32,000 nt of DNA from assembly GCA_026625185.1 (NCBI GenBank), contig CP113000.1, positions 30,001 to 62,000 on the forward strand, in the 5' to 3' direction. The notes below the pieces were generated by a model. The model saw only the letters and a list, made by a program, of their open reading frames with translations. It did no database searches and was not told the DNA's origin. Each line of letters opens with the position of its first letter. Position 1 is the first letter of the stretch. This DNA is from Thermodesulfobacteriota bacterium (GTDB lineage: Bacteria > Desulfobacterota > WTBG01 > JAGOGO01). Below, in pieces: positions 1-32,000 of the stretch. A program made the position numbers and the translations under genes.

Positions 1-38
1 TTTAAATTTAAAAAATTTATTTTCACCTCAACTTTTCA

Positions 39-392
39 CTACTCTCCTAAAATTTTTTTTATGGCTGCCTTAAGATTCGCAAGATTCGAGGATTTTACCA
101 CATAGGCGTCGGATGCCCAGGTCGCTAAATTTTGTTGATACTCGGGATAAGCGCTGGAAAGAATAACCGGCAAATCCCGAAACGTAGTGCGGATCTGCTG
201 AAGAATGTCAAGCCCATTTATATCGGGCATCTTGATATCCAAAATAATGAGATCCGGAAGAAACGCGGTCAGTAATGCAAGTGCTTCTTTGCCGTTGGCA
301 GCAACCTTCACCTCATATCCTTCCTCTTCCAACTCTTCTTTATATAATATTCTGATACCTTCTTCGTCATCAGCCACTAAAATTTTCTTCAT
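39..392 (-). CDS. Stand-alone response regulator (CheY-like receiver domain only)
   Basis: 117-aa ORF with receiver signatures: N-terminal acidic pair (VADDEEG), phospho-acceptor Asp context LIILDIKMPDINGL, conserved Ser (VILSSA) and Lys (YVVKS). No output domain. RBS GAAAGGA upstream. Starts 17 nt after the upstream gene's stop. Confidence 0.85.
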   Translation of the reverse strand: MKKILVADDEEGIRILYKEELEEEGYEVKVAANGKEALALLTAFLPDLIILDIKMPDINGLDILQQIRTTFRDLPVILSSAYPEYQQNLATWASDAYVVKSSNLANLKAAIKKILGE

Positions 393-409
393 GGTCTTAT
401 TCCTTTCTC

Positions 410-1408
410 TTATTTGATCTCCTTCAGAAACGTTGCCGCTTCCTCCGGAGGGGTTGGGTTGATATAAAATCCAGACCCAATTTCAAAGCCTGCAATTTTA
501 CTTAAGGTGGGAATGATTTCAAAATGCCAATGATAGTAATCATTAATCAACTCATTAAACGGAGACGTATGGAGGGTGAAATTGTAGGGCGGATCTTCCA
601 GCGCTGCTTCGAGGCGGCTTAAAACATCTTTGAAAATACGCGCCAGCGAACTATATTCTGCCGGAGAAATATTAACAAAAGAAGAAGAATGTTTTTTGGG
701 AAGAAGCCAAATTTCAAACGGCGAACGGGAAGCAAAGGGAGTGATTGCCAGAAAATCATCGTTTTCAACCACTACCCGGATTTTATCATCCAATTCTTGA
801 TGAACAATATCGCAAAAAACGCAGCGGTCTTTATACCGGTAATAATTTTTGCTCCCTTCCATCTCTTCCATCACCAATTTGGGAATAATCGGTAAGGCAA
901 TAAGTTGGGAATGGCTATGCGCGAGAGAAGCACCGGCTTCTACCCCATGATTTTTAAAAATCAGAACATAACGAAAGCGCACGTCTTTTTGTAAATCCAC
1001 AATGCGCTCCCGGTAAGTCCAGAGTACATCCTCAAAGGCTTTGGGATTAAGCTGACACAAGGAGCTACCATGGCGAGCCGTCTCAATAATAACCTCGTGG
1101 GCACCAATACCATTCATTTTATCATACATCCCCTCCGCTTGTTTTTTCAAACTCCCCTCAATAACCAAGGCGGGAAACTTATTGGAGACTACCCGCAAAG
1201 TCCACCCCGGAGTATTAGGCTTACTTCCATCCCGTCGTAACGCATAGACCTCAGGAGGAGTTTTGTCCTCATTCTCCGGGCAAAGCGGGCAAAATCCACC
1301 CGCTACCGCAGGCTTTTCGTTCATCTTAAAACTGGTAGGACGTTTTCCGCGTTCGGTTGAAATAATCACCCAACGACCGACAATAGGGTCTTTACGAAGT
1401 TCAGGCAT
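410..1408 (-). CDS. galT: GalT-family HIT nucleotidyltransferase (galactose-1-phosphate uridylyltransferase-like; sugar specificity uncertain)
   Basis: 332-aa ORF. N-terminus ELRKDPIVGRWVIIS..RGKRP, zinc-site CPLCPENE and catalytic HxHxQ motif (HSHSQLIALP) are typical of the GalT / ADP-glucose phosphorylase branch of the HIT superfamily. Confidence 0.7.
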   Translation of the reverse strand: MPELRKDPIVGRWVIISTERGKRPTSFKMNEKPAVAGGFCPLCPENEDKTPPEVYALRRDGSKPNTPGWTLRVVSNKFPALVIEGSLKKQAEGMYDKMNGIGAHEVIIETARHGSSLCQLNPKAFEDVLWTYRERIVDLQKDVRFRYVLIFKNHGVEAGASLAHSHSQLIALPIIPKLVMEEMEGSKNYYRYKDRCVFCDIVHQELDDKIRVVVENDDFLAITPFASRSPFEIWLLPKKHSSSFVNISPAEYSSLARIFKDVLSRLEAALEDPPYNFTLHTSPFNELINDYYHWHFEIIPTLSKIAGFEIGSGFYINPTPPEEAATFLKEIK

Positions 1409-1466
1409 ATGTTTACCTCACATAAGATTTTTTTTAACACCCGGGCGAGGCCATGACCCTTCATTG

Positions 1467-2216
1467 TTACAAGCGGTTAATCAAACTCGCAACGCAGCCC
1501 GCTCCAAAACCATTATCAATATTAACGACCGCAACACTTGAAGCACAAGAATTTAACATTCCTAACAGCGCTGCCATCCCTCCAAAATTAGCGCCATAGC
1601 CAATACTCGTTGGGACTGCGATCACCGGTCTCGATACCAACCCCCCCACCACACTGGGCAGTGCTCCTTCCATTCCTGCTACTACAATAAACACGCGGGC
1701 TTCTGAAAGCTTTTCGAGTTGATTAACCAAACGATGTATACCGGCTACACCCACATCATACATGGTATCCACCCGATTCCCCATCATCCGGGCAGTGATC
1801 ACTGCTTCTTCGGCAATGGGAATATCTGAGGTCCCCGCACTGATCACCATAATTATTCCTTTCCCTACAATCTCTATTTCTTTTGAATGAAAAGTCAGCA
1901 TGTGGGAAAGAGCATGATACTCAACCGTGGGTAGCGCCTTGGCAATGTATTCCGCTTTTCCTCGACCCACGCGGGTCACAATAATCGGATGCTCCTTGTC
2001 CATCATTCGTTTAATGATCGTGAGGATCTGTTCCGCAGTCTTTTCCTTACCCCAGATGCACTCCGGGAACCCCTGCCGAAGAGACCGGTGGTGGTCAATA
2101 GTTACAAACCCCAGTTCCTCAAAAGGAAGATACCTGAGCTTCGTTATGGCATCGTCAATGCTCAGCGCGTTTGATTGAACGCTGTTTAAAATGTTTTTAA
2201 GAAGCTTTTCATCCAT
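1467..2216 (-). CDS. larB: Nickel-pincer cofactor biosynthesis protein LarB (PurE-like carboxylase/hydrolase)
   Basis: 249-aa ORF. The C-terminal half (VVAGMEGALPSVVGGLVSRPVIAVPTSIGYGANFGGMAALLGMLNSCASSVAVVNIDNGFGAG) matches my recollection of Lactobacillus LarB almost residue for residue. The N-terminal LSIDDA..LRY..FEELGF..IDHHR also fits. Confidence 0.8.
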   Translation of the reverse strand: MDEKLLKNILNSVQSNALSIDDAITKLRYLPFEELGFVTIDHHRSLRQGFPECIWGKEKTAEQILTIIKRMMDKEHPIIVTRVGRGKAEYIAKALPTVEYHALSHMLTFHSKEIEIVGKGIIMVISAGTSDIPIAEEAVITARMMGNRVDTMYDVGVAGIHRLVNQLEKLSEARVFIVVAGMEGALPSVVGGLVSRPVIAVPTSIGYGANFGGMAALLGMLNSCASSVAVVNIDNGFGAGCVASLINRL

Positions 2217-2288
2217 GCGTCGGTTTCCAAAAACGAAAGAAAAAAACAGATCACCCTCATCTCTATTACCCAGACTGCCTCTATCTGT

Positions 2289-3296
2289 TTATCCGGTCTT
2301 AAAGTGGTCATATCCCCGCGGTTCGGCTTTTTTACTTCTTCCTTGTTCATCTTTAAGCCAAATCCCTTTAATCTCCCGGGCAAGTTTGCCGATACAGGTA
2401 ATAGGAACATCAAGTTCCTGACTGAGCTGAGCCACCTGAATGCTTTTTTCAGGGGAAACGCTGAAAAGAAGTTCGTAATCTTCGCCGCCACTTAAAGCCA
2501 GAGAAAGCGGATCAGCTGCGAAGTCGCGTGCCCAGATCTGAAACTCCGGTGAACGGGGTACACCGGACAAGTCAACCTCCGCTCCCACACCGCTTTGTTC
2601 CACGATATGATTTAAATCTGCCAATAAACCATCACTGATATCAATCATCGCATTGGGAATCCCCCGTTCCGCCAGGACCTGGCCCTCTTTAACCCGGGGA
2701 AGAGGCGAAAAATGTCGCGCCAGGAGGTTCTCTTTCCCTGCTCTGTTTCCTCCTTGTTCGGATATCCTCAAACCCAGCGCTGCGTCTCCGAGCCAGCCAG
2801 TCACATAAAGAAGATCTCCATCCTTTCCCCCGCCTCGATAGATCACCTTCCCTTTCGATGCCTTTCCCAACAATGCCAGTGAAATAAAAAACCGTTCTCC
2901 GCTTTCCGAGGTATCACCACCAATGAGCGCTACCCCCATCATTTCCCCGAAACTGGTTATCCCCTCATAAAAAGCGTCTAAAAAATCCAAAGCAATCCGT
3001 TGGCTAGGTATCCCGAGGCTTAGGGTATAGCCAATCGGATATCCGCCCATTGCCGCGATATCACTCAGGTTGACAGCCAAGGCCTTCGCGCCCAGCCTCT
3101 TTCCCTCGGTTTCATCGATGCGAAAATGGAAACCCTCGATCAATTGATCGGCAGTCAAAAGGATAACCAGATCGTCAGAAAAGGAAATGACCGCAGCATC
3201 ATCACCAATGCCTTTAAGAATAAAAGGAGGCTGGATAGGACACCGTCGGGTAATCCGGTTAATAAAACCAAATTCTCCCAGGTCAGAAAATTTCAC
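2289..3296 (-). CDS. thiL: Thiamine-monophosphate kinase
   Basis: 335-aa ORF with an AIR-synthase-like fold: N-terminus GEFGFINRI, KGIGDDAAVI, later GGDTS and ISDGLLADL motifs typical of ThiL. Confidence 0.85.
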   Translation of the reverse strand: MKFSDLGEFGFINRITRRCPIQPPFILKGIGDDAAVISFSDDLVILLTADQLIEGFHFRIDETEGKRLGAKALAVNLSDIAAMGGYPIGYTLSLGIPSQRIALDFLDAFYEGITSFGEMMGVALIGGDTSESGERFFISLALLGKASKGKVIYRGGGKDGDLLYVTGWLGDAALGLRISEQGGNRAGKENLLARHFSPLPRVKEGQVLAERGIPNAMIDISDGLLADLNHIVEQSGVGAEVDLSGVPRSPEFQIWARDFAADPLSLALSGGEDYELLFSVSPEKSIQVAQLSQELDVPITCIGKLAREIKGIWLKDEQGRSKKAEPRGYDHFKTG

Positions 3297-3442
3297 GCTC
3301 GTTTTGAATCATCTTTTTTTTTGCAGGTTAATCTTTTTGTGTTTAATCTAAACGGATTTAAACAAAATTTCTGTTTCCCTAACCGTAATAGTATGACTAC
3401 CCGGGGTTGTCAAGTTTGGGGAAAGTCAACCATAACAAATCA

Positions 3443-3811
3443 TTAAGTAATTATCTGAGTTACGGCAACCGCATAAGTTTGGCAGTGAGACAAAGAAACC
3501 TTGATCGTTTTTATGCCGTGCTTTTGGCTGAAGGTGTATGCTTGATTATGCAGATAAACCTCGGGCTTTCCTGAGCGACTGTTAATGATTTCCAGGTCTC
3601 TCAACATGAGAATCTCTCCCTGTTCGTTGCCCAAGGCCTTCAGAATACTTTCCTTAGCCGCAAACCGGGCAGCGTAGTGCTGAGCCGGATATTTTTTGTG
3701 TTCACAATAGGAGATTTCCCGGTCAGTAAAGAATCGAGAACGGAAGTTGGGGTATTTTTTGAGCAAACGATCAATCCGGTCTATTTCAATAATATCGACC
3801 CCAATATCCAT
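3443..3811 (-). CDS. acpS: Holo-[acyl-carrier-protein] synthase (4'-phosphopantetheinyl transferase)
   Basis: The ORF track gives 3443..3850. I place the start at the internal ATG at 3811 (MDIGVDIIEIDRI...), which is preceded by AAAGGAGA and matches the canonical AcpS N-terminus. Also present: FAAKES..KALG and SLSH motifs. Confidence 0.85.
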   Translation of the reverse strand: MDIGVDIIEIDRIDRLLKKYPNFRSRFFTDREISYCEHKKYPAQHYAARFAAKESILKALGNEQGEILMLRDLEIINSRSGKPEVYLHNQAYTFSQKHGIKTIKVSLSHCQTYAVAVTQIIT

Positions 3812-3929
3812 TTTATTATCTCCTTTTAAAGTCTTTCGAAAAAAAACCAAATTTACCCCGTGTGAAAGCCTTTCTAACGGGGCAAACGATCTGGGGGCGA
3901 CAAATATTTAAAAACCAAAAAGGGTCCGG

Positions 3930-4121
3930 TCACGAATCTTCACGAAAAACAATCTTACTCTCGCGAAGAGAAAATTTTTTCAAAGAACCTTTAATTTTTT
4001 TCTCTTCACCAAAAATATTGATTAATCGAAGTGTCCCATCCACCACCTCGATTACATCAACATTCTCCAACAACAGTTCCTCTCCCCCTCCCCGCTCTAA
4101 AAACGCATTCGTCTCGCACAT
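3930..4121 (-). CDS. CooT-family small nickel-binding protein (putative)
   Basis: 63-aa ORF starting Met-Cys. It aligns from memory with Rhodospirillum CooT (MCMAKVVL...EIGDVLEVRAEGGAVRVTTLFDEE..) as MCETNAFL...LLENVDVIEVVDGTLRLINIFGEEK. AAGGA-type RBS upstream. Confidence 0.6.
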   Translation of the reverse strand: MCETNAFLERGGGEELLLENVDVIEVVDGTLRLINIFGEEKKIKGSLKKFSLRESKIVFREDS

Positions 4122-4611
4122 TTTTTTCTTTTCCTTTTAGATTAAACAATACCGTTAAAGTTAGCAGGTTTGTTATAAAAGTCAAGGCATTTGGTGGTTA
4201 ACGGTGAGGCGATATTTTTTTTAACGTCTGGGTACTTCTCTTCTTTTCTTTATCCTGTAAATTTCGCCACCTTACCTGAAAACGGATCATCGACTGATAA
4301 CATTCCCGAACAATTCGATAAGCCATAAAAGAAACTGTTATTTTTTATAAAACCTCCTCAAAGCCGACTCTTGATCTGTTAAATCCATTCTGCTGCCGAT
4401 AATTCCCTTTGCTTTACATTTGTCCCTATTTTTTTATACTTTTCTATTCGGCGACTATGGTAATTTGTTTTCTTTCCGGGAATACTGTTGTCTTATCCGG
4501 AAAAACATAAAAAAAGACACCTCGCGACCGTTATCAAAGGGGGGCCTAAAACATTGCTGGGTTCCGCAAAACAAGAAAAAATTTTTCACATGCCGTAATG
4601 AGGGGATCTAT

Positions 4612-5517
4612 ATGAAAATCTTTATGGGTAAAGTTGTTTTTTTTCTGGTTATTGTTTTTTTCTCCTTCTCATATTATGTCAGCGCTCAGATTTTTAAATA
4701 CCAGGATAAAGATGGCAAAATCCATTTTACCTCAGACCCAAACGCGATCCCTGAGGGAGGGAAAATTTTAAAGGCTTTCGAAACCCAAGAAGGTAATAAA
4801 AACAATCCTCAAGAAGAAAATCTCCCCGATAATTATCCTCCTGACATGAGACCCAATCTACAGGTGCTTCAAACTGTTCTTCAATTATACCACGCAACCC
4901 ATACTTATAGCGAACCAGATTTTTTCGTTTGCGCGGACATGGCGATAGATGTCTGGAACATGGTAAAAACCAAAGGGATTAACGCCCGGATTGCCGCCGG
5001 CAATGTTAATAACCCCCAGGCGGATGGGACGGAATTTAATCACGCTTGGGTTGTGGCTGAAGCCGCTCAGCGCAAATGGATCGCGCTGGAAACTACCGGT
5101 GGCTATCTGGTCTCAGGCAAAAAAAACAAAAATTATTACCGGGGTTATTTCTTTGCTTCACCGCGAGAGCTCAAAGAATACTGTGACCTTTATCAAAAAA
5201 GGAGCGAGCTTATTAAAAGGACTCAACCCTTACAAAAGGAACTGGAAAAATTCAAAGACGATTATGACCGGGAATTAAAAAAGTATAACAACATGGTGGA
5301 TGACTACAATAAAAAATATGCGGGGCGGTTTTTCACGTTAGGTCAACACCAAGAAGCTCAAGCGTGCAAAGAAAATATTACTCAACAAGGCAGGATGGTG
5401 AAAGAATTTGAGGGGCGGGGAAAACAGTTGAGCGAACTTATAAATGCCAATATTGAGGAGCTGGGAACCTTTGAGCAAACCTTAGATAAATCGATTGAAA
5501 CCCTGCCGTCTAATTGA
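4612..5517 (+). CDS. Secreted DUF4124 + transglutaminase-like cysteine-peptidase-fold protein with C-terminal coiled coil
   Basis: The ORF track starts at 4420. The likely start is the ATG at 4612, giving a signal peptide (MKIFMGKVVFFLVIVFFSFSYYVSA). DUF4124-like IFKYQDKDGKIHFTSDP follows. The TGase-core pattern is FVCADMA..(Cys)..GINARIAAG..NHAWVVAE..(His)..WIALETT (acidic). The tail is Lys/Glu-rich heptad-like. Confidence 0.55.
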   Translation: MKIFMGKVVFFLVIVFFSFSYYVSAQIFKYQDKDGKIHFTSDPNAIPEGGKILKAFETQEGNKNNPQEENLPDNYPPDMRPNLQVLQTVLQLYHATHTYSEPDFFVCADMAIDVWNMVKTKGINARIAAGNVNNPQADGTEFNHAWVVAEAAQRKWIALETTGGYLVSGKKNKNYYRGYFFASPRELKEYCDLYQKRSELIKRTQPLQKELEKFKDDYDRELKKYNNMVDDYNKKYAGRFFTLGQHQEAQACKENITQQGRMVKEFEGRGKQLSELINANIEELGTFEQTLDKSIETLPSN

Positions 5518-8500
5518 GACGAACTGAAACCACCTTGGATACTCCCGGTTCTTCCATCGTTATTCCGTACAACGTATCCGCGATCTCCATAGTCTTCTTG
5601 TTGTGGGTGATAACGATAAATTGGGAATTGGGAGCAAATTGCCTGAGGATAGCGACAAACCGATCAACGTTGGCATCATCCAACGGCGAATCAACCTCAT
5701 CCAGCAGGCAAAAAGGAGTGGGTTTGATGAGGTAGAGGGCAAAGAGGAGACTAATCGCGGAAAGAGCCTTTTCCCCACCCGAAAGAAGGCTGATGTGCCT
5801 GAGGCTTTTTCCTGCAGGTTGCACCATGATCTCCACTCCGGTTTCCAAAAGATCGCTCTCGTCAGTCAGGATAAGCTCTCCCTTACCCCCCGTAAATACT
5901 AAGGGCAGTATCTCTTTAAAATTCTCATTAACTTTATAAAAAGTGTCTCGAAACCTTTCCCGGCTGGTCCGGTTGATTTTTTGAATTGCCTCCTGGAGTG
6001 AATCCAGGGCGTTACTCAAATCTTCAGCTTGACTCCGATAAAACTGGTGTTTTTCAACCTGTTCTTCGTATTCCCTTTCCGCATTAAAATTTATTCCCTC
6101 CATCATTTTTTCCTGAGCGCGTTCAAATTTTTCAAGCTTGGTTTGAGTTTCTTCAATCGGATAGTCTTCCGCAGAAAATTGATCCGCTGTCTCATGGAGA
6201 GAAACATGATACTTGCTTTCGATCTTGTCTTCCAGAAATCGAACCTCAGTACTGAATTGGGCCAGCTCATGGTCAAGCTCCTGGATGGAAGGATTAAGGC
6301 TGTTAAACTCCTGTTGACCCACCTTCAGTCTTTCCTCATGTAAACGGAGATCGTGACGCGCCTCTTCAAGCTTGTTTTCTTGCTGATTGAGCGTTTCCTG
6401 GTGCGCCTGAAATAACCGGCTCATATCATCCATGCGGATAGTCGCTGCCGTAATCTCTTCGCGGAGTAAAGCGGCCTGTTGCTCTGCCTCTTCACGCAAC
6501 CTTTTTCCTTTCTCAATTTCATAGATACAGTTTTCGCGTGTCTTTTGCCGCAACTCTAAGGTCGAGGTCAAACTGGAAATCCGGGCTTTCAAATCCATGA
6601 GCACATTTTTATAGTGATTAAACCCGGTTTCCTGCGAGTCAATTTTTTCCTGACATTCTTTCTCTTTGCTCTGGAGCACCGAAAAGGTCTCCTCAAGCAA
6701 AGCTTGCCGCGAAAGGAGAGCTTCCAGCTCAAAAAGGTTTTTCTCCAAATCTTCCTCTATCTCCGCCAATTCGCCCTGAAGTTTGCGTTCTTCCAAAACT
6801 AAAAACTCGGTCTTTTTCTGAACCCGCTCGATTTCTCCTTGGTTTTGATGCAGGTCTCTTTCCGTATGTTGGAGAGAAAGTTTTTGCTGTATCAGACGAT
6901 ATTCTATCTCTTTAAGCGATCTTTTTTTTTCTTCTAAGTCACCGGTCGTTTCTTCTTTTTTACTTTGGAGATCGCGCAGCTCCTGAGTCAAAAAAGACAG
7001 CTTTTCTTCTAATTCGTTTACTTCCCGTTTTCTTTTTAAGAATCTACTCCCCGCGCCATTTTGGTTGCCGCCGGTAATGACACCTCTCGGGTCCACGATC
7101 TCTCCGCTTAAGGTGACCAGAGTATGAGCATCAGTCTGTTTCCAGATCGAAAGCGCCTGAGGTAAATCTTCCACCAGCAAAGCGTCACCAAGAAGGTAGC
7201 TGATAATCTGGTCAAAACCATCTTTGACTTTAACCAGGGTGATCAAAGGCGTAGCTTGGGGGGATAAGGAGCTCTCATGCTTATCCACAAAGGAAAACGG
7301 CTTTTCAATCTCAAGGGGGATAAAGCTCCCCCGGCCTAAAGACTGAGCCTTTAAGTATTCAACCGCTTCAACCCCTTCGGCCTGACTTTTTACGATCACA
7401 TACTGAAGCTTTTCTCCGAGAACCGACTCTACCGCCGTCTCAAACCGAGGGTCAGTCTCAATTACATCTGCCGTCAGTCCTAAAAGACCATCCCTTCCTT
7501 TCTCTAATTCGTCTTTTTTCTGCATGATGCAGCGAACTCCATCACTGCACCCTTCAAAGTTTTTTTGGAGTTCCTGGATAGAGTCCCTTTGGGATTCAAA
7601 CCGAGCTAAATTTTCTTTTCCGGTCGCGATCGCCTCGGTTACTTCCTTGATCTCCTGTTCCAGCCGGGAAATTTTATCCGTACAAATGGCCTTTTCTTTT
7701 TCCAAAAGTTCCTGGTCCTGGCGGCTTTTTTCTAACTCCCGGATGATGCTCGCATGTTTGGTTCTTAAAGCCTCATACTGTTCCTGAGACTCCCCACCCT
7801 CTTCTCCATTTCGTTCCAACCGTCGCTTATACTCATTTTTGGTCTGTTTGCCGTGGTCAATACTGTTTTCTCGGCGGCTTATTTGGTAACGAGCCTCAAA
7901 CAACTGTTCCCTCCGGTTTTCCAAGTCACTGCGGATAAGAGCGAAATCTTTTTTGAGCTGGGAGAGTTTCTCTTCCTCCCCTTTAAGAAGGGCTTCCATT
8001 TCCTGAAGCTCGGCTTGAGACTGATTTTTTAATGCTTCCGACTTCGTGATTTCTTCTTCCTCCAGCTGGAGGCAAGAAAGATTCTCGTCCATCTCCTTTA
8101 AGGCTTTTTCGCTTTGTATCCCTAAATCATTAATCTTTTCTTTCCTGCGGGCGCTGTTGTTTTCTTCCTCGCGCATAGAATATTCGAGTTCGAGGCTTTT
8201 TTTCTCCAGAGCAGTAAATTTTTCCTCTTCTGCCTGCAGATTCGTTTTTTTCGCGACCATATCCGCATCTACGGAATTTATCTCCGCCATCAAAAAAGCC
8301 TGCCGGTCTTTTAGTTTTCCCAGCTCGGTTTGTTTCAGAAACTCCTGGTTTGATAAGGCCGCGTACTGCTGGGAGGTCAAAGCCAATTCCAGGATACGGA
8401 TCCTGTCTTTGAGTCCTTTGAATCTTTTTAATTTTTGGGCCTGATACCTGAGAGAGCTGATTTGTTTCTCAATCTCTCCCAGCACGTCTTTTACCCGGAG

Positions 8501-9073
8501 AAGGTTTTGCCGGGTGGCATCCATCTTCCGAAGCGCTTCTTGCTTTCGGACTTTATATTTTGAAATCCCGGCCGCCTCTTCGATGAGCATGCGAAGCTCT
8601 TGAGGCTTGGAGTTGATAATCGTATCCACCCTGCCCTGTTCAATAATTGAGTAAGCTTTTGCTCCTACCCCGGTATCCAAAAAAAGTTCGGTGATATCCT
8701 TCAACCGGCAAGCGGTTTTATTGATATAGTATTCACTCTCTCCGTTGCGAAATACCCGGCGGGTGATTTCAATCTCCGAAAATTCCTTGTATTGGACCGG
8801 CGCGTTTCCATTATCATTAGCAAAGGTAAGCGAAACTTCAGCCATACCGAGAGGTTTCTTTTCCCGGCTCCCGTTAAAAATAACATCCTCCATCAAGCTG
8901 CCCCGGAGGTGTTTAGCGCTCTGCTCGCCCAAAGCCCAGCGGATCGCGTCCACGACATTGCTCTTACCGCACCCGTTCGGGCCGACCAAACCTGTAATTC
9001 CCGGAAGAAATGAAAGCGAGGTTTTCTTAAAAAAAGATTTAAACCCCAAAATGTCTACTGCTTTTATTTTCAT
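5510..9073 (-). CDS. smc: Chromosome partition protein SMC
   Basis: 1187-aa ORF with N-terminal Walker A (GPNGCGKSNVVDA), a long coiled coil, a central hinge (GLLGLTADVI..), C-terminal signature LSGGEK and Walker B (FCLLDEVDSPLD). Confidence 0.95.
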   Translation of the reverse strand: MKIKAVDILGFKSFFKKTSLSFLPGITGLVGPNGCGKSNVVDAIRWALGEQSAKHLRGSLMEDVIFNGSREKKPLGMAEVSLTFANDNGNAPVQYKEFSEIEITRRVFRNGESEYYINKTACRLKDITELFLDTGVGAKAYSIIEQGRVDTIINSKPQELRMLIEEAAGISKYKVRKQEALRKMDATRQNLLRVKDVLGEIEKQISSLRYQAQKLKRFKGLKDRIRILELALTSQQYAALSNQEFLKQTELGKLKDRQAFLMAEINSVDADMVAKKTNLQAEEEKFTALEKKSLELEYSMREEENNSARRKEKINDLGIQSEKALKEMDENLSCLQLEEEEITKSEALKNQSQAELQEMEALLKGEEEKLSQLKKDFALIRSDLENRREQLFEARYQISRRENSIDHGKQTKNEYKRRLERNGEEGGESQEQYEALRTKHASIIRELEKSRQDQELLEKEKAICTDKISRLEQEIKEVTEAIATGKENLARFESQRDSIQELQKNFEGCSDGVRCIMQKKDELEKGRDGLLGLTADVIETDPRFETAVESVLGEKLQYVIVKSQAEGVEAVEYLKAQSLGRGSFIPLEIEKPFSFVDKHESSLSPQATPLITLVKVKDGFDQIISYLLGDALLVEDLPQALSIWKQTDAHTLVTLSGEIVDPRGVITGGNQNGAGSRFLKRKREVNELEEKLSFLTQELRDLQSKKEETTGDLEEKKRSLKEIEYRLIQQKLSLQHTERDLHQNQGEIERVQKKTEFLVLEERKLQGELAEIEEDLEKNLFELEALLSRQALLEETFSVLQSKEKECQEKIDSQETGFNHYKNVLMDLKARISSLTSTLELRQKTRENCIYEIEKGKRLREEAEQQAALLREEITAATIRMDDMSRLFQAHQETLNQQENKLEEARHDLRLHEERLKVGQQEFNSLNPSIQELDHELAQFSTEVRFLEDKIESKYHVSLHETADQFSAEDYPIEETQTKLEKFERAQEKMMEGINFNAEREYEEQVEKHQFYRSQAEDLSNALDSLQEAIQKINRTSRERFRDTFYKVNENFKEILPLVFTGGKGELILTDESDLLETGVEIMVQPAGKSLRHISLLSGGEKALSAISLLFALYLIKPTPFCLLDEVDSPLDDANVDRFVAILRQFAPNSQFIVITHNKKTMEIADTLYGITMEEPGVSKVVSVRLN

Positions 9074-9422
9074 AGACCCTTCCAGAGAAAAAATTTTTTA
9101 TTTTTTTAAATACTTCCGTGGGGTTTAAAAAAACCCCAAAACTTTGAAAAAATATTATCAAATAAAAAGTCAAATTGCAAGAAAAACTACCATAAAATGT
9201 GTAGGTTTACTTTTTTACCACAACATATTGTATTAAAAAAGATTATTCCAGATTTTGCAAAAAGACGGAAAAGAGGTTCTATTTTCCGAAGCTTAGCAGT
9301 AACCGATTATCACGCGGCTTGATAAGCATCCACATTTCCTTTATAAAAAATTTTACCCCTCTTTTTTAAAAAATCAAAGTCACTTGCGATCCGGCAGGGA
9401 CTTCGACCGGATGTTTTCCTCC

Positions 9423-9455
9423 AAAAAAAAACGCCTGACCCATTCCGTTTTCAGG
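9423..9455 (-). terminator. Weak candidate intrinsic terminator downstream of the DUF2062 gene
   Basis: On the minus strand, CCTGA-N12-TCAGG (5-bp stem, 9434-9455) is followed by CG and a run of 9 T (plus-strand A-run 9423-9431). The stem is short. Confidence 0.3.
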
Positions 9456-9497
9456 AAACAAATCAAGCGATCAGAACGCTTGTTATTTTTTTACAAC

Positions 9498-9539
9498 TAA
9501 CACTTCACGCTTCACGCCTCACACTTTACGCTTCACGCT
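9498..9539. repeat. Six tandem copies of a degenerate heptamer (consensus TCACGCT on plus, AGCGTGA on minus)
   Basis: Read directly: taacact tcacgct tcacgcc tcacact ttacgct tcacgct. The array spans the stop codon (9526-9528) and the last codons of the DUF2062 gene. Confidence 0.8.
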
Positions 9540-10047
9540 TGCTTTTGAACCAATTGACTATTCTCCACCCCAGACGGGCTGCCGCATTCCCCAGCAAAGC
9601 AAAAACAATTGAGAAGAACAGGGAGCCGGTCCATAAATACAAACTTGCTTCCATGAACTTCCCGGTTCGGCTTTCGAAATTGAACAAATCCAATGCAAAT
9701 CTCCCGATAACAGAATGCTCAAAAAAATACCGGCCAATCCGGCAAGCGGATAAAAAAATCGGGATAGCCGTCAGAGGATTCATGACCCAGCTTGCAGCCA
9801 ATGCAATGGGCAGATTTACACGCAGCAGTATTGCCCCGATAGCGCCCAAAAGCATATGAAAAGGAATGGTGGGAGTGAAAGCGACAAACAGCCCAAGCGA
9901 CAGACCACCGGCCAAAGAATCTATGTCGAGCGCCCAGACGCCATGGTGAAATACTCGTTCGCCAAGAATGCGATGGACGTAGGTATCACGCAGAGCATGT
10001 TTCATGCTCTCTTGTTTTTTGTGCCATATCTCAAACCATTTCGTCAT
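9526..10047 (-). CDS. DUF2062 family membrane protein
   Basis: The ORF track gives a GTG start at 10071. The ATG at 10047 (MTKWFEIW...) has an AAGGA RBS 11 nt upstream. Hydrophobic core GLSLGLFVAFTPTIPFHMLLGAIGAILLRVNLPIALAASWVMNPLT is typical of DUF2062. Confidence 0.7.
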   Translation of the reverse strand: MTKWFEIWHKKQESMKHALRDTYVHRILGERVFHHGVWALDIDSLAGGLSLGLFVAFTPTIPFHMLLGAIGAILLRVNLPIALAASWVMNPLTAIPIFLSACRIGRYFFEHSVIGRFALDLFNFESRTGKFMEASLYLWTGSLFFSIVFALLGNAAARLGWRIVNWFKSKREA

Positions 10048-10074
10048 ACTATGTATTTCCTTAAACACCACATG

Positions 10075-10527
10075 CTAAATGGCGCGTTTAATGTTCTGAA
10101 TAATTTGTTCAAGACTCTGGAGAAACCGGGACCGATCCCGCTTTTGAAGCGGCGGCGGACCACCCTTTATTGTTCCTGCTTCACGAAGTTCGGTCAGGAG
10201 GTCTCGAGTTGCCAGCACCTGCCCGATGTTGGCGTCGGACAAGATGCGCCCGGTTGGGCCAAGAACCTGTGCACCCCTCTTGACGCACCTATATGCTAAG
10301 GGGATGTCTGTTGTTACCACAATATCATCTTTGGAAATATGCTCAACAATCCAGTTGTCAGCCGCGTCGAACTGACCTTCAACGACAACCAGTTTCGCCC
10401 CTTCTTGATCAGGAATTCGCATCAATGTATTCGAGACAAACGTCACGTTCAGTCGGTTCCGCTTCGCCACTTTGCAAACTTCCTGCTTGAACGGACAAGC
10501 GTCGGCGTCAACGTAGATTTCTAACAA
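10075..10527 (-). CDS. YaiI/YqxD family protein (UPF0178/DUF188)
   Basis: 150-aa ORF with a TTG start preceded by AGGAGAAGGA. N-terminus IYVDADACP, with the later DDIVVTTDIPLA, is the hallmark of the YaiI family. Confidence 0.8.
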   Translation of the reverse strand: MLEIYVDADACPFKQEVCKVAKRNRLNVTFVSNTLMRIPDQEGAKLVVVEGQFDAADNWIVEHISKDDIVVTTDIPLAYRCVKRGAQVLGPTGRILSDANIGQVLATRDLLTELREAGTIKGGPPPLQKRDRSRFLQSLEQIIQNIKRAI

Positions 10528-10632
10528 GCTATTATCCTTCTCCTGCTTCGCGAAGATCCGCCCGGCACGAAATGCGCCTGACAGTGTTTATAGTGGTCAA
10601 CATAAAATCCCGCTGTTAAGAATTTTATAATT

Positions 10633-11136
10633 TTATTTCTCACAGAACGCAGCCACAATCTCGCCAAAGTAAACTCTGTGGTAATCATGCGAGGCATAGT
10701 TATCCTGAATGGTCCTATCCACAAACCCCCTGGGATCCATATCCTGAAAGTACATTTTCCGGCATTCAAGTATAAGACTCGCTTCGTTGTATGATGGAGC
10801 GGACACCTTGCTGGATGCCTTCAAACTAAGCCCGGTTTTCGACAATTTGTCGCCATCCCGGCCGGAGAGCGTGCCGAGTGTCTGCAGGTCTTTGCGATAT
10901 TTTTCGGGAAAAGCGCACACGGTAAAGGAGTCAGACTTATCCATATGCTTGCGCGTGTGCCGCTGGGGTCTTACTACCACCTGCACAAAAGGCTTGTTCC
11001 ACATACATCCAATGCTGCCCCATGCCACGGTCATCATATTGCAGTCATCAAGGGTTCCTGCCGTCAGGACCAGCCACTGCTTCATCCACAACCCAACCAC
11101 ATCAACTGATAATTTTGTCACATCAACTTCAATCAT
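10633..11136 (-). CDS. Flavin reductase-like (FMN-binding split-barrel) protein
   Basis: The ORF track has a TTG start at 11151. The ATG at 11136 is preceded by GGAGGA at 7 nt. MMTVAWGSIGCMWNKPFVQVVVRPQRHT matches the flavin-reductase-like domain pattern. Confidence 0.7.
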   Translation of the reverse strand: MIEVDVTKLSVDVVGLWMKQWLVLTAGTLDDCNMMTVAWGSIGCMWNKPFVQVVVRPQRHTRKHMDKSDSFTVCAFPEKYRKDLQTLGTLSGRDGDKLSKTGLSLKASSKVSAPSYNEASLILECRKMYFQDMDPRGFVDRTIQDNYASHDYHRVYFGEIVAAFCEK

Positions 11137-11497
11137 TACATCTTCCTCCAAATTCCAATATAGTTATTGTGATCAGCATAAGACCCCTATCAAAATTTCA
11201 GCCTGAACAGATTAGGCTTACCCACTAAATAAAAAAGGCCCTTACGTTTCTGCCTGGCAATCCGGCCTTGTTTTATTCTCATTAAATTTAAAGCCCTTTC
11301 CCTTGCTTTCATCTTAAACAAAGTTCCTTATGGTTTTTCTCCCGATAATTCGGGACTTTTTTGGATTTACTCCTTACCGGGAAAAAAGTCAATCAGGATT
11401 TATCTTTTTTGGGGATTAAATTATACTTTTCAGTAAATAAAAAAACCAGAAATGGAGGGTTTTAAAAGGAAAAAGTGAGTGTTTATCCTCTGTTTAA

Positions 11498-11626
11498 AAA
11501 TTATCTAAAGAAGCATATGCCTGGGCTAAGCAGCGCAATTGCCGAAAGGCAACAGTCAGCCGGCAGTTCACAAAGAACGATGCCCGCAAGAAACTTAACA
11601 GACATTACCAGACTATCAGAAATTAA
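11498..11626 (+). mobile_element. C-terminal remnant (~42 codons) of an IS630-family transposase
   Basis: My own frame translation gives ..EAYAWAKQRNCRKATVSRQFTKNDARKKLNRHYQTIRN*. This matches the IS630-type C-terminal signature recalled as aaWeaeRN......vdWrFTteDARiKLkrLYP. An in-frame stop lies immediately upstream, and no DDE domain or start codon is present. Confidence 0.5.
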
Positions 11627-11642
11627 TGTTGCGAAACAGTAA

Positions 11643-12128
11643 GCGTTATTAAAAAAACATACACTCAACGCTCCAGCGATTACCTATGAAAAAGCACGTG
11701 GGACTGATAACTTTAAAGCCATTGTAAATAACGTCAATAGTTTCTTGGGTACTGAGGAGTCTAAAAAAGAGCCTGCTGGAAAAGAAACCTCAGCCACCTC
11801 CGGTAAAAAAATCCTGATCAAGGATTTTATTGTGAAAGAAGGAAAGGTTACTCTGGTCACCTCGTTGCTTGCCGGCAAAAGTATAAGCGCTCCGCTTCCT
11901 GATATCCATCTTACGAATTTAGGTGGTGAAGGACAGGGTGCCTCTCCCGGTCAAGTTTTTGGAGAGATTTTTAAAGCACTGCACGAAAAAATAGCTTCTT
12001 CTGCGGTGACTGATACTCTAAACCAGGGACTCAAAGAACTGGGAAAGAGCAGGGGAGGGGCAGGTGAAGGCGCGAAAAAACAGGCAGGAGCAGTAAAAGA
12101 AAAATTCAAAGGGTTATTGGGCAAATAG
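11643..12128 (+). pseudogene. 5'-truncated fragment of a larger gene (AsmA-like / DUF748-like C-terminal region), possibly still expressed from TTG at 11745
   Basis: The frame is open from 11643, directly after a stop, with no ATG; the ORF track uses TTG at 11745. KKILIKDFIVKEGKVTLVTSLLAGKSISAPLPDIHLTNLGGEGQGASPGQV resembles the extreme C-terminus of long AsmA-like proteins. It sits 17 nt downstream of the IS630 remnant. Confidence 0.4.
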
Positions 12129-12164
12129 GGTTCAGACCACGCAACGCAGGGCGCTAACACACGC

Positions 12165-12250
12165 AAAGGTTGGGATAAGGGTGCCAATTCATTACGGGGA
12201 TTTTTTTGTAACCCCCCAAAGGGACTTTCGTTACCTTTATCCCAACCTTT
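12165..12250. repeat. Inverted repeat with 18-bp arms (1 mismatch) and a 50-nt spacer
   Basis: AAAGGTTGGGATAAGGGT (12165-12182) pairs with ACCTTTATCCCAACCTTT (12233-12250). On the plus strand the second arm is followed by the T-rich ATTCTTTTTCC. Confidence 0.7.
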
Positions 12251-12431
12251 ATTCTTTTTCCTGGCACTGGTAGGAAAAAATTTATTTCCCAAAAATACTT
12301 AACATTTTTTCCGTTAGAACGGTTGAAGAAAAAGTATTGTTTGTAAGATCACTAGTCGTGTGAATATCTTTTTCTTTTCGAGGATGGCTATAGATGCTGC
12401 CCTAATACCGTGTGCACTAATGCGAGCGGTT

Positions 12432-13229
12432 TTATTTAACTGCCTTGGTAAAAGGCATACGGAAGAGGGCGAAAAAGGTTAATGCTGAGGCATGGGGGTA
12501 AGCCCCAATCCCGATTCGAATTTTTTCCTGATCCACATCTCGCAAAAACGTTTTTCCCATGCGATCCCATAGAGAAAAAATGGTGCCATAATTCGTATTG
12601 CGTTGTTTGATAATGACCGAGTGATGAATCCGGTGCATGGAGGGAGGAACAAAAAGAATCCAGAAAAGCTTTTCAAACCAAGCGGGAACTTTAACCGAAC
12701 TATGGTGAAACTGAGCGCACAAGACTATTGTACTTTCAAAAATCACAAGCCCCAATCCCGTTGGTCCCAGCAAGAAAATAAGGACTATTTTTAGAATAGC
12801 AGAAAATGTCAACTCTCCGATGTGGAAGCGGGTGGCAGTAGAAACGTCCATATTCAGGTCAGTGTGATGAACTCGATGAAATCTCCAAAAAAAAGGCATC
12901 TCATGGTTAACGCGATGCCAGAGGTAGAGAATAAAGTCAAAAACAAAAAGGGTCGCAACAAATTTTACCCACCTTGGAGATGAAAGCGTGGCGAGAAGGC
13001 CGATATTATTTTTTTGAACATATTCGAGGCTGGCAAAAATCAATGAGGCAAAACAAAGCTTAAGCACCAGGCTGTTAAAAAAAGTAATTCCAAGATTGTG
13101 CACCCATCGCCGGGATTTTGAAACTGTGATGGGGCGATACGGTATCGAAAGTTCGGCAACGAGAAAAAATACCAAGCCACCCAAAAACAAAAATAGTCGA
13201 ACGGATTCTTTATCGTGAAATGGCGTCAC
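12432..13229 (-). CDS. Fatty acid hydroxylase / sterol desaturase family membrane protein
   Basis: Histidine boxes HRVNHE, HRVHH and HRIHHS lie in a multi-TM protein. The ORF track start (13310) would overlap the upstream gene by 85 nt. I prefer GTG at 13229, which forms a GTGA stop/start overlap with the DedA gene. Confidence 0.8.
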   Translation of the reverse strand: MTPFHDKESVRLFLFLGGLVFFLVAELSIPYRPITVSKSRRWVHNLGITFFNSLVLKLCFASLIFASLEYVQKNNIGLLATLSSPRWVKFVATLFVFDFILYLWHRVNHEMPFFWRFHRVHHTDLNMDVSTATRFHIGELTFSAILKIVLIFLLGPTGLGLVIFESTIVLCAQFHHSSVKVPAWFEKLFWILFVPPSMHRIHHSVIIKQRNTNYGTIFSLWDRMGKTFLRDVDQEKIRIGIGAYPHASALTFFALFRMPFTKAVK

Positions 13230-13930
13230 TCGCCATGCCCTCCGGCAGAATATTTTTTCTTTATGGCCGTCAAGAGCCGGGGCGCAAGAATAAAAAGCCC
13301 GAGCACACAAAAGGCAAGCAGTATTCTTATGGAAAGAACATCTTTCACGGAGGTAATTTTTGTTAGTTGACTGCCGGCAAAAGAATAGACCAAAGAACCA
13401 GGGAAAATCCCCAGGGAGGTGGTCCAGATAAAAGTCTTTACCGGGATTTTGGTAAGCCCGGCAAAGAGGTTAATCAAAAAAAAAGGAAATAGGGGTATGA
13501 AACGAAGGGTGAGTAAATAATGGGGGCCATGCTGGGCTACCTCCTGGTTGAAGCGACATAGTTTTTCTTGGTATTTATTCTGAATCCAGGTGCCAGCAAG
13601 GTATCGGGAAGATAAAAACGCCACGAGCGCCCCAATGGTTGCACCAATGTTTACATACACCGCTCCCATGAACGCTCCAAACACAAAGCCGCCTCCCATG
13701 GTGAGAATGGTAGCCCCGGGCAAGGAAAGACCAGCCACCAGGATATATATCACAACAAACATTCCAACGGATAGAAGATAATTGCCAGCCGCGAAGTTTT
13801 GGAAAAAATTTTTGTGGTGTTGGAGATTTTCAAACGTTAAGGGCTCCGGTAATGTGGTAAAGCGGAGAAAAACAATGAGCGCAACAAAGGCTATTAATAG
13901 GATGATACGCTTATGCATTGACGTGCTCAC
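13226..13930 (-). CDS. DedA / TVP38-TMEM64 (SNARE-associated) family membrane protein
   Basis: 234-aa multi-TM ORF. Motifs LSLPGATILTMGGGFVFG and RFIPLFPFFLINLFAGLTKIP are typical of the family. GTG start in a GTGA overlap with the DUF2064 stop, with AAGGGA 9 nt upstream; an alternative ATG lies at 13918. Confidence 0.8.
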   Translation of the reverse strand: MSTSMHKRIILLIAFVALIVFLRFTTLPEPLTFENLQHHKNFFQNFAAGNYLLSVGMFVVIYILVAGLSLPGATILTMGGGFVFGAFMGAVYVNIGATIGALVAFLSSRYLAGTWIQNKYQEKLCRFNQEVAQHGPHYLLTLRFIPLFPFFLINLFAGLTKIPVKTFIWTTSLGIFPGSLVYSFAGSQLTKITSVKDVLSIRILLAFCVLGLFILAPRLLTAIKKKYSAGGHGE

Positions 13931-14649
13931 AATAAATTTTCCCTTACGGTAGGATTGGTTGTCAAAAATGACATGGTTTTTGAGTTTTTAAAAGGCGATT
14001 GCCTTCCGCGCTGGATAAGATTTTTTAAATCGCCTAAGCTATCGATGTCATGCCAGGGAGGCAAAATATAGGTTTTGTGTCCGGCATTTTTCAGCTTCGC
14101 TAACGATTCTTCAAAAACCTTATCAGTGCTCCATCTGATACCGGTAAAGGCTTCCGGAAAAAATGTTTCTTTTCGAAAACCAATCAGGTAATATCCTCCA
14201 TCAAAAGCTGGTCCGATCACGGAATCCATTGTGGTGATACTTGAAAAGGCCTCGGTTATGAAATAGGAAGGTAAGTCGGGACTGTCGCTCCCGATAGTAA
14301 TGACGCGGTCAAATCCTTGTGAAAAGGCATGGGTAAAACAATGCTTCATTTTCCCCCCCAGGTCGTTTCCCTGTTGAGGAAGATAAGAATGATTTTCGCC
14401 CAACCATGCTTTGCATTCTCGCGCTTTGTTTTCCTGAAAATAACAAATATAGAATGGAATGGCAAGCGGTTCGAGCATGGCAAGTAAGTCGAGGACAAAA
14501 TGCCGGTAGAGTTCAACAATGTTTATTGCCGCAAGAGAAGCAGCGAGCCGACTTTTAATTTGTCCACTTTCCGGGTATTTTACAAAAAAGAGCACACAGC
14601 GGTCATCAAAAGTGTTCGGGCGGTCCGAATGCTTGGTTGTGGTTGTCAT
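13927..14649 (-). CDS. DUF2064 family protein (TIGR04282-like 'transferase 1, rSAM/selenodomain-associated', now named arsenosugar-biosynthesis glycosyltransferase)
   Basis: The ORF track start (14739) overlaps the upstream giant gene by 61 nt. The ATG at 14649 (MTTTTKHS...) removes the overlap. CVLFFVKYPESGQIKSRLA, VITIGSDSPDL and GPAFDGGYYLIG match the DUF2064 pattern. Confidence 0.7.
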   Translation of the reverse strand: MTTTTKHSDRPNTFDDRCVLFFVKYPESGQIKSRLAASLAAINIVELYRHFVLDLLAMLEPLAIPFYICYFQENKARECKAWLGENHSYLPQQGNDLGGKMKHCFTHAFSQGFDRVITIGSDSPDLPSYFITEAFSSITTMDSVIGPAFDGGYYLIGFRKETFFPEAFTGIRWSTDKVFEESLAKLKNAGHKTYILPPWHDIDSLGDLKNLIQRGRQSPFKNSKTMSFLTTNPTVRENLL

Positions 14650-14678
14650 AAGTTTTTTAACCTTCTCAAGCCTACTTA

Positions 14679-17600
14679 TTATTCCTGTGCCCGGATTTGT
14701 CCCGCTTGGTCCCAGAGCGGGCACCCCGTTCGGATACATTCCTTATTGAGGTTGAATTGAGTGCATCTTAATTCGGTTTCTGCCGGCAAGAAATGTTTCA
14801 GATATTTCAGGGAAAGCTGCGAGGCAGTTTTTAACGCGAGCCATGATTCTCGCTGGCAACATCGGGCAGCTTTATAGCGGGCAATTCTTCCAGCAACCGA
14901 ACGGGTAATGTTCATAACGATTTGTCTTTTTTCTCCGGCATAGGGATTAGCTTTTAAAATTATTGAAAAAGCTATGCCCACGCCCATTGCCGCTCCGCAG
15001 ATACCTAAAAAAGAACAGGCCCCTCCGACAATAGTTTTTCCCTGCTCAATGGCAGTAAGGATATCCTGGCCAGTACTATTCCCTCCTAAATTTTTGTAAA
15101 CCGAAAGAATGATTGCGGGAACCAGGGAGTGATGTTCTGGTCCCTGCATGTTCAGGGAGGGATGAGTTCTGATTTTTTGTAAGAGTGCGATCATATCTCT
15201 ATGAGGTGCGTTAAGGCAGACCGACTGGATTACTTCCAGGGCATCACGGGAGTGACACTGATCACAAATAAAATGTCCGTCCACACAAATGGCATTCGAT
15301 AGGCATAAGCGACCACAATAAAAACATTCTGAGTGGTGCGAGTCCGAGAGATACTGAAGCTCCTTCCCACAAACCACACAGCCCGTTGCAGATTTGTGAG
15401 CTCCGGTTTCGGGTCTTCTGGCTTGGCTGACTTCGGGCGAAGGGGAGCAACAACAGGTGGCCTTTTGTTCGACATTAGTATTTGTTCCCTGTTGATCAAA
15501 GACAAAAAAAGATTCGTTTAAGGAAACCCTTGACGGAAAATTAAGGTGTTGTGGTTTTCCCCTCCGGATTATTTTTCCATCATCACTTATCACTGCATTA
15601 AAGGGGCCCCGATACAATATTTGTTGCGAACACGTTGGTTCCGGTTTGCAGGCGGTGTAGGTAAGCGAATAAAATTTATGATCTTCAATCTGGCGGTATA
15701 AGAAGCGTTTTTGAACAAAAATTTTTTCAAAGCTTAAATCTTCAAGCAGGGCAAACAGCTCCGATTCCTTCATGGCGCCGCCAAGACACTCCCCCCTCAG
15801 CTTTTCGTTATATTGAATTTCGAGGGGTACATTCCCTTCAGAAACAATATCGCAAATACACAACCGGCCTCCAGGCTTCAGGATTCGTTTTACCTCCCGA
15901 AAGGTCTGCCGTTTATCGGGCGATAAATTAATCACACAATTGGAGATAACCACATCAACGCTTTCCGGGGGTAGGGGAATTTCTTCAAGAAGTCCTCGGA
16001 TAAACCGAACATTATTAAATCCGAGGACGGTCGCTACTTTTTCGGCAATGTTCCGGGCTCGGTTAAGCATCACGGGCAACATATCAATGCCAATGATCAA
16101 GCCTTGGGAGCCGACTTTTTTTGCTCCCATAAAACACTCCACTCCAATGCCGCATCCTAAATCGACCATGGTTTCTCCCGGGGAGAGTGAACAATCCAAT
16201 ATTGGGCTGCCGCACCCATAACTGCAAACTCGGGCCTCTGAAGGTATATGAGAGATCTCTTCTTCAGGATAAGAGACCGGATTTACAATATCCGTATTGA
16301 GCGATTCAGTTGCGCGGGTATAAAAGGCGGTAACCCCGTCATGAAGGTTCTTTTTTGGGATAGACAGAAAACAGTTTGAATGGGTGAATGCAACGGGTGC
16401 ACTTTTTTCATCGCAGACAAGCAAACGTTCGCCCATGCGACACACCAAACCAACCTTATCATTTTGTTCATAACCTTTTGCTGCTTGAGCAAGAAGATAG
16501 AGAGCAATAAGATTATATAATTCTCCATAAGAATCAGCGCCCACAAAGGTTTTCCCAGCGATATAACTATGATCACAATCACCACCCCCGGTCAAAAACT
16601 TCAGGGGATTCCTTCCCTCTTTTTTATCCTGAATAAGGGAGCTGGTGCGCAGTTTTTTAAAGACCGGGCTTTTTTTCCAAACATTTTCTAACCCGTCAGC
16701 GATCGTTCCGGCAGCAAGCTCCCTTTCACCGATGAGCGCTGGTGATGGGTATATGGTTTCATCAGGTCCCACGGCAATGCTTTCCCAGCCGGCATTACTC
16801 AAATCAAATTTAGTCCCGGGAAGAGAAAAAATCTGAGACTTGATGCTTTCCACATTGTCAATGATTATGTTTTGGTGCCGAGCTTTTTCGTAGGCTTTCC
16901 TTAATTCGGAAAAAATTATGGAAGGAGGAACGAAGAAGTGCGGTTCCCCTTTTCCCTTTTTAAAAAACCAAAGATAATGGATATTGTTTATTTCCAGTTC
17001 TTGGGCAATAGTGACAATGGAAGCCATTTCCTGAAAATTATGCCGCGTGACCGTCATTGCTAGGGTAATGGGAAAACCAAATTTTTTCAAAAATCTCAGG
17101 GAAATCAGAAGGGCTTGAAAGGCCCCCCTTCCGCGGATGGTGTCGTGGGCTTTCTCTAATCCGTCCATGCTTATCTGGAAGTGAAGGCGGTCAGCGGGAA
17201 TTTTCTGCAACCATCCTTCAAATTTTCTCACATCCTTTCCATTTGTTAAAATAACCACACGAGTATCACCCTTTTTCAAGATGGCATCGCACGCCTCCTT
17301 TAACCCTGCATAGAGAAAAGGCTCACCTCCGGTAAAAAAGAAAACCTTGCAGCCTAAGCAATAAGCTTCGCCTATAGTGTTCATGAGTTTCCCATAATCC
17401 AGAGAAGTCTGAGTTTTCCGGTTTGATGAAAACATACAGTGCTTACAGGTCATAGTGCATTGGTCGGTAACATGAAACCAGCATTCTTTGAGGTTTTGGA
17501 GCTGGTGGTAATACCTGCGGCCGGGATATTTTGCTGGTCTACGATTATCAAAGCGGGATAATAAATTGTTGATAAGGAGCAAGGCTTGGAAAAAATCACA

Positions 17601-17780
17601 ACCAAATTTTTGATTGAATTTTTGGGCTATCGTGGGAAGAGCCCCCCCCCTTTTTAAGTTGCGAAGTATAAAATCTGCTTTAGGAGTTGGAATAAACCAA
17701 TCGGGTTTTTCAGGTTGAAGGTAAATGGGTATGGTATCAAATGTCAATCGCCGATAAGAATCTAAAATTTTCATAGTCAT
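14679..17780 (-). CDS. Tri-domain fusion protein: radical SAM enzyme + ArsM-type As(III) SAM-methyltransferase + C-terminal Cys-rich domain
   Basis: Uninterrupted 1033-aa ORF with a TAA stop. Radical SAM part: aa 108-115 CTMTCKHC (CX3CX2C) plus FFFTGGEPFLY. ArsM-like part (aa ~505-715): YGCGSP, VDLGCGIGVEC (SAM motif I), ISNCVINLSPDK, RGECLGGA. Linker with CCC (aa 776-778). Cys-rich domain (aa ~800-1033): CVVCG..CFYCG..CDQCH..GGACSFLGICGAAMG..RCC. Confidence 0.85.
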   Translation of the reverse strand: MTMKILDSYRRLTFDTIPIYLQPEKPDWFIPTPKADFILRNLKRGGALPTIAQKFNQKFGCDFFQALLLINNLLSRFDNRRPAKYPGRRYYHQLQNLKECWFHVTDQCTMTCKHCMFSSNRKTQTSLDYGKLMNTIGEAYCLGCKVFFFTGGEPFLYAGLKEACDAILKKGDTRVVILTNGKDVRKFEGWLQKIPADRLHFQISMDGLEKAHDTIRGRGAFQALLISLRFLKKFGFPITLAMTVTRHNFQEMASIVTIAQELEINNIHYLWFFKKGKGEPHFFVPPSIIFSELRKAYEKARHQNIIIDNVESIKSQIFSLPGTKFDLSNAGWESIAVGPDETIYPSPALIGERELAAGTIADGLENVWKKSPVFKKLRTSSLIQDKKEGRNPLKFLTGGGDCDHSYIAGKTFVGADSYGELYNLIALYLLAQAAKGYEQNDKVGLVCRMGERLLVCDEKSAPVAFTHSNCFLSIPKKNLHDGVTAFYTRATESLNTDIVNPVSYPEEEISHIPSEARVCSYGCGSPILDCSLSPGETMVDLGCGIGVECFMGAKKVGSQGLIIGIDMLPVMLNRARNIAEKVATVLGFNNVRFIRGLLEEIPLPPESVDVVISNCVINLSPDKRQTFREVKRILKPGGRLCICDIVSEGNVPLEIQYNEKLRGECLGGAMKESELFALLEDLSFEKIFVQKRFLYRQIEDHKFYSLTYTACKPEPTCSQQILYRGPFNAVISDDGKIIRRGKPQHLNFPSRVSLNESFFVFDQQGTNTNVEQKATCCCSPSPEVSQARRPETGAHKSATGCVVCGKELQYLSDSHHSECFYCGRLCLSNAICVDGHFICDQCHSRDALEVIQSVCLNAPHRDMIALLQKIRTHPSLNMQGPEHHSLVPAIILSVYKNLGGNSTGQDILTAIEQGKTIVGGACSFLGICGAAMGVGIAFSIILKANPYAGEKRQIVMNITRSVAGRIARYKAARCCQRESWLALKTASQLSLKYLKHFLPAETELRCTQFNLNKECIRTGCPLWDQAGQIRAQE
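14682..15386 (-). other. C-terminal Cys-rich domain of the fusion gene (DUF5714-like / C_GCAxxG_C_C-like; uncertain)
   Basis: Two CxxC pairs plus CDQCH resemble a zinc ribbon. These are followed by GGACSFLGICGAAMGVG and RCC..C..C..C. The family assignment is from memory only. Confidence 0.35.
15636..16268 (-). other. ArsM-like methyltransferase module of the fusion gene, with three candidate As(III)-binding Cys
   Basis: Cys523 (16212-16214, YGCG), Cys615 (15936-15938, SNCVINL) and Cys665 (15786-15788, GECLGGA) were verified at codon level. They correspond, from memory, to Cys72/Cys174/Cys224 of Cyanidioschyzon ArsM (YYGCG, VSNCVINLVPDK, WGECLGGAL). Confidence 0.7.
17436..17459 (-). other. 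Radical SAM [4Fe-4S] cluster-binding triad CTMTCKHC within the fusion gene
   Basis: Checked codon by codon on the reverse complement: tgc act atg acc tgt aag cac tgt. Confidence 0.85.
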
Positions 17781-17800
17781 CTTTCGCCGTTTGCCCGCAG

Positions 17801-18817
17801 TTATTTACCGTCAAAAAGAAACTCCGGCACTGCTTCCGGCCAGACCGTATTAACGGGAATGCGCGTGCCGGCTTCAAAGCCACCGGCAATTGTCAGCCGG
17901 GGGAGGATTTGAACATACATATGGTAAAAGGGAACGTGAGACAACGGATGGGGTGCGCTGTGAAAAAAGTAGTTAAAGTCTGGATTGTTCAGTTTGGCAA
18001 TATAGGCGGAGAGAACTCTTTTTAAGGCAATGGCGATATCGGTGAGCTCAACATCAAGGATATCTTCGTAGCAGGCAAAATGACGCTTGGGGACGATCCA
18101 GATTTCGTAAGGGGCACTGGCTGCATAAGGCGAGAGGACTGCCGAATGCTCGGTTTCAAAGCCTACTCGTTCCTTAAGGTGAAGTTCATGATCCAGTATT
18201 GTACAAAGCGCACAAGTACCATTGTCATCGAAAATTTTGTCCTGGACATGCATGGCGTTGCGGATTAAAGCAGGGACAATGCGGCTGCCAACAATCTGAG
18301 AGTGAGCATGGGTCTGCGAGGCACCAGCACTGGTTCCCTGATTTTTAAAGACAATCGTGACAAGATTATTGGGATTTTCCCTAAACAGTCGAGAAATTTT
18401 TAAATAGCTATTTAAGGTATTACAAATCTCCTCCTGGGACATGGCGCCCATTGGTCGGTTATGGATTCGACTTTCAATGACCAGATAATGGTTACCACAC
18501 CCTTGGTAATAGGAATAAATTCCCGATTTTTTAAAAGGCTCAGGACCTATGGGGCAGGTGGGAAGATCATCAAATAATTTGTATTTGTTATTGATTATTT
18601 TCGTAATCCATTTATCCGGTGAGGCACCACACGTATCAATTACCTCAAGGGGAAACTTTTCTTCGTTATCCGGACAAAAAGGGCACGATGGGGTATATTC
18701 CGGATGGTTTTCCAGAGACATAGTCGTTGGAGGGGCAAGGGCCCGCGGTTTTTCTCCACGTTCCGGGGCGATGACTGCCCAATTTCCCGTCAAAAAATTT
18801 TGTCTCAACTCAGACAT
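17801..18817 (-). CDS. Second GalT-like HIT-superfamily nucleotidyltransferase/phosphorylase (divergent paralog of 410..1408)
   Basis: 338-aa ORF: ELRQNFLTGNWAVIAPERGEKP, CPFCPDNEE zinc site, HAHSQIVG catalytic HxHxQ. Its stop lies 20 nt upstream of the fusion gene's start. Confidence 0.75.
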   Translation of the reverse strand: MSELRQNFLTGNWAVIAPERGEKPRALAPPTTMSLENHPEYTPSCPFCPDNEEKFPLEVIDTCGASPDKWITKIINNKYKLFDDLPTCPIGPEPFKKSGIYSYYQGCGNHYLVIESRIHNRPMGAMSQEEICNTLNSYLKISRLFRENPNNLVTIVFKNQGTSAGASQTHAHSQIVGSRIVPALIRNAMHVQDKIFDDNGTCALCTILDHELHLKERVGFETEHSAVLSPYAASAPYEIWIVPKRHFACYEDILDVELTDIAIALKRVLSAYIAKLNNPDFNYFFHSAPHPLSHVPFYHMYVQILPRLTIAGGFEAGTRIPVNTVWPEAVPEFLFDGK

Positions 18818-18905
18818 GGTATTCCCTTCGAGAATGGTATTGTGGATAAAGTTAAACCCCAGCCAAAGATCTCTTTAATTTATGCGGTGAGGATAATTTT
18901 TTATC

Positions 18906-19619
18906 CTAGCTGAAAACTTTTATATAATCAATAAAGGAAATAGATTTTTCTCCGGTGTTATCCGAGTCGTTCATAATGGCGAGACTGGCAATTGCCGGAG
19001 GCTTATGCCCAAATGCTTCATGATAATCTTTGATGATGTTTATCTCATGGGCAGACCATTTTCCCACATTCGTGTCACCTTTATCCAGGAGTATCATTTT
19101 TGATTTTTCGGTATAGGGGCTGGTAATTATTCTTTCAAGGTATTCCTTACTTGACCAGATGTAATTCAGACTACTGTCGGGCGGGTAATCTCCATACCCA
19201 AGCCTGGCAGCTTCGTACTTTACTCTTTCGAAGAAGGGCGATGCTTCCGGGTCATATTTGAATATTATATAAATTCGAATCGGGTAATCATCCCCTTGCT
19301 TAATTTTTGGATCACCTTTTCGATACCCATTTTCTATCCTCCAACGCCATTTAATCAGAGGGTAGTCATAAACATTAAAGGTGTTGCGGTACATGATACC
19401 GGATGCGGAATTATCGCTTTCCGCTTTTAAGAAACAATTACCGGCCTCACAGGTGACGCTGTATTGGGTATATCTTTTTATTTTAGGGAAATGGAGGGGT
19501 TTCCAGTTATCGAGGCTGTTAAAGTCCTCAAGGAAAAGCACTCCTGACTCCTGGGAAAATGAGGGAAAGGTTATAAGGACGATGCCGAGAATGAGGAAAA
19601 ATGAGAAACTTTTAGACAC
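18906..19619 (-). CDS. DUF3047 family secreted protein
   Basis: 237-aa ORF whose only available start is GTG, preceded by GGAGGA. Signal peptide SKSFSFFLILGIVLITFPSFSQE. LFLEDFNSLDNWKPLHFPKIKRYTQY and a beta-rich body fit DUF3047 as recalled. 8-nt overlap with the GT2 gene's stop. Confidence 0.6.
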   Translation of the reverse strand: MSKSFSFFLILGIVLITFPSFSQESGVLFLEDFNSLDNWKPLHFPKIKRYTQYSVTCEAGNCFLKAESDNSASGIMYRNTFNVYDYPLIKWRWRIENGYRKGDPKIKQGDDYPIRIYIIFKYDPEASPFFERVKYEAARLGYGDYPPDSSLNYIWSSKEYLERIITSPYTEKSKMILLDKGDTNVGKWSAHEINIIKDYHEAFGHKPPAIASLAIMNDSDNTGEKSISFIDYIKVFS

Positions 19620-20325
19620 TGCTTCCTCCGGGGGGGTAAAATTTTGCTAATTTTGTTGGCGATATGCCAAGATAATACAAAGTTAAGAGAAACCAATTTC
19701 TCAGGGTACAGTAAATCACTCCTTCTTTTTCCCAGCGGCGCGGAGATGTAAAAACCGGTTCAGAAGATATGAAGATTTTACCCCCTGATTTTTTAATCCG
19801 CTGCATTAATTCCACATCTTCCATTAACGGGATGTCCTTATAGCCACCCAGGCTTAAAAAATAATCTTTTTTTATAAAGATGGCCTGGTCTCCGAAGGGG
19901 ATGCGGGTTAAGCGGGAACGCCAGGAAGCAACCTTGGCGATGAGTTTTAACACTACTTTATCAGATTTAATGCCAAAGTCAAAGGCTCCGCCAATATATC
20001 CATCTTCTTTCAAAATAAGGCCTGCCTGTTGAAAGGCATTGCGAGGCAGGTGAGTATCCGCATGAAGAAAAAGTAAAATTTCACCCCGGGCCAGATGAGC
20101 CCCGGCATTCATCTGCCGGGCACGTCCAGGCCCTGAAGAAAAACATTGGATATTTTTTTGATGGATCGACTTAATGGTTGTTCCCTTTGGGTCCCCATCT
20201 ACCACAATTATTTCATAAAGCTCTTTCCCTTGGAGCCGGGCAAGACTCTCCAGAAGGTCATTAATGATAGGGCCTTCGTGCAAAGCCGGAACTATAATTG
20301 AAAATTTACAGGTCGTATCCTGCAT
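19612..20325 (-). CDS. Family-2 glycosyltransferase, TIGR04283-like ('transferase 2, rSAM/selenodomain-associated', arsenosugar-biosynthesis glycosyltransferase family)
   Basis: 237-aa ORF: FSIIVPALHE, EIIVVDGDPKGTT, GRARQMNAGAHLARGEILLFLHADTHLP, FGDQAIFIKKDYF..GGY.DIPLMEDVEL, TSPRRWEKEGV. These match my recollection of that family. Confidence 0.8.
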   Translation of the reverse strand: MQDTTCKFSIIVPALHEGPIINDLLESLARLQGKELYEIIVVDGDPKGTTIKSIHQKNIQCFSSGPGRARQMNAGAHLARGEILLFLHADTHLPRNAFQQAGLILKEDGYIGGAFDFGIKSDKVVLKLIAKVASWRSRLTRIPFGDQAIFIKKDYFLSLGGYKDIPLMEDVELMQRIKKSGGKIFISSEPVFTSPRRWEKEGVIYCTLRNWFLLTLYYLGISPTKLAKFYPPGGSSV

Positions 20326-20435
20326 AGTCAGGAAAAAATTTTTGTTTCTTTATTCCAGAGCAAAAATTTGATACACTAAATTTAAAATGAGCCTGGGGAA
20401 AAAATAAAAACCTCATCCCGAAAAAGGAGTAATCC

Positions 20436-20762
20436 ATGTCTTATCATAACCAACCGGTAACCATTACCCAATTTAAGTGGGCAGGTAAACTCGGCCCGGT
20501 GCGCATTAAGACAACCTGTGACCAATGTGACCTTACCACGGCTACGCTCCAGGATATGATGGAGAATGAATTCAAGGAGAAAAAGGTCGCCTTTGAGGTT
20601 AAACCCTGGCTTGATAATCTTTTTTACTGTCTTATACGAGGCACCTGGCACGCGCCGATTATTATGGTAAATGGAAAAAAATTTTACCAGTTCAGGGAAG
20701 AAGAACCGTTGTTCGACCGCGATAAACTGGCTGAGCACGTAAAAAAAGAATTGGGAAATTGA
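20436..20762 (+). CDS. Small thioredoxin/glutaredoxin-fold protein with CxxC (CDQC) motif
   Basis: 108-aa ORF with a strong RBS (AAAGGAG 7 nt before the ATG). CDQC is followed by a helix-like stretch, then HAPIIMVNGKKF (cis-Pro plus beta-strand pattern of the Trx/Grx fold). Divergent from the GT2 operon start. Confidence 0.5.
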   Translation: MSYHNQPVTITQFKWAGKLGPVRIKTTCDQCDLTTATLQDMMENEFKEKKVAFEVKPWLDNLFYCLIRGTWHAPIIMVNGKKFYQFREEEPLFDRDKLAEHVKKELGN

Positions 20763-20880
20763 GCACGCAGGCTTTATCCCTGCTTACCTTTGAAACCGGC
20801 TTGCTTTTGTCCCCGAACCCCTAACCGTGCTGAGGCAGAAACATACCCCCTGGCCATGCTCGTCGGATATTCTATCAATT

Positions 20881-21570
20881 TCAGGGAACAAAAAAATCAT
20901 CCCTTAAGCCAATATTAATAGCCACTTTCTTAAAGCTGGTCGTTTCAACAGGTCGATTTTCTTTATCAAAGCGATCAACCTGCATGGGGAGCCAGTTTTG
21001 TTTGGAGACCTGGAGGATGTATCGTTCGAGATCATTCCCCTGGATATAATCCAAGGCCCAAAAGGTGAAGGTTATTTGATCGCCGTCCTCAGCAGCGCTA
21101 TGTTCATTTTTCTCGATTACCTGACGGTTATTTATTATGAATTTAAGAAAATGCTTCACTGCCGTCTGGTCAATCCGCTGGCCGCTGGGAGTTTTAACCA
21201 GTGAATTTTCAATGGAAAATTCAATTTTTACCCAAGGCATTGACCGAAAGGGCCTGACGGTCAAAAAGTCCGCCCCTTCCTGGTAAAAGGCCGTTGTTCC
21301 TTTAAAGGGGTGAAAGAAATCAACCCGGATCAGGCCGGCTTTATTGCAGGAGAATTTAATCCAGTAATAATCAGAAGGTTCCCCATGGTTATAAAAGTGC
21401 ACCTCGGTTTCGCAGGTCAAATTCTCTATTTTATTAAACTCAGTCACCATTTTTTTGATCACCCGGAAAACATGGTCATTGTCTGGAATCTCGGGCGGAA
21501 ATTCCAAACCGGTTCCCACCATCAACACCAGGACGATACTTGCAATAAGGTACGCTTTATGAGCTTTCAT
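20881..21570 (-). CDS. LolA-fold / outer-membrane lipoprotein-sorting-like protein (uncertain)
   Basis: 229-aa ORF with an N-terminal signal/anchor (AYLIASIVLVLMVGTG) and a beta-rich body of the expected size for LolA/DUF1571-like proteins. ATGA overlap with the upstream gene's stop. The family call is weak. Confidence 0.4.
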   Translation of the reverse strand: MKAHKAYLIASIVLVLMVGTGLEFPPEIPDNDHVFRVIKKMVTEFNKIENLTCETEVHFYNHGEPSDYYWIKFSCNKAGLIRVDFFHPFKGTTAFYQEGADFLTVRPFRSMPWVKIEFSIENSLVKTPSGQRIDQTAVKHFLKFIINNRQVIEKNEHSAAEDGDQITFTFWALDYIQGNDLERYILQVSKQNWLPMQVDRFDKENRPVETTSFKKVAINIGLRDDFFVP

Positions 21571-23087
21571 TTGAAAACAAAGTTTTTTTCAAAAAGATCC
21601 GGGGCATCGAAATACGCACGTCCTACCAGTAAAATGGCATGGTGGCCTCTCTGGCGCATTGCCCCAACCGAGGGAATCCCCATGGGAAAAAAGATAAACT
21701 CCTCCTTTGGCCTGGTCGCCCCTTTCCCAACCCCCTTATGATCAAACATGCTTGCCCATTGGCCATTTTTCTCCGACAAGGACTCCAACGTGTCATAAGG
21801 CAGAAGAGTATAACCAGGTTCACCCGGAATTGGAGAGACAGCGAGCACTCGCACCACCTGATGCCATCCGGACATGGTGCGGATACCGAACCGCTCTCCG
21901 GGGCCAAGTGAAGGGAGCCACTGGGGAACAAAGGGATCAAGGCTAAACTTTTTCGCCCTTACCTGAACCACTGATTCTCTTTTGGGAATGAAGAGGTGGT
22001 AACACCCACAGTTATTCATAATATCAACCATAAAGGGTTCACCCTGAGAATCGATCGAAACCCGGAAGGTCAACCCGTCCACATTTCCGCGTTCGATCCA
22101 GGGTGAATTTTTCCCATTTCGTTTGGGAAACCAGATGACATAATTAATTTGCAGGACCGGGGCATCTTTCACGAGAGCTTGGGTGAGGTAATAATAAATT
22201 GCTGGTTTTTCTGAATTGATGGCAAGCGCATCCCCTTTCCAAAAGACCTCTCCAAATTTATCGTAATCGGCCACGATATCCTGAATAATGACCGGGGCAA
22301 AAAAGGAGGCGACCTTTTGTGTCACTTCTTCAGTCAACCACGGAACCCCCAGAGAATTTCTTTTCGACCTCTCGAGGAGCAACCGAATCTCTTGTTTATT
22401 CAAAGGGGGCCCTGACGCAGGGCCAAACCGGACCAACTTTCCCAGTATGGGGAGATCATCAAACTCAATCTGATAGGTTGATTTAAATTTTTTATGAATC
22501 TGATCAGTCCCCCGGATAACCGGAATCAAAAAACCCGGGTAAAAACCAATGATCCGCCTCATCACCGAGTATTCATCCGGTATGGTGAGCCGGGACACAA
22601 ACGCTTCATAAAGCCCGGGCTGGGATTTTTCAGACGTATAGAGTTTATCGGAGCAAAATTCCATTTGTTTGATCAGACCGTCGCGGTCTGGGTTCCCATC
22701 CTTGACAAAACCGAGTGCCACCACCGCTTCATGAGGAAGGTTTTGGATTTCTTTTTTTCTCGCGTTCAGGTTTAATTGACGCATCCACTCAATTACCTGT
22801 TCTTTTTGGGGATCGTCCTTGATTTTTTCAGCCACGCAAGCAAGAAAACGATTAGTTCGAAGGTAGGGGAAATCAGGTACCGGAAAAGTGGAGGCATCCT
22901 TTACTCCGGTATTAATCACGGCTTTATCCAAACGAGCAAGAAATTCCTGGCTCTCCTTTGACCTTCCCAACAAAAAGCCGGCCTTGAAACATTCCAGGGT
23001 AGCACAACCGCATCCCAAAAAAATGAGCAGAACCAATAAGAGCCGCCAGGGCCGGATGGGTTTTTTGGTGCCTTCAAAAGTTTTCAT
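21567..23087 (-). CDS. Conserved hypothetical lipoprotein (506 aa), no family recognised
   Basis: Long ORF with a lipobox-like signal (LLLVLLIFLGCGC). Its start lies 8 nt after the stop of the desaturase remnant frame. Coding-like composition. Confidence 0.6.
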   Translation of the reverse strand: MKTFEGTKKPIRPWRLLLVLLIFLGCGCATLECFKAGFLLGRSKESQEFLARLDKAVINTGVKDASTFPVPDFPYLRTNRFLACVAEKIKDDPQKEQVIEWMRQLNLNARKKEIQNLPHEAVVALGFVKDGNPDRDGLIKQMEFCSDKLYTSEKSQPGLYEAFVSRLTIPDEYSVMRRIIGFYPGFLIPVIRGTDQIHKKFKSTYQIEFDDLPILGKLVRFGPASGPPLNKQEIRLLLERSKRNSLGVPWLTEEVTQKVASFFAPVIIQDIVADYDKFGEVFWKGDALAINSEKPAIYYYLTQALVKDAPVLQINYVIWFPKRNGKNSPWIERGNVDGLTFRVSIDSQGEPFMVDIMNNCGCYHLFIPKRESVVQVRAKKFSLDPFVPQWLPSLGPGERFGIRTMSGWHQVVRVLAVSPIPGEPGYTLLPYDTLESLSEKNGQWASMFDHKGVGKGATRPKEEFIFFPMGIPSVGAMRQRGHHAILLVGRAYFDAPDLFEKNFVFK

Positions 23088-23095
23088 ATAAAACC

Positions 23096-23374
23096 TCAGG
23101 TAGTTGGTTTAATTAGTTGTTTTTTTCTTAACGCCGAAGGCCAAGTAAAATCCACGCCGTAGGATTGACTGAGTAAATTACTCGAAATACGGGCGGATTC
23201 GTAAATCGTAGGGAGCCCGCTTCCTGGGTGCGTGCCGCCACCAACGAGATAACAGTGTTCAAGTTCTTCGAACTTATTGCGCGGCCGAAAATATAAAAGC
23301 TGTCTAAAGGTGTGGGCAAGGTTGAAAGTCGCTCCGATGTAAACATTATACGTATTTTTCACTCGCTTTGGGGG
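23096..23374 (-). pseudogene. Orphan 3' fragment of a CrtI-type phytoene/dehydrosqualene desaturase (C-terminal FAD-binding motif), in the +1 frame relative to the upstream desaturase ORF
   Basis: The translation YNVYIGATFNLAHTFRQLLYFRPRNKFEELEHCYLVGGGTHPGSGLP matches the CrtI C-terminal signature (Pantoea: [49 protein letters not shown]). There is no N-terminal part in this frame. Confidence 0.6.
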
Positions 23375-24734
23375 CTTTGAGAGCAAAATTCTTTTTTTTG
23401 TCGGAAACCACTCCGTAGATAGCTCCGCGGTTAGAATAATACCACCTTTGAATATCATCCGGGGTCCACATGTCTTCAACGATGATGTGCTTACGCAGGT
23501 CCTTGATTCCCATCCGTTCAATTTTATCCAAAACTTTTTCCCGGAGACGGAGGTAGTCTTCTTGGGTAAAAGGATTGTCCTGAATATACGGGATGTGGGG
23601 CAAAATTTTAATGTTCTCGCATCCGGGTGGTGCCTGGGATTTATCCGTCCGGCACGGAGCAACCACATAAAGCGTTGGATCATCAGGCAAAACTTTTTTA
23701 TGAAATACTGAATTAAAATGTTCTTTAGGATTGTTTGAGAAAAAGAAGCTGTGGTGCCCTAATTGGGGATATTCTTTATCGACCCCTAAGTGGAGAACGA
23801 GGCCTGAGCAGGCCGGCTCAAACTTCTCGTAGCCCCTGAGAAATTTTTTCTCTTCGTGCAGTAGTTTTTCATAGGCCGGGATAACTTCCATGTTGGAAAT
23901 AAATACATCTCCGGTTTTGACGTTTCCATCCTGGAGACGAACACCGGTTATTTTACCCTCGGCTTTTATCAGTTCTACGACCTCGGTATCTAAATAGAGT
24001 GTGACCCCTAATTCCTTAAGCAGGCGGGTAAGCCCCTCGGCAAGTTTAAACATGCCGCCCTTTACATACCAGAGACCATATTTGAGTTGAACATAGGGGA
24101 GAAGATTGAGGAGAGCCGGAGCGTCATACGCGGACGAGCCCACATACTTAACAAAAAAATTGAGAGTATCTTTCAAGTGGGGATTGCGGATAAACCGGGA
24201 AACACCTCCATCCATGGTGGAAAGCGCGTCAAAGGAACGGAGTAAAGAAAAAACTCCATAAAATTTTACCAGATCCCAAAAGGTGTCTAACCCTTTTTGA
24301 AAGTACCCTCGCTCGGTAAGGTCATACAATTTTTTCGAATACTCCATAAACCGGGAAAAATCTTCTATATCCTGAGGAGCAAGAAGAGCATTATGTTTTT
24401 TGAGGTCATCTTCCCTTGGATAGAGATCGATGATTTTTCCGTCTTCGAAAAAACAACGCCACTGCAGAGGGATCTCAACCAGTTCAACATAATCCTCCAT
24501 TTTTTTTCCCGCACGGGTAAAAAGCGCTGCAAATATGTGTGGCAGGGTCAGAATGGAGGGTCCCAAGTCAAAGGAAAAGCCTTCTTTTTTGAGACAATTT
24601 AGCTTTCCTCCGATATGACTGTTTTTCTCGTATACCTCCACCTTAAAACCTTCGCACGCTAATGAAAGAGCAGCTGATGCACCCCCCAAACCAGCTCCGA
24701 TCACAATTGCCGTGCGATTTTTTTCTCTGTTCAT
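23346..24734 (-). CDS. CrtN/CrtI-family FAD-dependent desaturase, 3'-truncated (lacks the C-terminal GG.THPG motif in frame)
   Basis: The ORF track has a GTG start at 24758. The ATG at 24734 ([23 protein letters not shown]) has AGGAGA 7 nt upstream and gives the Rossmann GxGxxG. The ORF ends ...[39 protein letters not shown], just before where homologs carry LY.VGG.THPG. Confidence 0.75.
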   Translation of the reverse strand: [462 protein letters not shown]

Positions 24735-24754
24735 AAGCATTCTCCTCGTTTTGA

Positions 24755-26215
24755 TCACTGAAGAGTTTTTATGAAACGACGCATCCTTAAAAGGATTTTT
24801 ATCTTCTCGCGCAGCGGTAAATCGGTGTAAAGAACGGTGATTAATCCTCGCACCGTTTTTGCTAATTCCTCAGTATAGGGGAACCAGTTTATCTCCCGCT
24901 TCGTCTTGTTTTTATTCACCATAACCGCGGTCTCAATTGAGAACGTGTGTAACCCTTCCGCGCCATGATATTTGCCGAAACCGCTCTGCTTCACTCCGCC
25001 AAAAGGAAGATCCGGGTTGCCGATATTTTTTATGACATCATTAATATACGCGTTACCCGTTTCTAACTGGCTGACCACTCGTTTTGCTTTTTTTGTATCC
25101 CGCGACCAAACACTGGCGTTGAGACCGTATGGAGAGTCATTGGCGAGGGCAACAGCTTCTTCTTCAGTTTTAAAGGACATGATCGGCAAGAGCGGGCCAA
25201 AGGTTTCTTCCTTCATGAGTTTCATGTCGTGGTTCACATTTTTGAGCGCTACCGGGTAAACCAACGATCCTTGTTTGATAATATCCGTGAGTAGGGTTGC
25301 GCCTTTCGCAAGGGCATCCTGCACTTGTTCTTCAATACGATCAATCTGGTCTTGCGTATTGATTGGTCCGAAATCACAGTCGTAGGCCGTCCCCACATTC
25401 AGGGTAATGATCCGTTTGATTATTTTTGAAACAAACTTTTCCAATACCGGTTCCTGCACGTACAATCTTTCGACGGCGACACAGAACTGTCCACCATGAG
25501 CGAAGGCGCCATAGACCGCGGCTTCCACTGCCCGGTCAATATCCGCATCTTCAAAAACGATCATCGGATCTTTGCCGCCAAGCTCCAAGACGACAGGAAT
25601 CAGATTCTTTGCGGCTGCGGCCATGATATTTTTTCCCGCCGCGCCGCTTCCGGTAAAAAAGATCTTATCAGGTCTGCCCTGAATAAGCGCTTCTCCCACA
25701 TCTTTCCCGCCCTGCACGACCTGAACAAGATCCTTTGGCAATCCCGCCTCTTGACAGAGAGCGCCGATTAAATCGCCTACCTTGGGGGTTATTTCTGAAG
25801 GTTTGAGAATAACAGCATTTCCCGCGAGCAACGCTGATACTAAAGGCACCAGGGCAAGTTGGAACGGACAATTCCAGGGAGCAATAATTAAAACCACTCC
25901 CATTGGTTTATATTCAACGTATGCATCATGATTGTAAAATAATAATGTTGTTTTTTTCTTTTTGGGGGCTAAAATTCGGGGCGCATATTTTTCGTAATAT
26001 TTCATCATCTCCAGGGTTGGGAGAATATCAGAATTAAGGGCTTCCATGTTAACTTTGCCGGTATCTTCACTAATGCAGTCAACAATACTGTCTAAATTTT
26101 TGACGATTACTTTCCTTAGTGCGGACACATACGCGACGCGCTCGGAGATGTTTTCCCCTCCCCACTGAATAAAAGCCGCTCGCGCGGCGTCAAAAATTGG
26201 TTTTATTTCAGGCAT
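24755..26215 (-). CDS. NAD(P)-dependent aldehyde dehydrogenase
   Basis: ALDH signatures [20 protein letters not shown], the catalytic Cys context [13 protein letters not shown] and [10 protein letters not shown]. The start may be 26224 or 26215; the latter has AAGGA 8 nt upstream. 4-nt overlap with the GTG start given by the ORF track for the desaturase gene. Confidence 0.85.
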
Positions 26216-26410
26216 AAACGGCATCCTTTTATTTGATAGATAAGTGGTTTCACTTCTAAGAAATTTCTAAGTTTTATTAGAGCAAAATCTGACAACTACT
26301 GCTTATTATATATAAAAAAAGAGATAACGCAATCAGGGCATTAAATTTTTGACCATCCACAACACTATCAAGCACCGCAAACTCCAGCCGATTGTGCGAA
26401 TCCAGTTGGT

Positions 26411-26761
26411 TTAAACAAGAAAATTAATTCCTTTGAGATCAAATCCCCGGGTGAGCCGGTAGTGCCGGGGCACTTGCAGGAAAGCGGTAGAACACCAGAT
26501 AAGTATAATAAGAATAAAGTTTGACCATACCTGCAGGGGAAGCAGTCCGGCAAGGTTGATGATTGCGTCGTGATCGCCGGCTATTTTTTGCCACGCCCCG
26601 GTTTTGGTGGGGTCTGCTTCCAATATAAAAACGCGGGGAGAAAAAGGAAAGGGTTTTTTAAGGTTGCGTGAGAGGACGGTTATTTCATGACCTTGCTCAG
26701 CAAGCGCGAAGGTCAGGAAACGCCCAATAAATCCTGATCCCCCGGTTAAAAAAATTCTCAT
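26411..26761 (-). pseudogene. Remnant of an SDR-type NAD-dependent epimerase/dehydratase (YfcH/TIGR01777-like); only ~72 N-terminal residues recognisable
   Basis: MRIFLTGGSGFIGRFLTFALAEQGHEITVLSR...HDAIINLAG is the Rossmann N-terminus of ~300-aa proteins. After INLAG the frame turns into non-homologous hydrophobic sequence and stops at 116 aa. No other frame continues the homology convincingly. Confidence 0.6.
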
Positions 26762-26992
26762 TTTTGTTAAGGGGTAAAAGGTTATTGATTTCCCTAAAAG
26801 ACCGCTATGTTTAATATACTAAAATTAGATAAAAATTTCTAATAATTTAGAAAAAAAATGACCATGCAAAACCGCAAAATAAGCGCACCTGATTCTCATT
26901 TTTTAATTTATTGATAGAAAACAAAGTTTTTGGTATTTTAAGATTATTTTATGAAACCACCATTACGAAAAACAAGGGGTTGTGGTTGATTT

Positions 26993-28039
26993 ATGGGCTT
27001 AGGTTTCAAAGATAAAATTTCATGCTCAGAAGATTTTAGGTTTTGCGAAGAGTCCTTGCCCAAGGTTTCGAGAACTTTTGCCATTAATATAAGGATTCTC
27101 AAAGGAGATGTGTACCGTGGTGTTCTTTTAGCATACCTCCTTTGCCGGATAGCTGATTCCATCGAAGATGATCATTATTTTCCCGTTGATTTTAAAATTC
27201 AGAAGCTCCATGACTATGCCTCTCTTTTCCCTCCTGCTCTCCACTACCAGGAACAAATTAGCGAGTTTTTACAGCCGCTGCGCTTTGCTCAGGAGACAAA
27301 CGCTTCGGTTCTGGTAAACAATACCGAGCGGGTATTCAATGAGCTGGTGAAGCTGCCGGAGCCTTTGGTCGCAATAATCTCACGGCATGTTAAGGAAATG
27401 GCAATTGGTATGGCTGAGTTTCAGGAGAAGGGGTTGAACACGAGAAAGGTGTTTTTCGAAAATCAAAACGAATTAGATCAGTACTGTTACTATGTGGCTG
27501 GTACTGTCGGTCTTATGCTTACCTCTGTTTTTACTTTAGGCTCAAAAAAGATTTCTCCTGAGGTCAAAAAAAAACTTGAAGAAAGAAGTGTGCGGTTTGG
27601 TCTCGGATTACAGGTCACCAATATTGTCAAAGATTTTGTTGAAGATCAAAAACGGGGGTGGTGCTATGTGCCGCGCTCATTTTTCACGGAAGCGAGCATT
27701 GATCCTTCGCATGATCTCTTAACGGAGAAACCAGACCGCCTTCTCAAAGTGGAAAAGCGGATTATTGAGCACGCTTTGGGCTATCTTGATGAAGCATTCA
27801 GGTATGTTACGGATATTCCCCGGACCCTTATCAGCTATCGTCTCTTTTGTGTGTGGCCGCTCTTTATGGCAATAAAGACTTTGGCGAAGCTTTATCACGA
27901 GCATAGTTTTTTAAATGATCAGGCGGTGAAGATAAGCCGGAAAGATGTGCGGAAAATCATACGGAATACCTCGCTGTGCGCAATTTCAAATAGCGCGCTC
28001 CGGTTTTTGTACAACAAACTGAGACCCGAAATCAGGTAA
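26993..28039 (+). CDS. Squalene/phytoene synthase family enzyme (SQS/CrtM-like farnesyl-diphosphate farnesyltransferase)
   Basis: 348-aa ORF: SRTFAINIRIL...LLCRIADSIEDD (first Asp-rich motif), YCYYVAGTVGLML, GLGLQVTNIVKDFVEDQKRGWCYVP (second Asp-rich motif, eukaryote-SQS-like context). Confidence 0.8.
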   Translation: MGLGFKDKISCSEDFRFCEESLPKVSRTFAINIRILKGDVYRGVLLAYLLCRIADSIEDDHYFPVDFKIQKLHDYASLFPPALHYQEQISEFLQPLRFAQETNASVLVNNTERVFNELVKLPEPLVAIISRHVKEMAIGMAEFQEKGLNTRKVFFENQNELDQYCYYVAGTVGLMLTSVFTLGSKKISPEVKKKLEERSVRFGLGLQVTNIVKDFVEDQKRGWCYVPRSFFTEASIDPSHDLLTEKPDRLLKVEKRIIEHALGYLDEAFRYVTDIPRTLISYRLFCVWPLFMAIKTLAKLYHEHSFLNDQAVKISRKDVRKIIRNTSLCAISNSALRFLYNKLRPEIR

Positions 28040-28045
28040 GGGCGA

Positions 28046-28069
28046 GCGAGACACTCTTTCGCAATTTTT
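28046..28069 (+). terminator. Weak candidate terminator after the synthase gene
   Basis: GCGAG-N7-TTCGC (5 bp including one G-U pair) followed by AATTTTTA. Poor stem. Confidence 0.25.
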
Positions 28070-28280
28070 AAGTAATTACCAGGATCCCCGTTAAAAAAGT
28101 CCCGCTTGGCCTGCTGGATATCAATATCTATCAGGGTGAAGAGTCACGGTGTAAAGATTCTTGCACCATGTACAACAAAACTCTTGCTACTGATGTCCAT
28201 TCCAATGGTATATCATAGTTGTCCCCTTTGGTTGGAAGGTTCTTTTTCCCCCTACCTAACCAACTCTTACGCCTTCGGCC

Positions 28281-29015
28281 TTAATTGTCAACTGACGTTT
28301 GGGGGTTTTTACATAAACCCTTCAAATAATCGCTTTCACCAAGAAATTGCATCTGCCTTAATACCCAGTACTTTCGACTCATAATATAACGAGAGGGATT
28401 GCGAGCAGAAAAGCGATGGGGGTTAGGCAAAATCGCCGCTAAAAGAGCAGCTTGTTCCGGAGTCAATCGTTTTGCCGAGGTATTGAAATAAAGCTTGGAG
28501 GCCGCCTCAACCCCAAAGGTATGCTTTCCCAATTCCACGGTATTTAAATACACCTCAAGAATCCGCTTTTTACTCCATAGTAACTCGATCACCGTCGTAA
28601 AATAAGCTTCAAGGCCTTTTCTCATAAAACTTCGGCCCGGCCAGAGAAACAAATTTTTCGCAACTTGCTGGCTTATGGTGCTGGCGCCTCGAAGACGCCG
28701 GCTTCTTTGGTTGTGTTTTATCGCTTTTTCAATGGCTTCAAAGTCAAATCCATGGTGGTCAGAAAAATTCTGATCTTCCGCCGCGATCACCGCAATTTGC
28801 ATGAATGGAGATATGTTTTTTAGACCTGCCCACTCGCGTCGAAGCGTTGTTTTTTCTTTGTTCCTGATAGCCTCAAGTTTGTCTTGGATCATAAATGCGG
28901 TAATCTTAGGGTCAACCCATTTAAAAAGAAAAACCACCAGGAGCGAAAAAAGAAAAAAGCCCATGATGATTTTTAGAAATAATTTTCCGATGGTTTTAAG
29001 TTTAGAAAATTTCAT
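28281..29015 (-). CDS. mtgA: Monofunctional biosynthetic peptidoglycan transglycosylase
   Basis: 244-aa ORF with an N-terminal TM anchor and GT51 motifs [30 protein letters not shown] and [10 protein letters not shown]. Confidence 0.85.
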
Positions 29016-29153
29016 TCTCTTTTTTGGAACTAAATTTTCTTGAGACTATACCATTTCCGCGGCATTTCCTGTTCGCTCAAAAAAAACATTTTACTTGTTC
29101 CCTAAAAAACCTCCTTTGTTTCCAAATAACTTCCTTTTTAGTCTTTTGTACTT

Positions 29154-29196
29154 ATAAAAAAACCGTGGGATCTTTTGTAACCACGGTTTTTTTTAT
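29154..29196 (-). terminator. Rho-independent terminator of the alpha (rpsM-rplQ) operon; symmetric, potentially bidirectional
   Basis: AACCGTGG-N12-CCACGGTT (8-bp stem, 29161-29188), flanked by an A-run upstream and a T-run downstream. It therefore reads as stem plus U-tract on both strands. Located 150 nt downstream of the rplQ stop. Confidence 0.7.
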
Positions 29197-29338
29197 AATA
29201 AAGACAAAACATTTTTTCTCAGGTGGGGATAGAGTTCCCGATCATTATTATGTAAGCTGCCACCACCAGCACCAAGTAGAGTGATTTTTATCAAGCATCA
29301 ACACTTTTTTCATCATCTTAGTGCTCTCTTAAACGAGC

Positions 29339-29854
29339 TTAAAAAGCTTTTCCTTCCTCTTTCTTTTCTTCCGAAGCTTCTTTAGCTTTAGGCGCTCCTT
29401 CAGATGGTCTATCCTTTTTTACCGATTTTGCAGCTTTCGTTTTGGGCTTACCTGCTGCTTGTTTCTTCTTTGCCCCTTTTTTCTTTTCAGCGCCCTTTTC
29501 TTCGGAAATTATCTCAATGATTGACATGGGTGCGCAGTCACCCGGCCGAAACCCCGCCCGAACAATTCTGGTATACCCACCCAATCTGCTTTTCACTTTA
29601 GGCGCGATCTCATTGAACAATTTCTGGACAATCTTTTTATTGGCAATGAGCTTAAGCACTTCTCTCCGTGCCGCCAGATCACCCCTTTTCCCGAGAGTAA
29701 TAATCTTTTCCGCTAAGGGACGAAGTTCCTTTGCTTTTGCAGATGTGGTCTCAATCTTTTCCCATTCGAAAAAGGAGGTAAGCATATTTTTAAACATTGC
29801 CCAGCGATGGCTCGTTGTTCTCCCGAGTTTTCTGCCTGCTCTCTGATGTCTCAT
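29339..29854 (-). CDS. rplQ: 50S ribosomal protein L17 with a ~55-aa Lys/Ala/Glu-rich C-terminal extension
   Basis: [17 protein letters not shown]...GGYTRI is canonical L17. It is the last gene of the alpha operon, after rpoA. Confidence 0.95.
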
Positions 29855-29878
29855 CCTTTTTTCACCTAATTAAATCCA

Positions 29879-30889
29879 TTACTCTTCTTCAGAATGTTGT
29901 TCCTTATGCGAAGGAAGTACCCAGTTGTCAATTTTTATCCCCAGAGAAAGCCCCATTTCATTTAAAATCTGCTTTATCTCGTTTAAGGATTTGCGACCAA
30001 AGTTTTTCGTCTTAAGCATGTCCGCTTCAGTCTTTTGTACCAGTTCGCCGATATAGCGAATATTAGCATTTCTTAAACAATTAACAGCACGCACCGAAAG
30101 TTCCAGTTCGTTAATGGTTTTATAAAGATTTTCGTTAACCTTTGGTCTTTCTTCCCTTAACTCAACCTCATGAACTTCTTCTTCCTCTTCTTCAAAATTT
30201 ATAAAGACACTTAATTGGTCCTGTAAAATTCGAGCAGCAATGGCCACCGCATCTTCTGGACACACACTCCCATCGGTCCAAACCTCTAAAATCAACTTTT
30301 CGTAATCAGTCCGCTGCCCAACGCGAGCATTTAGGACTGTATAATTTACTTTCTTAATCGGAGTATAAATAGCGTCAATCGGAATCGTACCAATCGGCTG
30401 GCCATCGGTCTGAGCTTTTTCAGCCGGAACATAGCCCCGCCCCATTTTAACGATCATTTCCATATTGAGTTCGGCATCCTTGGACAGGCTCGCAATATGG
30501 AGGTCGGGGTTTAAAACTTCAACATTAGCGTTGGGAACTATATCACTTGCCTTTACTTCTGTTTCACCTTTGACATGAATCCTAATGCTTTCAGGCTTTT
30601 GGGTGTTAAGTTTTACCCTAATTTTTTTCAAGTTTAAAATGATGTCCGCCACATCTTCTTTAACCCCCGGTATAGTGGAGAATTCATGGAGAACTTTGTC
30701 AATCCGAACAGAAGAAATCGCTGCTCCTTGAAGGGATGAAAGCAAAATTCGTCGCAGAGAATTCCCAATGGTGATCCCAAATCCACGTTCCAAAGGTTCA
30801 GCCGTAAATTTCCCGTAAGAAGAAGTGAGGGTTTCTATCTCGGTTTCAATTTTTTTTGGCTTTAATAAATCACGCCAGTTTTTATACAT
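29879..30889 (-). CDS. rpoA: DNA-directed RNA polymerase subunit alpha
   Basis: [21 protein letters not shown] and the C-terminal domain [24 protein letters not shown]. The ORF track has a TTG start at 30895; the ATG at 30889 has GGGGG 6 nt upstream. Confidence 0.95.
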
Positions 30890-30923
30890 TGACAACCCCC
30901 ATTAAAAAATCTTTTGCCGTTCA

Positions 30924-31550
30924 TTAACGGGAATAGAGCTCAACAATAAGTTGCTCTTGGACAGGCATGGTTAAATCTTTCCGTTCTGGAAAAGCAATTA
31001 CCTTCCCCCGATAGTTTTCTTTATCCAACTCAAGCCAGGACGGAACACCTAAACGTTCAACCGCCTCAACGGCTTCTTTTATAAGTGGCATCTTTTGGCT
31101 TTTCTCACTGATCTCAACCACATCTCCCGCTTTAACTATATAGGAAGGGATATTAACACGCTTTCCATTCACTAAGACATGGTTGTGACTTACGAGTTGT
31201 CGGCCTTGGTTTCTTGAATATGCAAAGCCCAAGCGAAAAACGATATTATCCAGTCTCCGTTCCAAAAGAATTAAAAAATTTTCTCCGGTGATCCCCGATT
31301 TTCGCTCTGCCGTCCGAAAACATTTTCGAAACTGTCTTTCCAGTAACCCATACATGCGTTTAACTTTTTGTTTCTCACGAAGCTGATTGCCGTAATCAGA
31401 AAATTTTCCTCTCCGCTGACCGTGTTGTCCAGGAGGATAGTTTCTTCGTTCAAAACCACATTTGTCTGAAAAACAACGATCACCCTTTAGAAAAAGTTTT
31501 TGATCCTCTCGACGGCAAAGTTTGCACACTGCACCACGATATCGTGCCAA
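30924..31550 (-). CDS. rpsD: 30S ribosomal protein S4
   Basis: The ORF track starts at 31598, inside rpsK. The canonical N-terminus (M)[14 protein letters not shown] begins at TTG 31550, preceded by GGAAGGAGGG. The S4 domain follows. Confidence 0.9.
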
Positions 31551-31567
31551 AAAATAAACCCTCCTTC

Positions 31568-31960
31568 CTAAACCCTTCTTCGCTTCGGGGGACGACACCC
31601 ATTATGGGGAATCGGTGTCACATCCCGAATCAGTTTGATGTTAAAACCAATCACCTGCAAAGACCGCAAAGCTGCCTCCCTTCCAGAGCCGGGACCTTTT
31701 ACATAAACCTCAAGATTTTTAACGCCATATTCCTGAACTTTGCGCGCAACCGCTTCAGCTGCCAGCTGTGCCGCAAAAGGAGTGCTTTTTCGCGAACCTT
31801 TAAACCCTTGGCATCCTGAACTCGACCAGGCTAAGGTATTGCCACTCACATCGGTAATAGTGATAATGGTATTATTAAACGTGGATTGGATATGAGCAAT
31901 CGCATCCTGAATGTTTTTTCGTTCTTTTTTCTTTCGCCCTACCCGTTTTGTCGTTGCCAT
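31568..31960 (-). CDS. rpsK: 30S ribosomal protein S11
   Basis: [38 protein letters not shown] and the C-terminal [13 protein letters not shown] are canonical S11. Confidence 0.95.
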
Positions 31961-31969
31961 ATAATCTTC

Positions 31970-32000
31970 CTATTTTTTCTTTTTAATAATTGCTCGCCGG
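31970..32000 (-). CDS. rpsM: 30S ribosomal protein S13, 3' end only (runs off the window)
   Basis: The reverse-complement frame reads ..RRAIIKKKK* with its stop at 31970-31972, 9 nt upstream of the rpsK ATG. The Lys-rich tail and conserved rpsM-rpsK order support the call. The fragment is very short. Confidence 0.5.
   Translation of the reverse strand, partial: RRAIIKKKK

Follow-up and report, generated by a model that had tools for sequence, protein, structure and literature searches.

The window (32,000 nt, part of a contig of ~3.3 Mb) contains seven co-directional genes in the minus strand, between positions 12432 and 20325. All the corresponding ORFs are present where the initial annotation had placed them, and the tight spacing it described is confirmed. 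Their order is GT2, DUF3047, a GalT-like HIT enzyme, a 1033 aa fusion protein, DUF2064, DedA and a protein of fatty acid hydroxylase type (FA_hydroxylase, FAH). A short gene is transcribed divergently. The features are the following:

20436-20762, plus strand: divergent 108 aa CxxC (CDQC) protein, with an AAAGGAG ribosome-binding site and an ATG start
20326-20435, no strand: divergent intergenic region of 110 bp, presumed from its position to be the promoter for both the operon and the CxxC gene
19612-20325, minus strand: GT2 glycosyltransferase, TIGR04283 ('transferase 2'), first gene of the operon (TIGR04283, 244.5 bits, cutoff 182; PF00535)
18906-19619, minus strand: DUF3047, exported beta-jelly-roll protein (PF11249, 230.7 bits, cutoff 27)
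17801-18817, minus strand: GalT-like nucleotidyl transferase/phosphorylase of the HIT superfamily (TIGR00209, 104.4 bits, cutoff 102.1; PF01087, PF02744)
16341-17780, minus strand: N-terminal part of the fusion protein (aa 1-480), radical SAM domain and C-terminal extension without SPASM cysteines (PF04055, 67.1 bits)
15441-16301, minus strand: middle part of the fusion protein (aa ~494-780), ArsM-type SAM-dependent methyltransferase (NF008823, NF040538, CmArsM structures)
14679-15398, minus strand: C-terminal part of the fusion protein (aa ~795-1033, including the stop codon), Cys-rich DUF5714 (PF18978, 184.4 bits, aa 851-1023)
13927-14652, minus strand: DUF2064, TIGR04282 ('transferase 1'), CofC-like nucleotidyl/glycosyl-transferase fold (TIGR04282, 181.2 bits, cutoff 134; PF09837, 110.7 bits)
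13226-13930, minus strand: DedA/VTT-domain membrane protein (PF09335, 95.5 bits, cutoff 33.9)
12432-13229, minus strand: membrane di-iron hydroxylase/desaturase of the FA_hydroxylase superfamily, OlsE-like (PF04116, 94.4 bits, cutoff 31)

The GT2 and DUF3047 genes overlap by 8 nt, a gap of 88 nt separates DUF3047 from the GalT-like gene, and 20 nt separate the latter from the fusion gene (14679-17780). DedA overlaps both DUF2064 and FA_hydroxylase, which has a GTG start, by 4 nt. The longest ORF for DUF2064 (13927-14739) overlaps the fusion gene by 61 nt; an alternative ATG at 14652 (MTTTTK...), which leaves a 26 nt gap after the fusion gene, is the likelier start. A consensus scan of 20326-20435 gave no convincing sigma-70 site, and the window gave no Rfam match. 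The divergent ORF looks like a real gene, conserved only in L003 among the compared loci. It had been described as a thioredoxin-fold gene: the gene and its CDQC motif are there, the fold appears only as a sub-threshold match (Thioredoxin_3, PF13192, E 0.11). Whether this protein is part of the system is uncertain.

The fusion protein had been described as a radical SAM/ArsM fusion. Both domains are present, and a third one, the Cys-rich DUF5714, had been overlooked. In the radical SAM part, the C108x3C112x2C115 motif (CX3CX2C) is invariant in 121 homologues, and the only invariant cysteines in aa 270-480 are C456 and C470. Its best families are generic rSAM/SPASM maturases, all far under their cutoffs. 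TIGR04167 (ArsS) is not among the top 25 families for this module, and hhalign only aligns its core with ArsS (151 columns, 21% identity). We have therefore ruled out that it is an ArsS, in agreement with the initial annotation. Since only the generic core is common to both enzymes, an ArsS-like reaction rests on analogy.

The top five families of the methyltransferase domain are all ArsM types, while the best other family reaches 80 bits as compared with 216. Its score with the arsenite methyltransferase model NF008823 is 212.6-216.3 bits, below the cutoff of 263: the proposed ArsM type is supported by all the best matches, but not by the NCBIfam cutoff. The CmArsM structures 4FR0 and 4KW7 match this domain with E about 1e-30. 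C523, C615 and C665 (YGC523G, SNC615V, GEC665) align with C72, C174 and C224 of CmArsM, the As(III)-binding triad, and are invariant across the 121 fusion homologues. The first ArsM cysteine (C44 in CmArsM) has no aligned equivalent.

DUF5714 presents many invariant residues: CxxC...CxxC...C..H..CxxCH, C922, C928, C974-C975 (RCCQRE), C1006, C1015 and C1020. Its AF2 model is a confident one (pLDDT 85.2, pTM 0.82) and has a beta-hairpin followed by a helical bundle, with no match among PDB folds (best E 0.67). The C-terminal 250 aa of the fusion match the first 270 profile positions of MbdU, the 'metal-binding double selenoprotein' (NF045648, 127 bits for the whole protein). The two share a Cys-rich pattern, and DUF5714 corresponds to the N-terminal part of MbdU. 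According to a review (PMC13188914), MbdU has a 'CU' motif, to which the invariant C974-C975 pair would correspond. MbdU, however, is a selenoprotein that stands alone and continues with a further C-terminal half, while the domain in the window has cysteine throughout and is joined to two SAM enzymes.

GT2 and DUF2064 belong to TIGR04283 and TIGR04282, as had been proposed: both are above the cutoffs. The 'arsenosugar' names of these families are derived from context. Homologues of GT2 (48-63% identity) adjoin ArsS, DUF2064, FA_hydroxylase, DedA and DUF3047, and in other lineages DUF2064 is a neighbour of the fusion protein or of ArsS, or is fused with one of them. The GalT-like protein has a CPFC zinc motif and a HAHSQ (HxHxQ) active-site motif. 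Its gene accompanies the cluster only in the window and in L003; in L168, a homologue with 44% identity is separated by about 5 kb from an ArsM-PHO4-ArsS-GT2-FAH set, and another is found with an ArsM-like protein, DedA and the aquaglyceroporin MIP in L166.

DUF3047 has a signal-like hydrophobic N-terminal segment, in the window protein and in 8 homologues. Its AF2 model (pLDDT 94.4) only gives generic lectin/CBM/GH11-12 jelly-roll matches with Foldseek (TM 0.4-0.6). DedA shows a weak match to the undecaprenyl-phosphate transporter UptA; it is present in 15 of the 85 GT2 loci described below, and in about 23 of 80 genomes its gene immediately follows that of the fusion. The FA_hydroxylase protein contains the His boxes HRVNH, HRVHH and HRIHH, and its score with OlsE (81.9 bits) is far under the cutoff of 475. 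The arrangement GT2-FAH-DUF2064 recurs in many loci, and DUF3047 recurs in both ArsS-type and fusion-type clusters. The membrane and lipid families assigned to the distal end of the operon are correct. Nevertheless, the fusion architecture is not set apart by DedA, FA_hydroxylase and DUF3047, since these regularly accompany canonical ArsS clusters.

We have compared 165 related loci, 85 selected by GT2 and 80 by the fusion protein. The full seven-gene set is only found in L003, a close relative (87% identity), so the expected synteny in relatives does not hold beyond it: other loci contain subsets. Even so, the co-arrangement of these families is far beyond chance, it is repeated across many independent lineages, and natural gene fusions join the same families. 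Among the 85 GT2 loci, ArsS is present in 22, the fusion in one and both in none. No ArsS lies within 10 kb of the fusion in the 80 fusion loci or the window, and its reported absence is confirmed for the whole 32 kb window. The suggested anticorrelation between ArsS and the fusion is thus found at the neighbourhood level: they share the same accessory context, and never appear together in the 165 loci. For example, fusion-GT2-DUF3047-DUF2064-DedA (L160) mirrors ArsS-GT2-DUF3047-DUF2064-DedA (L149). The minimal operon, GT2-fusion-DUF2064, is found in L169. Natural fusions with GT2 are P0029 and P0031, while P0032/L170 combines the fusion, GT2 and DUF2064 in 1504 aa. ArsS is also found in such fusions: DUF2064::ArsS (L106), ArsS::GT2 (L124) and, in L127, a true ArsS (TIGR04167, 362 bits, cutoff 300) that shares a protein of 687 aa with an ArsM-like domain.

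In the 165 loci, the same accessory genes are found beside ArsS or beside the fusion, never beside both. This alternation, together with the natural fusions, indicates that the fusion most likely replaces ArsS, and perhaps ArsM, in an organoarsenical pathway. We are inclined to consider the locus a variant of the ArsS/TIGR04282/TIGR04283 set, in which a non-orthologous three-domain protein replaces ArsS and probably also a separate ArsM. A sulfate-reducer-type bacterium would thus carry the accessory genes of a predicted arsenic-sugar pathway with a large, barely studied three-part enzyme in the place of the usual key enzyme, ArsS. Both transferases are bona fide members of this NCBIfam/TIGRFAMs set ('rSAM/selenodomain-associated transferases 1 and 2'), and loci of the ArsS type share the accessory genes DedA, FA_hydroxylase and DUF3047. 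The differences are the three-domain fusion in the place of ArsS, and the extra GalT-like enzyme, limited to the window and L003 and, loosely, L168.

A closely related known system is the cyanobacterial arsenosugar pathway of Synechocystis, with ArsM and ArsS (Xue et al. 2019, cited by PMC8552651 and by bioRxiv 10.64898/2026.04.29.721666). An ArsM-type methyltransferase is paired with a radical SAM enzyme in both cases and, if the logic holds, As(III) methylation would be followed by transfer of a SAM-derived carbon radical onto arsenic. On the other hand, the radical SAM enzyme in the window lacks DUF3641 and falls below TIGR04167, and both activities are in one chain, along with DUF5714. The host is also different, an anaerobic Thermodesulfobacteriota lineage. 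In the arsinothricin pathway (Burkholderia gladioli, Pseudomonas aeruginosa), the radical SAM enzyme ArsL makes the As-C bond and ArsM then methylates the organoarsenical, a similar combination. Nevertheless, the methyltransferase in the window is far below the arsinothricin ArsM model (NF040538, 170-175 bits, cutoff 500), and no ArsL-type match is found among the top families. In view of the glycosyl and nucleotidyl transferases in the operon, a ribosyl product seems favoured over an amino acid one.

Another precedent may be a 'novel ArsSM fusion protein' reported for a sulfate reducer from paddy soil, which we compare by citation only (Yang et al., Environ Sci Technol 2024;58:19266). As cited, it is also a radical SAM plus ArsM fusion in a sulfate-reducing host, linked with arsenic methylation. 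It could belong to the window family (about 1030 aa, with DUF5714) or be a true ArsS::ArsM fusion, like that in L127. In view of this citation, the initial statement that no member with this architecture has been characterised is doubtful. The three-domain enzyme of the window is widespread in oxygen-free habitats.

A possible mechanism may be proposed. As(III) would be captured on thiols, the candidate sites being the C523/C615/C665 triad and possibly the vicinal C974-C975 of DUF5714. The ArsM-type domain would then methylate arsenic with SAM. The radical SAM domain would reductively cleave a second SAM and transfer a SAM-derived carbon radical onto trivalent arsenic, forming a second kind of As-C bond. 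ArsS is reported to append 5'-dA to an organoarsenical, and in ArsL the C-terminal cysteines are those that hold arsenic (bioRxiv 10.64898/2026.04.29.721666). By analogy with ArsS, the transferred group would be 5'-deoxyadenosyl; alternatively, it might be a 3-amino-3-carboxypropyl group, as with ArsL. The CofC-like TIGR04282 protein and the TIGR04283 GT2 may activate an arsenic-bearing ribosyl unit and pass it to an acceptor, with the GalT-like nucleotidyl transferase joining in only in the window lineage. DedA (flippase-like), the exported DUF3047 and the di-iron hydroxylase would suggest a membrane-bound or envelope-located product, possibly lipid-linked.

Some observations count against such a pathway. 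Neither DUF2064 nor GT2 lies within 10 kb of the fusion in 64 of the 80 fusion loci. Most fusion genes are on their own or accompanied by DedA, in many Desulfobulbales amid housekeeping genes. In addition, among the 18 GT2 loci flanked on each side by 3 kb of sequence or more, 11 lack a neighbouring radical SAM partner. The fusion might be essentially an anaerobic arsenite methyltransferase, producing simple methylarsenicals for detoxification or an antibiotic-like methylarsenite. In that case, methylation would be the purpose of the radical SAM and DUF5714 domains too (for instance, through cysteine redox recycling or an extra radical methylation), whereas the transferase and lipid genes of the window would be optional additions or have a separate function. 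NCBIfam does contain further proteins in which ArsM is fused to a redox or metal-binding domain, AhpD and DUF2284 among them. We regard this alternative as rather unlikely: the three-domain protein is covalently fused with GT2 and DUF2064, tight GT2-fusion-DUF2064 operons are found in several phyla, and the fusion takes the position of ArsS. The intact, invariant radical SAM motif is also hard to reconcile with plain SN2 methylation.

Arsenic itself is a predicted substrate. The triad might instead bind a different soft element or substrate (Se, Te, Sb, a thiol or sulfur compound), the product being a seleno- or thio-sugar conjugate, for instance. ArsS, ArsM and DUF5714 have selenoprotein relatives whose roles are described as unresolved, the methyltransferase is under the ArsM cutoff, MerC is a neighbour in L166 and L168, and no arsR, acr3, arsC or arsenic transporter is found in the window, which counts against arsenic. 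We nevertheless consider this quite improbable, since the best family and structure matches are all arsenite methyltransferases, the very cysteines that bind As(III) in them are kept, and ArsS, the enzyme replaced in position, is reported to act on arsenic. Other lineages also have arsenic-flavoured neighbours: MIP (next to DUF2064 and the fusion in L017, and also in L166) and PHO4 (ArsM-PHO4-ArsS-GT2 in L168) suit the uptake of arsenite and arsenate. Finally, GT2, FA_hydroxylase and DedA might belong with the isoprenoid lipid genes (carotenoid/squalene-type) found upstream, a squalene/phytoene synthase (26993-28039), a CrtI-family desaturase (23096-24758) and an aldehyde dehydrogenase (24755-26224). 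They would make a glycosylated or hydroxylated lipid, the fusion being merely inserted. Synteny with L003 extends to the CrtI-like and aldehyde dehydrogenase genes, but this genome is so closely related that such synteny carries little weight. This last proposal is scarcely credible: GT2 passes TIGR04283 and only reaches 22.5 bits with the carotenoid glycosyltransferase CruG, two unrelated ORFs and the divergent gene separate both gene sets, and across the 165 loci GT2, FAH and DedA accompany ArsS, the fusion or DUF2064, not carotenoid genes.

The operon that we have analyzed, from a Thermodesulfobacteriota MAG, belongs to a known type of gene cluster, but the position of ArsS (TIGR04167) is taken in it by a different radical SAM enzyme.

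12432-20325, minus strand: operon of seven genes
14679-17780, minus strand: gene for the 1033-aa central fusion protein

The seven ORFs are found at the positions given in the initial annotation, and their spacing is operon-like. The GT2 and DUF3047 genes overlap by 8 nt, a gap of 88 nt separates DUF3047 from the GalT-like gene, which is followed by the fusion gene after 20 nt, and the DUF2064/DedA and DedA/hydroxylase overlaps are 4 nt each. The longest DUF2064 ORF starts at 14739 and overlaps the fusion gene by 61 nt. An alternative ATG at 14652 (MTTTTK) leaves a 26-nt gap and the TIGR04282-family match in the longest ORF starts at residue 50, so the ATG at 14652 is the likelier start. The GT2 and DUF2064 proteins had been assigned to TIGR04283 ('transferase 2') and TIGR04282 ('transferase 1'), and both score over the curated cutoffs.

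Family scores of the operon proteins
GT2: TIGR04283, 244.5 bits (cutoff 182), profile positions 2-221 of 221
DUF3047 protein: PF11249, 230.7 bits (cutoff 27)
GalT-like protein: TIGR00209, 104.4 bits (cutoff 102.1)
DUF2064 protein, CofC-like: TIGR04282, 181.2 bits (cutoff 134), profile positions 2-189 of 189
DUF2064 protein: PF09837, 110.7 bits
DedA: PF09335, 95.5 bits (cutoff 33.9)
Hydroxylase: PF04116, 94.4 bits (cutoff 31)

The divergent gene (108 aa) is equipped with a ribosome-binding site and codes for a CDQC motif; its thioredoxin-fold match is only sub-threshold. Rfam and tRNA scans across the 32-kb window gave no matches, and a promoter/terminator scan of the window gave nothing informative.

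The central protein had been described as a radical SAM enzyme fused to an ArsM-type methyltransferase. Both modules are borne out, but the protein does not consist of two domains: a third one, DUF5714, is also present. The radical SAM domain (aa 1 to ~480; PF04055, 67.1 bits, gathering score 29.5) has a CX3CX2C motif (C108/C112/C115), invariant in 121 homologues. Its top family matches are generic rSAM/SPASM maturases, all far under their cutoffs, and PF13186 (SPASM) has no match in the window protein. The extension after the core (aa 270-480) only keeps two invariant cysteines among these homologues, C456 and C470: The signature of a SPASM/twitch cluster is thus absent.

The methyltransferase spans aa ~494-780. 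The ArsM model NF008823 / PRK11873 gives 212.6 bits with the whole protein and 216.3 with the isolated domain, over profile positions 38-241 of 272, and its cutoff of 263 is not reached. The top five NCBIfam matches of the domain are all ArsM variants, the best non-ArsM family gives 80 bits. The arsinothricin ArsM model scores 170-175 bits, and solved ArsM structures are matched with an E of about 1e-30. Three cysteines, C523 (YGCG), C615 (SNCV) and C665 (GEC), invariant in the 121 homologues, align to C72, C174 and C224 of the reference enzyme CmArsM (4FR0/4KW7), its As(III) ligands. For C44, the first conserved cysteine of CmArsM, which the initial As(III) methylation requires, no equivalent was found within the aligned region. 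The ArsM alignments begin past C44, and the invariant C456 and C470 are found upstream of them.

In the DUF5714 domain (aa ~795-1033; PF18978, 184.4 bits, gathering threshold 26.2, profile positions 1-173 of 173), a CxxC...CxxC...C..H..CxxCH block is combined with an RC974C975QRE pair that is invariant. A further match of this domain is to the N-terminal portion of the 'metal-binding double selenoprotein MbdU', for which a review (PMC13188914) lists a 'CU' motif; the C974-C975 pair would correspond to this motif. This parallel, together with general knowledge of vicinal-cysteine arsenite sites, makes the pair a candidate As(III) site. A confident AF2 model (pLDDT 85, pTM 0.82) predicts a beta-hairpin followed by a helical bundle, and a fold search against the PDB gave no match for it (best E 0.67, TM at most 0.21). 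We found no mention of DUF5714 in the literature searched. Sequence records only call the fusion a 'DUF5714 domain-containing' or a 'methyltransferase domain-containing' protein.

Could the radical SAM domain be a diverged ArsS? BLASTP and profile-profile alignment rule this out, as only a common core is shared. A verified ArsS (10767-11723 in locus L083; TIGR04167, 416.7 bits) was used as reference, and ArsS membership was defined by at least 300 bits with TIGR04167 plus a C-terminal DUF3641 (PF12345). BLASTP of this ArsS against the radical SAM part of the fusion gives 22% identity over 178 aa; hhalign of 121 fusion and 18 ArsS sequences aligns 151 core columns with 21% identity (query 89-240, template 14-167). 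The top 25 families of the domain do not include TIGR04167. Nothing in the fusion corresponds to the DUF3641 half of ArsS, and PF12345 finds no match there. As the initial annotation had noted, no ArsS is visible in the window: phmmer with the verified ArsS finds none across the 32 kb, and none within 10 kb of 80 fusion homologues, the same search giving only weak core matches to the fusions themselves. No ArsS structure was found among solved structures.

The GT2 gene allows a direct comparison of both types of cluster. We have analyzed 85 loci with GT2 proteins 48-63% identical to that of the window.

Genes found near GT2 in 85 loci
DUF2064: 42 of 85
ArsS: 22 of 85
FA_hydroxylase: 21 of 85
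DedA: 15 of 85
DUF3047: 8 of 85
Fusion: 1 of 85
ArsS and fusion jointly: 0 of 85

The gene order is ArsS-GT2-DUF3047-DUF2064-DedA in one locus (L149) and fusion-GT2-DUF3047-DUF2064-DedA in another (L160). A third one (L091) has GT2-FAH-DedA-ArsS-DUF2064, FAH being an FA_hydroxylase-type gene, and L169 contains a minimal operon, GT2-fusion-DUF2064. Natural gene fusions are found with both enzymes. The 1033-aa type of protein is joined to GT2 in two homologues (P0029 and P0031), and to GT2 and DUF2064 in a third one (P0032, in L170, 8001-12515, 1504 aa). ArsS is joined to DUF2064 in L106 (11450-13195, 582 aa), to GT2 in L124 (2070-3833) and to an ArsM-like domain in L127, a true ArsS::ArsM-like fusion (7242-9302, 687 aa, TIGR04167 362.5 bits). 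From these neighbour counts, gene orders and gene fusions it follows that the fusion is in the ArsS position. It also follows that DedA, the hydroxylase and DUF3047 are not peculiar to this operon, but ordinary accessory genes of ArsS-type clusters.

The linkage of GT2 to a radical SAM gene is frequent, not obligatory, since 11 of the 18 GT2 loci flanked by 3 kb or more on either side have no such partner nearby. A compact GT2-FA_hydroxylase-DUF2064 trio is found in L081 (10001-12388), L082 (10001-12565) and about 15 metagenome loci, none of which has a radical SAM gene within 10 kb, so the transferase module can be separate from its presumed As-C bond-forming partner. TIGR04282 and TIGR04283 only receive passing mentions in the literature searched.

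The fusion family contains more than 590 clusters at 90% identity, of which at least 120 are full-length (43-84% identity), and is found in 440 species-representative genomes among those scanned. Carriers belong to Desulfobacterota, Thermoanaerobaculia/Acidobacteriota, Planctomycetota, Bacteroidales, Atribacterota, Fibrobacterota, Chitinivibrionales and Clostridia. They include sulfate reducers and metal reducers, and cultured examples are Desulfoluna spongiiphila AA1, D. butyratoxydans MSL71, Hydrosulfovibrio ferrireducens CB1MN and Malonomonas rubra. Conservation of the seven genes as a unit is not supported: Among 80 fusion loci with 10-kb flanks, the whole set is only present in an 87%-identical relative (L003), where the CxxC gene and, upstream, the genes for the CrtI-like protein and the aldehyde dehydrogenase are found as well. 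Of the 80 loci, about 23 have DedA after the fusion; 16 have DUF2064 in the vicinity, about 7 GT2, 3 DUF3047 and 2 the hydroxylase. In many Desulfobulbales the fusion gene, with or without DedA, is found amid housekeeping genes, which is also what de novo clustering of its neighbours gives there.

In Geopsychrobacteraceae the fusion is accompanied by DUF2064, a MIP aquaglyceroporin, a CobW-like GTPase, an ABC transporter, a MoaA-like radical SAM protein and a flavin reductase homologous to the gene at 10633-11151 (minus strand) of the window, 1.3 kb downstream of the operon. Such flavin-reductase-like homologues are near the fusion gene in five genomes of this family (e.g., L017, 3184-14686), whose loci also contain an MBL-fold protein and an NMT1/phosphonate-type ABC transporter bracketing the fusion gene.

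The GalT-like protein passes the TIGR00209 cutoff by a small margin only. It keeps a CPFC zinc site (CxxC) and the nucleotidyl-histidine motif HAHSQ (HxHxQ). The stricter equivalog PRK11720 is not reached (111.6 vs 448 bits), so the substrate need not be galactose-1-phosphate. Within such clusters this gene is lineage-specific. A second GalT-like HIT gene, 30% identical to it, is found at 410-1408 (minus strand, 332 aa, PF01087 and PF02744, with CPxC and HSHSQ motifs), which suggests a housekeeping copy and a specialised paralogue in the operon. In L168, a 44% homologue is separated by about 5 kb from an ArsM-PHO4-ArsS-GT2-rhodanese-FAH cluster. The closest non-trivial homologue (67%) is found in a Geobacter MAG (L166, 7250-15420), next to MerC, TetR, a CMD/AhpD-like protein, two DUF547 proteins, an ArsM-like methyltransferase (200 bits), DedA and a MIP channel. 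This metalloid-flavoured cluster is devoid of any radical SAM gene.

The nine DUF3047 sequences inspected all start with a signal-like segment. The AF2 model of the DUF3047 protein, built with an alignment of representative-library homologues, predicts a beta-jelly-roll with very high confidence (pLDDT 94.4). Foldseek only finds a generic likeness to lectins, CBM and GH11/12-type proteins, so no specific function can be assigned. The hydroxylase has the His boxes typical of membrane di-iron enzymes. It is not an OlsE equivalog (81.9 bits vs a cutoff of 475), only a member of the PF04116 superfamily.

The analysis itself shows the domain composition, the conservation of ligand and catalytic residues, gene linkage, gene fusions and the pattern of substitution. 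The best-supported reading is an organoarsenical scheme in four steps, in which we infer the substrate, arsenic, as well as the radical transferred and the product. Thiol-bound As(III) would be methylated by the ArsM-type domain, and the radical SAM domain would put a SAM-derived radical on arsenic. The CofC-like, GT2 and GalT-like enzymes would activate and transfer the arsenic-bearing sugar, and DedA, DUF3047 and the hydroxylase would handle a product located in the membrane or envelope. ArsS reportedly adds 5'-dA to an organoarsenical, giving DDMAA, and ArsL transfers a 3-amino-3-carboxypropyl group instead (bioRxiv 10.64898/2026.04.29.721666). We also suggest, quite tentatively, that the fusion may serve strict anaerobes as a self-contained As-C bond factory, which would capture arsenite on an unprecedented Cys-rich fold, methylate it and radical-alkylate it, yielding an undescribed lipid-linked or envelope organoarsenical together with TIGR04282/TIGR04283, DedA, the exported DUF3047 and the membrane hydroxylase.

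The fusion might also be no more than an anaerobic arsenite methylase, its neighbours being optional. Many fusion genes do stand alone, and Yang et al. 2024 (Environ Sci Technol 58:19266; cited in PMC12124457, PMC12478174 and PMC12685052) refer in their title to 'a novel ArsSM fusion protein', from an arsenic-methylating sulfate reducer, a wording which points in this direction. On the other hand, a plain methylase does not account well for the covalent fusions to GT2 and DUF2064, and we consider it unlikely, if worth serious attention. ArsSM may be either a member of the rSAM-ArsM-DUF5714 family or an ArsS::ArsM protein like that of L127; it is possible prior art for the central enzyme. That the system acts on another element, such as Se, Te or Sb, seems improbable. 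A glycolipid function linked to the isoprenoid genes which adjoin the operon is contradicted by the gene contexts in other loci, and is the most improbable of all. Family scores and contexts elsewhere also rule out GT2 as a carotenoid-glycoside enzyme. The upstream genes are as follows.

20881-23087, minus strand: two co-directional ORFs (229 aa, 506 aa), adjoining the operon upstream
23096-24758, minus strand: phytoene-desaturase (CrtI/CrtD) family gene, split into two overlapping ORFs (23346-24758, profile positions 1-439; 23096-23683, profile positions 422-491)
24755-26224, minus strand: aldehyde dehydrogenase
26411-26761, minus strand: truncated 116-aa epimerase fragment
26993-28039, plus strand: squalene/phytoene synthase, part of the same gene set

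The genes at 23096-28039 form a set of an isoprenoid-lipid type, C30-carotenoid-like or squalene-like, and the split CrtI/CrtD gene corresponds to a frameshift, a pseudogene or a sequencing error. The 229-aa and 506-aa ORFs have no match in Pfam or NCBIfam and no counterpart in the otherwise syntenic L003, where a second CrtI-like gene is found instead.

Complex organoarsenicals, arsenosugars and arsenolipids, are commonly attributed to algae and cyanobacteria. NCBIfam already labels TIGR04167, TIGR04282 and TIGR04283 as arsenosugar-biosynthesis proteins, so the concept of the gene set is known. The locus, with its putative chemistry, is not categorically new. Its interest lies in a replacing enzyme which is widespread in anaerobes, in a DUF5714 domain with a predicted fold that lacks relatives among solved structures, and in compact operons for resolving the later biosynthetic steps. 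If the fusion replaces ArsS, anoxic soils, sediments and groundwater would have a large unrecognised As-C capacity beyond methylarsenicals, and 'arsM' counts in paddy-soil metagenomes would be due in part to another enzyme. The compact operons and gene fusions would then be tractable for the functions of TIGR04282, TIGR04283, DUF3047 and DUF5714. If the tentative As-C factory were real, anaerobes would have their own way of making complex organoarsenicals, independent of the ArsS pathway of cyanobacteria, and anoxic sediments and soils would contain an organoarsenical that has yet to be described from them.

In several lineages, a pyridine-nucleotide-disulfide oxidoreductase (mercuric-reductase/Lpd-like) adjoins the fusion gene and DedA (12540-14676 in L170, 8392-9879 in L037); it may supply reductant for cysteine chemistry. 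A CzcCBA-type RND efflux system is found upstream in L170. Just past the 3' end of the operon, a 127-aa ORF with no family match (11745-12128, plus strand) is kept in L003 (E 2e-33), also on the strand opposite to the operon.

What the first reader, a model, noticed from the sequence alone, without database searches (positions are those of the whole stretch)
14679..17780. 1033-aa single-polypeptide fusion of a radical SAM enzyme, an ArsM-type methyltransferase and a Cys-rich domain
The sequence directly shows one uninterrupted ORF carrying three parts. (i) CTMTCKHC plus GGEPFLY, a radical SAM core; the ~140 aa after it has only scattered Cys and no canonical 7-Cys SPASM pattern. (ii) A class-I methyltransferase whose YGCG, SNCVINLSPDK and GECLGGA motifs place Cys at the three positions that bind As(III) in ArsM. 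(iii) A CCC triplet in the linker (15447-15455), then a ~235-aa domain with CxxC/CxxC/CxxCH and GGACSFLGICGAAMG motifs. In the known pathway, ArsM (methylation) and ArsS (radical 5'-deoxyadenosyl transfer to dimethyl-As) are separate proteins. A fusion would channel a toxic trivalent intermediate between two SAM-consuming active sites. The vicinal-Cys linker and Cys-rich tail could act as metalloid hand-off or auxiliary-cluster sites.
Basis: partly seen in the sequence, partly recalled or inferred. Interest (0 to 1): 0.85.

Follow-up and report, generated by a model that had tools for sequence, protein, structure and literature searches.

The report
Radical SAM–arsenic methyltransferase fusion enzyme
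This is a real, widely conserved 1033-residue enzyme of anaerobic bacteria that joins a radical SAM domain, an arsenite-methyltransferase-like domain and a cysteine-rich domain of unknown fold. It sits in the gene cassette that elsewhere surrounds the arsenosugar enzyme ArsS, so it is probably a second, independently evolved way of making carbon–arsenic bonds.

Summary
One uninterrupted ORF (14679-17780, minus strand) encodes these modules in order:
- an RRE-like N-terminus;
- a radical SAM core with CX3CX2C and GGEP motifs;
- a SPASM-shaped region that has lost every auxiliary-cluster cysteine;
- an ArsM-like methyltransferase that keeps the three As(III)-binding cysteines;
- a CxC linker, a zinc-ribbon-like segment, and DUF5714.

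It is not an assembly artefact. More than 100 full-length orthologs (43-84% identity) occur in at least eight bacterial lineages, including complete chromosomes.

The radical SAM part is not ArsS. Its nearest sequence and structural relatives are peptide and cofactor maturases (CteB, SkfB, anSME, MftC, PqqE).

The surrounding genes, however, are the cassette that surrounds canonical ArsS elsewhere: TIGR04283 GT2, TIGR04282/DUF2064, DUF3047, DedA/VTT and a fatty-acid hydroxylase. No locus carries both ArsS and this fusion. Canonical ArsS–ArsM fusions with the same domain order are abundant.

Best reading (about 0.5): a bifunctional enzyme that methylates As(III) and then forms a radical C–As bond, feeding an arsenosugar-type pathway. 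It would replace ArsM plus ArsS. DUF5714 would act as a metalloid-binding or redox module.

No paper held in the searched library mentions DUF5714 or describes this fusion. Novelty: new variant of a known kind.

The parts
14679..17780 (-). Whole 1033-aa ORF (stop codon 14679-14681): RRE-like domain, radical SAM, pseudo-SPASM, ArsM-like methyltransferase, Cys-rich/DUF5714
   Evidence: The AF2 model has mean pLDDT 84.4 and pTM 0.70.
17496..17780 (-). Residues 1-95: N-terminal domain of three strands plus three helices (RRE/PqqD-like winged helix). W28 is invariant, and P23, P26, P31 and D36 are nearly invariant.
   Evidence: Secondary structure of the model. The Foldseek alignment to the RRE-containing sactisynthase CteB (5wgg) spans 468 columns. 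The StsB profile aligns from residue 22.
16881..17495 (-). Residues 96-300: radical SAM core. C108/C112/C115 (nt 17436-17459) form the CX3CX2C motif. T150-G-G-E-P154 is the SAM-binding motif.
   Evidence: Pfam PF04055, E 2.7e-18. The motif residues are invariant.
16416..16880 (-). Residues 301-455: SPASM/twitch-shaped region with no conserved cysteine ('NAGWESIAVGPDETIYPSP', 'GGGDCDHS'). G398, G399, D401, D403, H404 and S405 are invariant.
   Evidence: MftC, PqqE and StsB profiles align through residues 380-409. Foldseek TM-scores (normalised to the target) are 0.72-0.74 to CteB and anSME. No cysteine is conserved at 165-455.
16302..16415 (-). Residues 456-493: junction carrying invariant C456, H467, N469 and C470 ('THSNC')
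   Evidence: Model confidence is lower here (pLDDT 58-82).
15447..16301 (-). Residues 494-778: ArsM-like class I methyltransferase plus the ArsM C-terminal domain. SAM motif is D540-L-G-x-G-x-G546. The As(III)-site cysteines are C523 (nt 16212-16214), C615 (15936-15938) and C665 (15786-15788). The module ends in the CxC/CCC motif at 776-778 (nt 15447-15455).
   Evidence: NCBIfam arsenite methyltransferase PRK11873 scores 212.6 bits, and the arsinothricin ArsM model aligns to residue 778. PDB ArsM and AS3MT match at E about 1e-30 with the cysteines aligned. Foldseek top hits are 6cx6, 4fr0, 5evj and 8xt7.
15246..15383 (-). Residues 800-845: zinc-ribbon-like β-hairpin segment with C801/C804/C819/C822/C832/H836/C839/C842(H843)
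   Evidence: The cysteines are invariant. Strands in the models. The LIM-domain match is weak (E 0.1, not significant).
14712..15230 (-). Residues 851-1023: helical DUF5714 domain. C922, C974-C975 ('RCCQR'), C1006, C1015 and C1020 are invariant, and C928 is conserved in 92% of sequences.
   Evidence: Pfam PF18978, 184 bits. The MbdU selenoprotein profile matches 773-1027. No PDB fold match: best Foldseek E = 3 with a pLDDT 79.9 model.
19612..20325 (-). Operon partner: family-2 glycosyltransferase TIGR04283 ('arsenosugar biosynthesis glycosyltransferase' / 'rSAM/selenodomain-associated transferase 2')
   Evidence: 244.5 bits against a cutoff of 182. Fused to the C-terminus of the orthologs P0029, P0031 and P0032.
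18906..19619 (-). Operon partner: DUF3047 protein
   Evidence: Pfam PF11249, 230.7 bits. Co-located with the fusion in 6 fusion loci and in 2 ArsS loci.
17801..18817 (-). Operon partner: GalT-like HIT-family nucleotidyltransferase. This neighbour is clade-specific.
   Evidence: TIGR00209, 104.4 bits against a cutoff of 102.1. Found next to the fusion only here and in L005.
13927..14739 (-). Operon partner: TIGR04282/DUF2064 CofC-like transferase. The true start is probably M31 at nt 14649, because the family match begins at residue 50.
   Evidence: 181.2 bits against a cutoff of 134. Near the fusion in 22 of 78 loci and fused to it in P0032.
13226..13930 (-). Operon partner: DedA/VTT-domain membrane protein
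   Evidence: Pfam PF09335. Adjacent in 12 fusion loci, often as a 713-aa VTT + pyridine-nucleotide-disulfide-oxidoreductase protein. Present in 6 of 14 ArsS loci.
12432..13310 (-). Operon partner: fatty-acid hydroxylase-family membrane enzyme
   Evidence: Pfam PF04116. The same family lies next to the GT2 in ArsS-type and rSAM-less cassettes.

Best explanation
The protein is a bifunctional organoarsenical-biosynthesis enzyme of anaerobes. It does in one polypeptide what ArsM plus ArsS do elsewhere.

- Step 1 (inferred from close homology). The ArsM-like domain binds As(III) through C523, C615 and C665 and uses SAM to methylate it, probably to dimethylarsenite.
- Step 2 (inferred from gene context, not from homology). 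The radical SAM domain reductively cleaves a second SAM on its [4Fe-4S] cluster (C108/C112/C115). The resulting carbon radical attacks the trivalent methylated arsenic to form a new C–As bond. The most likely radical is 5'-deoxyadenosyl, giving 5'-deoxy-5'-dimethylarsinoyl-adenosine as ArsS does. The toxic intermediate would never leave the protein.
- Step 3 (inferred). The CxC linker, zinc-ribbon-like segment and DUF5714 domain form a metalloid-binding and/or redox module that captures or presents arsenic, or recycles the catalytic thiols.
- Step 4 (inferred from context). The co-transcribed TIGR04282 CofC-like transferase, TIGR04283 GT2, DUF3047, GalT-like enzyme, DedA protein and fatty-acid hydroxylase convert the adduct into an arsenosugar-type, possibly lipid-linked, product.

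The radical SAM domain descends from RRE/SPASM peptide-maturase-type enzymes and has lost its auxiliary clusters. If this reading is right, ArsS-like chemistry arose here independently.
For: Domain evidence:
- The ArsM triad, the SAM motif and the ArsM C-terminal domain are conserved and align to solved ArsM and AS3MT structures.
- The ArsM-family score (212 bits, PRK11873) exceeds that of the ArsM halves of genuine ArsS–ArsM fusions (150-159 bits).
- The radical SAM CX3CX2C and GGEP motifs are invariant in 116 orthologs, so the domain is under selection as a catalyst.

Context evidence:
- The operon contains TIGR04283 and TIGR04282 above their curated cutoffs. In three orthologs these two enzymes are fused onto the C-terminus of the protein itself (P0029, P0031, P0032).
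- Close homologs of the GT2 (48-63% identity) lie next to canonical ArsS (Radical_SAM + DUF3641, TIGR04167 at 417 bits). The accessory genes there are the same: DUF2064 11/14, disulfide oxidoreductase 7/14, VTT 6/14, FA hydroxylase 3/14, DUF3047 2/14.
- Gene orders match. L112 is VTT–PyrRedox–DUF2064–DUF3047–[ArsS-ArsM], with the GT2 adjacent on the opposite strand. L039, L078 and L080 are [VTT+PyrRedox]–[this fusion]–DUF2064–DUF3047–GT2.
- None of the 80 fusion loci has ArsS within 10 kb. Of 83 GT2 loci, 14 have ArsS, 1 has the fusion and none has both.
- Canonical ArsS–ArsM fusions with the same radical SAM to ArsM order are abundant.

Evidence on DUF5714 and on ArsS chemistry:
- DUF5714 also occurs fused to an ArsC-type arsenate reductase beside an HMA chaperone and a P-type ATPase. 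It also occurs fused to three other radical SAM lineages. Its selenoprotein relative MbdU carries a Cys-Sec motif.
- ArsS is documented to adenosylate DMAs(III) to DDMAA (PMC13598754).
Against: - The radical SAM domain is not an ArsS family member. Its nearest relatives modify peptides or cofactors.
- Only 22 of 78 fusion loci have DUF2064 nearby and only 11 have the GT2. Most orthologs sit among housekeeping genes. The same is true of the cassette relative to ArsS: 23 of 36 long GT2 loci have no radical SAM gene nearby.
- The TIGR04282 and TIGR04283 'arsenosugar' names are themselves annotation by association, not experiment.
- The window contains no arsenic-resistance genes such as arsR, acr3 or arsC.
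- The canonical fourth ArsM cysteine is missing.
- Model coordinates could not be read, so the distances between active sites are unknown.
- No biochemical data exist for any member.
Confidence: 0.5

Rival explanations
1. The pathway is arsenic-related as above, but the radical SAM domain performs a different radical reaction. It might attach the dimethylarsino group to a lipid or other carbon skeleton, making arsenolipid-type products. It might transfer a different SAM-derived fragment, as ArsL does. Or it might modify the co-substrate rather than adenosylate arsenic.
For: - The radical SAM lineage is unrelated to ArsS and has a different substrate-binding C-terminal half: a pseudo-SPASM region with invariant D401, D403 and H404 instead of the Cys-rich DUF3641.
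- Lipid-related operon partners are present: a fatty-acid hydroxylase and DedA.
- DUF5714 is also fused to TrsS, a relative of the tetraether lipid synthase Tes.
Against: - The fusion occupies the ArsS slot in an otherwise identical cassette. This argues for the same intermediate being handed to the same downstream enzymes.
- The lipid-related genes also occur in ArsS-type cassettes.
Confidence: 0.2
2. The enzyme and its cassette act on another soft element (Se, Te, Sb or a sulfur species) rather than arsenic. The ArsM-like triad would simply be a soft-metalloid binding site.
For: - The cassette was first defined as 'rSAM/selenodomain-associated' (JGI names).
- ArsS, ArsM-like and DUF5714-like proteins all have selenocysteine-containing forms.
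- There are no ars resistance genes in the window.
- An EgtD-like histidine methyltransferase lies next to the fusion in Bacteroidales loci.
Against: - Selenocysteine in an enzyme marks a catalytic or ligand residue, not a selenium substrate.
- The best-scoring families and solved structures for the methyltransferase are all arsenite methyltransferases.
- ArsS is experimentally an arsenic enzyme.
- DUF5714 is fused to an arsenate-reductase-type domain.
Confidence: 0.1
3. It is a RiPP or protein maturase. The RRE-like domain would bind a peptide, or the protein's own Cys-rich tail. The radical SAM domain would cross-link or modify it, and the methyltransferase would methylate it.
For: - The N-terminal 460 residues have the RRE + radical SAM + SPASM architecture of CteB, SkfB and SuiB.
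- The best NCBIfam matches are sactipeptide and other peptide maturases.
- Other DUF5714 proteins are fused to RiPP-type radical SAM/SPASM domains with an intact SPASM (P0300, P0332).
Against: - All SPASM auxiliary-cluster cysteines are lost.
- No conserved small ORF lies beside the gene across phyla.
- All matches to peptide-maturase families are far below their cutoffs (about 70 bits against 265-850).
- The methyltransferase keeps the full metalloid-binding triad of ArsM.
- The conserved neighbours are sugar/nucleotide transferases, not peptidases or exporters.
Confidence: 0.07
4. It is only an arsenite methyltransferase for detoxification. The radical SAM and DUF5714 parts would be regulatory, structural or vestigial.
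For: The ArsM-like domain is the best-scoring and best-understood part.
Against: - The cluster-binding and SAM-binding motifs of the radical SAM domain are invariant over 43-84% divergent orthologs. So are about 14 cysteines of the C-terminal module. Vestigial domains do not behave this way.
- The gene lies in a biosynthetic-type operon rather than an ars resistance operon.
Confidence: 0.05

Closest known systems
ArsS (TIGR04167, arsenosugar biosynthesis radical SAM (seleno)protein) and its natural ArsS–ArsM fusions (about 665 aa)
   Same: - Both are radical SAM enzymes physically or genetically coupled to an ArsM.
- The fusions share the same N-to-C order, radical SAM then ArsM.
- Both share the accessory cassette of TIGR04283 GT2, TIGR04282/DUF2064, DedA/VTT with or without a disulfide oxidoreductase, DUF3047 and FA hydroxylase.
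- The two never occur together in the loci examined.
   Different: - The radical SAM domain belongs to another lineage. It is 19-27% identical over the core only, TIGR04167 is not among its 25 best NCBIfam matches, and it lacks the DUF3641 Cys-rich domain.
- It has an extra RRE-like N-terminus and a cysteine-less SPASM-shaped region.
- It has an extra C-terminal module of about 235 aa (zinc ribbon plus DUF5714), which ArsS–ArsM fusions lack.
ArsM / AS3MT arsenite S-adenosylmethionine methyltransferases (CmArsM 4fr0/6cx6, CrArsM 5evj, human AS3MT 8xt7)
   Same: - It has the class I methyltransferase fold, the SAM motif and the ArsM C-terminal domain.
- Cysteines equivalent to CmArsM Cys72, Cys174 and Cys224 are present and invariant.
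- Identity is about 31%.
   Different: - The N-terminal cysteine (Cys44 equivalent) is absent where the ArsM halves of ArsS–ArsM fusions have 'CC'.
- Invariant C456 and C470 lie further upstream instead.
- The domain is embedded between two other domains.
- Its score is below the NCBIfam family cutoff (212.6 against 263), with only partial profile coverage.
RRE-containing radical SAM/SPASM peptide maturases (CteB 5wgg, SkfB 6efn, SuiB 5v1q) and anSME 4k37
   Same: - The fold of the first 460 or so residues matches: TM-scores (normalised to the target) are 0.72-0.74 to CteB and anSME and about 0.6 to SkfB and SuiB.
- These are the best sequence-family matches of the radical SAM part.
   Different: - It has none of the seven SPASM cysteines or the twitch cysteines.
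- It has no partner peptide gene.
- It is fused to a metalloid methyltransferase.
DUF5714 (PF18978) / MbdU 'metal-binding double selenoprotein' (NF045648)
   Same: The C-terminal 255 residues match both models. They share the invariant cysteine pattern, including the vicinal pair RCCQR.
   Different: - The window protein has no selenocysteine.
- The MbdU score of 127-131 bits is far below its cutoff of 600, and only the first 270 of 468 profile positions are covered.
- Here the module is a domain of a three-enzyme fusion rather than the stand-alone protein of about 240 aa that dominates the family.
ArsL (arsinothricin biosynthesis, noncanonical radical SAM C–As bond formation)
   Same: It is a radical SAM enzyme working with an ArsM to build a C–As bond (papers listed).
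   Different: I found no sequence relationship. ArsL transfers the 3-amino-3-carboxypropyl group and lies in an arsQML cluster. No such cluster is present here.

Membership tests
Radical SAM superfamily (PF04055) | CX3CX2C cluster motif, GGE SAM-binding motif, and a family HMM score above threshold | tested here: met
   C108/C112/C115 and T150-P154 are invariant. The score is 67.1 bits against a cutoff of 29.5.
SPASM/twitch radical SAM subfamily | C-terminal domain fold of the SPASM/twitch type | tested here: met
   Foldseek TM-scores (normalised to the target) are 0.72-0.74 to CteB and anSME. Profiles of MftC, PqqE and StsB align through residues 380-409.
SPASM/twitch radical SAM subfamily | Cysteines that ligate one or two auxiliary [4Fe-4S] clusters | tested here: not met
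   No cysteine is conserved between residues 165 and 455 in 116 orthologs.
ArsS (TIGR04167) | Family HMM score above cutoff (300 bits) | tested here: not met
   TIGR04167 is not among the 25 best NCBIfam matches of the radical SAM part. Genuine ArsS proteins score 349-417 bits. hhalign between the two families gives 19% identity, confident over the core only.
ArsS (TIGR04167) | C-terminal Cys-rich DUF3641 (PF12345) domain | tested here: not met
   There is no PF12345 hit, whereas ArsS loci show it.
ArsS (TIGR04167) | Genomic association with the TIGR04282 and TIGR04283 transferases | tested here: met
   Both are in the operon and are fused to the protein in some orthologs. This is evidence for 'works like', not for membership.
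ArsS (TIGR04167) | Adenosylation of DMAs(III) to DDMAA | not testable with these tools
   This needs anaerobic enzymology.
ArsM / AS3MT arsenite methyltransferase | Class I SAM methyltransferase fold with a DxGxGxG motif | tested here: met
   D540, L541, G542, G544 and G546 are invariant. The top Foldseek hits are ArsM structures.
ArsM / AS3MT arsenite methyltransferase | Three As(III)-binding cysteines (CmArsM Cys72, Cys174, Cys224) | tested here: met
   C523, C615 and C665 align to them and are invariant.
ArsM / AS3MT arsenite methyltransferase | Fourth, N-terminal cysteine (CmArsM Cys44 / AS3MT Cys32), which is needed for the first methylation in the characterised enzymes (from my knowledge of that literature) | tested here: not met
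   The aligned position reads 'NTDIVNPV' where ArsS-linked ArsMs have 'ACCTLD', 'VCCTVD' or 'GLCVPV'. Invariant C456 and C470 lie upstream and could substitute, but this is untested.
ArsM / AS3MT arsenite methyltransferase | NCBIfam curated cutoff (PRK11873, 263 bits) | tested here: not met
   The score is 212.6 bits over profile positions 38-241 of 272. This is higher than the ArsM halves of true ArsS–ArsM fusions (150-159 bits).
DUF5714 (PF18978) | Family HMM score above the gathering threshold over the full profile length | tested here: met
   The score is 184.4 bits against 26.2, covering profile positions 1-173 of 173.
MbdU double selenoprotein (NF045648) | Score above 600 bits, two selenocysteines, and a full 468-position architecture | tested here: not met
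   The score is 127-131 bits over profile positions 4-270 only. The ORF has no in-frame TGA.
RiPP radical SAM maturase | RRE domain that binds a leader peptide | tested here: inconclusive
   An RRE-like β3α3 topology is predicted and aligns with CteB. Binding cannot be tested.
RiPP radical SAM maturase | Adjacent precursor peptide gene | tested here: not met
   No small ORF is conserved beyond close syntenic relatives in 79 loci.

The most novel reading that the evidence does not exclude
Radical C–As bond formation has evolved at least twice. A peptide-maturase-type radical SAM enzyme shed its SPASM clusters and was welded to ArsM and to DUF5714. DUF5714 would be a previously unrecognised cysteine-lined helical fold that serves as a general arsenic/metalloid-binding module for radical SAM, reductase and sensor proteins. 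This produced a self-contained 'arsenic in, organoarsenical out' enzyme. It is widespread in sulfate reducers, anammox-related Planctomycetes, Bacteroidales and Atribacterota of anoxic sediments. Its product may differ from the cyanobacterial arsenosugar precursor, for example a lipid-linked or otherwise new organoarsenical. Such genes are currently counted simply as 'arsM' in environmental surveys.
Probability: 0.35. Interest if true: 0.8.

Novelty: new variant of a known kind. Interest (0 to 1): 0.68.

Why it matters
- Known biochemistry is thin. Organoarsenical biosynthesis is known biochemically from only a handful of enzymes (ArsM, ArsS, ArsL), mostly from aerobes and phototrophs.
- This family is large. 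There are more than 120 clusters at 90% identity. All of the 80 best-matching species-level genomes kept (out of up to 544 candidates) encode full-length copies. Two of those loci are cultured isolates.
- It is restricted to anaerobes that dominate arsenic cycling in sediments, aquifers and paddy soils.
- It is annotated only as 'DUF5714 domain-containing' or 'methyltransferase domain-containing' protein.

If it makes C–As bonds, several things follow:
- It gives an independent evolutionary solution to ArsS chemistry, which would be useful for understanding how a radical is directed at a metalloid lone pair.
- It assigns a first function to DUF5714 and to a cluster-less SPASM fold.
- arsM-based gene surveys would be conflating detoxifying methyltransferases with biosynthetic fusion enzymes.
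- It offers cultured, testable carriers: Desulfoluna butyratoxydans MSL71 and Hydrosulfovibrio ferrireducens CB1MN.
- It also gives a handle on what the long-unexplained 'rSAM/selenodomain-associated transferases' do.

Tried and rejected
- **Assembly or frameshift artefact.** Rejected. The architecture recurs in more than 100 independent assemblies, including closed chromosomes.
- **ArsS membership of the radical SAM domain.** Rejected.
- **Precursor-peptide search.** ORFs of 20-90 aa within 1.2 kb of the gene in 79 loci gave only alternative-frame artefacts of syntenic neighbours.
- **Fold assignment of DUF5714.** Foldseek against the PDB found nothing (best E = 3). A sequence search of the PDB gave only a non-significant LIM-domain match.
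- **Literature.** There are 0 papers for 'DUF5714'. Nothing relevant came up for DUF2064/DUF3047, 'MbdU' (all hits were an unrelated surgical abbreviation), arsenolipid + radical SAM, or arsenite methyltransferase + radical SAM + fused. The one exception was a selenoproteome review table.
- **Placing the MbdU 'CU' selenocysteine site.** I looked for ORFs truncated at 'RC'. This failed, and the site could be either CxC 776-778 or RCC 974-975.
- **A split version of the protein.** The ORFs beside a stand-alone DUF5714 gene (L171) and beside a radical SAM–DUF5714 gene (L168) are unrelated to the fusion.
- **Contexts of TrsS–DUF5714 and other DUF5714 proteins.** These gave no arsenic link except the ArsC-type fusion next to HMA and a P-type ATPase.
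- **Consensus promoter and terminator scan of the operon.** Uninformative.
- **Inter-domain distances in the AF2 model.** Not obtainable, because coordinates are not exposed.

Full report
**1. The observation**

The minus-strand ORF 14679..17780 is uninterrupted and encodes 1033 residues. Pfam places Radical_SAM at residues 104-254, a class I methyltransferase (Methyltransf_31 and relatives) at 533-666, and DUF5714 at 851-1023.

- CTMTCKHC is C108/C112/C115, and GGEPF is residues 151-155.
- YGCG (C523), SNCVINLSPDK (C615) and GECLGGA (C665) are present.
- The CCC triplet is residues 776-778 (nt 15447-15455).
- It is followed by CxxC/CxxC/CxxCH and GGACSFLGICGAAMG.

In alignments of 116 and of 34 full-length orthologs the following are invariant:
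- the radical SAM cysteines and the TGGEP motif;
- the methyltransferase DLGxGxG motif and the three ArsM-type cysteines;
- C456 and C470;
- seven cysteines of a zinc-ribbon-like segment (801-842);
- six cysteines of DUF5714.

C776 is conserved in 99% of the 116 sequences and C928 in 92%. No cysteine between residues 165 and 455 is conserved.

**2. Not an artefact**

A search of 5.8 billion proteins returned 588 hits at E ≤ 1e-10. The best 120 are nearly all 970-1090 residues long with the same three Pfam domains, at 43-84% identity.

A scan of one genome per species found up to 544 genomes with a relative. This is an upper bound, because the search patterns can also hit plain ArsM. The 80 best were all full-length matches. 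They came from:
- Desulfobacterales, Desulfobulbales and Geopsychrobacteraceae;
- Planctomycetes, including Brocadiaceae;
- Bacteroidales, Atribacterota and Clostridia;
- Acidobacteriota, Fibrobacterota and Chitinivibrionales.

Several are closed chromosomes. Two are cultured isolates, Hydrosulfovibrio ferrireducens CB1MN and Desulfoluna butyratoxydans MSL71, and one is a MAG assigned to Malonomonas rubra. The identical protein is deposited from a 3.3-Mb contig as 'MAG: DUF5714 domain-containing protein [Thermodesulfobacteriota bacterium]'.

**3. Anatomy**

AlphaFold2 with the ortholog alignment gives a confident model: mean pLDDT 84.4 and pTM 0.70. Only the linker 772-799, residues 919-926 and the C-terminal residues 1029-1033 have pLDDT below 50.

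- *Residues 1-75* form three strands and three helices, the topology of an RRE/PqqD-like domain.
- *The first 460 or so residues* superpose on RRE-containing radical SAM/SPASM peptide maturases and on anSME. The TM-score (normalised to the target) is 0.72 to CteB (5wgg) over 468 columns and 0.74 to anSME. SkfB, SuiB, BlsE and ChlB also match.
- *NCBIfam agrees.* The best matches are StsB, Rv1681, ScmE, SbtM, MftC, AlbA, AhbD, NirJ and PqqE, all near 70 bits and far below their cutoffs. Several profiles align through residue 380-409, that is, through the SPASM region.
- *That region has lost every auxiliary-cluster cysteine.* 'NAGWESIAVGPDETIYPSP' and 'GGGDCDHS' stand where SPASM proteins have Cys-rich motifs.
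- *The methyltransferase* matches solved ArsM and AS3MT structures at E about 1e-30 and about 31% identity. C523, C615 and C665 lie exactly on CmArsM Cys72, Cys174 and Cys224.
- *The ArsM C-terminal domain* is also retained, up to the CxC motif. The arsinothricin ArsM profile aligns to residue 778.
- *The canonical fourth cysteine* (CmArsM Cys44) is not at its homologous position. The window has 'NTDIVNPV' where ArsS-linked ArsMs have 'ACCTLD', 'VCCTVD' or 'GLCVPV'.
- *The C-terminal 235 residues* are a β-hairpin zinc-ribbon-like piece plus an all-helical DUF5714 domain. A separate model of this part (pLDDT 79.9) has no match in the PDB, with a best Foldseek E of 3.

**4. Surroundings**

The gene lies in a tight minus-strand operon:
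- GT2 of family TIGR04283 (19612-20325);
- DUF3047 (18906-19619);
- a GalT-like HIT enzyme (17801-18817);
- the fusion itself;
- a TIGR04282/DUF2064 CofC-like transferase (13927-14739);
- a DedA/VTT membrane protein (13226-13930);
- a fatty-acid-hydroxylase-family protein (12432-13310).

TIGR04282 and TIGR04283 score above their curated cutoffs. NCBI names them 'arsenosugar biosynthesis glycosyltransferase', and JGI names them 'rSAM/selenodomain-associated transferase'.

Three orthologs carry these enzymes as additional C-terminal domains of the same polypeptide. P0029 and P0031 add the GT2. P0032 (1504 aa) adds the GT2 and DUF2064.

Over 78 orthologous loci, the neighbours found were:
- DUF2064 in 22;
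- VTT in 12, often as a 713-aa VTT + pyridine-nucleotide-disulfide-oxidoreductase protein;
- GT2 in 11;
- DUF3047 in 6.

The remaining loci show housekeeping synteny.

**5. The decisive comparison**

I asked what sits next to close homologs of the window's GT2.
- In L085 it is a canonical ArsS (Radical_SAM + DUF3641; TIGR04167 at 417 bits).
- In L084 the order is GT2–VTT–ArsS–DUF2064.
- In L083 the order is GT2–FA hydroxylase–DUF2064.

A metagenome scan with a GT2 alignment gave 80 more loci. Of the 83 GT2 loci in total, 14 have ArsS adjacent, one (L122) has the fusion, and none has both. Of the 36 loci of 8 kb or longer, 12 have ArsS and 1 has the fusion.

The ArsS loci carry the same accessory genes: DUF2064 11/14, disulfide oxidoreductase 7/14, VTT 6/14, FA hydroxylase 3/14 and DUF3047 2/14.

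Gene orders are superimposable. L112 reads VTT–oxidoreductase–DUF2064–DUF3047–[ArsS/ArsM], with the GT2 adjacent on the opposite strand. L039, L078 and L080 read [VTT+oxidoreductase]–[fusion]–DUF2064–DUF3047–GT2.

Conversely, none of the 80 fusion loci has an ArsS within 10 kb.

In L112 and L096 the ArsM is not a separate gene. It is the C-terminal half of a 687/678-aa canonical ArsS–ArsM fusion, with TIGR04167 at 349 and 363 bits against a cutoff of 300. Such fusions are abundant. There are 968 hits at E ≤ 1e-20, and the best 120 are all full-length. They come from Arcobacter, Sulfurospirillum, Nitrospirota and others, and are annotated only as 'ArsS'.

So nature repeatedly fuses a radical SAM enzyme N-terminally to ArsM within this cassette. 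The window protein is a second, non-orthologous version of that arrangement.

**6. How it most likely works**

*Shown:* catalytic motifs for two SAM-using sites are under strong purifying selection. The methyltransferase has the metalloid-binding triad of ArsM. The gene occupies the ArsS/ArsM slot of a shared cassette.

*Established elsewhere:* ArsS adenosylates DMAs(III) to 5'-deoxy-5'-dimethylarsinoyl-adenosine in a redox-neutral radical reaction (PMC13598754).

*Inferred:*
- The ArsM-like domain makes a trivalent methylated arsenical.
- The radical SAM domain adds a SAM-derived carbon radical to it, most simply 5'-deoxyadenosyl.
- The CofC-like transferase, the GT2, DUF3047, the GalT-like enzyme and the membrane proteins process the adduct to an arsenosugar-type, perhaps lipid-linked, product.

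In ArsS the Cys/Sec-rich DUF3641 domain is the obvious candidate for holding the arsenical. In this family the equivalent SPASM-like region has no cysteine. That role must therefore fall to the ArsM triad, to the invariant C456/C470 pair at the domain junction, or to the C-terminal module.

**7. DUF5714**

The module (zinc ribbon plus DUF5714) hits 947 clusters at 50% identity (E ≤ 1e-3). Many are stand-alone proteins of about 240 residues. Other architectures include:
- DUF5714 + a thioredoxin-type ArsC arsenate-reductase domain, encoded next to an HMA metallochaperone and a P-type ATPase;
- TrsS radical SAM + DUF5714;
- two RiPP-type radical SAM/SPASM + DUF5714 proteins without a methyltransferase;
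- GGDEF + DUF5714;
- DUF5714 + solute-binding domain + kinase.

The related selenoprotein MbdU is listed with a Cys-Sec ('CU') motif (PMC13188914). I could not place that motif on the alignment. Both the CxC at 776-778 and the invariant RCCQR pair at 974-975 are candidates.

Together these point to a soft-metal/metalloid-binding or thiol-redox module that is repeatedly teamed with radical SAM enzymes. Its exact role is unknown.

**8. Rivals**

- A different radical reaction on the same arsenic pathway (0.2).
- Another element such as Se, Te or Sb (0.1).
- A peptide or protein maturase (0.07).
- A plain detoxifying ArsM with vestigial partner domains (0.05).

Evidence for and against each is in the Rival explanations entries. 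The strongest caveats to the preferred reading are these:
- The radical SAM lineage is peptide-maturase-like.
- Most orthologs are not next to the cassette.
- The cassette's 'arsenosugar' label is itself inferred by association.
- There are no ars resistance genes in the window.
- No member has been studied experimentally.

**9. Known or new**

No paper in the searchable library contains 'DUF5714', and none describes this fusion. No NCBIfam equivalog names it.

It fails the membership tests for ArsS and for the SPASM cluster-binding subfamily. It is a member of the radical SAM superfamily and of DUF5714. It is ArsM-like with three of the four hallmark cysteines.

I class it as a new variant of a known kind: organoarsenical biosynthesis by ArsM plus a radical SAM enzyme. 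It is built from a different radical SAM lineage and an additional domain of unknown fold.

Noticed in passing
L112:about 6015-8000 (-) and L096:about 5365-7330 (+); P0389-P0508: Canonical ArsS (TIGR04167) and ArsM occur as a single polypeptide of about 665 aa in many Campylobacterota, Nitrospirota and other genomes. Databases label them only 'ArsS' or 'radical SAM/Cys-rich protein', so the ArsM half goes unannotated.
   Followed up: yes
P0342; L166/L167:8001-9077: DUF5714 is fused to a thioredoxin-type ArsC / low-molecular-weight phosphatase domain. The gene lies directly upstream of an HMA metallochaperone and a P-type ATPase. The exact sequence is listed in 115 blocks of the assembly collection, so it appears to be common.
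   Followed up: partly
P0293; L169:1408-3789, L170:1253-3634: A TrsS-type radical SAM protein (a relative of the tetraether lipid synthase Tes) is fused to DUF5714. It is preceded by a 64-aa DUF7479/LIM-like zinc-finger protein and followed by cobalt/cobalamin transport genes (CbiM, CbiN, CbiZ, BtuF-like).
   Followed up: no
L006:7069-14098, L013:2073-9451: In Bacteroidales the fusion is flanked by DUF2064, a DUF547 protein and an EgtD-like histidine-specific methyltransferase (Methyltransf_33). EgtD-type enzymes make the ergothioneine/selenoneine precursor, so the link to this enzyme is unexplained.
   Followed up: no
L001:9031-15651: In a 5-Mb chromosome the fusion gene is embedded in an NMT1-type ABC transporter operon (two substrate-binding proteins, a permease and an ATPase), with DUF2064 upstream. 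This may be a dedicated uptake or export system.
   Followed up: no
window:410-1408 (-): A second GalT-like (galactose-1-phosphate uridylyltransferase family) paralog lies 16 kb from the one in the operon. It is next to LarB (1467-2216) and ThiL (2289-3296).
   Followed up: no
window:20382-23087 (-): Three consecutive ORFs (118, 229 and 506 aa) directly upstream of the operon have no significant Pfam or NCBIfam match. A 507-aa protein of unknown family also sits inside the cassette in L039 (13638-15161). It clusters with one other unidentified ORF, and I did not test its relation to the window's 506-aa ORF.
   Followed up: partly
window:23346-28039: A lipid/isoprenoid-looking cluster lies here. 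It has a CrtI/CrtD-family desaturase (23346-24758), an aldehyde dehydrogenase (24755-26224), a truncated-looking NAD-epimerase fragment (26411-26761) and a divergently transcribed squalene/phytoene-synthase-like gene (26993-28039). I did not test whether it is functionally tied to the arsenic operon.
   Followed up: no
window:14649-14739: The DUF2064 ORF as listed overlaps the end of the fusion gene by 61 nt. The family match starts at residue 50. The real start is therefore probably the ATG at nt 14649 (M31), which leaves a short intergenic gap.
   Followed up: partly
L084:12432-13390: The ArsS gene in this locus is called as two pieces (Radical_SAM 187 aa + DUF3641 92 aa). My translation shows a frame change rather than a single in-frame TGA, so it is a frameshift or sequencing error rather than a selenocysteine codon.
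   Followed up: partly
L005, L021: In two of the 80 orthologous loci my simple longest-ORF caller gave a shorter fusion ORF (791 and 841 aa), although tblastn matches the full length. This could be sequencing errors in the MAGs, an ORF-caller effect or pseudogenes.
   Followed up: no
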